A stretch of 64,000 nt of DNA from Squalus acanthias (Eukaryota), in NCBI GenBank assembly GCA_030390025.1, contig CM059431.1, positions 98,148,001-98,212,000 on the forward strand, read 5' to 3'. A program made the translations under genes and the position numbers. The stretch's first letter is position 1; each line of letters opens with the position of its first letter. Positions 1-64,000 of this stretch are shown here, in pieces. The notes beneath the pieces were generated by a model. It worked only from the letters and a program-made list of their open reading frames with translations. It ran no database searches and had not been told where the DNA came from.

Positions 1-1795
1 GAGAACCTCAGGGAGAGAGAACCTCAGGGAGAGAGAACCTCAGGGAGAGAGAGAACCTCAGGGAGAGAGAGAACCTCAGGGAGAGAGAGAACCTCAGGGA
101 GAGAGAACCTCAGGGAGAGAGAACCTCAGGGAGAGAGAGAACCTCAGGGAGAGAGAACCTCAGGGAGAGAGAACCTCAGGGAGAGAGAATCTCAGGGAGA
201 GAGAACCTCAGGGAGAGAGAATCTCAGGGAGAGAGAATCTCAGGGAGAGAACCTCAGGGAGAGAGAACCTCAGGGAGAGAGAGAACCTCAGGGAGAGAGA
301 ACCTCAGGGAGAGAGAACCTCAGGGAGAGAGAACCTCAGGGAGAGAGAACCTCAGGGAGAGAGAACCTCAGGGAGAGAGAGAACCTCAGGGAGAGAATCT
401 CAGGGAGAGAGAACCTCAGGGAGAGAGAGAATCTCAGGGAGAGAGAGAACCTCAGGGAGAGAATCTCAGGGAGAGAGAACCTCAGGGAGAGAGAGAATCT
501 CAGGGAGAGAGAGAACCTCAGGGAGAGAACCTCAGGGAGAGAAGCTCAGGGAGAGAGAACCTCAGGGAGAGAAGCTCAGGGAGAGAGAACCTCAGGGAGA
601 GAACCTCAGGGAGAGAAGCTCAGGGAGAGAAGCTCAGGGAGAGAGAACCTCAGGGAGAGAACCTCAGGGAGAGAAGCTCAGGGAGAGAGAACCTCAGGGA
701 GAGAGAACCTCAGGGAGAGAGAACCTCAGGGAGAGAACCTCAGGGAGAGAAGCTCAGGGAGAGAGAACCTCAGGGAGAGAGAACCTCAGGGAGAGAGAAC
801 CTCAGGGAGAGAGAGAACCTCAGGGAGAGAACCTCAGGGAGAGAGAACCTCAGGGAGAGAACCTCAGGGAGAGAGAACCTCAGGGAGAGAGAACCTCAGG
901 GAGAGAGAGAACCTCAGGGAGAGAGAACCTCAGGGAGAGAGAACCTCAGGGAGAGAGAACCTCAGGGAGAGAGAACCTCAGGGAGAGAGAGAACCTCAGG
1001 GAGAGAGAACCTCAGGGAGAGAGAGAACCTCAGGGAGAGAGAACCTCAGGGAGAGAGAACCTCAGGGAGAGAGAACCTCAGGGAGAGAGAACCTCAGGGA
1101 GAGAGAACCTCAGGGAGAGAGAACCTCAGGGAGAGAGAGAACCTCAGGGAGAGAGAACCTCAGGGAGAGAGAACCTCAGGGAGAGAACCTCAGGGAGAGA
1201 GAACCTCAGGGAGAGAGAACCTCAGGGAGAGAGAGAACCTCAGGGAGAGAACCTCAGGGAGAGAATCTCAGGGAGAGAGAACCTCAGGGAGAGAGAGAAC
1301 CTCAGGGAGAGAACCTCAGGGAGAGAACCTCAGGGAGAGAGAACCTCAGGGAGAGAACCTCAGGGAGAGAGAACCTCAGGGAGAGAGAACCTCAGGGAGA
1401 GAGAACCTCAGGGAGAGAGAACCTCAGGGAGAGAACCTCAGGGAGAGAGAGAACCTCAGGGAGAGAACCTCAGGGAGAGAGAGAACCTCAGGGAGAGAGA
1501 ACCTCAGGGAGAGAGAACCTCAGGGAGAGAACCTCAGGGAGAGAACCTCAGGGAGAGAGAGAACCTCAGGGAGAGAGAACCTCAGGGAGAGAGAACCTCA
1601 GGGAGAGAGAGAACCTCAGGGTGAGAACCTCAGGGAGAGAGAGAACCTCAGGGAGAGAGAACCTCAGGGAGAGAACCTCAGGGAGAGAGAGAACCTCAGG
1701 GAGAGAAGCTCAGGGAGAGAGAGAACCTCAGGGAGAGAGAACCTCAGGGAGAGAACCTCAGGGAGAGAGAACCTCAGGGAGAGAACCTCACGGAG
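1..1795 (+). repeat. Purine-rich minisatellite, unit GAACCTCAGG(GA)n, 16-22 bp (runs off window start)
   Basis: Continuous tandem copies of gagaacctcaggga(ga)n with occasional gaatctc/gaagctc variants. Confidence 0.97.
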
Positions 1796-2289
1796 AGCGA
1801 AGTTCTTCCTTCTCCTTGTTGTCCCATGTCTTTTCATTCTACTTCAGACTGCTTGTGCCCAGTTGACCATTGTAATTAGGAAAAGCATGGCTCTGTGCCT
1901 CTGTCCCTTAAGTAACGTTCCACAGCTGTGTACCCGTGTTACTCCTCTTCACTGCCCCCCAACCCCCACCCACACCACCACCCTGAGAAAAATGAAGGCA
2001 ATCTTCAGGGGTCAAGGTCCTGATCCTCAGCCTGGACTCCCCCCCCCCCACTCCCCCCCAGATGGGGGCCACTACTGCCAATCAGTGAGCTGACCTGCTC
2101 TGGTATCACCAGGCATACCGTGGAGGTCACTGTCGGAGGGTGATGGGAATTGAAACGTGTTGGGAGTCCCTACCGCCGGTCCTGTCTTCACCCCACCCCC
2201 CATCCACCCCACTGGCCTAGTAAGAGGTCACTCTTACCACCCCCCCCACCCCCCCGCCCCCGATTGACTAATACCCGGACGCTAAGGGT

Positions 2290-2739
2290 TACATTACGAG
2301 GAGAGATTACACAAACTAGGGTGGTGTGTTCCCTGGAATTCAGAAGGTTAAGGGGCGATCTGATCGAAGTTTTCAAGATATTAAGGGGTACAGATAGGGT
2401 AGATAGAGAGAAACTATTTCTGCTGGTTGGGGATTCTAGGACTAGGGGGACATATTCTAAAAATTAGAGCCAGACCTTTCAGGAGTGAAACTAGGAAACA
2501 CTTCTACACACAAAGGGTGGTAGAAGTTTGGAACTCTCTTTCACAAATGGCAATTGATGCTAGATCAATTGTTAATTTTAAATCAGAGATTGATAGATTT
2601 TTGTTAACCAAAGGTATTAAAGGATATGGGCCAAAGGCGGGTAGATGGAGTTCGGTCGCAGCTCAGCCATGATCTCATTGAATGGCGGAGCAGGCTCAAG
2701 GGGTTAAATGACCTCCTCCTTTTCCTATGTTCCTATGTT
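2290..2739 (+). mobile_element. CR1 LINE 3' fragment
   Basis: Translates to [16 protein letters not shown] and FYTQRVVEVWNSL (CR1 ORF2 C-terminus); ends in (TTCCTATG)n tail. Confidence 0.9.
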
Positions 2740-2769
2740 CCCCCCCCCCCCACCCCCAGCACCAAGGTA

Positions 2770-3050
2770 CCGAAGGCTAGCGGTTGTGGGACTGCATTAA
2801 CAACCCAGGGGTTATGAAACTGAATTGGGCTCCCACCAGAAAACTACCACAAAAGCTGCTGGATTGTGATGAAAACCCAGCTGGTTCACTGATGCCCTTC
2901 AGGGAATGGAATCTGCCACCCCCTACCTGGTCTGGACTACAGGTGACTCCAGTCCCACATTACACGTTTGACTCATAAGGCCCTCAGGGCAACCGGGGAT
3001 GGGCAGTAAATGTGGCCTTGCCAGCGATGCCCACATCCCAAAAACAAATA
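2770..3050 (+). mobile_element. SINE-like element sharing its 3' tail with the LINE at 42034-43128
   Basis: Body ctggttcactgatgccct...cctggtctgg matches 63405-63690; tail taaatgtggccttgccagcgatgcccacatccc matches 43075-43112. Confidence 0.7.
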
Positions 3051-3749
3051 CATCACAATTAAATTCCCTGCCTGAGGCAGGGACCCAGTGTGTGTCTGAG
3101 ACCTGAGCCCTTCCAGCACACTCACACCTGAGTTTTGACCCCCTTTGTTTTTGTTCCAATTCCTTTAGAAATCCCACTATAATCATCCCCACAGCTAGAG
3201 TGGGGGATGTGGGCAGGCGATAGTTAGAGTGTTGGGGTTTTCTGGAGGAGTTGTGTGGCGTGGTCCATGACCTTTGCAGAGGTCAAGCCTCAGATTGCCC
3301 TTTAGGCTTTGAACCCACTTTCCCACTGACAGAACTCTCAACACTTTAATGGCTTGATATCATTGCCAGACATACTGTGGGATGGCAAAGCCACCCACAC
3401 CGTCCTTTTACAGTATGTCTGAGATTCGCGTTGCAGCTGTATAAACATTGTAGACATTTGTTTGATCATCATTTAGTCTATTATTCTACACTGTCTGAAA
3501 CAGCTGAAAGTTCATTATGGCCTCAGCACTGACTCTCAAAGTCAGGGAATGTATGTGTGTAATTCTTTACACAACTGTATCTGAGGCTGTTAGAGGAGGA
3601 ACCCTCTTGGTGCTCAGCAAGATCGCCTTGAATCCTTTTATTAACACATGTGTCAAGCGGTTACCATTTTAGCAATGAAACACGTTTGAAGGAAGGGGTC
3701 AGGTTATATTCCTTGTTAGCGGGTCTGTGTCCCGGCCTCTCACTGTACG

Positions 3750-3915
3750 CAGGGAAAGAAAGAACGACTTGAATTTCTCCAGAGCCTTTCCTAACCTCAG
3801 GACGTCCCAATGTGCTTCACAGCCAATGAAGTACTTTTGAAGTGTGGTCACTGTTGGAATGTAGGAAACGCGGCAGCCAATTTGAGCACAGCAAGCTCCC
3901 ACAAGCAGCTGTTTT
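3750..3915 (-). mobile_element. Deu-domain SINE (SacSINE1/AmnSINE1-like) 3' fragment
   Basis: Reverse complement of the 3' part of the SINE at 22700-22850. Confidence 0.8.
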
Positions 3916-4427
3916 CTGAGGGGAGAATTCGAGTGCAGTTTTTTGCCAACAGTCCTTGACTTAATGCCCCACTGTACTCATTCCATCCCAAAAAACCGAA
4001 AGTAGGGCAGCAATCCTACATATTTGTTGCATCAAAGGAAAGGGATCGAGAGATATTTCTGGCTGCAGCGACAGTTTGATGGACCGACCTGCAGACCGTA
4101 AACACAGAGAGTTCCACCATTTTACATTCCACGGAGTTTACAGCGTTGGTGAATTCCCGCTGTCAGTTTATCTGAAGGGATGTAAAGCAGACACTGTGTC
4201 TCTTCATTCTCAGTCCTGTTTTTGCTAAAAACACTTTCCTTTCAGTTTTTATCTTGATGTTCCTGTATTGTTCCTCCAAATCCCATTGGTTGAATGTCAA
4301 AAAAATCCAGACTCTAGTGAGAATGGTGGAATCATTTGTACAATTGCTGAGGGATTATTCACACTCTGAGCTCAGTGCCAGTGGGAAACTGTTTCAGCAA
4401 CGCATTGGCACTAAAGGCGAGTAGTCC

Positions 4428-4701
4428 AGCATTGCCAGCCCTCCAGGATTGGCCTGGAGTCTCCAGGAATTAAAGATTAATCTCCTGGACAACTGCTGCC
4501 AGTAAACACCCGGAGAGAAATCATCGGGACATTCAAAAAATGGTGTGTTTTTTTCCATTTTCTTTCAACACTTATTTATTATTAGTTATAAAACTATCGG
4601 AGACGGGAAGAAAAAGGCCATTTGACTGGGCGGGGCGACCAGAAACAAGAGGTCATGTGATGAAACCTCCAGGATTACGTCCAGCCAGAGTTGGCGACCC
4701 G
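4428..4701. mobile_element. Possible MITE remnant (hAT-like termini)
   Basis: Ends cattgccagccctccagga and gagttggcgaccc resemble degenerate GGGTTGCCA terminal inverted repeats. Confidence 0.35.
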
Positions 4702-4904
4702 CGTGTCGTCAAATCAGGAGTCAAGGCCCAAACTGACTCCGCAATGTCGCAGAGTGCGATTCCCTCCACTAGAGAGTCTTACTCCGTGTTAGGCTGGCCC
4801 TGACTCCGCATTCAATCTGCATTTACTGGATAGGTGAGATTTCACCGGGAAATCAATGGACTAAAAATTGGGAGCAGTGTGCCTCGATTTGTCGACCTCC
4901 TCCA

Positions 4905-5365
4905 GCCATGTATTGTGTCCAATTCTGGGCACCACACTTTAGGAAGGATGGCACTGTCTTGGAGAGGGTGCAGAGGAGATTTACTCGAGTGGTACCAGGG
5001 ATGAGGGACTTCAGTTATGTGGAGAGACTGGAGCAGCTGGGAGTTGTTCTCCTTAGAGCAGAGAAGGTTAAGGGAAGATTTAATAGAGCTGTTCAAAATT
5101 ATGAAGGGTTTTGATAGAGTAAATAAGGAGAAACTGTTTCCACTGGCAGGAGGGTTGGTAAAGAAAGGCGCTATATAAATGCAGGTCAGTCTTTCTTTCT
5201 TTCTTAGGGAAATTGGATAAATACTTGAAAGAGAAAATTATTCCTGGCTATGGGGAACGAGCAGGGGGGAGTGGGATTAATTGGAGAGCTCTTTCAAAGA
5301 GCCAGCACAGGTACGATGGGCCGAGTGGCCTCCTTCTGTGCTGTAAGATTCTATGATTCTATGAG
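4905..5365 (+). mobile_element. CR1 LINE 3' fragment
   Basis: [23 protein letters not shown]; tail gattctatgattctatg. Confidence 0.88.
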
Positions 5366-5869
5366 AGTGGTACAAGATTCTCGGAGAATTTACCCTCATA
5401 ACTGCAGCATTGGCTTGAAGCAAAACCACTTCACATTGAGGGCTGCAGCTGTGGTGTGAATGCTGCCTCAGTTACTGAAGTCTTAGGTAATCAGTCCAAG
5501 CAACAGTTTCCAATATCACAAACCTTAAGATTAAACGCTTCAAACAGCAGCTGGGGAAGGTTTCAGGAGAATGAAGACGATGGTTCGCAGATAAACTTTC
5601 AACACTGAGAAATTAGTTTGTTAATTTCATGCTCCCTTATTGTACCAGCCGTGGACAGATGTGAAACTGTGCACATCTGTTTGGAGTCAGACATCTGATA
5701 CAGAATTAAATTGCTACCACAGTTATTAACTGCTCCACACGATTGGAATTTCTCGTGATTTTGCAGTTGTTTTTTTACTGTCTCAACATAGCATAAAAGC
5801 ATTCCTGATTGGAAGAAAAAAAAACCTTTGCAAGTGCAATCATTGGCTGTGAGCAGGACCAAAAGTATG

Positions 5870-6082
5870 AATTGGCCAACATTTATCCCTCAACCAACAC
5901 CTAAAACAAATTATCTGGCCATTATCTCATTGCTGTTTGTGGGAGCTTGCTGTGCACGAATTGACAGTCACGTTTCCCACATTACAACAGTGACTACACT
6001 TCAAAAGTACTTATTTGGCTGTAAAGCGCTTTGGAACGGCCTGAGGTTGTGAAAGGCGCTGTATGACTGCAATTCTTTCTTT
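5870..6082 (+). mobile_element. Deu-domain SINE 3' fragment
   Basis: ggccaacatttatccctcaaccaac...gtgaaaggcgct matches the other SINE copies. Confidence 0.8.
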
Positions 6083-7404
6083 TGAGATCTAGTGGTCTTT
6101 GTGGGAAGTTCTACACAGATCTGACCGGTTCGAGTCTCAATCACCACCAAGTGATGAAAGCAGAAAGAGGAACGCCTTTAAACTGCTACATTATAGATCA
6201 AGAACGTCCAAACTGTGGCCCCAGATGTACATGCGGCTCCTCAACTCAATCCTCAAATCTGAAGGAAACTCAATCCGATTCGCATTTATATTTATTATCA
6301 CTGGTTTATCCTGAGCCTGGAGGTTTGGAAAGGACTGTTCTTCATGCTGTTGCCTCACTGGGGGGATCAATCCTACATCAGAACACCAGGACCTGCCAGT
6401 ACCAATGATTTGAGACATATGGGAATTAATGGGTATAGGGACTAAACTGTTTATGTGACCTTGACGATCCATGGTACATGCGCATGTGACTCATGAACAC
6501 AAAAGCGTGGACATGCTTGCTGTAGGTGACCAATATGCATATTTCATACACTGCACATAGACTTTCCCAATCTCAGATGTCTTGTAGTGTCCCTTAAATG
6601 AGGACAAAATCTCAGGAGTCGTTTTTTTAACTTGAGAACCCAGGTGAAAGGTCGAAGGCAACACTGTGCAGGAGACACACTAAGTTTGGGAAGAACAAAA
6701 AGAGGAGATGAGGGAAATCTTGAGAATGTTTAAGAGCATTCTTTCTCCGTGTTGGTGTTGAGGGCTAGGATGCTACATTCCATGCATGCCCAGAGTCTCC
6801 AGATTCCAGACTCACCGTTCAGATAACAGTGCAACACTAACCATGTCTACGCTAATTAATGTCGACGCAATTTCCTTCTACCAACACATCTTGATTGCAC
6901 TCATAGTAACGGCTATTACTGATGGTGCAAAGATCACGCAGACACTGAATAGAGTAAAATTCCTGCAACCAATTTGCTAACAGCCTACAGCGTTTCCATG
7001 TTTAAAATGTAATTATTCTTTGAACTTCATAGCAGATATGTCAACATGCTATCCATGGACTCCTTTCTTGTCAGGACAGTCAGTCTATTGAGTATCAAAG
7101 CTCAATGTACAAAATGCTTTTGATAACCAATGAAGGCAGGGTCGCACAGAGCAGGCTTTCAGAGCGGCTTTTTGTAACTGTGACAGACTCTTTTTTCACA
7201 AGACAGACTCAATGAGCCTTAATTGGATTATGCTGATACACTGCAAGCTTGATACCGAATCAACAGAAGGGAAGGGATTGGCTTGAGGTTCCATTCCTCC
7301 GGATTTCCCAAAATCAGACGGTTTCAACGCGTTATTTGTAAAGTACACTGCACTGTTAATTTTCACCGTTTCAAACCAGTATAAAAAATGCATTCAGAAG
7401 AACT

Positions 7405-7589
7405 TTTTTAGCCAGTACGTACCAAGCCCAACAAGAGACGGGGCGGTTCTGGACTCAGTTTTAGGGAATGAAGCTGGACTGGTGGAAGGGGTATCAGTGG
7501 GAGAGCATTTTGGTGCTAGTGACCATACTTCAGTTAGATTTAGCGTAGTTATGGAAAAGGACAAAGATAGACAAGGAGTAAAAGTGCTC
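7405..7589 (+). mobile_element. CR1 ORF2 endonuclease fragment, interrupted by a Penelope element; resumes at 8892
   Basis: PTRDGAVLDSVLGNE...VGEHFGASDH motif; GAGTAAAAGTGCTC duplicated at 7576-7589 and 8892-8905. Confidence 0.85.
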
Positions 7590-8891
7590 ACCGGAAAAAA
7601 GCCCACCGACTCCCACAGCTACCTGGACTACACTTCCTCCCACCCCGCCTCCTGTAAGGACTCTATTCCATTCTCCCAGTTTCTCCGTCTCCGCCGCATC
7701 TGCTCTGATGATGCCACCTTCCATACCAGTGCTTCCGACATGTCTTCCTTTTTCCTCAACCGAGGATTCCCCTCTACCGTGGTCGACACGGCCCTCGACC
7801 GTGTCCGTTCTATCTCCCGCACATCTGCCCTCACCCCTGCCCCTCCCTCCCGGAACCACGATAGGGTTCCCCTTGTCCTCACCTTTCACCCCACCAGCCT
7901 CCACATTCAACGGATCATCCTCCGCCATTTCCGCCACCTCCAGCGTGATCCCACCACCAAACACATCTTCCCCTCACCTCCCCTTTCAGCATTCCGCAGG
8001 GACCGCTCCCTCCGCGACACCCTAGTCCACTCCTCTACCACCCCCAGCACCCCTTCCCCTTCGCCCGGCACCTTCCCGTGCACGCGCAGGAGATGCAACA
8101 CATGCCCTTATACCTCCCCTCTTCCCACTGTCCAGGGCCCCAAACACCCCTTCCAGGTGAAACAGCGATTTACTTGTACTTCCTGCAATTTAGTATACTG
8201 TATTCGCTGCTCACGATGTGGACTCCTCTACATTGGGGAGACCAAACGCAGATTGGGTGACCGCTTTGCGGAACACCTCCGTTCAGTCCGTAAGGGGGAC
8301 CCCGAGCTCCCGGTGGCCTGTCACTTTAATTCACCGCTTCACTCCCACTCTGACCTCACCGTCCTCGGCCTATTACACTGTTCCACGGAAGCTCAGCGTA
8401 AGCTCGAGGAACAGCACCTCATCTTTCGTTTAGGCACGCTACAGCCCTCTGGACTCAATATCGAGTTCAACAATTTTAGATCATAACCTCAGCTCCAATC
8501 ACATTTATATTTTATTTAATCCACCCTTTTATTTGTCCCCCCCACCTTTTTTTTCCTCCTAGAAGCTGGCAGCTGTCCTTCATTCTGCCAGTGGATTTCA
8601 CACTTCATTCAGCCTTAATCTGTCACATTAACACCACCTCTAGCCTTGCATATCTCTTAATGTCTCTTCATCTCCTCCTTTGTTCCTTTATCCCCTCCCC
8701 CTTTTCCCAGCTTTACCCTGGCCTTAAATCTATTTGATTTCCAGCTCTTCCCAGTTCTGATGAAAGGTCATCGACCTGAAACGTCAACTCTCTTTCTCTC
8801 TCCACGGATGCTGCCTGGCCTGCTGAGTTTTTCCAGCGTTTTCTGTTGTTATTTCGGATTTCCAGCATCCGCAGTATTTTGCTATCGTATC
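7590..8891 (+). mobile_element. Penelope-like element, 5'-truncated: RT C-terminus/thumb plus GIY-YIG endonuclease, with 14-bp TSD
   Basis: KPTDSHSYLDYTSSHP..IPFSQFLRLRRICS, then NLVYCIRCSRCGLLYIGETKRRLGDRFAEH..GLN; open frame to 8486. Confidence 0.93.
8753..8789 (+). ncRNA. Minimal type I hammerhead ribozyme (Penelope-associated)
   Basis: AGTT-CTGATGA-A-AGGTC(ATC)GACCT-GAAA-CG-TC-AACT: core boxes, stems I and II, palindromic ACGT stem III, GUC cleavage triplet. Confidence 0.85.
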
Positions 8892-11800
8892 GAGTAAAAG
8901 TGCTCGATTGGGGAAATGCCAATTTTACTAAGCCGAGATATGATTTAGCAAAAGTGGACTGGAAACAGCTACTTGAAGGTAAATCAGTGTCAGAGCAGTG
9001 GGAGGCATTCAAGGAGGAGATCATGAGGGCTCAGAGCAAATATGTTCCCACAAAGAAAAAGGGTGGGACTCCCAAATCTAGAGCCCACTGGATGTGAAGG
9101 GACATACAGGGTAGGATAAGGCAAAAAAAGGAAGCTTATGTCAGATACCGAGTGCTAAACTGAACAATTGAGGGTAATAAAAGAAGCATACATTAAGTAC
9201 ATAGACAGCAGAGGAGAGCATGACAAGAGAGAATATGAAAAGATTAGGAGAGAAGTCAAAAAAACAATTAGGGAGGCAAAGAGGAACTATGAAATTAAAT
9301 TATCAAGGAACATAAAACAAAATAGTAAAATATTTTATAGGCACATCAATAAAAAAAGGAAGGTTGGGATGGGAATAGGGCCATTAAGGGATAGTCAGGA
9401 TAATACCACAGGTAATGTTAGGGAGATGGCAGAGATATTAAATAATTATTTTGCTTCAGTATGTATCAGGGAGATAGAACAGGTGGACATGACATTGGAT
9501 GATGAGATGAATAATGAGATAAGTGCATTTAAAATTAAAAAAGGGGTTATATTAAATAAATTAATCAAACTCAAAGAGGATAAAACCCCTGGTCTGGATG
9601 GATTGCATCCACGCATTTTAAAAGAATCTAGGGAAGAGATAGCAGAGGCATTACTACACATATTTAATAATTAGTTAGAAAAAGGTGCAGTGCCAGAGGA
9701 CTGGCGGACAGCTAACGCAATACTGATATTTAAGAAGGGGAATAGAACATGTCCAGGGAATTATAGACCAGTCAGCTTAACATCGGTGGTTGGAAAAATA
9801 ATGGAATCCCTACTAAAGGAGAAAATAGAAGAACATCTAGAAATGAAAAATATAATAATGAATAGTCAACATGGATTTCAAAAGGGAAAGTCTTGCTTGA
9901 CCAACCTTATTGAATTTTTTGAAGAGGTAACAGAGAGAATAGACACTGGTAATGAAGTAGATGTAATTTATCTGGATTTTCAAAAGGCCTTCAATAAGGT
10001 ACCCCATAATAGACTGATGAATAGGAAGAATAGGGAGGTCACTTATCACTTGGAGGGTGCGAGTCCAGGTGGGGTAGAGGAACAAAGGGATCTCGGAGTA
10101 GAAATACACAAATCACTAAAAGTAGCGACACAGTTTAACAAGGCCATTAAAAATGCAAACCAAGCAGTAGGGTTTATTTCTAGAGGGATAGAATTGAAAA
10201 GTAGGGAAGTTATGCTAAACCTGTATCGAACCTTGGTTAGACCACACTTGGAGTACTGCGTACAGTTCTGGTTGCCATATTATAAAAAGGATATAGAGGC
10301 ACTGGGGAGGGTGCAGAGATGATTTACAAGGATGATACCAGAAATGCGAGGGTATACATATCAGGAAAGGATGAACAGGCTGGGTTTTTAAGAGAAGCAA
10401 GGGAGGAAATAGCAGAGGCTCTGACCATCATTTTCCAATCCTCTCTGGCTACAGGTGTGGTGCCGGAGGACTGGAGGACTGCTAACATTGTTTAAAAAGG
10501 GAGAAAGGGATAGACCGAGTAACTACAGGCCAGTCAGCCTAACCTTGGTGATGGACAAATAGTTGGAAACATGTCTGAGGGACAGTATTAATCGTCATTT
10601 AGAAAGGCACGGATTAATCAAGGACAGTCAGCATGGATTTGTTAAGGGAAGGTCGTGTCTGACTAAGTTGTTGAATTTTTTGAGGAGGTAACAAGGAGGG
10701 TCGATGAGTGTAGTGCGTTTGATGTAGTCTACATGGATTTTAGCAAGACTTTTGACAAAGTCCCACATGGCAGGTTGGTCAGAAAAAGTAGAAGCCCATG
10801 GGATCCAAAGGAAAGTGGCAAGTTGGATCCAAAATTGGCTCAGTGGCAGGAAGCAAAGGATAATGGTCGACGGGTGTTTTTGTGACTGGAAGGCTGTTTC
10901 CAGTGGGGTTCTGCAGGGTTCAGTACTAGGTCCCTTGCTTTTTGTGGTATATATCAATGATTTAGACTCCAATGTAGGGAGCATGATTAAGAAGTTTGCA
11001 CATGATACAAAAATTGGCCGTGTGGTTGATAATGAGGAAGAAAGCTGTAGACTGCAGGAAGATATCAATGGACTGGTCAGGTGGGCAGAACAGTGGCAAA
11101 TGGAATTCAATCCAGAGAAGTGCGAGGTAATGCACTTGGGGAGGGCTAACAAGACAAGGGAAAACACAATAAATGGTAGGACACTGAGAAGTGTAGAGGA
11201 ACAGAGGGACCTTGGAGTGCATGTCCACAGATCCCTGAAGGTAGCAGGACAGGTAGATAAGGTGGTTAAGAAGGCATACAGGATACTTGCCTTTATTAGC
11301 TGAGGCATAGAATGTAAGTGCAGGGAGGTTATGCTTGAACTGTATAAAAAACCAGTTAGGCCACAGCTAGAGTATTGCGTACAGTTCTGGTCACCACATT
11401 ACAGGAAGGATGTGATTGCACTAGAGAGGGTACAGAGGAGGTTTACGAGGATGTTGCCAGGACTGGAGAATTTTAGCTATGAGGAAAGACTGGATAGGCT
11501 GGGGTTGCTTTCTTTGGAACAGAGGAGGCTCAGGGGAGACCTAATTGAGGTGCATAAAATTATGAGGGGCCGAGATAGAGTGGATAGGAAGGACCTATTT
11601 CCCCTTAGCAGAGGGGTCAATAACCAGGGGGCATAGATTTAATGTAATTGGTAGAAGGATTAGAGGGGAGTTGAGGAGAACTTTTTTTCACCCAGAGGGT
11701 GGTGAGGGTCTGGAACTCACTGGCTGAAAGGGTGGTAGAGGCAGAGACCCTCATCACATTTAAAAAGTACTTGGATATGCCCTTGAAGTGCTGTAACCTA

Positions 11801-11916
11801 CAGGGCTACGGACCTAGAGCTGGAAAGTGGGATTAGGCTGGATAGCTCTTTTTCGCTGCCACAGACACGATGGGCCAAATGGCCTCCTTCTGTGCTGTAA
11901 ATTTCTATGATTCTAT
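8892..11916 (+). mobile_element. Mosaic of CR1 ORF2 pieces from at least three subfamilies (about 8892-9160, 9165-10385, 10390-11916)
   Basis: PGLDGLHPRILKE, NYRPVSLTSVVGK, YLDFQKAF, QGSVLGPLLF, KFAHDTK motifs with stops and frameshifts; RT N-terminus restarts near 10390; tail ttctatgattctatg. Confidence 0.92.
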
Positions 11917-11924
11917 GGTTATAT

Positions 11925-12300
11925 CATCCCACCTCACAGCTGTAATTATTTCTTTAAACAATATTACGACCAGGAATGTTGAGCTGCCATTCCTGCCCCT
12001 CTTTCAGCCATGTTTCAGTAATAGCTATGATATCAGATTTCCACATGTCTATCTGTGCCCTCAGCTCATCTGCCTTATTCACTAGACTCCTTGCATTGAA
12101 GTATATACCATTAAGCCCTGCCAAACCCCTTTGTTGTCGATTTTCTATCCTTCGTTTTCTCTGCCTTGCAAACTCGCTTACTAATTTACTGCCTTCCATT
12201 TCCAGCTTAGCTTCTCTCCCTTCTGAATCTTCGCTCAGGTTCTCATCCCCCTGTCAAGCTAGTTTAAACCCTCCCCAACAGCACTAGCAAACCCCCCCAC
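11925..12300 (-). mobile_element. CR1 fragment, start of ORF2 endonuclease
   Basis: GIYFNARSLVNKADEL...DIIAITETWL. Confidence 0.85.
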
Positions 12301-12724
12301 CCCCGGCGAGGATATTCACCTTTCTAGTTGGTTAATGTCTACTTTAGTTATTCACCAATCATATTGCACCATGTTTCTCCCCAATCACCATATTAGTTCA
12401 TAAAACCTTCCACCAAAACAAAATTCAACCAATCAGCTTCCACCATGACAATCTTCTCCAGGAGAAAGCTGCTACGACAGTTTCTCACCTCCGTCACTAT
12501 CTTTCCCTAAAAATAATCCCGGAGATTCTGGAGAGTAACTAGGATTACTAACCCTCCCGGATTAGCCGGGACTTTCCTGGAACGAGGGCGCTGCTGCTCG
12601 CAGCCCAGGAGATTATCGCACATTAGATTTCCCACTGCGGCCCGGCCCCGCCCCCACCCCCGCCCTGTGATGCACCAACTGCCGCCGCAGGGAAACTGCC
12701 TGCTCGGTGATGGCACTTCCCATC

Positions 12725-13930
12725 CCCCCCTCGTCCCTCCCTATCTCTGAGACCTCCTCCAGCCCTACAACCCTCCCAGATCCCTGTAACCTCCTCCAGC
12801 CCTACAACTCTCCCAGATCCCTGTAACAACCTCCAGCCCTACAACCCTCCCAGATCCATGTAACCTCCTCCAGCCCTACAACCCTCCCAGATCCCTGTAA
12901 CCTCCTCCAGCCCTACAACCCTCCCAGATCCCTGTAACCTCCTCCAGCCCTACAACCCTCCCAGATCTCTGTAACCTCCTCCAGCCCCACAACCCTCCCA
13001 GATCTCTGTAACCTCCTCCAGCCCCACAACCCTCCCAGATCCCTGTAACCTCCTCCAGCCCTACAACCCTCCCAGATCCCTGTAACAACCTCCAGCCCTA
13101 CAACCCTCCCAGATCTCTGTAACCTCCTCCAGCCCTACAACCCTCCCAGATCCCTGTAACAACCTCCAGCCCTACAACCCTCCCAGATCCCTGTAACCTC
13201 CTCCAGCCCTACAACCCTCCCAGATCTCTGTAACCTCCTCCAGCCCCACAACCCTCCCAGATCTCTGTAACCTCCTCCAGCCCTACAACCCTCCGAGATC
13301 TCTGTAACCTCCTCCAGCCCCACAACCCTCCCAGATCCCTGTAACCTCCTCCAGCCCCACAACCCTCCCAGATCCCTGTAACCTCCTCCAGCCCTACAAC
13401 CCTCCCAGATCCCTGTAACCTCCTCCAGCCCCACAACCCTCCCAGATCCCTGTAACCTCCTCCAGCCCCACAACCCTCCCAGATCCCTGTAACCTCCTCC
13501 AGCCCTACAACCCTCCCAGATCTCTGTAACCTCCTCCAGCCCTACAACCCTCCCAGATCTCTGTAACCACCTCCAGCCCCACAACCCTCCCAGATCTCTG
13601 TAACCTCCTCCAGCCCTACAACCCTCCCAGATCTCGGCGCTCCTCCAATTCTGGCCTCTCGCGCATCCCCCAGTTTCCATCGCCCCACCATTGGCGGCCG
13701 TGCCTTCAGCTGTCTAGGTCCTACAGTCTGGAATTCCCTCCCTAAACCTCTCCACCTCCCTCTTCTTCTTTAAGACCCTCCTTGAAACCCAGCTCTTTGA
13801 CCTTTGGTCGCCCCTCCTAATATCTCCTTCTTTGTCTCAGTGTTTATTTTTGTCTGATTGCGCCTCCGTGAAGCTCCTTGTGACATTTTTCCACGTTAAA
13901 GGCGCTATATTAATACAAGTTTCTGTTGTT
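12725..13930 (+). mobile_element. L2 LINE 3' end containing an internal 37-bp minisatellite
   Basis: After the array: ggcggccgtgccttcagc (GGRAFS), tggaattccctccct (WNSLP), FKTLLET; tail aaaggcgctatattaatacaagtt. Confidence 0.8.
12745..13634 (+). repeat. 37-bp minisatellite, about 24 copies
   Basis: Unit ctgtaacctcctccagccctacaaccctcccagatcc. Confidence 0.97.
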
Positions 13931-14809
13931 GTTTGGCTCCATCTCGAACTGCTCCCCTCCCTACAGTCAGTTAATAATCCTCTGCTCTCACCAGGAGGGT
14001 GCAATGTCCTTGAATGGTGTCTAATTGTATCGTTATAGAGCAAAATAACTTTGCAATTACACAATAGTGTGAGAGAAAACTTGGGCCAGCAAGCCTTCGT
14101 AGCCTTCCAAACCAGTTTTGCCTCACGTTAAATCCATGTCAAAGGTCACGAGGCACATATTTCATTGATTCATTCTCACTGTCTGGTATCTATTGGACGG
14201 TGTACTCTGACTATAAAAGGAGATGCACGCATAACAGGGATTGTTCAAACTCTGGAGTTGTGTTGAACTGGGAACCTTGCCATGAACTGGGACCAATCAG
14301 AACGCAGACACCTCCACTAAATATTTACATCTTTGTTGAATTCTTTCCTCACCGGTAGCTTTTTGGCTTCAGAATGTTGGGACAGTCCAATATAAATATA
14401 CGAACCTAACATAAGCAAGCTTCTGACAGAAGCAAATTATTGGGCTCCCATTTGTCAGTACCACTTTGAATCATTCCTGTTTTAGGAGATGTTCCTGGTC
14501 AGAACCCATTGCCTGAATCAATCGTATGCAACAGATTCCCTCTTAACTCACAGCGGAAAATCTTACCAGGGCCTCATTATTCAACCTTTCCATTCATTTA
14601 GAAGTTAACTGTACAGAAGTGTTTTATCTTTAAAGAAAAACCAGACATTTCTCTTAGTCTTAAGTTCCTAATACATAATCTTGTGAAAAAGCTCAATTGC
14701 CATAATGACAATGGGAAAAAATACTCCTACACGGAAATTCTGACGGAAAGGTTCGGGAAAAGTAACAAAAGGGAAGCGCGGTGTGTGTGCACGGTAACGT
14801 GAGCCCTTT

Positions 14810-16560
14810 AAAAACTGATGGGGGTAATATTGCAAATGAAAATAAGGAAATGGCAGACTTGTTGAATAATTACTTTGTGTCAGTCTTCACAGTAGAGGAA
14901 GAGGATAATATACCTGACATTCCAGGGAAACAATGATGAATCAAGGACTGGAACTCACTAAAGTTAACGCAAGCAAGAAAACAGTATTAGAAAAATTAAT
15001 GGCACGAAAGTCTGACAAATCCCCAGGACCTGATGGTTTCCTCCCCAGGGTTTTAAAGGAAGTACCTGAGGAAATTGCAGATGTTTTAGCCATAGTCTTC
15101 CAAAGCTCTCTCAATTCAGAAATTGTCCTTTTAGATTGGAAAATTGCAAATGTAACTCCATTATTTAAGAAAGGTGAGAGGGAGAAAAACCAGGAAATTA
15201 TAGACCCGTTAGTCTAATATGTGTTTTGCGCAAGTTATTGGAATCTATAATTAAGGACAGAGTGACTGAGGACTTTAGAGAAATTTGAGCTGATTAGAGA
15301 GAGCCAACATGGATTTGTAAAGGGTAGGTCATATCTAACGAACCTAATTGAACTATTTGTGGAAATAACTAAAGTAGTGGACAGGGGAATGTCTATGGAT
15401 GTAGTTTATATGGACTTCCAGAAGGCATTCGATAAGGTTCCACATAAGAAGCTGTTAGCTAAAATTAAAGCTCATCGAGTTGAAGGCAGATTATTGACCT
15501 GGTTAGGAGATTGGTTAGGCGGTAGAAGACAGAGAGCAGGCATAATGGGTATGTACTCGAATTGGAAGGAAGTGACTAGTGGTGTCCCACAGGATCTGTG
15601 CTGGGGCCTCAATCATTCACTATATTTATTAATGACTTAGATAACACAATAGAGAGCCGTATATCCAAGTTTGCAAATGACACAAAGATTGGGGGTATAG
15701 TGAGTAGTGTAGACGGGAACATAAAATTACAAAGAGACATTGACAGATTGAGTGAGTGGGCTAAATTGTGGCAGATGGATTTCAACGCAGGTTAGTGTGA
15801 TGTCATCTATTTTGGACCAAAAAAAGGAGAGATCTGAGTATTATTTAAATGGTGAAAAGCTAGGAACAGTGGAGGTCCAAAGAGATTCAGGGGCCCATGT
15901 ACACTGATCACTAAAATGTAGTGGTCAGGTACAAAAAAATGATCAGAAAGGCTAATGGAATGGTGGCTTTTATAACAAGAGGGCTAGAATATAAAGGGGA
16001 GGGGGTTATGCTGCAGCTATACAAAGCCCTGGTTAGACCACACCTGGAGCACTGTGAACAGTTCTGGGCACCACACCTTAGAGAGGATCTATTGGCCTTG
16101 GAAGGAGTGCAGCGCAGATTCACCAGAATGTTACCAGGGCTCCAAGGGTTAGATTATGAGGAGAGATTACACAAACTAGTCTTGTAATCCCTGGAATATA
16201 GAAGGCTAAGGGGTGATTTGATTGAGGATTTTAGGATTTTGAAAGAAATTGTTGGGCAGATAGAGAGAAAATGGTGGTGGGGAGAGAATAGGACAAGGGG
16301 ACAAAACCTTAAAATCAGAACCAGGCCGTTCAGGAGAGAAGTTCGGAAACACTTCACACAAAGGGTGGTAGAAGTTTGGAACTCTCTCCCACAGAAAGCA
16401 GTCGATGCCCGCTCAGTTACTCTGAGATCGATAGATTTTTGCTAGCCGAGGGGATATGGAGCCAAGGCGGGTAAATGGAGTTAAGATGCAGATCAGCCAT
16501 GATCCCGTGGAATAGCGGAACAGGCTCGAGGGGCTTAATGGCCTCCTCCTGTTCCCATGT
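14810..16560 (+). mobile_element. CR1 LINE, 5'-truncated, degenerate RT
   Basis: KSPGPDGFLPRVLKE, YMDFQKAFDKVPH, KFANDTK, LVRPHLEHCEQFW motifs; 3' UTR ending ctgttcccatgt. Confidence 0.92.
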
Positions 16561-17057
16561 GTGCCCACGTGTGCGTGCGCAAGAGAGAGAGATATAGAGA
16601 GATAGATGGCGTACATAATAGGAATTCGGCCACATGGATTTCCATTCACCCCACATGATTTTTCACGTGGAGAATCGTGCACAGCTCACTGATTCCCAAG
16701 CCCAAATTCACAGTATGTGCTTTCAGTTGGTGCTGCTTTGCCCCAGGAGCATGAAGTCATCCAATCTGCTCCATGGGCAGTAACGATTCAGTGTTTGGGA
16801 TAAAAGTAGATCTTCTGGTCGAGGGATAAATCTTATTTATCAGTGTCAGCCCTGGCTCAGTGGGTCCCTGCCCGATTCTCTGTTTAAACAACAAACAGAA
16901 GATCAGATACAGGTTCAGTATTCTCCCCGCCCAGTCTTCAGATACGTCCTGCCCGTAAGTGATGCTTGGAGACCGTCTAACCACTACACAGATTAGGAGA
17001 ATTGATAATCCTGCCAGTGGATGGTTTGACAATCTTTTGGGAGCTGATAACACAAGA

Positions 17058-18748
17058 ACACCACATCCGCTGGTTCTCCCTTATCTATTTTCCCAGTTAC
17101 ATCCTCAAAAAATTCCAGTAGATTAGTCAAGCACGATTTACCTTTTGTAAATCCATGTTGACTTTGTCTGATCCTGTCACTGTTTTTCAAGTGCTCAGCT
17201 ATTACATCCTTTATAATGGACTCTAGCATTTTCCCCACTACCAATGTCAGGCTTGCCGGTCTGTAATTCCCCGCTTTCTCTCTACCACCCTTTTTGAATA
17301 GTGGGGTAACATTAGCTACCCTCCAATCCATGGGTACAGTTCCAGATTCCATCAAATGTTGGAAGATGATCAGCAAAGTCAACATGGGTTTACAAAAGGT
17401 AAATCGTGCTTGACTAATCTACTGGAATTTTTTGAGGATGTAACTGGGAAAATAGATAAGGGAGAACCAGTAGATGTGGTGTGTTTGGACTTTCAAAAGG
17501 CTTTCGATGAGGTCCCGCATAAGAGATTAGCGTGTAAAGTTAAGGCACATGGGATTGGGGGCAAGGTATTGACTTGGATAGAGAACTGGTTGGCAGACAG
17601 AAAGCAGAGAGTAGGAATTAATGGGTCTTTTTCCGAGTGGCAGGCAGTGACTAGTGGGGTACCGCAGGGATCGGTCCTTGGACCCCAGCTATTCACAATA
17701 TACATTAATGATCTAGATAAGGGAACTAAATGTAACATCTCCAAGTTTGCAGATGACACAAAGCTGGGTGGGCGTGTGTGCTGCGAGGAGGATACCGAGA
17801 AACTCCAGGATGATTTGGACAGGTTGGGTGAGTGGGCAGAAGCGTGGCAGATGCAATATAACGTGGATAAATGCGAGGTTATCCACTTTGGTGTCCGATG
17901 GACCGATCCCTGCGGTACCCCACTAGTCACTGCCTGCCACTCGGAAAAAGACCCATTAATTCCTACTTTGGTGTCAAAAACAGAAAGGCAGACTATTATC
18001 TGAATGGCAATAGATTGGGAGAAGGGGAAGTGCAACGAGACCTGGGTGTCCTTGTGCACCAGTCACTGAAGGTATGCATGCAGGTGCAGCAGGCGGTGAA
18101 GAAGGCAAATGGTATGTTGGCCTTCATAGCGAAAGGGTTTGAGTATAGGAACAGGGGTGTCCTGCTGCAGTTGTACAGGGCCTTGGTGAGACCACACCTT
18201 GAGTACTGTGTGCAGTTTTGGTCGCCTTATCTGAGGAAGGATGTTCCTGCCATGGAAGGAGTTCAGCGAAGATTCACAAGGCTGATACCTGGGATGGCAG
18301 GAATGACATATGAGGAGAGATTGGGCTTATACTCGCTGGAGTATAGAAGAATGAGAGGGGATCTCATCGAAACATATAAAATTCTGACAGGTCTGGACAA
18401 ACTAGATGCAGGAAGAATGTTCCCGATGGTCGGAGAGTCCAGAATCAGGGGTCATAATCTAAGGATAAGGGGTAAGCCATTTAGGACAGAAATGAGGAAG
18501 AATTTCTTCACCCAGAGAGTGGTGAACCTGTGGAATTCTCTACCACAGAAGGTAGTTGAGGCCAAGTCATTAAATATATTCAAGAATGAGTTAGATATAT
18601 TTCTTAAAGCTAAAGGGATCAAGGGATATGGGGAGAAGGCAGGTACAGGGTACTGAGTTTGGATGATCAGCCATGATCTCATCGAATGGCGGAGCAGGCT
18701 GGAGGGGCCGAATGGCCTACTCCTGCTCCTATCTTCTATGTTTCTATG
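17058..18748 (+). mobile_element. Young CR1 LINE with an inverted 5' segment (17058-17371, minus) and an internal inverted insertion
   Basis: Near-intact RT (KFADDTKLGG) from 17372 to the stop at 18656; the upstream ORF2 part lies on the minus strand; tail ttctatgtttctatg. Confidence 0.93.
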
Positions 18749-18749
18749 T

Positions 18750-18985
18750 AACATAAGAAATAGGAGCAGGAGTCGGCCATTCGGGTCCTCGAGCCTGCTC
18801 CGCCATTCAATAAGATCATGGTTGATCTTCGACCTCAACTCCACTTTCCTGCACTATCCCCATATCCCTTGATTCCCCTAGAGTCCAAAAATCTATCGAT
18901 CTCAGCCTTGAATGTACTCAACGACTGAGCATCACCAGCCCTCTGGGGCACAGAATTCCAGAGATTCACCACCCTCTGAGAGAAC
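18750..18985 (-). mobile_element. CR1 3' end, tail-to-tail with the preceding CR1
   Basis: Minus strand SQRVVNLWNSVPQ..GIKGYG; begins acataagaaataggagcagg. Confidence 0.88.
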
Positions 18986-19480
18986 CCTGCTTTTGGAAAC
19001 AGATTTCCGGACTGGTGCATTATACATTCCATGTATCGCATTCCGTGCCCTGTAACCCACATTCCACATTCCACATCGGGCATTTTACATTCCACCGCCT
19101 ACATTCCGCACTCTACAATCAGCGGCCGGTCCCTGACTGTAAAGGAGTAGCTTTCCAGTGTTGCGATCGTGATGTTGGACTGGGGGTTATGGATGTCAGT
19201 GTACAAAAATAATCTTACTTCATATTATTCAAGCAAATTAAAATTAAAAGAAAGCTGGTTGGTCGATAAAGCATTGAATCAGTTATTTGGGGTTGTGACT
19301 AACATCACAGCATACATTTTACAACCAGTAATGCACAATGTTCTTGGGCTTAGAGTGGGTCTTATTCATTGGAAAATGGGTGGGAGATCCCTCGAGCCAG
19401 ACCTGTGCCCATTGTGTTCTATGTGCACTTCCGGAAACTTCTGCCCAATTCCGATGGCAGCTGGTCGATGGTGTGGTATA

Positions 19481-19800
19481 ACCAAGATATATGGAGACCA
19501 GAACGGTGCACAGTGCACCAAGTGTGGTCTAACCAAGATATATGGATACCAGAACTGTGCACAGTGCTCCAAGTGTGGTCTAACCAAGATATATGGAGAC
19601 CAGAACTGTGCACAGTGCTCCAAATGTGGTCTAACCAAGATATATGGATACCAGAACTGTGCACAGTGCTCCAAGTGTGGTCTAACCAAGATATATGGAG
19701 ACCAGAACGGTGCACAGTGCTCCAAGTGTGGTCTAACCAAGATATATGGATACCAGAACTGTGCACAGTGCTCCAAGTGTGGTCTAACTAAAGTTCCATA
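19481..19800 (-). repeat. 51-bp minisatellite (6 copies) derived from CR1 ORF2
   Basis: The minus strand of each unit encodes ILVRPHLEHCAQFW(S/Y)PY. Confidence 0.92.
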
Positions 19801-20384
19801 CAAGTTTGACTTGGTGAAACTGTGCACCAGGAGAAAGTCTTGGAATGTTTTGTACATTCTAAATCCCAAGTTATTGTTTGGCAAGAGACTGAACCCAGCA
19901 GTGTCTCCTCCCAGGCAGCAGAACAAGTCAGTAAAAATAGTTCTAATTTATACGAGAAAGTGCTTTACATCATTCCCACAATATACTTCTCCTTTATGCA
20001 ATAGTTTATAGAGGAAACGGCAGCAAAGTTGTTCCAGAATTCTGCAGTTTCCCCCCGAAGCTAATCAGAGACACTGTAACTGTTCACAGTAAAATAACAT
20101 CGAGTCTAATGATCGGACTACAAATAGCCAGAACCCACTGCACAGAACTACTCACAATTTAGCACCAATTGACATCAAACCAGGTCTCTGACTTACAAAG
20201 ATCATAAATACAGTGGGGGAGAGAGTAGATGGAGGGGGTGGGAGGGAGGAGAGATGGGGGAGATGGGGGATGGAGGGGTAGAGGGGGGAGGCGGGAGATT
20301 GGGGAGGGAGGGGGAGGGGTGAGATGGGGGTGATGGTGGGAGGGAGGGGAGAGGAGGAGAGGAGTGCCCTGGCCAACATTTAAA

Positions 20385-21046
20385 AAAAGAACTTGCATTC
20401 ATATAGCACCTGTCACGACCTTAGGACGTCCCAAAGTGTTTTACAGCCAATGAAGTACTTTTGAAGTGTAGTCACTGTTGTAATGTGGGAAACACAGCAG
20501 CCAAATTGCACACAGCAAGCTCCCACAAACAGCAATGAGATAAATGACCACATAATCTGTTTTTAGTGATGTTGGTTGAGGGATAAATATTGGCCGGGAC
20601 ACCAGAGAGAACTCCCCTGCTCTTCTTCAAAATAGAGTCAGATCTTTTACATCCACCTGAGAGAGCAGACGGGGCCTCGGTTTAACATCTCATCTGAAAG
20701 ACGGCACCTCCGACAGTGCGGCGCTCCCTCAGTACTGCCCCTCCGACAGTGCGGCGCTCCCTCAGTACTGCCCCTCCGACAGTGCGGCGCTCCCTCAGTA
20801 CTGCCCCTCCGACAGTGCGGCGCTCCCTCAGTACTGCCCCTCCGACAGTGCGGCGCTCCCTCAGTACTGCCCCTCCGACAGTGCGGCGCTGCCTCAGTAC
20901 TGCCCCTCCGACAGTGCGGCACTCTCTCAGCACTTCACTGGGAGTGTCAGCCTGGATTATGAGCTCAAGTCTCTAGAGTGGGACTTTAATCCATGACCTT
21001 CCGACTCAGAGGCGAGGGTGCTGCCCACTGAGCCACGGCTGACACT
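20385..21046 (-). mobile_element. Full-length Deu-domain SINE with about 7 internal 33-bp repeats
   Basis: tRNA-like head gtgtcagccgtggctcagtggg; Deu-like core gccgtctttcagatgagatgttaaaccgaggcccc; L2-type tail. Confidence 0.88.
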
Positions 21047-21224
21047 GATAAATAACATTTACCCCTCAACCAGAAACAGATGAATTTCATTGCTGTTTCT
21101 CAGATCCTGCTGGTGTGCCAATTGGCTGCTGTGTTTCCCTACATAATGAAAGTGACTGCACTCCAGAAGTAGTCCAGTGCTTATAATGATGTTCAGATGT
21201 TGTGGGGATATGATATGGTGCCGT

Positions 21225-22855
21225 GACAGCCACGGCTCAGTGGGGAGCACTCTCTCGCCTCTGAGTCAGAAGGTTGTGGGTTCAAGTCCCACTCCAGAGA
21301 CTCGAGCACAAAACTCTAGGCTGACACTCCCAGTGCAGTACTGAGGGAGCACCGCACTGTCGGAGGGGCAGTACCGAGGGAGTGCCGCACTGTCGGAGGG
21401 GCAGTACTGAGGGAGTGCCGCACTGTCGGAGGGGCAGTACTGAGGGAGTGCCGCACTGTCGGAGGGGCAGTACTGAGGGAGCGCCGCACTGTCGGAGGGG
21501 CAGTACTGAGGGAGCGCTGCACTGTCGGAGGGGCAGTGCTGAGGGAGCGCTGCACTGTCGGAGGGGCAGTACTGAGGGAGCGCTGCACTGTCGGAGGGGC
21601 AGTGCTGAGGGAGTGCCGCACTGTCGGAGGGGCAGTACTGAGGGAGTGCCGCACTGTGGGAGGGGCAGTACTGAGGGAGTGCCGCACTGTGGGAGGGGCA
21701 GTACTGAGGGAGCGCCGCACTGTCGGAGGGGCAGTACTGAGGGAGCGCCGCACTGTGGGAGGGGCACTACTGAGGGAGCGCCGCACTGTCGGAGGGGCAG
21801 TACTGAGGGAGCGCTGCACTGTCGGAGGGGCAGTACTGAGGGAGCGCCGCACTGTCAGAGGGTCAGTACTGAGGGAGCGCTGACCTGTCGGAGGGGCAGT
21901 ACTGAGGGAGTGCCGCACTGTCGGAGGGGCAGCATTGAGGGAGCGCCGCACTGTCGGAGCGGTAGTACTGAGGGAGCGCCGCACTGTCGGAGGGTCAGTA
22001 CTGAGGGAGCGCCGCACTGTCGGAGGGGCAGTACTGAGGGAGCGCTGCACTGTCGGAGGGGCAGTGCTGAGGGAGCGCTGCACTGTCGGAGGGGCAGTAC
22101 TGAGGGAGCGCTGCACTTTAAGGATAAGGGCTAAACCATTTAGGACAGAAATGAGGGGGAATTTCTTCACTCAGAGGGTGGTGAACCTGTGGAACTCATT
22201 GCCACAGAAGGCAGTGTACGCCAGCTCATTAAATATATTTAAGAGGGAATTAGATATATTTCTACAGGCAAAAGGGGTTAAGGGTTACGGAGAGAAGGCG
22301 GGGACGGGATACTGAATTGGAGGATCAGCCATGATCTCATTAAATGGCGGAGCAGGCTCGAAGGGCCGGATGGCCTACTCCTGCTCCTATCTTCTATGTA
22401 TCTATGTATCTATGTCCTGTCGGAGGGGCAGTACTGAGGGAGTGCCGCACTGTCGGAGGGGCAGTACTGAGGGAGTGCCGCACTGTCGGAGGGGCAGCAC
22501 TGAGGGAGTGCCGCACTGTCGGAGGTGCCGTCTTTCGGATGAGACGTTAAACCGAGGCCCCGTCTGCTCTCTCAGGTGGACGTAAAAGATCCCACGGCAC
22601 TATTTCGAAGAAGAGCAGGGTAGTTCTCCCCGGTGTTCTGGGCCAATATTTATCCCTCAATCAACATCACAAAAACAGATGATCTGGTCATTATCACATT
22701 GCTGTTTGTGGGAGCTTGCTGTGCGTGAATTGGCTGCCACGTTTCCTACATTACAACAGCGACTACACTTCAAAAAGTACTTCATTGGCTGTGAAGCGCC
22801 AGCGCTTTGGGACGTCCGGTGGTCGGGAAAGGCGCTGTAGAAATGCAAGTCTTTA
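21225..22855 (+). mobile_element. Full-length Deu-domain SINE with about 27 internal 33-bp repeats, interrupted by a CR1 3' end
   Basis: A box ggctcagtgg and B box ggttcaagtccc; array 21335-22525; core and tail 22525-22855. Confidence 0.9.
22118..22416 (+). mobile_element. CR1 3' fragment inserted in the SINE minisatellite
   Basis: LRIRAKPFRTEMRGNFFTQRVVNLWNSLP; tail (ctatgtat)n. Confidence 0.9.
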
Positions 22856-23685
22856 TTTTTATTTTTGGATAAACGCAAGCTCTTTCTTTTCTTTGAATCT
22901 TACTCCGTGCCAAACCCCTAAGAGCTCCTGTAGATATCGAAGTGGCCGCCCGAGCCGACTGACTGCCTGGGACACTGAAGGCCAGCCGGGAGCAGTAAGC
23001 TCTCCCATTGAGAAAGGCAGGCCTCAGGCAGTGAAGGCAGGCCTGAGACACGACTCTGCTGAAGCGCAGCCTCCTGACGCACTCCTCGTTCAGGGATGTT
23101 CACAATGCGGCAGGAGGAGCACTTCCCCAAAGGTCCATCTCCCATGTTCACGCTCTTCGCAGGCCGTGTTCTCCTGCTGTCTCATCGTCTCTATTGCCAG
23201 ACTTGATGGACACCCATTGCAGATTTCAATGATAGATGTCTCCTTAAGACAGTCTCCCCCCCATTTGGCCCCTCCCCATGTTTTAACACCCAGCTTAAAA
23301 TGGGAAAAATTAACAAGAGGATGAAGTAAATCCTGAGGAATGTTCTGTGCTTCGTGTTAATTGCTGCTTAACAAAGGCCTGAAGGAACCAGCAGTGAGTC
23401 TCTGCATTTGCATAGATTACAAATATTTACTCCCAGCAGCAATTTTAGGAGAGCGTGCAAAGGTTAACACACAGCCAGTGAATGCCAAGTCACAAATTAC
23501 TGTCCCTTAATGCACAATTAGTGACTGCACTACCACTGATACATTGAGCAACTTAAACCTGTGAGCTACAGAATTATGGAATCACTTGTAATTTAAAAAC
23601 AAATGGAATAGTTGAGGCGAATAGTGTGGATGCATTTCAGAGGAAGTTAGAGAAGCACATGAGGGAGAAAGGAATAGAAGGATAT

Positions 23686-25062
23686 TCTACCACAAGCCCA
23701 CGGACAACCTCACGATGCTCCACTTCTCCAGCTTCCATCCTAACCACGTTAAAGAAGCCATCCCCTATGGACAAGCCCTGCGAATACACAGGATCTGCTC
23801 AGACGAGGAGGAACGCGATGGACATCTACGGACGCTGAAAGACGCCCTCGTAAGAACGGGATATGACGCTCGACTCGTCGATCGACAGTTCCGACGAGCC
23901 ACAGCGAAAAATCGCATAGACCTCCTCAGAAGGCGAACACGGGACACAACCAACAGGGTACCCTACGTCGTCCAGTACTTCTCCGGAGCGGAGAAACTAC
24001 GCCATGTTCTTCGCAGCTTTCAACATGTCATCGATGACGACGAACACCTTGCTAAGGCCATCCCCACGCCTCCACTACTCGCCTTCAAACAGCCGCCTAA
24101 CCTCAAAAGTACCATCGTTCGCAGCAAATTACCCAGCTTTCAGGAGAACAGCGACCACGACACCACACAACCCTGCCACGGCAACCTCTGCAAGACATGC
24201 CAGATCATCAACACAGATACCATCATCACACGTGAGGACACTACCCACCAGGTACATGGTACATACTCATGTGACTCGGCCAACGTTGTCTACCTCATAC
24301 GTTGCAGGAAAGGATGCCCCGGAGCATGGTACATCGGCGAGACCATGCAGACACTGCAACAACGTATGAACGGACACTGCGCAATAATCGCCAGGCAGGA
24401 TTGTTACCTCCCAGTCGGGGAACACTTCAGCAGTCAAGGACATTCAGCCTCGGATCTGCGGGTAAGCGTTCTCCAAGGCAGCCTTCGAGACACACAACAA
24501 CGCAAAATCATCGAGCAGAAACTGATAGCCAAGTTCCGCACCCATGAGGACGGCCTCAACCGGGATCTTGGGTTCATGTCACGCTACATGATGTAGAGTC
24601 ATCCAGACTCGAGTTGTTGTTGGCTTGTTCACAGATGTGATTTCCAGTAAAAAAAGTATAAAGTTTAAAGTTTATGGTTTTCCATACAGACTGCAGCTTT
24701 TGACACATTAGACCCCCTGTGACCCCACCTCATTGTCCTAGTTGTATTTTGCTGTGTCTTTGATATAATGTCTTCCTGACTGACCTGATTGTTTCTCTGC
24801 CGAGGTGTAATAAAAGGCAGTCAGAAAGAATAACTGTAGTCGTCTGACATTGTACGCTGCACAGGCATTGTTCTCTGTCTATATATGATGTGCCGATTTG
24901 TATTCCTTCACTTCACCTGACGAAGGAGCAGCCGCTCCGAAAGCTTGTGATTTCAAATAAAACTGTTGGACTATAACCTGGTGTTGTGCGACTTCTCACT
25001 TTTGTCCACCCCAGTCCAACACCGGCATCTCCGCATCAAGTCCAACACCGGCATCTCCGCAT
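23686..25062 (+). mobile_element. Penelope-like element (second family), 5'-truncated, inserted in a CR1 3' end (about 23600-23685 and 25063-25170)
   Basis: YHKPTD..LHFSSFHP..IPYGQALRIHRICS; NVVYLIRC..WYIGET..GLN; terminal 24-bp direct repeat at 25013-25036 and 25039-25062. Confidence 0.92.
24913..24950 (+). ncRNA. Minimal hammerhead ribozyme (Penelope-associated)
   Basis: TCAC-CTGACGA-A-GGAGC(AGCC)GCTCC-GAAA-GC-TT-GTGA. Confidence 0.8.
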
Positions 25063-25264
25063 GATAGGGGAGATGAAGAGGGGTGGGAGGAGGCTTGTGT
25101 GGAGCATAAACACCAGCACGGACCAGTTGGGCTGAATGGCCTGTTTCTGTGCAGTAAATTCGATGTAACTATACAGTACATTCTCAATAAAGAAAAGTAC
25201 CTAAGGGTAAATTTCCTGACTGCTCACTCCTGCATGTAATCTCATTTGCAAGGAGTGCCTAATA

Positions 25265-26246
25265 GTAAAGCTGCACTGTTGGAGGGGCAGTACTGAGGGA
25301 GAGCTGCACTGTCGGACGGTCAGTACTGAGGGAACGCTGCACTGTCGGACGGTCAGTACTGAGGGAACGCTGCACTGTCGGAGGGGCAGTACTGAGGTAG
25401 CGCTGTACTGTCGGAGGGGCAATACTGAGGGAGCGCCGCACTGTCGGAGGGGCAGTACTGAGGGAGCACTGCACTGTCGGAGGCACAGTACTGAGGGAGC
25501 GCTGCACTGTCGGAGGGGCAGTACTGAGGGAGTGCTGCACTGTCGGAGGGTCAGTACTGAGGGAGCGCCACACTGTCGGAGGGGCAGTACTAAGGGAGCA
25601 CGGCACTGTCGAAGGGTTAGTACTGAGGGGGTGCTGCACTGTCGGACAGTCAGTCCTGAGGGAGCACGGCACTGTTGGAGGGGCAGTACTGAGGGAGTGC
25701 TGCACTGTCGGACGGTCAGTACTGAGGGAGCGCCGCACTGTCGGACGGTCAGTAGTGAGGGAGCACTGCACTGTTAGAGGGGCAGCACTGAGGGAGTGCT
25801 GCACTGTCGATGGGCTGTACCGAGGGAGAGCTGCACTGTCGGAGGGGCAGTACTGAGGGAGCGCTGCACTGTCGGAGGGGCAGTACTGAGGGAGCGCTGC
25901 ACTGTCGGAGGGGCAGTATTGAGGGAGTGCTGCACTGTCGGAGGGGCGGTACTGAGGGAGCGCTGCACTGTTAGAGGGGCAGTACTGAGGGAGCGCCGCA
26001 CTGTTAGAGGGGCAGCACTGAGGGAGTGCTGCACTGTCGATGGGCTGTACTGAGGGAGAGCTGCACTGTCGGAGGGGCAGTACTGATTGAGCGCTGCACT
26101 GTCGGAGGGGCAGTATTGAGGGAGTGCTGCACTGTCGGAGGGGCAGTACTGATTGAGCGCTGCACTGTCGGAGGGGCAGTATTGAGGGAGTGCTGCACTG
26201 TCGGAGGGGCAGTACTGAGGGAGCGCCGCACTGTCGGAGGGGCTGT
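25265..26246 (+). repeat. 33-bp SINE-derived minisatellite, about 30 copies, with no recognisable SINE head or tail
   Basis: Unit gcagtactgagggagcgctgcactgtcggaggg. Confidence 0.93.
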
Positions 26247-26375
26247 CTTGAGCTGTGAAAGTGAGGATTCCTGATTTCTGTCCCCGGTGTGTGAGACTGT
26301 TTGTGCTCATCTTTTGATTAAAGCACTGCGTCAACCAGAAGATTTCTTCAAGGCAAAAGAAGAGTTTTTACTTAC

Positions 26376-26430
26376 AGCTAGAACTGTGTCAGCCAATAGG
26401 ACCGGGATGAGTAATTGCAATAATAGACAC
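26376..26430 (-). CDS. 55-bp coding exon of a signal peptide, (W)CLLLQLLIPVLLADTVLA; resembles an even-type collagen IV gene (COL4A2/A6-like)
   Basis: Minus strand ttttatttcacAG|GTGTCT...CTAGCT|GTAAGT; phase 2 in, phase 0 out; hydrophobic with a V-L-A end. From recall, human COL4A2 exon 3 is 55 bp with the same phases and ends SVLA. Confidence 0.65.
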
Positions 26431-26642
26431 CTGTGAAATAAAAGTACATGTTTAAACTTCCATTTACAGAGACCTCGCGCATCATAAAGGAACGTCAGAC
26501 ACCCTGCACCAGCTTCCTGCCCCTTCAGAAAATGGACTCCTCCTTTTCCTGCAACTCGGCAGCTTCACCTATCTTTTGTTTGGTGGGATGGACGGCATTT
26601 ACCTGGAGGAGCTGCAACCAAACATTAAACGTTCCAGCCGCC

Positions 26643-27155
26643 TTCCTTCTTCTTAGGCAGTCCCTCGGAACCGAGGATGACTTGCTTCCACACTAAACAT
26701 GAGTTCTCAGGTGACTGATGAGTCCAATGTGGGACCTACAGTCTCTGTCACAGGTGGGGCAGACGGTGGTCGAAGGGGCGGGTGGGTGGGGTGCTTGGGT
26801 TGACGTGCGCTGTTTTCGCTGTTTGCGCCTGCCTTCCGCTTGCTCCCGGCGAAGAGACTCGGGGTGTTCGCCGCCTTCCCGGATGCTTCTCCTCCACTTT
26901 GTGCGGTCTTGGGCCAGGGATTCCCAGGTGTCGGTGGGGATGTTGCACTTTTTCAAGGAGGCTTTGAGGGTGTCCTTGCAGCGTTTCCTCTGCCCACCTG
27001 GGGTTCTCTTGCCGTGTCGGAGCTCCGAGTAGAGCGCTTGTTTTGGGAGTCTCGTATCGGGCATGCGGACAATGTGACCCGTCCATCGGAGCTGATCGAG
27101 TGTGGTCAAAGCTTCAATATTGGGGATGTTGGCCTGAGCGAGAACACTGACGTTA
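26643..27155 (-). mobile_element. RTE-clade LINE 3' fragment
   Basis: QLRWTGHIVRMPDTRLPKQALYSEL..GGQRKR.KDTLK and a C-terminal CPTC..HLRTH zinc finger; short (AAG)n tail. Confidence 0.9.
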
Positions 27156-27339
27156 GCCCCAAATGGAGAACAGGAATTCCCTCCCACAGTGGAACCAGAG
27201 CTGAATCTTCTCATTAGTTGCTGGGCTCGGGTAGGATCAGGAGTGAAGGAGAACGCAGGAGAGATGGGGAGAAAATAATCGGGAGAGGGAAGGGGAGGGA
27301 GAGGGGCAGGGAGCGTGGGGTCAGAGGCTGGGAGTGTGG

Positions 27340-27442
27340 GGTGGTTCAAGAAGGAGGCTCACCACCAGCTTCTCACAGGCAACTCGGGACGGGCAATAAA
27401 TGCGGCCTTGCCAGCGACGCCCACATCCCCAGAATGAATTAA
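27340..27442 (+). mobile_element. Short 3' tail of the LINE family at 42034-43128
   Basis: ggttcaagaaggaggctcaccacc...ccttgccagcgacgcccacatccc. Confidence 0.75.
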
Positions 27443-27569
27443 AGAATACAATTCCCATAGTGGGATGATTTTGATTGTGGCTTTTCAGATTCTCAGACAG
27501 TTTTCCTGCTATTTTTCTTGTTTTTTTGTTTGTTGAGGTCACAACAAGGATGATCGGAAAAAAACTTAC

Positions 27570-27694
27570 CACATGTTTTATTCTCTGGGAAATTTTCAGT
27601 GAATCAATTCGATGGTCCCTCCGATCACCGACTGGAGTCCAATGAGCTGACGCTTCAATTCCAGCTCAGTCCTGAACGAAATGCTTCACTAAAC
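27570..27694 (-). CDS. Exon with 5' UTR and start codon (coding part ATG TG, 27570-27574), in phase with exon 26376-26430
   Basis: Minus strand ttttattttctgacAG|GTTTAG...gaaTAAaacATGTG|GTAAGT; only ATG in the exon, A at -3, in-frame stop just upstream. Confidence 0.6.
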
Positions 27695-27899
27695 CTGTCA
27701 GAAAATAAAACAGACGGAAACGAGAATCGATCAACTTGGTGAACTTGACCCAAAAGAAGTTCAAAGTCACATCAAAAACTTGTGAATCCTCGCACACTCA
27801 TCTGTTGGATGTAGCGAGTCTTGGCTCAAATGTAGCATATTGCAAGCTGTGTGAAATGGGCAGGAGGTGGAACAGTCAGGACTATCACACGGACCTTAA

Positions 27900-30800
27900 T
27901 ACTACTGTCCCTTACACACTCAGAGTTACTGCCCCTGACACACTCAGAGTTACTGCCCCTGACACACTCAGAGTTACTGTCCCTGACACACTCAGAGTTA
28001 CTGTCCCTTACACACTCAGAGTTACTGCCCCTGACACACTCAGAGTTACTGCCCCTTACACACTCAGAGTTACTGCCCCTGACACACTCAGAGTTACTGT
28101 CCCTTACACACTCAGAGTTACTGTCCCTGACACACTCAGAGTTACTGTCCCTGACACACTCAGAGTTACTGCCCCTTACACACTCAGAGTTACTGTCCCT
28201 GACACACTCAGAGTTACTGCCCCTTACACACTCAGAGTTACTGCCCCTTACACACTCAGAGTTACTGCCCTGACACACTCAGACTTACTGCCACTTACAC
28301 ACTCAGAGTTACTGCTCCTGACACACTCAGAGTTACTGCCCCTTACACACTCAGAGTTACTGCCCCTTACACACTCAGAGTTACTGCCACTGACACACTC
28401 AGAGTTACAGCCCCTTACACACTCAGAGTTACTGCCCCTGACACACTCAGAGTTACTGCCCCTTACACACTCAGAGTTACTGCCTCTTACACACTCAGAG
28501 TTACTGCCCCTGCCACACTCAAAGTTACTGCCCCTCACACACTCAGAGTTACTGCTCCTTACACACTCAGAGTTACTGCTCCTTACACACTCAGAGTTAC
28601 TGCCCGTTACACACTCAATATTATTGCCCCGTACACACACAGAGTTACTGCCCCTTACACACTCAATATTATTGCCCCTTACACACTCAGAGTTACTGCC
28701 CCTTACACAATCAGAGTTACTGCCCCTTACACACTCAGAGTTACTGCCCCTGCCACACTCAGAGTTACTGCCCCTTACACACTCAGAGTTACTGCCCTGA
28801 CACACTCAGAGTTACTGCCCCTTACACACTCAGAGTTACTGCCCCTTACACACTCAGAGTTACTGCCCCTTACACACTCAGAGTTGCTGCCCCTTACACA
28901 CTCAGAGTTACTGCCCCTGACACACTCAGAGTTACTGCCCCTTACACACTCAGTGTTACTGCCCCTTTACACACTCAATATTATTGCCCCTGACACACTC
29001 AATATTACTGCCCCTTACACACTCAATATTACTGCCACTGACACACTCAGAGTTACTGCCCCTTACACACTCAGAGTTACTGCCCCTTACACACTTAGAG
29101 TTACTGCCCCTTACACACTCAGAGTTACTGCCCTGACACACTCAGAGTTACTGCTCCTGACACGCTCAGAGTTACTGCCCCTTACACACTCAGAGTTACT
29201 GCCCCTGACACACTCAGAGTTACTGCCCCTTTCACACTCAGAGTTACTGCTCCTTACACACTCAGAGTTACTGCCCCTTACACACTCAATTTTATTGCCC
29301 CTTACACACTCAGAGTTACTGCTCCTGACACACTCAGAGTTACTGCCCCTTTCACACTCAGAGTTACTGCTCCTTACACACTCAGAGTTACTGCCCCTTA
29401 CACACTCAATTTTATTGCCCCAGATACACGCAGAGTTACTGCCCCTGACACACTCAGAGTTACTGCCCCTTACACACTCAGAGTTACTGCCCCTGACACA
29501 CTCAGAGTAACTGCCCCTTACAAACTCAATATTACTGCCCCTTACGCACTCAGAGTTACTGCCCCTGGCACACTCAGAGTTACTGCCCCTTACACACTCA
29601 GAGTTACTGCCCCTTACACACTCAGAGTTACTGCCCTGACACACTCAGAGTTACTGCCCCTGACACACTCTGAGTTAATGCCCCTGACACACTCAGAGTT
29701 ACTGCCCCTGACACACTCAGAGTTACTGCCCCCGACACACTCAGAGTTACTGCCCCGACACACTCAATATTATTGCCCCTGACACACTCAATATTACTGC
29801 CCCTTACACACTCAATATTACTGCCACTGACACACTCAGAGTTACTGCCCCTTACACACTCAGAGTTACTGCCCCTTACACACTCAGAGTTACTGCCCCT
29901 GACACACTCAGAGTTACTGCCCCTTTCACACTCAGAGTTACTGCTCCTTACACACTCAGAGTTACTACGCCTGACACACTCAGTGTTACTGCCCCTTTCA
30001 CACTCAGAGTTACTGCTCCTTACACACTCAGAGTTACTGCCCCTTACACACTCAATATTACTGCCCCTTACACACTCAGAGTTACTGCCCCTTACACACT
30101 CTACATTACTGCCCCTGACACACTCAGAGTTACTGCCCCTGACACACTCAGAGTTACTGTCCCTGACACACTCAGAGTTACTGCCCCTGACACACTCAGA
30201 GTTACTGCCCCTTACACACTCAGAGTTACTGCCCCTGACACACTCAGAGTTACTGCCCCGACACACTCAGAGTTACTGTCCCTTACACACTCAGAGTTAC
30301 TGTCCCTGACACACTCAGAGTTACTGTCCCTGACACACTCAGAGTTACTGCCCCTTACACACTCAGAGTTACTGTCCCTGACACACTCAGAGTTACTGCC
30401 CCTTACACACTCAAAGTTACTGCCCCTTACACACTCAGAGTTACTGCCCTGACACACTCAGACTTACTGCCACTTACACACTCAGAGTTACTGCTCCTGA
30501 CACACTCAGAGTTACTGCCCCTTACACACTCAGAGTTACTGCCCCTTACACACTCAGAGTTACTGCCACTGACACACTCAGAGTTACAGCCCCTTACACA
30601 CTCAGAGTTACTGCCCCTGACACACTCAGAGTTACTGCCCCTTACACACTCAGAGTTACTGCCTCTTACACACTCAGAGTTACTGCCCCTGCCACACTCA
30701 AAGTTACTGCCCCTGACACACTCAGAGTTACTGCTCCTTACACACTCAGAGTTACTGCTCCTTACACACTCAGAGTTACTGCCCGTTACACACTCAATAT

Positions 30801-33800
30801 TATTGCCCCGTACACACACAGAGTTACTGCCCCTTACACACTCAATATTATTGCCCCTTACACACTCAGAGTTACTGCCCCTTACACAATTAGAGTTACT
30901 GCCCCTTACACACTCAGAGTTACTGCCCCTGCCACACTCAGAGTTACTGCCCCTTACACACTCAGAGTTACTGCCCTGACACACTCAGAGTTACTGCCCC
31001 TTACACACTCAGAGTTACTGCCCCTTACACACTCAGAGTTACTGCCCCTTACACACTCAGAGTTGCTGCCCCTTACACACTCAGAGTTACTGCCCCTGAC
31101 ACACTCAGAGTTACTGCCCCTTACACACTCAGTGTTACTGCCCCTTTACACACTCAATATTATTGCCCCTGACACACTCAATATTACTGCCCCTTACACA
31201 CTCAATATTACTGCCACTGACACACTCAGAGTTACTGCCCCTTACACACTCAGAGTTACTGCCCCTTACACACTTAGAGTTACTGCCCCTTACACACTCA
31301 GAGTTACTGCCCTGACACACTCAGAGTTACTGCTCCTGACACGCTCAGAGTTACCGCCCCGTACACACTCAGAGTTACTGCCCCTGACACACTCAGAGTT
31401 ACTGCCCCTTTCACACTCAAGAGTTACTGCTCCTTATACACTCAGAGTTACTGCCCCTTACACACTCAATTTTATTGCCCCTTACACACTCAGAGTTACT
31501 GCTCCTGACACACTCAGAGTTACTGCCCCTTTCACACTCAGAGTTACTGCTCCTTACACACTCAGAGTTACTGCCCCTTACACACTCAATTTTATTGCCC
31601 CTGACACACGCAGAGTTACTGCCCCTGACACACTCAGAGTTACTGCCCCTTACACACTCAGAGTTACTGCCCCTGACACACTCAGAGTAACTGCCCCTTA
31701 CAAACTCAATATTACTGCCCCTTACGCACTCAGAGTTACTGCCCCTGACACACTCAGAGTTACTGCCCCTTACACACTCAGAGTTACTGCCCCTTACACA
31801 CTCAGAGTTACTGCCCCTGACACACTCAGAGTAACTGCCCCTTACAAACTCAATATTACTGCCCCTTACACACTCAGAGTTACTGCCCCTGGCACACTCA
31901 GAGTTACTGCCCCTTACACACTCAGAGTTACTGCCCCTTACACACTCAGAGTTACTGCCCTGACACACTCAGAGTTACTGCCCCTGACACACTCTGAGTT
32001 AATGCCCCTGACACAATCAGAGTTACTGCCCCTGACACACTCAGAGTTACTGCCCCCGACACACTCAGAGTTACTGCCCCGACACACTCAATATTATTGC
32101 CCCTGACACACTCAATATTACTGCCCCTTACACACTCAATATTACTGCCACTGACACACTCAGAGTTACTGCCCCTTACACACTCAGAGTTACTGCCCCT
32201 TACACACTCAGAGTTACTGCCCCTTACACACTCAGAGTTACTGCCCCTTACACACTCAGAGTTACTGCCCCTTACACACTCAGAGTTGCTGCCCCTTACA
32301 CACTCAGAGTTACTGCCCCTGACACACTCAGAGTTACTGCCCCTTACACACTCAGTGTTACTGCCCCTTTACACACTCAATATTATTGCCCCTGACACAC
32401 TCAATATTACTGCCCCTTACACACTCAATATTACTGCCACTGACACACTCAGAGTTACTGCCCCTTACACACTCAGAGTTACTGCCCCTTACACACTTAG
32501 AGTTACTGCCCCTTACACACTCAGAGTTACTGCCCTGACACACTCAGAGTTACTGCTCCTGACACGCTCAGAGTTACCGCCCCTTACACACTCAGAGTTA
32601 CTGCCCCTGACACACTCAGAGTTACTGCCCCTTTCACACTCAAGAGTTACTGCTCCTTATACACTCAGAGTTACTGCCCCTTACACACTCAATTTTATTG
32701 CCCCTTACACACTCAGAGTTACTGCTCCTGACACACTCAGAGTTACTGCCCCTTTCACACTCAGAGTTACTGCTCCTTACACACTCAGAGTTACTGCCCC
32801 TTACACACTCAATTTTATTGCCCCTGACACACGCAGAGTTACTGCCCCTGACACACTCAGAGTTACTGCCCCTTACACACTCAGAGTTACTGCCCCTGAC
32901 ACACTCAGAGTAACTGCCCCTTACAAACTCAATATTACTGCCCCTTACGCACTCAGAGTTACTGCCCCTGACACACTCAGAGTTACTGCCCCTTACACAC
33001 TCAGAGTTACTGCCCCTTACACACTCAGAGTTACTGCCCCTGACACACTCAGAGTAACTGCCCCTTACAAACTCAATATTACTGCCCCTTACACACTCAG
33101 AGTTACTGCCCCTGGCACACTCAGAGTTACTGCCCCTTACACACTCAGAGTTACTGCCCCTTACACACTCAGAGTTACTGCCCTGACACACTCAGAGTTA
33201 CTGCCCCTGACACACTCTGAGTTAATGCCCCTGACACAATCAGAGTTACTGCCCCTGACACACTCAGAGTTACTGCCCCCGACACACTCAGAGTTACTGC
33301 CCCGACACACTCAATATTATTGCCCCTGACACACTCAATATTACTGCCCCTTACACACTCAATATTACTGCCACTGACACACTCAGAGTTACTGCCCCTT
33401 ACACACTCAGAGTTACTGCCCCTTACACACTCAGAGTTACTGCCCCTGACACACTCAGAGTTACTGCCCCTTACACACTCAGAGTTACTGCCCCTTACAC
33501 ACTCAGAGTTACTGCCCCTGACACACTCAGAGTTACTGCTCCTTACACACTCAGAGTTACTGCCCCTGACACACTCAGAGTTACTGCCCCTTACACACTC
33601 AGAGTTACTGCCCCTTACACACTCAGAGTTACTGCCCCTGACACACTCAGAGTTACTGCTCCTTACACACTCAGAGTTACTACCCCTGACACACTCAGTG
33701 TTACTGCCCCTTTCACACTCAGAGTTACTGCTCCTTACACACTCAATATTACTGCCCCTTACACACTCAGAGTTACTGCCCCTTACACACTCTACATTAC

Positions 33801-36800
33801 TGCCCCTGACACACTCAGAGTTACTGCCCCTTACACACTCAGAGTTACTGCCCTGACACACTCAGAGTTACTGCCCCTTACACACTCAGAGTTACTGCCA
33901 CTGACACACTCAGAGTTACTGCCCCTTACACAGTCAGAGTTACTGCCCCTTACACACTCAGAGTTACTGCTCCTTACACACTCAGCGTCACTGCCCCTTA
34001 CACACTCAATATTACTGCCCCTTACACACTCAGAGTTACTGCCCCTTACACACTCAGAGTTACTGCCCCTTACACACTTAGAGTTACTGCCCCTTACACA
34101 CTCAGAGTTACTGCCCCTGACACACTCAGAGATACTGCTCCTTACACACTCAGCATTCCTGCCCCTTACACACTCAATATTACTGCCCCTTACACACTCA
34201 GAGTTACTGCCCCTTACACACTTAGAGTTACTGCCCCAGACACACTCAGAGTTACTGCCCCTTACACACTCAGAGTTACTGCCCCTTACACACTTAGAGT
34301 TACTGCCCCTTACACACTCAGAGTTACTGCCCCTGACACACTCAGAGTTACTGCTCCTGACACGCTCAGAGTTACTGCCCCGACACACTCAGAGTTACTG
34401 CCCCTTACACACTCAGAGTTACTGCCCCTGACACACTCAGAGTTACTGCTCCTGACACGCTCAGAGTTACTGCCCCTGACACACTCAGAGTTACTGCTCC
34501 TGACACGCTCAGAGTTACTGCCCCTTTCACACTCAGAGTTACTGCTCCTTACACACTCAGAGTTACTGCCCCTTACACACTCAATTTTATTGCCCCTTAC
34601 ACACTCAGAGTTACTGCCCCTGACACACTCAGAGTTACTGCCCCTGACACACTCAGAGTTACTGCCCCTTACACACTCAATATCATTGCCCCTTACACAC
34701 TCAGAGTTACTGCCCCTTACACAATTAGAGTTACTGCCCCTTACACACTCAGAGTTACTGCCCCTGCCACACTCAGAGTTACTGCCCCTTACACACTCAG
34801 AGTTACTGCCCTGACACACTCAGAGTTACTGCCCCTTACACACTCAGAGTTACTGCCCCTTACACACTCAGAGTTACTGCCCCTTACACACTCAGAGTTG
34901 CTGCCCCTTACACACTCAGAGTTACTGCCCCTGACACACTCAGAGTTACTGCCCCTTACACACTCAGTGTTACTGCCCCTTTACACACTCAATATTATTG
35001 CCCCTGACACACTCAATATTACTGCCCCTTACACACTCAATATTACTGCCACTGACACACTCAGAGTTACTGCCCCTTACACACTCAGAGTTACTGCCCC
35101 TTACACACTTAGAGTTACTGCCCCTTACACACTCAGAGTTACTACCCTGACACACTCAGAGTTACTGCTCCTGACACGCTCAGAGTTACCGCCCCTTACA
35201 CACTCAGAGTTACTGCCCCTGACACACTCAGAGTTACTGCCCCTTTCACACTCAAGAGTTACTGCTCCTTATACACTCAGAGTTACTGCCCCTTACACAC
35301 TCAATTTTATTGCCCCTTACACACTCAGAGTTACTGCTCCTGACACACTCAGAGTTACTGCCCCTTTCACACTCAGAGTTACTGCTCCTTACACACTCAG
35401 AGTTACTGCCCCTTACACACTCAATTTTACTGCCCCTGGCACACTCAGAGTTACTGCCCCTTACACACTCAGAGTTACTGCCCCTTACACACTCAGAGTT
35501 ACTGCCCTGACACACTCAGAGTTACTGCCCCTGACACACTCTGAGTTAATGCCCCTGACACAATCAGAGTTACTGCCCCTGACACACTCAGAGTTACTGC
35601 CCCCGACACACTCAGAGTTACTGCCCCGACACACTCAATATTATTGCCCCTGACACACTCAATATTACTGCCCCTTACACACTCAATATTACTGCCACTG
35701 ACACACTCAGAGTTACTGCCCCTTACACACTCAGAGTTACTGCCCCTTACACACTCAGAGTTACTGCCCCTTACACACTCAGAGTTACTGCCCCTTACAC
35801 ACTCAGAGTTACTGCCCCTTACACACTCAGAGTTGCTGCCCCTTACACACTCAGAGTTACTGCCCCTGACACACTCAGAGTTACTGCCCCTTACACACTC
35901 AGTGTTACTGCCCCTTTACACACTCAATATTATTGCCCCTGACACACTCAATATTACTGCCCCTTACACACTCAATATTACTGCCACTGACACACTCAGA
36001 GTTACTGCCCCTTACACACTCAGAGTTACTGCCCCTTACACACTTAGAGTTACTGCCCCTTACACACTCAGAGTTACTGCCCTGACACACTCAGAGTTAC
36101 TGCTCCTGACACGCTCAGAGTTACCGCCCCTTACACACTCAGAGTTACTGCCCCTGACACACTCAGAGTTACTGCCCCTTTCACACTCAAGAGTTACTGC
36201 TCCTTATACACTCAGAGTTACTGCCCCTTACACACTCAATTTTATTGCCCCTTACACACTCAGAGTTACTGCTCCTGACACACTCAGAGTTACTGCCCCT
36301 TTCACACTCAGAGTTACTGCTCCTTACACACTCAGAGTTACTGCCCCTTACACACTCAATTTTATTGCCCCTGACACACGCAGAGTTACTGCCCCTGACA
36401 CACTCAGAGTTACTGCCCCTTACACACTCAGAGTTACTGCCCCTGACACACTCAGAGTAACTGCCCCTTACAAACTCAATATTACTGCCCCTTACGCACT
36501 CAGAGTTACTGCCCCTGACACACTCAGAGTTACTGCCCCTTACACACTCAGAGTTACTGCCCCTTACACACTCAGAGTTACTGCCCCTGACACACTCAGA
36601 GTAACTGCCCCTTACAAACTCAATATTACTGCCCCTTACACACTCAGAGTTACTGCCCCTGGCACACTCAGAGTTACTGCCCCTTACACACTCAGAGTTA
36701 CTGCCCCTTACACACTCAGAGTTACTGCCCTGACACACTCAGAGTTACTGCCCCTGACACACTCTGAGTTAATGCCCCTGACACAATCAGAGTTACTGCC

Positions 36801-39800
36801 CCTGACACACTCAGAGTTACTGCCCCCGACACACTCAGAGTTACTGCCCCGACACACTCAATATTATTGCCCCTGACACACTCAATATTACTGCCCCTTA
36901 CACACTCAATATTACTGCCACTGACACACTCAGAGTTACTGCCCCTTACACACTCAGAGTTACTGCCCCTTACACACTCAGAGTTACTGCCCCTGACACA
37001 CTCAGAGTTACTGCCCCTTACACACTCAGAGTTACTGCCCCTTACACACTCAGAGTTACTGCCCCTGACACACTCAGAGTTACTGCTCCTTACACACTCA
37101 GAGTTACTGCCCCTGACACACTCAGAGTTACTGCCCCTTACACACTCAGAGTTACTGCCCCTTACACACTCAGAGTTACTGCCCCTGACACACTCAGAGT
37201 TACTGCTCCTTACACACTCAGAGTTACTACCCCTGACACACTCAGTGTTACTGCCCCTTTCACACTCAGAGTTACTGCTCCTTACACACTCAATATTACT
37301 GCCCCTTACACACTCAGAGTTACTGCCCCTTACACACTCTACATTACTGCCCCTGACACACTCAGAGTTACTGCCCCTTACACACTCAGAGTTACTGCCC
37401 TGACACACTCAGAGTTACTGCCCCTTACACACTCAGAGTTACTGCCACTGACACACTCAGAGTTACTGCCCCTTACACAGTCAGAGTTACTGCCCCTTAC
37501 ACACTCAGAGTTACTGCTCCTTACACACTCAGCGTCACTGCCCCTTACACACTCAATATTACTGCCCCTTACACACTCAGAGTTACTGCCCCTTACACAC
37601 TCAGAGTTACTGCCCCTTACACACTTAGAGTTACTGCCCCTTACACACTCAGAGTTACTGCCCCTGACACACTCAGAGATACTGCTCCTTACACACTCAG
37701 CATTCCTGCCCCTTACACACTCAATATTACTGCCCCTTACACACTCAGAGTTACTGCCCCTTACACACTTAGAGTTACTGCCCCAGACACACTCAGAGTT
37801 ACTGCCCCTTACACACTCAGAGTTACTGCCCCTTACACACTTAGAGTTACTGCCCCTTACACACTCAGAGTTACTGCCCCTGACACACTCAGAGTTACTG
37901 CTCCTGACACGCTCAGAGTTACTGCCCCGACACACTCAGAGTTACTGCCCCTTACACACTCAGAGTTACTGCCCCTGACACACTCAGAGTTACTGCTCCT
38001 GACACGCTCAGAGTTACTGCCCCTGACACACTCAGAGTTACTGCTCCTGACACGCTCAGAGTTACTGCCCCTTTCACACTCAGAGTTACTGCTCCTTACA
38101 CACTCAGAGTTACTGCCCCTTACACACTCAATTTTATTGCCCCTTACACACTCAGAGTTACTGCCCCTGACACACTCAGAGTTACTGCCCCTGACACACT
38201 CAGAGTTACTGCCCCTTACACACTCAATATCATTGCCCCTTACACACTCAGAGTTACTGCCCCTTACACAATTAGAGTTACTGCCCCTTACACACTCAGA
38301 GTTACTGCCCCTGCCACACTCAGAGTTACTGCCCCTTACACACTCAGAGTTACTGCCCTGACACACTCAGAGTTACTGCCCCTTACACACTCAGAGTTAC
38401 TGCCCCTTACACACTCAGAGTTACTGCCCCTTACACACTCAGAGTTGCTGCCCCTTACACACTCAGAGTTACTGCCCCTGACACACTCAGAGTTACTGCC
38501 CCTTACACACTCAGTGTTACTGCCCCTTTACACACTCAATATTATTGCCCCTGACACACTCAATATTACTGCCCCTTACACACTCAATATTACTGCCACT
38601 GACACACTCAGAGTTACTGCCCCTTACACACTCAGAGTTACTGCCCCTTACACACTTAGAGTTACTGCCCCTTACACACTCAGAGTTACTACCCTGACAC
38701 ACTCAGAGTTACTGCTCCTGACACGCTCAGAGTTACCGCCCCTTACACACTCAGAGTTACTGCCCCTGACACACTCAGAGTTACTGCCCCTTTCACACTC
38801 AAGAGTTACTGCTCCTTATACACTCAGAGTTACTGCCCCTTACACACTCAATTTTATTGCCCCTTACACACTCAGAGTTACTGCTCCTGACACACTCAGA
38901 GTTACTGCCCCTTTCACACTCAGAGTTACTGCTCCTTACACACTCAGAGTTACTGCCCCTTACACACTCAATTTTATTGCCCCTGACACACGCAGAGTTA
39001 CTGCCCCTGACACACTCAGAGTAACTGCCCCTTACAAACTCAATATTACTGCCCCTGACACACTCAGAGTAACTGCCCCTTACAAACTCAATATTACTGC
39101 CCCTTACGCACTCAGAGTTACTGCCCCTGACACACTCAGAGTTACTGCCCCTTACACACTCAGAGTTACTGCCCCTTACACACTCAGAGTTACTGCCCCT
39201 GACACACTCAGAGTAACTGCCCCTTACAAACTCAATATTACTGCCCCTTACACACTCAGAGTTACTGCCCCTGGCACACTCAGAGTTACTGCCCCTTACA
39301 CACTCAGAGTTACTGCCCCTTACACACTCAGAGTTACTGCCCTGACACACTCAGAGTTACTGCCCCTGACACACTCTGAGTTAATGCCCCTTACACACTC
39401 AGAGTTACTGCCCTGACACACTCAGAGTTACTGCCCCTGACACACTCTGAGTTAATGCCCCTGACACAATCAGAGTTACTGCCCCTGACACACTCAGAGT
39501 TACTGCCCCCGACACACTCAGAGTTACTGCCCCGACACACTCAATATTATTGCCCCTGACACACTCAATATTACTGCCCCTTACACACTCAATATTACTG
39601 CCACTGACACACTCAGAGTTACTGCCCCTTACACACTCAGAGTTACTGCCCCTTACACACTCAGAGTTACTGCCCCTGACACACTCAGAGTTACTGCCCC
39701 TTACACACTCAGAGTTACTGCCCCTTACACACTCAGAGTTACTGCCCCTGACACACTCAGAGTTACTGCTCCTTACACACTCAGAGTTACTGCCCCTGAC

Positions 39801-41520
39801 ACACTCAGAGTTACTGCCCCTTACACACTCAGAGTTACTGCCCCTTACACACTCAGAGTTACTGCCCCTGACACACTCAGAGTTACTGCTCCTTACACAC
39901 TCAGAGTTACTACCCCTGACACACTCAGTGTTACTGCCCCTTTCACACTCAGAGTTACTGCTCCTTACACACTCAATATTACTGCCCCTTACACACTCAG
40001 AGTTACTGCCCCTTACACACTCTACATTACTGCCCCTGACACACTCAGAGTTACTGCCCCTTACACACTCAGAGTTACTGCCCTGACACACTCAGAGTTA
40101 CTGCCCCTTACACACTCAGAGTTACTGCCACTGACACACTCAGAGTTACTGCCCCTTACACACTCAGAGTTACTGCCCCTTACACACTCAGAGTTACTGC
40201 TCCTTACACACTCAGCGTTACTGCCCCTTACACACTCAATATTACTGCCCCTTACACACTCAGAGTTACTGCCCCTTACACACTCAGAGTTACTGCCCCT
40301 TACACACTTAGAGTTACTGCCCCTTACACACTCAGAGTTACTGCCCCTGACACACTCAGAGTTACTGCTCCTTACACACTCAGCATTCCTGCCCCTTACA
40401 CACTCAATATTACTGCCCCTTACACACTCAGAGTTACTGCCCCTTACACACTTAGAGTTACTGCCCCGGACACACTCAGAGTTACTGCCCCTTACACACT
40501 CAGAGTTACTGCCCCTTACACACTTAGAGTTACTGCCCCTTACACACTCAGAGTTACTGCCCCTGACACACTCAGAGTTACTGCTCCTGACACGCTCAGA
40601 GTTACTGCCCCAACACACTCAGAGTTACTGCCCCTTACACACTCAGAGTTACTGCCCCTGACACACTCAGAGTTACTGCTCCTGACACGCTCAGAGTTAC
40701 TGCCCCTGACACACTCAGAGTTACTGCTCCTGACACGCTCAGAGTTACTGCCCCTTTCACACTCAGAGTTACTGCTCCTTACACACTCAGAGTTACTGCC
40801 CCTTACACACTCAATTTTATTGCCCCTTACACACTCAGAGTTACTGCCCCTGACACACTCAGAGTTACTACCCCTGACACACGCAGAGTTACTGGCCCTG
40901 ACACACTCAGAGTTACTGCCCCTTACACACTCAGAGTTACTGCCCCTGACACACTCAGAGTAACTGCCCCTTACACACTCAATATTACTGCCCCTTACAC
41001 ACTCAGAGTTACTGCCCCTGACACACTCAGAGTTACTGCCCCTTACACACTCAGAGTTACTGCCCCTGACACACTCAGAGTAACTGCCCCTTACACACTC
41101 AATATTACTGCCCCTTACACACTCAGAGTTACTGCCCCTTACGCACTCAGAGTTACTGCCCCTGACACACTCAGAGTAACTGCCCCTTACACACTCAATA
41201 TTACTGCCCCTTACACACTCTCGGTATTACTGCCCCTTACGCACTCAGAGTTACTGCCCCTGACACACTCAGAGTTACTGCCCCGACACACTCAGAGTTA
41301 CTGCCCCTTACACACTCAGAGTTACTGCCCCTGACACACTCAGAGTTACTGCCCCGACACACTCAGAGTTACTGCCCCGACACACTCAGAGTTACTGCCC
41401 CTTACACACTCAGAGTTACTGCCCCTGACACACTCAGAGTTACTGCCCCTGACACACTCAGAGTTACTGCCCCGACACACTCAGAGTTACTGCCCCTGAC
41501 ACACTCAGAGTTACTGCTCT
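27900..41520 (+). repeat. 24-bp satellite array, about 13.6 kb (roughly 565 units), with higher-order repeats
   Basis: Unit ttactgcccct(t/g)acacactcagag; identical ORF-track entries recur at offsets of 1223, 2179, 2683 and 3547 bp. Confidence 0.98.
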
Positions 41521-41539
41521 AACATAGTGCATGTCTGTG

Positions 41540-41900
41540 AACGATGTCACCGAGGGGCAGCACTGCCATTGAGGAGAATGAGGGGGCCAATGATATGACC
41601 TTGGGCACTCTGGCGGTGATGGTGCAAGTTAGGACACCTTTGTTGGAGATGCTCTGGCTATGTCCGGACAGGTGGGAATGTGATCCTGGGTGGAAAGTTG
41701 GACAACAGGAGTGATGCTTTGGAAGACAATGGCGTGGTCAACCATGCAGAGTGGTCAAGGAGGACCAGGAGAGATAATGCCCACCAGTCACAGAGGATGT
41801 CACTCGGGGCCTTTTTAGTACGGTGAGATGCGTGGAAACCAAACTGGAAGGATGTGAACAGAGTTATGGCAGAGATGGGTCAAACATTACAGAGTTCTTG
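41540..41900 (-). mobile_element. Old L2-like RT remnant
   Basis: Minus strand gagtgcccaaggtc..ttggccccctcattctcc (VPQG..GPL-like); highly degenerate. Confidence 0.45.
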
Positions 41901-42033
41901 AAGAAATAATGAAGAGGGTCAAAAACTAAATGCAGTGGATGCGATTTATATGCACTTTCAAAAAGCATTTGATAAGGTTCCAGATAAAAGACTTACGGGG
42001 CGATACCGAATTTCTCCCCTTATGTCTTGATAA

Positions 42034-43128
42034 ATGGGAATCATGGGGAAAACTCTCCACTGGCTGGAGTCACACCTAGCACAGAGGAAGATGGTTGTGG
42101 TTGTTGGAGGTCAATCATCTCAGCCCCAGGACATCGCTGCAGGAGTTCCTCAAGGCAGTGTCCGAGGCCCAACCATCTTCAGCTGCTTCATCAATGACCT
42201 TCCCTCCATCATAAGATCAGAAATGGGGATGTTTGCTGATGATTGCACAGTGTTCAGTTCTATTCGCAACTCCTCAGATAACGAAGCAGTCCATGCCCGA
42301 ATGTAACAAGATCTGGACAACATTCAGAGTTGGGCTGATAAATGGCAAATGATATTCACGCCACACAGGTGCCAGGCAATGTTTATCTTCAACAAGCGAG
42401 AGTCTAACCACCTCCCCTTGACATTCAACGGCATTACCATCACCGAATCCCCCACCATCAACATCCTGGGATTAACCATTGCCCAGAACTGGACCAGCCA
42501 CATAAATACAGTGGCTACAAGAGCAGGCCAGAGGCTGGGTATTCTGTGGCGAGTGTCTCACCTCCTGACTCCCCAAAGCCTTCCACCATCTACAAGGCAC
42601 AAGTCAGGAGTGTGATGGAATACTCTCCACTTGCCTGGATGAGTGCAGCTCCAACAACACTCAAGAAGCTCGACACCATCCAGGACAAAGCAGCCCGCTT
42701 GATTGGCACCCCATCCACCACCTTAAACATTCACTCCCTCCACCACCGGCATACCGTGGCTGCAGTGTGTACCATCCACAAGATGCACTGCAGCAACTCG
42801 CCAAGGCTTCTTCGGCAGCACCTCCCGAACCCGCGACCTCTACCACCTAGAAGGACAAGGGTAGTAGGTGCATGGGAACACCACCACCTCCAAGTTCCCC
42901 TCCAAGTCACACACCATCCTGACTTGGAAATATATCACCGTTCCTTCATCGTCGCTGGGTCAAAATCCTGGAACTCCCTCCCTAACAGCACTGTGGGAGT
43001 ACCTTCACCACACGGACTGCAGCGGTTCAAGAAGGCGGCTCACCACCACCTTCTCGAGGGGCAACTAGGGATGGCAATAAATGCTGGCCTTGCCAGCGAT
43101 GCCCACATCCCATAAACAAATTTAAAAA
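42034..43128 (+). mobile_element. CR1-group LINE (distinct family), 3' part of RT
   Basis: GVPQGSVRGPTIFSCFINDL, MFADD, YKAQVRSVMEY, WNSLP; 3' end aataaatgctggccttgccagcgatgcccacatccc plus A-rich tail. Confidence 0.9.
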
Positions 43129-44269
43129 AGCTCCAGTCACCCTAAACTTTGCCTTTTGCCTTCGTTCAAGGTACAGTACTTGTATTTATTAATCATGTAA
43201 TTTGCAGAACTGAGGATGATTATGACCCAGAAACCAGAACCACGAACTAAACCATTCTAACCAAACAACAGCTCATATTTCCCCCATTAATATGGGTACT
43301 GATTGAAGTTGATCTGAACAAAATGTTCTTTAAATTAACATTATCATTTAATGAGTCTTCATAGAGTTGTGTATAGGGAACTATTGTGGCCACTATCCTT
43401 TTATAGGCAAACATTCACTTCCTGTTACATCATGCTCTTATAACCCAACTATAGCATCACAAGTTTCCTAAGAGTTGCATAGTTCGATCAAAAATCCTTC
43501 AGGTTGCATGTGATGGCGAGAAACATGCATGAACTTCAAAGGCCCTTTCATCTCTCCACACTTCCAGGGGCTTTTTTTTGTCATGCCACTAAATCAAAAA
43601 CTCTGCTGAGGGCACAAAAATGGAAAGTCCCGCAGAAAATCCTTTCCAGCTGATTTCCTGATGGATTGAGCAGCTGACCCATTCAGGCCAGGAAGACCCC
43701 AGCTCCGACCGCCCCGCCCCCCACCCAACCCCCCGCCAGTCTGTAATGAGTTAGCCGATCTTAGCCGGGGTGGGCAGGGGTGGCTAACAGTTAAACCAGG
43801 GCCGGGGGCAGGAGAGGGAAATTGGCCAAGGATGCCGCTTGTTTTCACTGTCCAATCCATCCTGCGATTGTGCCGACGCGAGTTCAGCCGCGGCTGTGAT
43901 GGCTCCCACAGTTCACCAAGACTTGGAAAAGAGACTTGGGTCCCATTCCAGAGGGTGACCAGCACCCATGGTCCAGCACCTCCGGATGGAACCAATGCCT
44001 TCAAGAGCAGAGGAGGTAAGGGGACGGAGTAATTTGACATTGAAGTGAAATATTACATTTCCTGGCAATTCCAAATTGAAATTAACTGTGGTGATGAGCA
44101 GCCTCCACCAATCCCCTCCTCTGATTATACACTGAAACACCCCGAGCTGTGACAAGACAAGCAATACAAGACCTTCGTTACATATTCAAAGTGACATATA
44201 AATGATAAGCAAAATGGACCCAAATTTCCACACATGAGTGAATGCTCAGAAACTGTAAACTGACAAAAG

Positions 44270-44935
44270 GCCACATAGCTCATGAGGGAGGCCATTCAGC
44301 CCATCTTAATTTATCTACCCGAATGACCCTACCGCTCCCCAGTGTAGTGTCTCGGTTTTTAAATAATCCCCGGGTTTCTGCCTCCACCTCTCCCCGCAGG
44401 AGTCCGATCCATGTGCTGGTCACTCTTTGTATGAAGAAGAATTTCCTGATGCAAGTTCTAACTTTGCTTATTACTCATTGGAACCTGTGTCCCTTCATCC
44501 TCTGCTCACAGTTTAGTTTGGAGGGTCGTTCTGCATTTACATTATCTACTCCGCTCACTGTCCTCTACGTTTCCAGAAGTTCTCAGTCACCCACCTCTCA
44601 AGGCTGAAATTCCCAAGGCCATGAATTTCCTGGGAGCTGCTCCATCGCCGGAAGTGCAGAGCAAATCCCAGTTACATACATGAACGAGCAGCTCCCACGA
44701 AATTCCCGGTCTTAGACTCTCCAGTCTTAGTTAGGAATTTAGTCCTCTGAAACTGGGATCGGCCCTGTGGCTCTTCTCTGCACTGCCTCCAACACTTGAA
44801 TGCCTCCCTTGTGTCTGAGTGAGCAGAGCTGGACACAGTGCTCAAGGTGGAATCTGACCCGAGCCCTGTACAGTTTGATCATGGCTTTCTCTGACTTCTA
44901 TTCTACTCTTTTGATTATCTAGTTCAGAATTCCCT
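44270..44935 (-). mobile_element. Old CR1 3' fragment containing a small MITE
   Basis: ggccattcagccc tail; ctggacacagtgctcaaggtgg (HLEHCVQ on the minus strand). Confidence 0.65.
44617..44711. mobile_element. About 95-bp MITE with ~26-bp imperfect terminal inverted repeats
   Basis: ggccatgaatttcctgggagctgctc versus gagcagctcccacgaaattcccggtc. Confidence 0.6.
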
Positions 44936-44939
44936 CTCA

Positions 44940-46305
44940 GCCCACTGACTCACACAGCTACCTGGACTACACTTCCTCCCACCCCGCTTCCTGGAAGGAC
45001 TCTATTCCATTCTTCCAGTTTCTCCGTCTCGGTCGCATCTGTTCTGACGATGCCACCTTCCATGCCAGTGCTTCCAACATGTCTTCCTTTTTCCTCAACC
45101 GAGGATTCCCCTCCACCGTGGTTGACACGGCCCTCGACTGTGTCTGTTCCATTTCCCGCACTTCCGCTCTCAACCCTTCCCCTCCCTCCCGGAACCACGA
45201 TAGAGTTCTCCTTGTCCTCACCTTTCACCCCACCAGCCTCCACATTCAACGGATCATCCTCCGCCATTTCCGCCACATCCAACGTGATCCCACCACCAAA
45301 CACATCTTCCCCTCACCTCCCCTTTCAGCATTCCGAAGGGACTGCTCCCTCCGCGACACCCTGGTCCACTCCTCAATCACCCCCAACACCCCTTCCCCTT
45401 CGCCCGGCACCTTCCTGTGCAAGCGCAGGAGATGCAACACATGCCCTTATACCTCCCCCCTTCCCACTGTCCAGGGCCCCAAACACCCTTTCCAGATGAA
45501 ACAGCGATTTACTTGTACTTCTTGCAATTTAGTATACTGTATTCGCTGCTCACGATGCGGTCTCCTCTACATTGGGGAGACCAAACTTAGATTGGGTGAC
45601 CGCTTTGCGGAACACCTCCGTTCAGTCCGTAAGCGTGACCCCGAGCTTCCGGTCGCCTGTCACTTTAATTCTCCGCTCCATTCCCACTCAGACCTCACCT
45701 GTCCTCGGCCTCTTGCATTGTTCCAATGAAGCTCAACGTAAGCTCGAGGAACAGCACCTCATCTTTCGATTAGGCACTTTACAGCCTTCCGGACTCAATA
45801 TCGAGTTCAACAATTTCAGATCATAGCCTCTGCCCCTATTTTTTCACGTAGCAGCTGTTGATGATTCTGCCATTCCCATTTACACCTCCTCTAGACCCAT
45901 CTTTTCATAGAATCATAGAAAGTTACAGCACAGGAGGAGGCCATTCGGCCCATCTTGTCCGTACCGGCCGACAAAGAGCGATCCACCCTAATCCCAATTT
46001 CCAGCGCTTGGTCCGCAGCCTTTTGTTTCTTAACTTGTCCCATTACCATCTCCTTTTGCCTCGCACCATCATCCCTTTTGTCATTTAATCTCTCCTGCCT
46101 TCCACCCTATCACAGACCTTCCCTTTTGTTCTTTCCTCCCCTCCCACCTTTCCCTGCCCCTACACTTGCTTAAAACCTGTGACATCTCTAAGTTTTTCCA
46201 GTTCTGACGAAAGGTCATTGACCTGAAACGTTAACTCTGTTTCTCTCTCCACAGATGCTGCCTGACCTGCTGAGTATTTCCAGCATTTTCAGTTTTTATT
46301 TCAGC
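44940..46305 (+). mobile_element. Penelope-like element (same family as 7590-8891), frameshifted, with a minus-strand CR1 tail at about 45906-46020
   Basis: Closely similar to the first copy; GIY-YIG motif LVYCIRC..LYIGETK. Confidence 0.92.
46200..46236 (+). ncRNA. Minimal hammerhead ribozyme (Penelope-associated)
   Basis: AGTT-CTGACGA-A-AGGTC(ATT)GACCT-GAAA-CG-TT-AACT. Confidence 0.8.
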
Positions 46306-46399
46306 GTTCCATTGGCATTGTTGGGTGCTGCTCTACATTGGCTGGACATGTTGAGTGTCGATTCTACTAAGACTCCTCGGTCTCTTTCAGCAGAGGATC

Positions 46400-47012
46400 A
46401 GAGAATCACACAGCACAAAGTGCCGGCTCTTTGAAAGAGCTCTCCAATTAGTCCCACTCCCCCCGCTCTTTCCCCATAGCCCTGCAAATCTTTCCTTTTC
46501 AAGTATACATCCAATTTCCCTTTTGAAAGTTACTATTGAATCTGCTTCCACATCATGACTACTCACTGCGTAAAAATAATTCTCCTCATCTCCCCTCTGG
46601 TTCTTTTGCCAATCACCTTAAATCTGTGTCCTCTGGTTACCGACCCTTCTGCCACTGGAAACTGTTTCTCCTTACTGACTCTATCAAAACCCTTCACAAT
46701 TTTGAACACCTCTATTAAATCTCCCCTTTAACCTTCTCTGCTCTAAGGAGAACAATCCCAGCTTCTCCAGTCTCTCCACATAACTGGATACCATTCCAGT
46801 AAATCTCCTCTGCACCCTCTCCAAGGCCTTGACATCCTTCCTGAAGTGTGGTGCCCAGAATTGACACAATACTCCAGCTGGGGTCAAACCAGTGATTTGT
46901 AAAGATTTAGCATCACTTCCTTGCTTTTGTACTCGATACCTGTATTTATAAAGCCAAGGATGCCATATGCTTTTTTAACAGCGTTTTCCATTTGTCCTGC
47001 CACATTCAAAGA
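46400..47012 (-). mobile_element. CR1 3' fragment
   Basis: [47 protein letters not shown]. Confidence 0.88.
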
Positions 47013-47711
47013 TTTGAAAATTGTAGCTTCACCTTCAGCTATTTTAACACCATTCATGGAGTATGTATATTGCCCATTTTTTAATCCCTGGGGCGTTCCA
47101 CACAGCCACTGCCCCCAATATAATTCCGAGAACAAGAATCCACTCTTTTTTTATTAACCCTCTGCCAATTTCTTCTTCATTCCAGAATTCTATCCTGAAT
47201 CCCCTCAGTTTGCAGCTGACCTCGTTGCCTTTTGTGTGGAACTCAATCAAATCCCTTTTGGAAGGCAATGTCTTCAAAATCGTAGGACTCGCCAATAGTC
47301 CACTTGGGATGTTTCAGTTTCACCGCCATCCACTTGGAAATAGTTTAGCCAGAGCACCTGACACGCCGTCTAGTCTATTGACATCATCACTTCTCAATGA
47401 AAGCCACCGGGCAGCCAATCCCTTTATCTTACTTTACATCAAAGTCGAAATCATTCGGCACTTTATTGTATTCCAAACCTGTTGAATTTTCCTTTCAAGC
47501 ACATGACTGACATTAAGTGCCCTCACTAACATTCTGGTTTACACAGCGTTAGATCTAGGATTCTCAAAACAGGAGCTCAAACCCTTCCTGCTCATGGGTT
47601 TTTACAGCCCACATTCCTCTCCCTCCAATCCAACATTAATGATAGATCTTTCAGCTATCCGATCCTACCCTCTGGAATTCCCTCTCTGAACCCCCCTGCT
47701 TCTCAACTTTA

Positions 47712-50060
47712 CGTCTCAGCCCTGGCTCAGTGGGCAGCTCTCTCACCTGCGAGTCTAGAAGATCATGGGTTCAAGTCCCCATTCCAGAGACTTGAGCACA
47801 AAAATCTAGGCTGACACTCCCAGTGCAGTACTGAGGGAGCGCTGCACTGTCGGAGGGGCAGTCCTGAGGGAGCGCCGCACTGTCGGAGGGGCAGTACTGA
47901 GGGAGCGCTGCACTGTCGGAGGGGCAGTACTGAGGGAGCGCCGCACTGTCGGAGGGGCAGTACTGAGGGAGCGCCGCACTGTCAGAGGGGCAGTACTGAG
48001 GGAGCTCCGCACTGTCGGAGGGGCAGTACTGAGGGAGTGCTGCAATGTCGGAGGGTCAGTACTGAGGGAGCGCCACACTGTCGGAGGGGCAGTACTGAGG
48101 GAGCACCGCGCACTGTCGGAGGGCCAGAACCGAGAGAGCGCTGCACTGTCGGAGGGGCAGTACTGAGGGAGCGCTGCACTGTCGGAGGGGCGGTACTGAG
48201 GGAGCGCTGCACTGTCGGAGGGGCAGTACTGAGGGAGCGCTGCACTGTCGGAGGGGCAGTACTGAGGGAGCACCGCACTGTCGGAGGGGCAGTACTGAGG
48301 GAGCACTGCACTGTCAGAGGGGCAGTACTGAGGGAGTGCTGCACTGTCAGAGGGGCGGTACTGAGGGAGCACTGCACTGTCGGAGGGGCAGTACTGAGCG
48401 AGCGCTGCACTGTCGGAGGGGCAGTACTGAGGGAGCACCGCACTGTCGGAGGGGCGGTACTGAGGGAGCGCTGCACTGTCGGAGGGGCAGTACTGAGGGA
48501 GCGCTGCAGTCGGAGGGGCGATACTGAGGGAGCGCCGCACTGTCGGGAGGGACAGTACTGAGGGAGCACCACGCACTGTTGGAGGGCCAGAACTGAGGGT
48601 GTGCTGCACTGTCGGAGGGGCAGTACTGAGGGAGCGCCACACTGTCGGAGGGGCAGTACTGAGGGAGCGCTGCACTGTCGGAGGGGCGGTACTGAGGGAG
48701 CGCTGCACTGTCGGAGGGGCAGTACTGAGGGAGCGCTGCACTGTCGGAGGGGCAGTACTGAGGGAGCACCGCACTGTCGGAGGGGCAGTACTGAGGGAGC
48801 ACTGCACTGTCAGAGGGGCAGTACTGAGGGAGTGCTGCACTGTCAGAGGGGCGGTACTGAGGGAGCACTGCACTGTCGGAGGGGCAGTACTGAGCGAGCG
48901 CTGCACTGTCGGAGGGGCAGTACTGAGGGAGCACCGCACTGTCGGAGGGGCGGTACTGAGGGAGCGCTGCACTGTCGGAGGGGCAGTACTGAGGGAGCGC
49001 TGCAGTCGGAGGGGCGATACTGAGGGAGCGCCGCACTGTCGGGAGGGACAGTACTGAGGGAGCACCACGCACTGTTGGAGGGCCAGAACTGAGGGTGTGC
49101 TGCACTGTCGGAGGGGCAGTACTGAGGGAGCGCCACACTGTCGGAGGGGCAGTACTGAGGGAGCGCTGCACTGTCGGAGGGGCAGTACTGAGGGAGTGCT
49201 GCACTGTCGGAGGGGCAGTTACTGAGGGAGAGCTGCACTGTCGGAGGGGCAGTACTGAGGGAGTGCTGCATTGTCGGAGGGGCAGTACTGAGGGAGTGCT
49301 GCACTGTCAGAGGGGCAGTACTGAGGGAGCACCGCACTGTCGGAGGGGCAGTACTGAGGGAGCGCCGCACTGTCGGAGGGGTAGTACTGAGAGAGCGCCG
49401 CACTGTTGGAGGGGCAGTACAGAGGGAGCGCTGCACTGTCGGAGGTGCAGTACTGAGGGAGCGCTGCACTGTCGGAGGGGCAGTACTGAGGGAGCGCCGC
49501 ACTGTCGGAGGGGTAGTACTGAGAGAGCGCCGCACTGTTGGAGGGGCAGTACAGAGGGAGCGCTGCACTGTCGGAGGTGCAGTACTGAGGGAGCGCTGCA
49601 CTGTCGGAGGGGCAGTACTGAGGGAGCGCTGCACTGTCGGAGGTGTAGTCCTGAGGGAGTGCTGCACTGTTGGAGGGGCAGTACTGGGGGAGTGCCGCAC
49701 TGTCAGAGGGGCAGTACTGAGGGAGCGCCGCACTGTCGGAGGGACAGTACTGAGGGAGTGCTGCACTGTCGGAGGTGCCGTCTTTCAGATGAGATGTTAA
49801 GCCGAGGCCCCGTCTGCCCTCTCAAGTGGATGTAAAAGATCCCACGGCCACTATGCAAAGACGAGCAGGGGAGTTCTCCCCGGTGTCCTGGCCAATATTT
49901 ATCCCTCAACCAACATCACCAAAAACAATTAACGTGCTTGTTTATTCATTTGTTGTTTATGGGAGCTTGCTGTGCACAAATTGGCTGCCATGTGTCCTAC
50001 AAAACATCAGTGACTACACTTCCAAAGTACTTTGTTGGTTGTGAAGTGCTCTAGGATGTG
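47712..50060 (+). mobile_element. Deu-domain SINE with about 59 internal 33-bp repeats
   Basis: Head ctggctcagtggg...ggttcaagtccc; array 47825-49775; core and tail follow. Confidence 0.9.
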
Positions 50061-50999
50061 CGGAGGTGCTGTGTCACCAACACAACGTCTTTCTTACTTT
50101 CTCTCTCTGCCTTTAAAAGCCATCGCAAAAACCACCCGTCTCCTAAATGCCCATCAGAGCCTCAGCACCCCGTGCCTTCCTCCCTCTGTTACTTTCTGTT
50201 CAAGGCGGTGTATAAATGTGCGAAGCTGTGTTGGTTCAGTATTAAATATCAATGGAAGTTCTTTTTCCTTTCTATCGGCTTCAAGAATCAAAGTGAAGGA
50301 GAGGTTGTGGGATTACTCTCTGTCCCCACACACTGTCTACATCAGCTCTGATCTGGTGATCATTAACTGCACTCTATCTGGGATTAGAGTTTCCTGTGCG
50401 GTGAGTTTTATATGTAATAATTAAATGGGCGTGCAGAACTGGTGGACACTATCGGGCCACCTGCATCTCTGTAGGAGCGGCTTCAGGGATAGCAGTGAAA
50501 AATAAAAGCAGCTGTTTTATTTCCATTATTGAGACCTTGTCAATGGGCCGTCAGGATATGGAATTGCATCGGGTGAGAGGGAGGGGGAGGGGCAGATAGT
50601 CTGAATGTGAGTATGGAATTCAAGGTCAGACCTAACATTAGTGAGTTTAGTGAATGGGAAAATTTCAAAGCATCATCAGAGAATAAATACGGCCATAAAA
50701 ATTGAAATGAGCAAAGGGAGAGGGAGAGAGTGAAGCACGCTCCATCTTTAGTGTTCCTGCTGGAGATCTTTGCGTGCCAGGAGCATGTAGTGGCAGTCCT
50801 GGGGAAGTATGTGTCTGAACTCTGAGAATATAACACAACATGCGCACAAGAAGTGTACTAAAGCTGGCACTCGTCAAAAAGAATTTTTTCACCTATATTG
50901 ATGCCCCAGGATGTGAAGTTTCCCTGATGCACAGCAAGATCCCACAAACAGTAATTGAGTGACTATTAACCTGTTTTTGGAGGGGTTGGTCGAGGGACT

Positions 51000-51180
51000 C
51001 AAGCACGGCTTTCAAAAGGGAATTGGATAAGTAGCTGAGGGAAAGAAATTTGCAGGGCTACGGGGAAAGGGCGGGGGAGTGGGACTAGCTGAAGTGCTCT
51101 TGCAGAGAGCCGGCAAGGGCTCAACGGGCCGAATGGCCTCCTTCTGTGCTGTAACCATTCTATGATTCTACGATTCTATG
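51000..51180 (+). mobile_element. CR1 3' tail inserted in a minus-strand SINE remnant (about 50900-51230)
   Basis: gggccgaatggcctccttctgtgctgtaaccattctatgattc. Confidence 0.75.
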
Positions 51181-51268
51181 AGGAACATTGGCCCCGGGAT
51201 AACTCTCTGATCTTCCAGTGGTGCCACAGCATCATGGTGTCAGCGGAGACTCAGTGGGTCGCACGCTC

Positions 51269-53302
51269 TAGGTGGGCGGGGCTAGGCGTGAGCAGGTGCT
51301 GCTGGGTGCTTGATTACTGCAGGGAGTTGGAGTGAGTTTGTAAAAAGTTGGTGGTGGGTTTTTGGGGGATTTTTTTTCAGGTTTTAGTGCCTTTTTGGTC
51401 CTTAAACAGCAGCTGCTAAGGGGCCCGAAGTCCAGGCCCTTCAGAGGACAATGTTCTCAGGATGAATTTAATCAGGGGAGAAAATGTTGGGGGAAGGGAG
51501 AAAAAAAGGCCCAAAGATTTGGGCCAGGACCCCAGGAGGTTTGGAAAAGAAAACACGGTGGTGGTTCAGTGCGAGGATAAGGAGATACGAGCTTGGGATA
51601 TTATCCAGGCGGAACATGAGGACTGCAGCGATGGAAGCTGCTTTGCCTGCCGACCAAAGCCGAATGTTGGGTTCGAGGTGACGGTCAGTGGCTAAGAGGA
51701 GGTGGAAAGACTTTTACTGAGTTTGAAGGTTGGAGATAAGTTCTTGGAGATATCTCTGCTATATTCTGAAGAGGTGGTGGACTCATTCTTAAACCTGTCG
51801 GTTTATAGTGAGGACGATGTGCTAATAAAAAAGTTGGAGTGGTGGGACATTAAAATTTGCTCGGCAATAAAGAGGAGATACTATCCAGGAACACGGGTAG
51901 CAGATGGAACCCGTTATGTAAAGGTGCGGTTCCCAGAGGGGGTGAAGTCATTGCCGTATAGCATGAAATTCGAGACAATGGAAGGAGTGCAGTACTTCCG
52001 GGTACTGCATGATAACCAGGTGAAGGTTTGTTATTATTGTCTTGGACACAACCATCTTGTAAGAAACTGTCTGGACTTGTACTGTTATAATTGCGGCGAG
52101 TCTGGACACATCGCTCGGAGCTGCAAGGTGGAGAGCTGTGGGGTGTGTCACAAAGACCCCACCCGCTGTGAGTGTGAGGCAGAAGGAAGCCCTATGAGTG
52201 ACGAGGAGATGGGAGAAGGAGCAGGAGCAGGAGGTGTGAGTGGAGCGGCTGGAGGAGCGGAGCAGGCGGAGGACACAGCTGGTGAATGGAAGGAGAAAAG
52301 AGCGCAGGAAGAGGCAGAAAATTGCGGAGCAGAGAACAGGATGGAGATGGTGGAAAACACACCAAGTACGGTGGAAAAGGACAAAGACAGCAGAGGGCAG
52401 CACGGGTCGAGGGCAGAGTCGAGCTATAATACGGTTCAGCTCTCCCTAAAGAATCTGGTGTCCGCGGGGGGAGAGGAGGCGGGAGTGGGGTGCGGGGTAA
52501 GTGTAAGTACTCCAAAGAAAGATGGGGAGTCGGACATCTCAGGGAGCAGGAGGGGGCAAGACAAGGAGAGGGTGCAAGAGGCAGGAGCCTTAAAGGGGCA
52601 GCAGGACGGGAGAGGGGAGACAAAGACGCCAGAAAGAAGTAAGATAGGTGCGCCATTGTCCCAGAGAGAGAAGAAACAGGGAGCAAGGGTCAGCGGTGGA
52701 GATGAAGCCGAAGGGAGGTGCACTGTTGGAGAAACCGTGATAGCAGGAAGACTCTCTAAGGGAGATTATGTATCTGACGGGGAGCAGGGACGGGAGGTTA
52801 CAGAAGAGCTCGAGAGTGAGCAGGCAGAGGGGGACAGAGACATGGAAGTGGGGGGTGGGGTGGCATCGTGTGGAAAGGGAAAGGTTAGTGAGGGGCAGAA
52901 GGAGGGCGAATGGGCAGCTCCTCAGACCAAACCTAATGCAAGGAAGAGGCTGAAACTGCAGGGAAGGTTCAAACAGGAGGTGAAAAAGAGCTGGAGGCTG
53001 CAGGAGAAAGCAACAGCTGCCCGAAAAGTTGGGAAGGAGCATGAGAGGAGGGAAGGGCCGGAGATTAAATGATGGGGGATTATCAAGCACACTCCCCTTA
53101 TTCGGAGCCATGATTACTGATCAATTTTTAAAGTGCAATAGATTAGTATATGTTATGGGAGACAAATTAAACTTCAGGTTTTGATGTTAATATGTGGTGG
53201 AGGAATGGCTGTGCAGAGCGGCGGAATGGATTTGTATGATACAATGGAATGATCACAATGTAAATGTTTTTAATGTTCAATAAATAATATATTTTTTAAA
53301 AG
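51269..53302 (+). mobile_element. Tx1/L1-clade non-LTR element carrying ORF1 only (ORF2 deleted), 15-bp TSD
   Basis: TSD GTGGGTCGCAC(G/C)CTC at 51254-51268 and 53303-53317; AATAAA at 53279 followed by an A/T-rich tail. Confidence 0.82.
51462..53072 (+). pseudogene. Tx1-type ORF1 (gag-like, ZCCHC3-like, two CCHC knuckles) with one in-frame stop at 51693-51695
   Basis: ORFs 51462-51695 and 51702-53072 share a frame; YPGTRVADGTRYVKVRFP..SLPYS; CYYCLGHNHLVRNC and CYNCGESGHIARSC; acidic low-complexity C-terminus. Confidence 0.85.
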
Positions 53303-53435
53303 GTGGGTCGCACCCTCGCCTCTGAGTCAGAAGGTCGTGGGTTCAAGTCTCACTCCCAAGACTTGAGCACATAATCCAGGCTGACACTCCCAGTGCAGTG
53401 CTGAGGGGGTGCAGCATGGTCAGAGGTGCCGTCTT
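53303..53435 (+). mobile_element. Remainder of the SINE head split by the Tx1 element (first part at 51236-51268); single 33-bp unit
   Basis: cctctgagtcagaaggtcgtgggttcaagtc...ggtgccgtc. Confidence 0.85.
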
Positions 53436-53436
53436 C

Positions 53437-54246
53437 TCTCAAGTGTAGTCGCTGTTGTAATGTAGGAAACGTGTCAGCCAATTTGTGCACAGGAAGCTCC
53501 CACAAATGTGATAGTGATCAGAAAACCTGTTGTTAGTGATGTTGGTTGAGGGATAAATATTGACCAGGGCACGGGGGAGAACTCCCCTGTTCTTCTTCGA
53601 AACAGTGCCATGGGATCTTTTACATCCACCTGAGAGGGCAGACGGGGCCTCGGTTTAACATCTCATCCGAAAGACAGCACCTCCGACAGTGCAGCACACC
53701 CTCAGTAATGCCCCTCCGACAGTGCAGCGCTCCCTCAGTACTGCCCCTCCGACAGTGCAGCGCTCCCTCAGTACTGCCCCTCCAACAGTGCAGCACACCC
53801 TCAGTACTGCCCCTCCGACAGTGCAGCGCTCCCTCAGTACTGCCCCTCCGACAGTGCAACACTCCCTCAGCACTGCCCCTCCAACAGTGCAGCACTCCCT
53901 CAGTACTACCCCTCCGACAGTGCAGCACTCCCTCAGTACTGACCCTCCGACAGTGCGGCGCTCCCTCAGTACTGCCCCTCCGACAGTGCAGCGCTCCCTC
54001 AGTGCTGCCCCTCCGACAGTGCGGTGCTCCCTCAGTACTGCCCCTCCGACAGTGCGGCACTCCCTCAGTACTGCCCCTCCGACAGTGCAGCACTCCCTCA
54101 GTACTGCCCCTCCGACAGTGCAGCGCTCCCTCAGTACTACCCCTCCGACAGTGCGGCACTCCCTCAGTACTGCCCCTCCGACAGTGCAGCGCTCCCTCAG
54201 TACTGCCCCTCCGACAGTGCAGCACTCCCTCAGTACTGCACTGGTG
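53437..54246 (-). mobile_element. Deu-domain SINE body with about 17 internal 33-bp repeats
   Basis: Core 53440-53680; array 53680-54240. Confidence 0.88.
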
Positions 54247-54469
54247 TGTCAGCTACCAGCCGTGCCTATCGAAGGGATTGATACCATCATCCACCTTGCA
54301 GTCACCTTCATCGCCCATCTCTGAATCCCTTCCAGGCACTGACAATCAACAGCGATCTTACTACGACAGCACACAGAGATAAATTCGAAATCTGTCTGGG
54401 CCTTGACACCTGAATTAGGCGACACCTGTTTAGCGCTGGTGCGTTGCTGAAACAGCTTCTCACTGACAC

Positions 54470-55292
54470 TACACAGAATGGACGGCAAGAAACAGGCCAT
54501 TCGGCCCAACTGGTCCGTGCCGGTGTTTCTGCTCCACACGAGCCTCGTCCCACCCCTCTTCATCTCACCCTATCAGCATATCCTTCTATTCCTTTCTCCC
54601 TCATGTGTTTATCCAGCTTCCTCTAAAATGCCTCTCTGCTATTTTCCTCAACCACTCCCTGTGGCAGCGAGTTCCACATTCTCACCACTCTCTGGGTAAA
54701 GAAGTTTCTCCTGAATTCTCTATTAGATTTATTAGTGACTATCTTATATTTATGGCCCCTAGTTCTGGACTCCCCCACAAGTGGAAACATCTTCTCTACG
54801 TCTACCCTATCGAAACCTTTCATAATTTTGAAGACCTCTATTAGGCCAGCCTTCTCTTTTCAAGAGAAAAGAGCCCCAGCCTGTTGAGTCTTTCCTGATA
54901 GTTATAACCCTCAATTCTGGTATCATCCTTGTAAATCTTTTGTGCACTTTCTCCAGTGCCCCTGTATCCATTTTTAGAACATGGAAACCAGACCTGCGTA
55001 CAGTGCTCCAAGTGTGGCCTAACCAAGGGCCAGTATGAATTGACCAATACCTCCATGCTTTAGTATCCTATTCCTCTAGAAGTGAACTCCAGTTATTTGC
55101 TGGCACTCTTTATGTCCTTATCAAATTGTGTTGCTACTTTTAGTGATTTGTGGGGCATAGACGCATTTAAGGGGAAACTAGATAAGTACATGAGGGAGAA
55201 AAGAAGAGGTTATGATGATAGGGTGAGATGAAGAGGGGTGGGAGGAGGCTCGTGTGGAGCATAAACACCGGCACAGACCAGTTGGGCTGAAC
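54470..55292 (-). mobile_element. CR1 3' fragment (minus, to about 55150) abutting a plus-strand CR1 tail (55155-55292)
   Basis: LVRPHLEHCTQVW and FFTQRVVRMWNSLP on the minus strand. Confidence 0.85.
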
Positions 55293-55294
55293 GG

Positions 55295-55449
55295 TGATGG
55301 CACGTGGTCAGAATGTCACGTGATCAGGCATAGCGTGATCAGTCATCACGTGGTCAACAATCACATGATCAGATGTCATGTGGTCAGATGTCACGTGGCC
55401 AAAATATCACATGATCAGATGTCACATGGTCAGAACATCATGTGATCAA
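55295..55449. repeat. Degenerate 15-16 bp tandem repeat rich in E-boxes
   Basis: About 10 units of gtcac(g/a)tg(a/g)tcagat; four CACGTG plus several CACATG/CATGTG. Confidence 0.7.
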
Positions 55450-57477
55450 TTCTCCAGGCATGCCTCCAATCAGAGTTGGCCCCCCAATCATCGGGCCTGT
55501 GCCAGTCTGTATTAATGAATGGATTTGTACACAATATCATTGGTCAATTCAGGTAACGACATGCGCATCTCATTAAACTCCATAAAGTGACAACATTTCC
55601 ATCAACAAGGTTCGAATCACATCACAGTGTCTGCAGAAAGAGAAGGGCCGATTTTAACCCGGGCGGGAATCGGGGGTGCGGGGACTGTAACGTGGGGGTG
55701 GGGAGGGGGGAATCCGTTCTGACCCCCCCCGAGAGCGTGAGGCCCAGGAGATCTTAAATCCCCCCCGGACCCTGACACTGACTCCCGCTCGAAACCTGCA
55801 GGAATGACATCAGCGCGGCCGGCGGGCGAGAGAGGGAGGTTTGGGGGGGGGGGCAGGGGTCAGGGCACCGGTGGGGACCCACGGAAACGGATCCTGTCAA
55901 GGTCAATGAGGAAAGTGGGGAGGGGGAAATCAGCAAAGATCACAATCGGGAGGAGACCATGGTTGCTTTGTGGGACAGGAGGAGCAGGAGCGAGGTCGCC
56001 ATTTAAATTAGGCCCCGCCCCCGCACCGCTGGGTCAAGATCCTTCCCCTGCCTGGTTTCAGGTAAGTTAAGTTAGTGGGGAGGGGGAGGGGGGCTGGAAT
56101 GCTGCACAAACCCCTCCCTCACCATATTAACCCCCCCCACCCGCACCCCACCCGCCCCCCACCCAGACGGGGGCGGAGGGGCTAAACTCAGGGCTAGAGA
56201 AAGTCGACAATGTGCGAGAAAGTTCCTGCTCTCCAATTGTATCGTGTTCCTCCAGCGCAAAGCACCAACGCCGGGAATTCCCTTGTGATCGGCTGGCGTA
56301 ACATCGGCGCAAGATCGGCGGAAGCCTCGCTTACGTGTGTATCCAGGGTTGGCGTCGATCTTCCGCCAAAGTTACGCCGGCCAATTGGTCAGCAACCCCC
56401 TCCCCCGAGGAAATTCGGGGCGATAATCTGAATCGGGAGTTAGAGGGGTAACTTTACAACGCGTCGCTCCCGGGTGAGCGTCACTGGATGGGAGCATCGG
56501 TGTAGAGTTGGCCCTGTACAGTCACCGTCCTTTCACCGACCTGCGCGCCCATCCAGCACCGCTCCGGAATGGGAGCGGAGGCCTTTGGAACTGTCAGACG
56601 TTACACTGGTAAAAATAACACAGCATTAATGTGTCGGAAATTTAGCTGCCAAAGAACCAAATTAGCAAAGATGCAACTCTGAAAATAAACACGAGATTTA
56701 ATGCGAATGATTCGTCTTCACTTTTAATTATCATTGAAACAAAATGATAGTTACAGAGGACTCTCAAATACTCGAAGATATTTAGATACAGATTGCTGAT
56801 TCTACGTTAGTCCCCTCCCCCCGGGAGATCCCATTCCCACTTGGGATGGGTGTGATGGGAACGCACCATACAGTCACATGGTCCTCACTGTCGCTGCACC
56901 AGGGAGATATTGCCCATCCCAGGCAGGTAAATGTCCCACAATCAGACCCAGCACCTCACTGCCTGAAGGGAAAGGGTCTGGGGAAATGCTCACATCCCAG
57001 GGCAGTGCCCACCATTCAATGCCCAACTCCTCCACTCCCCACACACACCCTCCATATCACGCACCCTGTGAGCTGACTGCCAGACACCTCACACAGCAAG
57101 TCCAACCTTCAGAGTCACATCAACTCAGTGAAGAACTGCTCGGAATATCTCCATCATTCAGCAGCTTGCTTTGGGACTTCCAGCAGTGTAACTGGGCTGT
57201 TTTACTGCTTGTCCTGGGATTGGTGAACTCCTCACCAGGAACATCACTGCCCTGAAGAGTGAGCTGGTGTGTGTGTGTTCTGTTCCAGACGGGTGGTCAG
57301 GGATCACAGCACAGTGATCATCTTTACTCAATGACTGCCGGTATGGAGTTACCTAAAGTCACTCCACCACCTAGAGAGTCAGTCTCAGCACCTGGCCCCG
57401 ACCCCTGGCAGCACCTCGCACTAACACACCGATCAACACTCGCACCCCCCAGTATAACTTCACTCAGCGTTACTCAC

Positions 57478-57552
57478 CGCTGCCTCCAAACTCCGAGTCT
57501 GGGCCAGGAGCAGGACGGCTGGGAGCAGCCAGGAGCACATCAAGTGAAACAT
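57478..57552 (-). CDS. Signal-peptide first coding exon, left-arm copy: MFHLMCSWLLPAVLLLAQTRSLEAA
   Basis: gccgATG...GAGGCAGCG|GTGAGT on the minus strand; phase 0 donor. Confidence 0.5.
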
Positions 57553-58651
57553 CGGCTAGACTCTTCCAGTGTCTGGACTTTACATTTGAAGCACTGATCC
57601 CAGCACGGAGACGGAGGAGATAGCTGGAGCCTCCCGCCTCTTCTGAGTCTTGCAACGGCTTTGCTGAAGTAAAGTTACAGAGTGGAGGCGTTCCTCAGTG
57701 TGTCGGAGCAGAAATTGCCAGTGCCTGGGAATCTGCTCTCTGTTCCCAGTTTACACGCTCCTCCCACCTCTCACTCCATCCAACAGGTCCCAGCCCTATT
57801 GCAGAGAGAGGACTCTAGCCTTAACCCTTTGGGGACTGGCTGCATTTTTAAACACTCACTTTAGACATTAGTCCACCCGGAAAATAACTGACTAGATTCT
57901 TTACTGTACTTTGGGAACCCTGAGCCTCATAAAGGATTAAAAAGACTGCACAAAAATGTCGAATATTTTAAGTCACATCATTGTAGATGGCAATCTCCTC
58001 ATGTTTGTAAATGTTTCTGTGTTGGAAGCGTTGGTGATTGACAATTGTACAAACTCTCTCGGTGACAAAGCGCTGATTCCTCAATCTGTAGAAATGTGCT
58101 TTCCCAATCCGTTCCGGAAAAGCTCTGGCCACTGGTTCAGTGCTTCCAGCCTATATATATATCGAGGAACTGGGCATCAGGAGCACAATATCAGACGAGG
58201 CAAATGTATATCTGTAACAAAATCAGTGGTGTAACATTTTCACCAGTGAGGACTTCTCGAAAAACCTGTGAAACGAGTGTTGAAAATTCCCAAAGTACAG
58301 TAAAGAATCTAGTCAGTTATTTTCCGGGTGGACTAATGTCTAAAGTGAGTGTTTAAAAATGCAGCCAGTCCCCAAAGGGTTAAGGCTAGAGTCCTCTCTC
58401 TGCAATAGGGCTGGGACCTGTTGGATGGAGTGAGAGGTGGGAGGAGCGTGTAAACTGGGAACAGAGAGCAGATTCCCAGGCACTGGCAATTTCTGCTCCG
58501 ACACACTGAGGAACGCCTCCACTCTGTAACTTTACTTCAGCAAAGCCGTTGCAAGACTCAGAAGAGGCGGGAGGCTCCAGCTATCTCCTCCGTCTCCATG
58601 CTGGGATCAGTGCTTCAAATGTAAAGTCCAGACACTGGAAGAGTCTAGCCG

Positions 58652-58726
58652 ATGTTTCACTTGATGTGCTCCTGGCTGCTCCCAGCCGTCCTGCTCCTGG
58701 CCCAGACTTGGAGTTTGGAGGCAGCG
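58652..58726 (+). CDS. Signal-peptide first coding exon MFHLMCSWLLPAVLLLAQTWSLEAA; resembles odd-type collagen IV exon 1 (COL4A5/A1-like)
   Basis: 25 codons with a hydrophobic core, ending GAG GCA GCG|GTGAGT (consensus donor, phase 0). From recall, human COL4A5 exon 1 ends EAA in phase 0 and the COL4A1 leader contains WLLLLPAALLL. Confidence 0.62.
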
Positions 58727-59433
58727 GTGAGTAACGCTGAGTGAAGTTATACTGGGGGGTGCGAGTGTTGATCGGTGTGTTAGTGCGAGGTGCTGCCAGG
58801 GGTCGGGGCCAGGTGCTGAGACTGACTCTCTAGGTGGTGGAGTGACTTTAGGTAACTCCATACCGGCAGTCATTGAGTAAAGATGATCACTGTGCTGTGA
58901 TCCCTGACCACCCGTCTGGAACAGAACACACACACCAGCTCACTCTTCAGGGCAGTGATGTTCCTGGTGAGGAGTTCACCAATCCCAGGACAAGCAGTAA
59001 AACAGCCCAGTTACACTGCTGGAAGTCCCAAAGCAAGCTGCTGAATGATGGAGATATTCCGAGCAGTTCATCACTGAGTTGATGTGACTCTGAAGGTTGG
59101 ACTTGCTGTGTGAGGTGTCTGGCAGTCAGCTCACAGGGTGCGTGATATGGAGGGTGTGTGTGGGGAGTGGAGGAGTTGGGCATTGAATGGTGGGCACTGC
59201 CCTGGGATGTGAGCATTTCCCCAGACCCTTTCCCTTCAGGCAGTGAGGTGCTGGGTCTGATTGTGGGACATTTACCTGCCTGGGATGGGCAATATCTCCC
59301 TGGTGCAGCGACAGTGAGGACCATGTGACTGTAAGGTGCGTTCCCATCATGCCCATCCCAAGTGGGAATGGGATCTCCCGGGGGGAGGGGAATAACCCCA
59401 TGACTGGCCCGTGTGGCGAGTGTCGAGAGATGC

Positions 59434-59656
59434 ACCGGTTCCGGTCTGGATCGGTTCCGTGCTGGATCGGTTCCGGGCTGGAACGGTTCCGGGCTGGATC
59501 GGTTCCGTGCTGGATCGGTTCCGGGCTGGATCGGTTCCATGCTGGATCGGTTCCGGGCTGGATCGGTTCCGGGCTGGATCGGTTCCGGGCTGGATCGGTT
59601 CCGGGCTGGATTGGTTCCTGGCTGGATCGGTTCCGGGCTGGATCGGTTCTGGGCTG
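59434..59656 (+). repeat. 16-bp CpG-rich minisatellite, about 13 copies
   Basis: Unit ggatcggttccgggct. Confidence 0.95.
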
Positions 59657-60479
59657 GGTGTGTGGAATACCAGATAATACAAGGATGGTCAGATTTGACT
59701 CCTGGACTTGATTCCATCGCCTAAGGGGGACGGAATGGAATTTGTTCCCCTTATTGGTCGTGGGTTTTTATCTGGGTTTTTCCGCCTCTCCCAGTAGATC
59801 ACACGGCTGCTGGTTGGAGGGCGGGAGGTCTAATCACAATGCTTCAGGCACGTGTGGGGCAGGATTGATGGAGCAGCTGGAATTTTCCTGCCCGTTATGT
59901 TTGTCTGTTGCGATTTACGTGGAGTCAGGAATCTGTGATGAAGTTGTTTTGTGCTCCTGTCATTCTGTGTTAATGACAGGTAAATGGAGATGGATGGTAA
60001 GGAGATGTCCTTTGATGATGGTCTCTGGTTGGAGCCCTCTCAATGATTAGAGCTCAGCCTCTGCTCTACAGACTTCACTCGCGGTTATATACACCCCGTG
60101 CCTCTGATGTACCTCCAACACAGCCCCAAAGCAAGGTCCTCACGCCATTGGCCCTCTAAGATGGACTGGAGATCCAGAGGGGCGATACGAGAGGAGAGGG
60201 GGTGCCTGGGGGTTCACGGTGGGGTACGGGCGCCACTCCCCCGGGAAACCCCAACACCAGAGTAAAAGTGTGTCATTCTCCCCCAGCAGCCTGTGGGGAG
60301 GGTCTAACCTCTGCTCCACAGATCCTTGCATCGGGATGGTGGAGATCAGACACTCACCGTGCGAGGAAGCAAGTTGACACACTGACCCATTCTGTGCCTC
60401 CCTTGGGCTCACTTTTCTTTGTTGCTAAACTCACTCAGTCTATGATTCAAAAAAACAAACAATATTTGGCCTGTTATAA

Positions 60480-60672
60480 GCTTTGGAATTCCCCCCTAAT
60501 CCTCTCCTCCTCTCTACCACTCTCTCCTCCTTTAAGACGCTCTTTAACACCAGCCTCTTCACCTGTCCTAATATCTCTTTATGTGGCTCGGTGTTTGTTT
60601 GATAATCGCTCCTGTGAAGCATCATGGGACGTTTTACTATGTTAAAGGAGCGATAGAAATACAAGTTGTTAT
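60480..60672 (+). mobile_element. L2 LINE 3' tail
   Basis: tggaattcccccct..tcctttaagacgctc..aaaggagcgatagaaatacaagtt, similar to 13728-13925. Confidence 0.7.
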
Positions 60673-60715
60673 TTTGCCGCATTATCATCATAGGTGTGTT
60701 GGTGTTAACACCGGG

Positions 60716-62123
60716 AATGTGTCAGAGAGCGTGTGAGTGTGTAAGAGAGAGTGTGAGTGTGTGAGAGAGTGTGTGAGTGTGTAAGAGAGTGTGAGTGTGT
60801 AAGAGAGAGTGAGAGTGTGTAAGAGAGAGTGTGAGTTTGTAAGAGAGAGTGTGAGTGTGTGAGAGGGTGTGTGAGTGTGTAAGAGAGAGTGTGAGTGTGT
60901 AAGACAGTGTGTGAGTGTGTAAGAGAGAGTGTGAGTGTGTGAGGGCGTGTGAGTGTGTAAGAGAGAGTGTGAGTGTGTAAGAGAGTGTGTGAGTGTGTAA
61001 GAGAGCGTGTGAGTGTGTAAGAGGGCGTGTGAGTGTGTAAGAGAGCATGTGAGTGTGTAAGAGAGTTTGTGAGTGTGTCAGAGATTGTGTGAGTGTGTAC
61101 GAGGGAGTGTGAGTGTGTAAGAGAGTGTGAGTGTGTAAGAGTGTGTGAGTGTGTAAGAGAGTGTGAGTGTGTGAGAGAGCGTGTGAGTGTGTAAGAGAGA
61201 GTGTGAGTGTGTAAGAGAGTGTGTGAGTGTGTAAGAGATTGTGTGAGTGTGTGAGAGAGCGTGTGAGTGTGTAAGAGATTGTGTGAGTGTGTAAGAGAGC
61301 ATGTGAGTGTGTAAGAGAGAGTGAATGTGTAATAAATTGTGTGAGTGTGCAAGAGATTATGTGAGCATGTAAGAGAGCGTGTGAGTGTGTAAGGGAGAGT
61401 GAGTGTGTCAGAGATTGTGTGAGTGTGTAAGAGAGTGTGAGTGTGTAAGAACAAGTGAGTGTGTAAGAGAGAGTGAGTGTGTAAGCGCATGTGTGAGTGT
61501 GAGAGTGTGAGTGTGTAAGAGTGAGTGAGTGTGTAAGAAAGAGTGAGTGTGTAAGAGAGAGTGTGTTTGTGTAAGAAAGAGTGAGTGTGTAAGAGAGAGT
61601 GTGAGTGTGTAAGAGTGAGTGAGTGTGTAAGAAAGAGTGAGTGTGTAAGAGAGAGTGTGTTTGTGTAAGAAAGAGTGAGTGTGTAAGAGAGAGTGTGAGT
61701 GTGTAAGAGAGCGTGAGAGTGTGTAAGAGAGAGTGTGAGTGTGTAAGAAAGTGAGTGTGTAGGAGAGAGTGTGAGTGTGTGAGAGAGAGTGTGTAAAAGA
61801 GAGTGAGAGTGTGTAAGAGAGAGTGAGTGTGTAAGAGATTGTGTGAGTGTGTAAGAGAGAGAGAGTGTGTAAGAGAGTGTGTGAGTGTGTAAGAGGGAGA
61901 GAGTGTGTAAGAGAGAGTGAGTGTGTGTAAGAGAGAGTGAGTGTGTAAGAGAGTGCGTGAGTGTGTAAGAGAGAGTGAGTGTGTAAAAGAGAGTGAGAGT
62001 GTGTAAGAGAGAGTGAGTGTGTAAGAGAGTGTGTGAGTGTGTAAGAGAGAGTGAGTGTGTGTAAGAGAGAGTGAGTGTGTAAGAGAGTGCGTGAGTGTGT
62101 AAGAGAGAGTGAGTGTGTGAGAG
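60716..62123 (+). repeat. GT/GA compound minisatellite (gtgagtgtgtaagagaga-like, 18-22 bp)
   Basis: Direct inspection. Confidence 0.95.
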
Positions 62124-62552
62124 TTGTCTCACACACAGGGACAGATCACACTGCCGCAGAACAAGCAGCACACACTGCGATGTCATTGAAACCTTCCCCC
62201 TACAGATTGCAGTCAGTCTATAGTCTAAAATATCAGACTTTAAAATCTCTTATTTAGGCAGGAAAAATATCTGTTGCAATGTTTTTTGTTAAAGTGATTG
62301 TGTTTTTTTCCAAGTTGTGCAAGATGTGAAGGCTGAGTCTATCTTGGGGCTGGAATTTGTGTGTCCCAATAGCGTGGGATAGATAGACCTGTTGGGCCGA
62401 ATGGCCTGTTCCTGTGCTGTACAATTCTATGTAATTCTATCTGAGGGTTTGGGTGTTTGAGGTCTAATCTTTGGGATTGCCTCGATGGTCTGTAGAGCTT
62501 TCACTGCCCTTGTACTTTCCATTGTTCCCATAGAGAAATCGGGGGGGTGGGG

Positions 62553-62554
62553 CG

Positions 62555-62588
<34 letters not shown>

Positions 62589-62900
62589 GAGACACACACA
62601 CTCAGACAGAGATAGACAGAGAGAGACAGACAGAGATAGAGAGCGATAAAGACAGAGAGAGATAGTGAGAGAGAGAGAGTTGGAGAGTCAAAGATATAGA
62701 GACAGAAACAGACCAAGGGAGAGAGAGAGAGAGAGAGATACAGACAGATGAAAGACAGTCAAAGACAGATAGAGAAACAGACAAAAGGGAGAGAGAGAAT
62801 GTGAGAAACAGTCTGAGTGAGAGACAGTCAAGGAGAGAGAGATAGTGTGAGAGACAGAGAGTGAATGACAGACAAAGAGAGGGAGACACACGCACAGAGG
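62553..62900 (+). repeat. Degenerate (GA)n/(GACA)n microsatellite
   Basis: Direct inspection. Confidence 0.9.
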
Positions 62901-63404
62901 GAGTGTGCGAGTGCACAATGTTCAGTGAAGCATTGTGGAGTAAGGGGCAAAGACAAGCGATCCCCAGTAACAGGAGCAGTCACTGGGCTGGAGCGTTTGT
63001 TGTCAAAAAATCGCCGGCGCACTGCTGCAGAGAAAGGCTTCTTTTCCAGATTAGATGTGAGGGTAATATTACAAACTGGGACTGTAGGCCAGCAGGGAGA
63101 TAGGTGGGGGATCTGGACAGGCAGCTCAGTGAGGCTGGTAGGATTGTCCTGGAGGACCTCACTGAGTTACGGATTCCCATTCCTGATTTGGGCTCCGAGG
63201 GGCAAGGTTCTGTGCGGCAGCTTGACTCCGTCCCACCCACCAATCAGGTAGATTTTACATGTTGGCTGGTCCCGATGGAAATCCGTTGGAGGCCACACAT
63301 CGGATGCCAACACCTGTGCCCGATTTCCCAGTCCGAGAGCCTGTCGCACTGAGATCTAACGGGATCACCAGATCATGAAACGTACGCCTCAGTCTCTGCC
63401 CTGT

Positions 63405-63690
63405 AAGGGGACGGTGGCCTAATGGTTACGGTACTGATTGTGAGTTCAAATCCCACCGTGGCAACTGAATTCAATAAATCTTGGTCGTTTGTGGCTGGTC
63501 TCAGTAAAAGTGACCATGAAGCTGTCGGATTGTCGTAAAAACCCAACTGGTTCACTAATGTCCCTTAGGGAAGGAAACCTGCCGTCCTTACCTGGTCTGG
63601 GCCTATATGTGACTCCAGTCCCGCACCGAAGTGGTTGACCTCAGGGCAATAAGGGAAAGGCAATAAATGCGACTTTTGCAGTAGTTGCCC
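63405..63690 (+). mobile_element. tRNA-derived SINE (same family as 2770-3050)
   Basis: A box tggcctaatgg, B box gagttcaaatccc, body ctggttcactaatgtccc..cctggtctggg, tail ggcaataaatgc. Confidence 0.75.
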
Positions 63691-63805
63691 ACAGGCCAAG
63701 GTCAAATACAAAGAAGTGTTTGTTCCAATGCTGAGAGAGGTGAGCTGCCCAATTGAGGATGAGATCCAAGAGTCCTCGATGTACAGAAGCATGGCCAGAC
63801 AATAC

Positions 63806-64000
63806 GGAGAGCTCGCCCACACTACCACAGCCTGTGACCAGGCCCGGGGGATGGAGAGCTCGCCCACACTACCACAGCCTGTGACCAGGCCCGGGGGATG
63901 GAGAGCTCGCCCACACTACCACAGCCTGTGACCAGGCCCGGGGGATGGAGAGCTCGCCCACACTACCACAGCCTGTGACCAGGCCCGGGGGATGGAGAGC
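63806..64000 (+). repeat. 47-bp minisatellite, at least 4 identical copies (runs off window end)
   Basis: Unit gagagctcgcccacactaccacagcctgtgaccaggcccgggggatg at 63807, 63854, 63901, 63948. Confidence 0.95.

Follow-up and report, generated by a model that had tools for sequence, protein, structure and literature searches.

A 2.6-kb palindrome in Squalus acanthias carrying two outward-facing copies of a probable transcribed first exon

Introduction

Exchange of sequence between arms and inversion of the spacer through inter-arm recombination are described for the sex-chromosome palindromes of primates and mouse (PMC8327919). A smaller inverted duplication is reported at human CCDC200. This 4-kb 'Janus/sunaJ' duplication comprises the first coding exon and about 1 kb of the adjacent intron, and the region between its copies is inverted relative to another species (10.1101/2025.11.08.687349). 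According to the same source, the BRCA1/NBR1 promoter duplication (BRCA1P1, NBR2) is partial, ends in early introns and gave rise to extra promoter/first-exon copies that are still transcribed, one yielding a non-coding RNA and one a pseudogene (10.1101/2025.11.08.687349). New genes are described as arising by way of partial and chimeric gene duplicates, which may acquire further sequence downstream (PMC3449122).

The locus analysed here lies in a stretch of 64 kb, referred to as the window. As far as those accounts describe the known systems, it resembles the human Y palindromes P1-P8 and the X palindromes in its inverted arms of more than 99% similarity, a unique spacer and predicted gene content in the arms. 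The sex-chromosome palindromes are larger than about 8-10 kb and contain whole genes, whereas the arms here measure 1.1 kb and would hold the 5' end of a gene only; at least 99% arm identity and a unique spacer are thus shared with this class, the large size is not. The exchange and inversion described for those palindromes are only hinted at here, by differences at the outer edge of the arms and by one contig suggestive of a flipped spacer. Like the CCDC200 case, the locus is an inverted duplicate with a first coding exon and adjacent intron, both predicted here, but the CCDC200 copies are far apart with much sequence between them, whereas a spacer of 369 bp separates the copies here. The BRCA1/NBR1 case is a tandem duplication of an already bidirectional promoter; in the present inverted arrangement the duplication itself would create the divergence. 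As in partial gene duplicates, only part of a parent would have been copied (PMC3449122); a chimeric transcript was not seen at this locus.

Structure of the palindrome

A repeat search and blastn of positions 56700-59500 against the whole window returned an inverted match of 56806-57917 with 59396-58287, showing 99.19% identity over 1112 columns. The parts are:

56806 to 57917, no strand: left arm, 1112 nt (repeat search, blastn, global alignment)
58287 to 59396, no strand: right arm, 1110 nt (repeat search, blastn, global alignment)
57918 to 58286, no strand: unique spacer, 369 bp, AT-richer (GC 0.39-0.43), with a (TA)n run at 58152-58165

The 2.6-kb palindrome of two arms of about 1.1 kb around a 369-bp spacer, proposed in an initial annotation, was therefore confirmed by alignment. 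The interval given there, 56811-59391, is the part internal to the outermost mismatch, and the full extent is 56806-59396. Global alignment placed seven substitutions between the arms, at left-arm coordinates 56810, 56851, 56852, 56868, 57132, 57495 and 57606, and one 2-bp indel, a GT at 57267-57268 within a (GT)n run. A third arm copy was absent from the window, the other blastn matches being confined to a 16-bp tandem array at 59436-59657. No older, wider palindrome was found: the left flank (52000-56805) and the right flank (59397-64000), compared by blastn, shared only one 48-nt repeat match. The setting is a repeat-rich vertebrate region.

Copy number in public DNA runs

Public runs were listed (n = 23), none of which was recorded as RNA; those of organisms C to I contained 10-17% of the sampled words. 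In run X1, possibly derived from the assembled sample, the arm formed a single 1105-nt contig that ended exactly at 56811 and 57917 and had a depth of 17.6. The single-copy neighbours had depths of 7.81, 9.24 and 9.6, about half that of the arm, the last two values being those of the flank and spacer contigs. The X1 spacer contig (57888-58316) reached 30 nt into the left arm and 30 nt into the right arm. In run X5, the arm-bearing contig had a depth of 39.6 versus 17.3 for the left flank. Run X6, of very low depth and from organism B, gave three arm contigs with no letter differing from the window over 921 nt. They broke around the arm-difference sites 57132 and 57495 and stopped at the arm boundary 57917.

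Long-read assemblers are known to fail on palindromes, and the X5 contigs, unbroken at the arm ends, would fit a fold-back artefact in which a single arm exists. This explanation is very improbable given that the X1 depth was doubled over the arm only, that one X1 contig crossed the spacer into both arms, that the arms differ at eight places around a defined 369-bp spacer and that the X6 contigs broke at two of the difference sites. The genome carries two arm copies.

The long inverted arms, enclosing a short unique centre and set among abundant remnants of mobile elements, also have the shape of a foldback-type or other transposon with the arms as terminal inverted repeats. The two-copy depth makes this origin similarly improbable, as the arm reached only about twice the depth of the single-copy flanks in X1, whereas a true interspersed repeat at 54436-55387 summed to 1e5-3e6. 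No direct repeat was present in the bases flanking the palindrome. Of the 26 ORFs, 55 aa or longer, that overlap 56785-59720, none matched Pfam, so that neither a transposase nor another domain was detected in arms or spacer. An antisense 151-aa ORF in the arm (56800-57252) had 47 word-sharing candidates among proteins of 83-265 aa, none at E <= 0.001, and the Rfam gathering scan and the tRNA scan each returned no match.

A predicted leader exon in each arm

Each arm contains a short ORF that runs directly into a splice donor sequence:

57478 to 57552, minus strand: left copy of the 25-codon leader-like ORF, R (CGG) at codon 20, ending in phase 0
57472 to 57477, minus strand: left-copy donor GTGAGT, directly abutting the ORF (GCG, then GTGAGTAA)
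58652 to 58726, plus strand: right copy of the 25-codon leader-like ORF, W (TGG) at codon 20
58727 to 58732, plus strand: right-copy donor GTGAGT, directly abutting the ORF
57553 to 57735, minus strand (mirror 58469-58651): presumed 5' untranslated part, 57735 being the upstream limit of RNA-like cover
58598 to 58624, plus strand: 8-codon upstream ORF, in the right arm of the window only

The two ORFs face outward, with ATGs 1100 bp apart. The earlier description of a 25-codon ORF followed by GTGAGT in each arm, outward-facing and differing by R/W at codon 20, proved accurate. An upstream ATG at 58598 had been assigned to the right arm alone; this holds within the window, but the letter was not seen in the contigs covering the site (X1 record 7, X6 record 24 and X7 record 32) and may be specific to the haplotype that was assembled.

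Across the two strands of the 64-kb window, nine ATG-started open frames of at least 15 codons ran up to a GTRAGT. With a threshold of an 11-residue Kyte-Doolittle mean of at least 2.0, a hydrophobic core was present in two of the nine, which were the two palindrome copies, and in none of the seven others. The maximum 11-residue mean of the leader was 2.2. Its donor matched the GTRAGT consensus at all six intron positions, and the use of this GTGAGT is presumed. Signal peptides are characterised by a basic n-region, a hydrophobic h-region of 7-15 residues and small residues at -3 and -1 of the cleavage site. Inspection of the 25-codon ORF revealed no K or R ahead of its hydrophobic core, and the start context was weak, with C at -3 and T at +4. 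The ORF is predicted to be signal-peptide-like and would be translated as such a peptide. A phmmer search with the natural 30-codon ORF against 1.84 billion representatives (E <= 0.001) yielded no credible homologue of the leader. The single match was a 190-aa repetitive protein, six stretches of which aligned to query residues 3-18, and was judged spurious.

RNA-like cover of the exon region

Run X7, a small run of 129 million letters whose RNA label is only a guess, was read as RNA by inference from its very uneven cover. Its depth was 101.5 in the exon bin 57428-57563, a value that sums overlapping contig ends and is unsuited to placing the exon edge. Upstream, record 32 covered about 180 nt (57524-57735) at a depth of 35.6. 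In the presumed intron, the depth was 8.5 just inside and then 0.26-0.75. No cover by X7 contigs was seen past 57735 or on the single-copy left flank or spacer, where missing cover proves nothing. With X7 taken as RNA, transcription covers the exon region, and its depth profile is exon-like. The unit is probably a transcribed first exon, because X7 peaks over the exon and drops in the intron. Among the contig rows listed, no splice junction from either donor was observed. No core-promoter motif was convincingly spaced relative to the point where the RNA cover ends on its 5' side, and no CpG island was found.

Both letters occurred in X7 at 57495, the site of codon 20, with A accounting for 42.3 of 124.2. 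This fits activity of both copies and both are perhaps transcribed, a reading that rests on one site since X7 contigs drop variants and cannot phase the arms. One contig of X7 carried the right-arm letters at 56851, 56852 and 56868 and continued 31 letters beyond the outer end of the arm. A hairpin RNA was also considered and rejected; it would need a read-through transcript over both arms, and X7 lacked cover on spacer and left flank, although missing contig cover proves nothing.

The unit in this same real palindrome may instead be non-coding; in that case the ORF would be a coincidence within a long non-coding or promoter-associated transcript and would not encode a signal peptide. The leader without homologue, the weak Kozak context, the lack of a basic n-region, the lack of a CpG island and the lack of a downstream coding exon in the window are all consistent with this, as is the fact that the sole substitution inside the ORF is non-synonymous (W/R). 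Nevertheless, a hydrophobic 25-codon frame ending exactly at a strong donor was otherwise absent from the 128 kb of both strands, and the RNA-like depth drops steeply near the donor. A non-coding unit is accordingly regarded as rather unlikely, yet as the most serious of the alternatives.

Searches for a parent gene

A partial 5'-end duplication would comprise the promoter, the first exon and a portion of intron 1 and would end within that intron; the ORF with its donor and the exon-like RNA depth profile fit, and a splice junction was not seen among the rows listed. A parent gene with the remaining exons downstream was likewise not detected among 262 ORFs searched with Pfam in the 64-kb window. 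The scan comprised 262 of the 318 non-satellite stop-to-stop ORFs with a length of 55 aa or more, the 56 left out lying in the LINE-dense part at 7.4-18.9 kb. The first batch gave matches for four of 150 ORFs, namely RVT_1, GIY-YIG, zf-CCHC and a weak, sub-cut-off SPRR2, and the second for one of 112 (GIY-YIG, below cut-off). Matches were of transposon type only, and no cellular Pfam domain, parent gene or second exon was recognised in the 262 scanned ORFs. The search for the parent gene was confined to the window, which extends 4.6 kb past the right arm. On the plus strand, neither AATAAA nor ATTAAA occurred from 58727 to 61000; on the minus strand, ATTAAA was present at 56728 and 56702.

Arm-to-arm exchange and spacer orientation

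The arm substitutions were unevenly distributed, with one cluster:

56810 to 56868, no strand (mirror 59334-59392): outer-edge substitution cluster, four of the seven arm substitutions

These four lie within the outermost 63 nt (binomial P = 3e-4, or 3e-3 with 56851/56852 counted as one event). Such crowding at the outer edge is expected if the arms exchange sequence, and it hints that they may be kept alike in this way. The arm contigs of X1 and X5, which collapse the arms, differed from both window arms at 57870, 57871 and 57879; organism B was identical to the window. Record 16 of X5 joined the left side of the spacer to an arm whose outer letters were those of the right arm and whose flank was not the left one, in disagreement with the arrangement in the window. 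This one contig is a hint of spacer inversion in another individual.

Interpretation

The small palindrome is genuine, and on balance we lean towards its origin by an inverted duplication that copied the 5' end of a single transcription unit. Read outwards from the centre, each arm would then begin with some 180 bp of promoter-proximal DNA and continue through a 5' untranslated part of about 183 nt into a signal-peptide-like first coding exon of 75 nt, with a phase 0 end and a strong GTGAGT donor; the rest would be the initial 0.67 kb of the intron that follows. Both copies would fire outwards from the common 369-bp centre. One of them, perhaps the right, would be where a gene genuinely starts, its next exon lying beyond what was recognisable, and the other an orphan promoter and first exon reading into foreign DNA. 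The palindrome would belong to an ordinary class of small partial gene duplications, with its parent gene not found in the window. General views are unaffected, as both orphan first exons and small segmental duplications in inverted orientation are familiar. If this reading is right, the locus offers a compact natural example of how an inverted duplication makes a divergent pair out of a promoter and first exon that pointed one way, and frees one copy for the capture of new exons; arm-to-arm exchange would operate even on 1.1-kb arms. It would also lend itself to studies of partial duplicates and of palindrome dynamics in a vertebrate that evolves slowly.

The initial annotation had gone further and suggested a mirror-image unit that could start two divergent genes. 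A fuller version, with two active copies that share the 369-bp centre as a single bidirectional control region, sequence exchange between the arms and a centre whose orientation varies among individuals, is considered improbable as a whole. With both copies active, one signal-peptide exon and promoter would be offered to two different downstream sequences. Such a locus would show, in progress, how a duplicated secretion leader is tested on DNA new to it, an early stage in the origin of a secreted gene.

Proposed link to a minus-strand gene

The left copy had also been proposed as an alternative leader or uORF for a minus-strand gene with exons at 27.6 and 26.4 kb. Such a link found no support and is the least credible of the readings. 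The minus-strand exons are 30 kb away, beyond a 13.6-kb satellite, and no transcript evidence for the minus-strand gene was seen. The leader regions are dissimilar in DNA, with a local alignment score of 17 that was reached by 124 of 300 shuffles. The underlying sequence reading, which is what speaks for the link, was correct: the 55-bp exon ends in phase 0 like the left copy, and splicing to the 27694 acceptor would yield GTT TAG.

Palindrome structure and copy number

Repeat finding and a blastn search of the whole window with 56700-59500 as query both gave a single inverted match, 56806-57917 against 59396-58287, with 99.19% identity over 1112 columns. The inverted arms of the initial annotation, about 1.1 kb long, about 99% alike and 369 bp apart, were thereby borne out. 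The palindrome and its two signal-peptide-like leader ORFs comprise the following features.

56806-57917, left arm
57918-58286, spacer, 369 bp
58287-59396, right arm
57552-57478, minus strand, leader ORF, left copy, 25 codons, GTGAGT directly 3', outward-facing
58652-58726, plus strand, leader ORF, right copy, 25 codons, GTGAGT directly 3', outward-facing

No further blastn matches to the arms or the spacer were present in the 64-kb window. Global alignment of the arms gave seven substitutions, at left-arm coordinates 56810, 56851, 56852, 56868, 57132, 57495 and 57606, and one indel of 2 bp within a (GT)n run (57267-57268). Rfam and tRNA scans returned no matches, and no relatives of a 151-aa ORF in the outer arm were found. 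A 16-bp tandem array of 13.9 copies (59436-59657) begins 40 bp outside the outer end of the right arm; the left flank holds no counterpart.

Contigs of four coded public sequencing runs were compared over 54300-58350. Besides the left flank, left arm and spacer, this range takes in 64 nt of the right arm. In X1 (DNA, organism A), the arm was one 1105-nt contig with ends exactly at 56811 and 57917. Its depth was 17.6, and the adjoining single-copy contigs had depths of 7.81, 9.24 and 9.6. A 429-nt contig (57888-58316) connected the left arm interior with the right arm through the spacer. Such a contig graph is expected from two collapsed inverted arms with a single-copy centre. X1 is possibly the assembled sample, yet several flank sites differ between its contigs and the window. 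In X5, a second sample of organism A, depth was 39.6 in the contig bearing the arm and 17.3 in the left flank. In X6 (organism B, very low depth), the arm alone was assembled, in three contigs identical to the window across 921 nt. Contig breaks near 57132 and 57495, both arm-difference sites of the window, and a contig end at 57917 fit two arms carrying the same differences in organism B.

A true interspersed repeat at 54436-55387 reached a summed depth of 1e5-3e6 in X1 and X5 in the same comparison, and the arm lay at about twice the single-copy depth. The arm is therefore two-copy DNA, neither a transposon family nor a fold-back misassembly. An assembly artefact folded back from a single arm is unlikely, as the X1 arm depth was about doubled and the spacer contig entered both arms. 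It is likewise unlikely that the arms are a transposon or its high-copy terminal repeat: depth was that of two copies, the palindrome ends lacked a target-site duplication, and the 26 ORFs of 55 aa or longer across 56785-59720 gave no Pfam match.

Leader ORFs and probable transcription

The leader ATGs lie 1100 bp apart, and codon 20 is W in the right copy and R in the left. The claimed outward-facing leader exons were thus confirmed as ORFs with donor motifs. On both strands of the whole window, nine ATG frames reached a GTRAGT after at least 15 open codons. A hydrophobic core was confined to the two palindrome copies, and the arrangement of leader ORF and GTGAGT is therefore beyond chance expectation in the window. 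An 8-codon upstream ORF starts from an ATG at 58598, initially annotated as confined to the right arm. This holds in the window, but the letter was absent from the X1, X6 and X7 contigs covering the site and may occur only in the assembled haplotype.

Run X7 comprised 129 million letters. Its RNA label is only a guess. A run of this size would fall well short of assembling two-copy DNA from a large genome, cover was very uneven, and we read the run as RNA.

Contig depth in run X7
55524-56747, single-copy left flank: 0
57020-57291: 0.26-0.75
57292-57427, directly downstream of the donor: 8.5
57428-57563, exon-bearing bin: 101.5
Upstream to 57735 (single contig 57524-57735): 35.6
Spacer: 0

If X7 is RNA, a transcript would start near 57735, about 183 nt 5' of the ATG, and its steady-state level would drop more than 10-fold at about the predicted donor. 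Splicing at this donor is what we infer; no joint or loose end at 57477 was seen among the X7 matches listed. Site 57495 showed both arm letters, the right-arm letter accounting for a depth of 42.3 of 124.2. Such a mixture would agree with both copies being expressed, provided that the two arms differ consistently at this site, as they do in the window and X6. An X7 contig of depth 5.13 carried right-arm letters at 56851, 56852 and 56868 and extended 31 letters past the outer end of the arm, fitting primary transcripts from the right copy that run into the right flank.

Taken together, the observation of the initial annotation was confirmed for the palindrome and ORFs, and its interpretation was partly supported, by X7 cover of the exon region but not for the minus-strand link. 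We lean towards a real inverted duplication, fairly young or homogenised, of a transcribed promoter/first-exon unit. The duplication would have copied the promoter and first exon, one copy being the true one and the other an orphan. An identical palindrome structure with a non-coding transcript is the main rival and appears less likely. The hydrophobic frames are beyond chance; the ATG sits in a weak context (C at -3, T at +4), the hydrophobic core has no basic residue ahead of it, and there is no CpG island.

Arm dynamics

Of the seven substitutions in the 1112-nt arm, four fell within its outermost 63 nt (binomial P 3e-4, or 3e-3 with the adjacent pair as one event), and the inner 311 nt held none. 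This gradient fits the expected trace of arm-to-arm exchange; a fuzzy duplication boundary would give the same. Arm contigs of X1 and X5 differed from the window at 57870, 57871 and 57879, where both window arms and organism B agree. These differences could reflect arms that co-vary within haplotypes, although contigs collapsed from both arms fall short of proof. One X5 contig (record 16) matched 58078 to 56806 in one piece, comprising the left part of the spacer and an entire arm. Its letters at the outer sites were those of the right arm, as was its 2-bp gap, and its next 79 letters past the arm mismatched the left flank. The contig reflects either an inverted spacer in this individual or a chimeric path through collapsed arms. 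Spacer inversion via inter-arm recombination is described as common for large primate palindromes (PMC8327919). A bolder and rather unlikely reading has two live leader copies about a shared centre that flips.

Proposed link to minus-strand exons

The left copy had been proposed to splice to exons near 27.6 and 26.4 kb as an alternative leader of a minus-strand gene. The letters there had been read correctly: ATGTG (27569-27573, minus strand) precedes GTAAGT, and joining to a 55-bp exon (26376-26430, minus strand) yields a run of 20 hydrophobic codons that terminates in phase 0. No transcript support was seen for this split leader. The link itself was unsupported and is unlikely, as the exons lie 30 kb from the palindrome across a 13.6-kb satellite and the two leader regions are not alike at the DNA level (score 17, reached by 124 of 300 shuffles). 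The satellite is a 24-bp array (27903-41517), in which about 31.9-35.4 kb is letter-for-letter the same as the stretch 3547 bp further on. This identity points to a higher-order duplication of very recent date or to an assembly repeat.

Parent gene and related structures

Outside satellites there are 318 ORFs of 55 aa or longer. A Pfam scan of 262 of them revealed no parent gene; the other 56 belong to a LINE-dense stretch (7.4-18.9 kb). Domains were all of mobile elements (RVT_1, GIY-YIG, zinc knuckle), apart from one weak low-complexity match. With the natural 30-codon ORF as query, phmmer returned a single match among 1.84 billion representatives; it was repetitive and judged spurious. The window ends 4.6 kb past the right arm, and the next exon could be outside the window.

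Sex-chromosome palindromes resemble the present one in shape and possibly dynamics, but their class-defining arm size is about 10 times larger and the present arms carry only the 5' end of a gene. Nearest by content are two human cases (bioRxiv 10.1101/2025.11.08.687349). One is the CCDC200 'Janus/sunaJ' 4-kb inverted duplication, which includes a first coding exon with about 1 kb of intron next to it. The other is the BRCA1/NBR1 promoter duplication, which yielded the transcribed orphan 5' ends BRCA1P1 and NBR2. Partial duplicates as source material of new genes are reviewed in PMC3449122. A literature search of limited scope returned no specific report of such palindromes in sharks or of inverted partial duplications of signal-peptide exons. 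The palindrome is a further example of an already known kind of structure.

Other repeats and mobile elements

An uninterrupted 458-aa ORF (51696-53069, plus strand) contains a CCHC zinc knuckle (Pfam E = 1.4e-6); its product is probably a retroelement protein of gag or ORF1-like type. Two related plus-strand ORFs (7287-8483 and 44923-45726) showed weak GIY-YIG similarity under the Pfam cut-off and presumably resemble remains of Penelope-type elements. An RVT_1 fragment was located at 42034-42303 (plus strand). A 33-bp satellite formed six arrays in both orientations among mobile-element remains (20707-20934, 21335-22117, 22417-22525, 25270-26243, 47825-49775 and 53680-54239). The repeat at 54436-55387 had a summed depth of 1e4-1e5 in the RNA-like X7 and many inverted joints at 54.55-55.24 kb.
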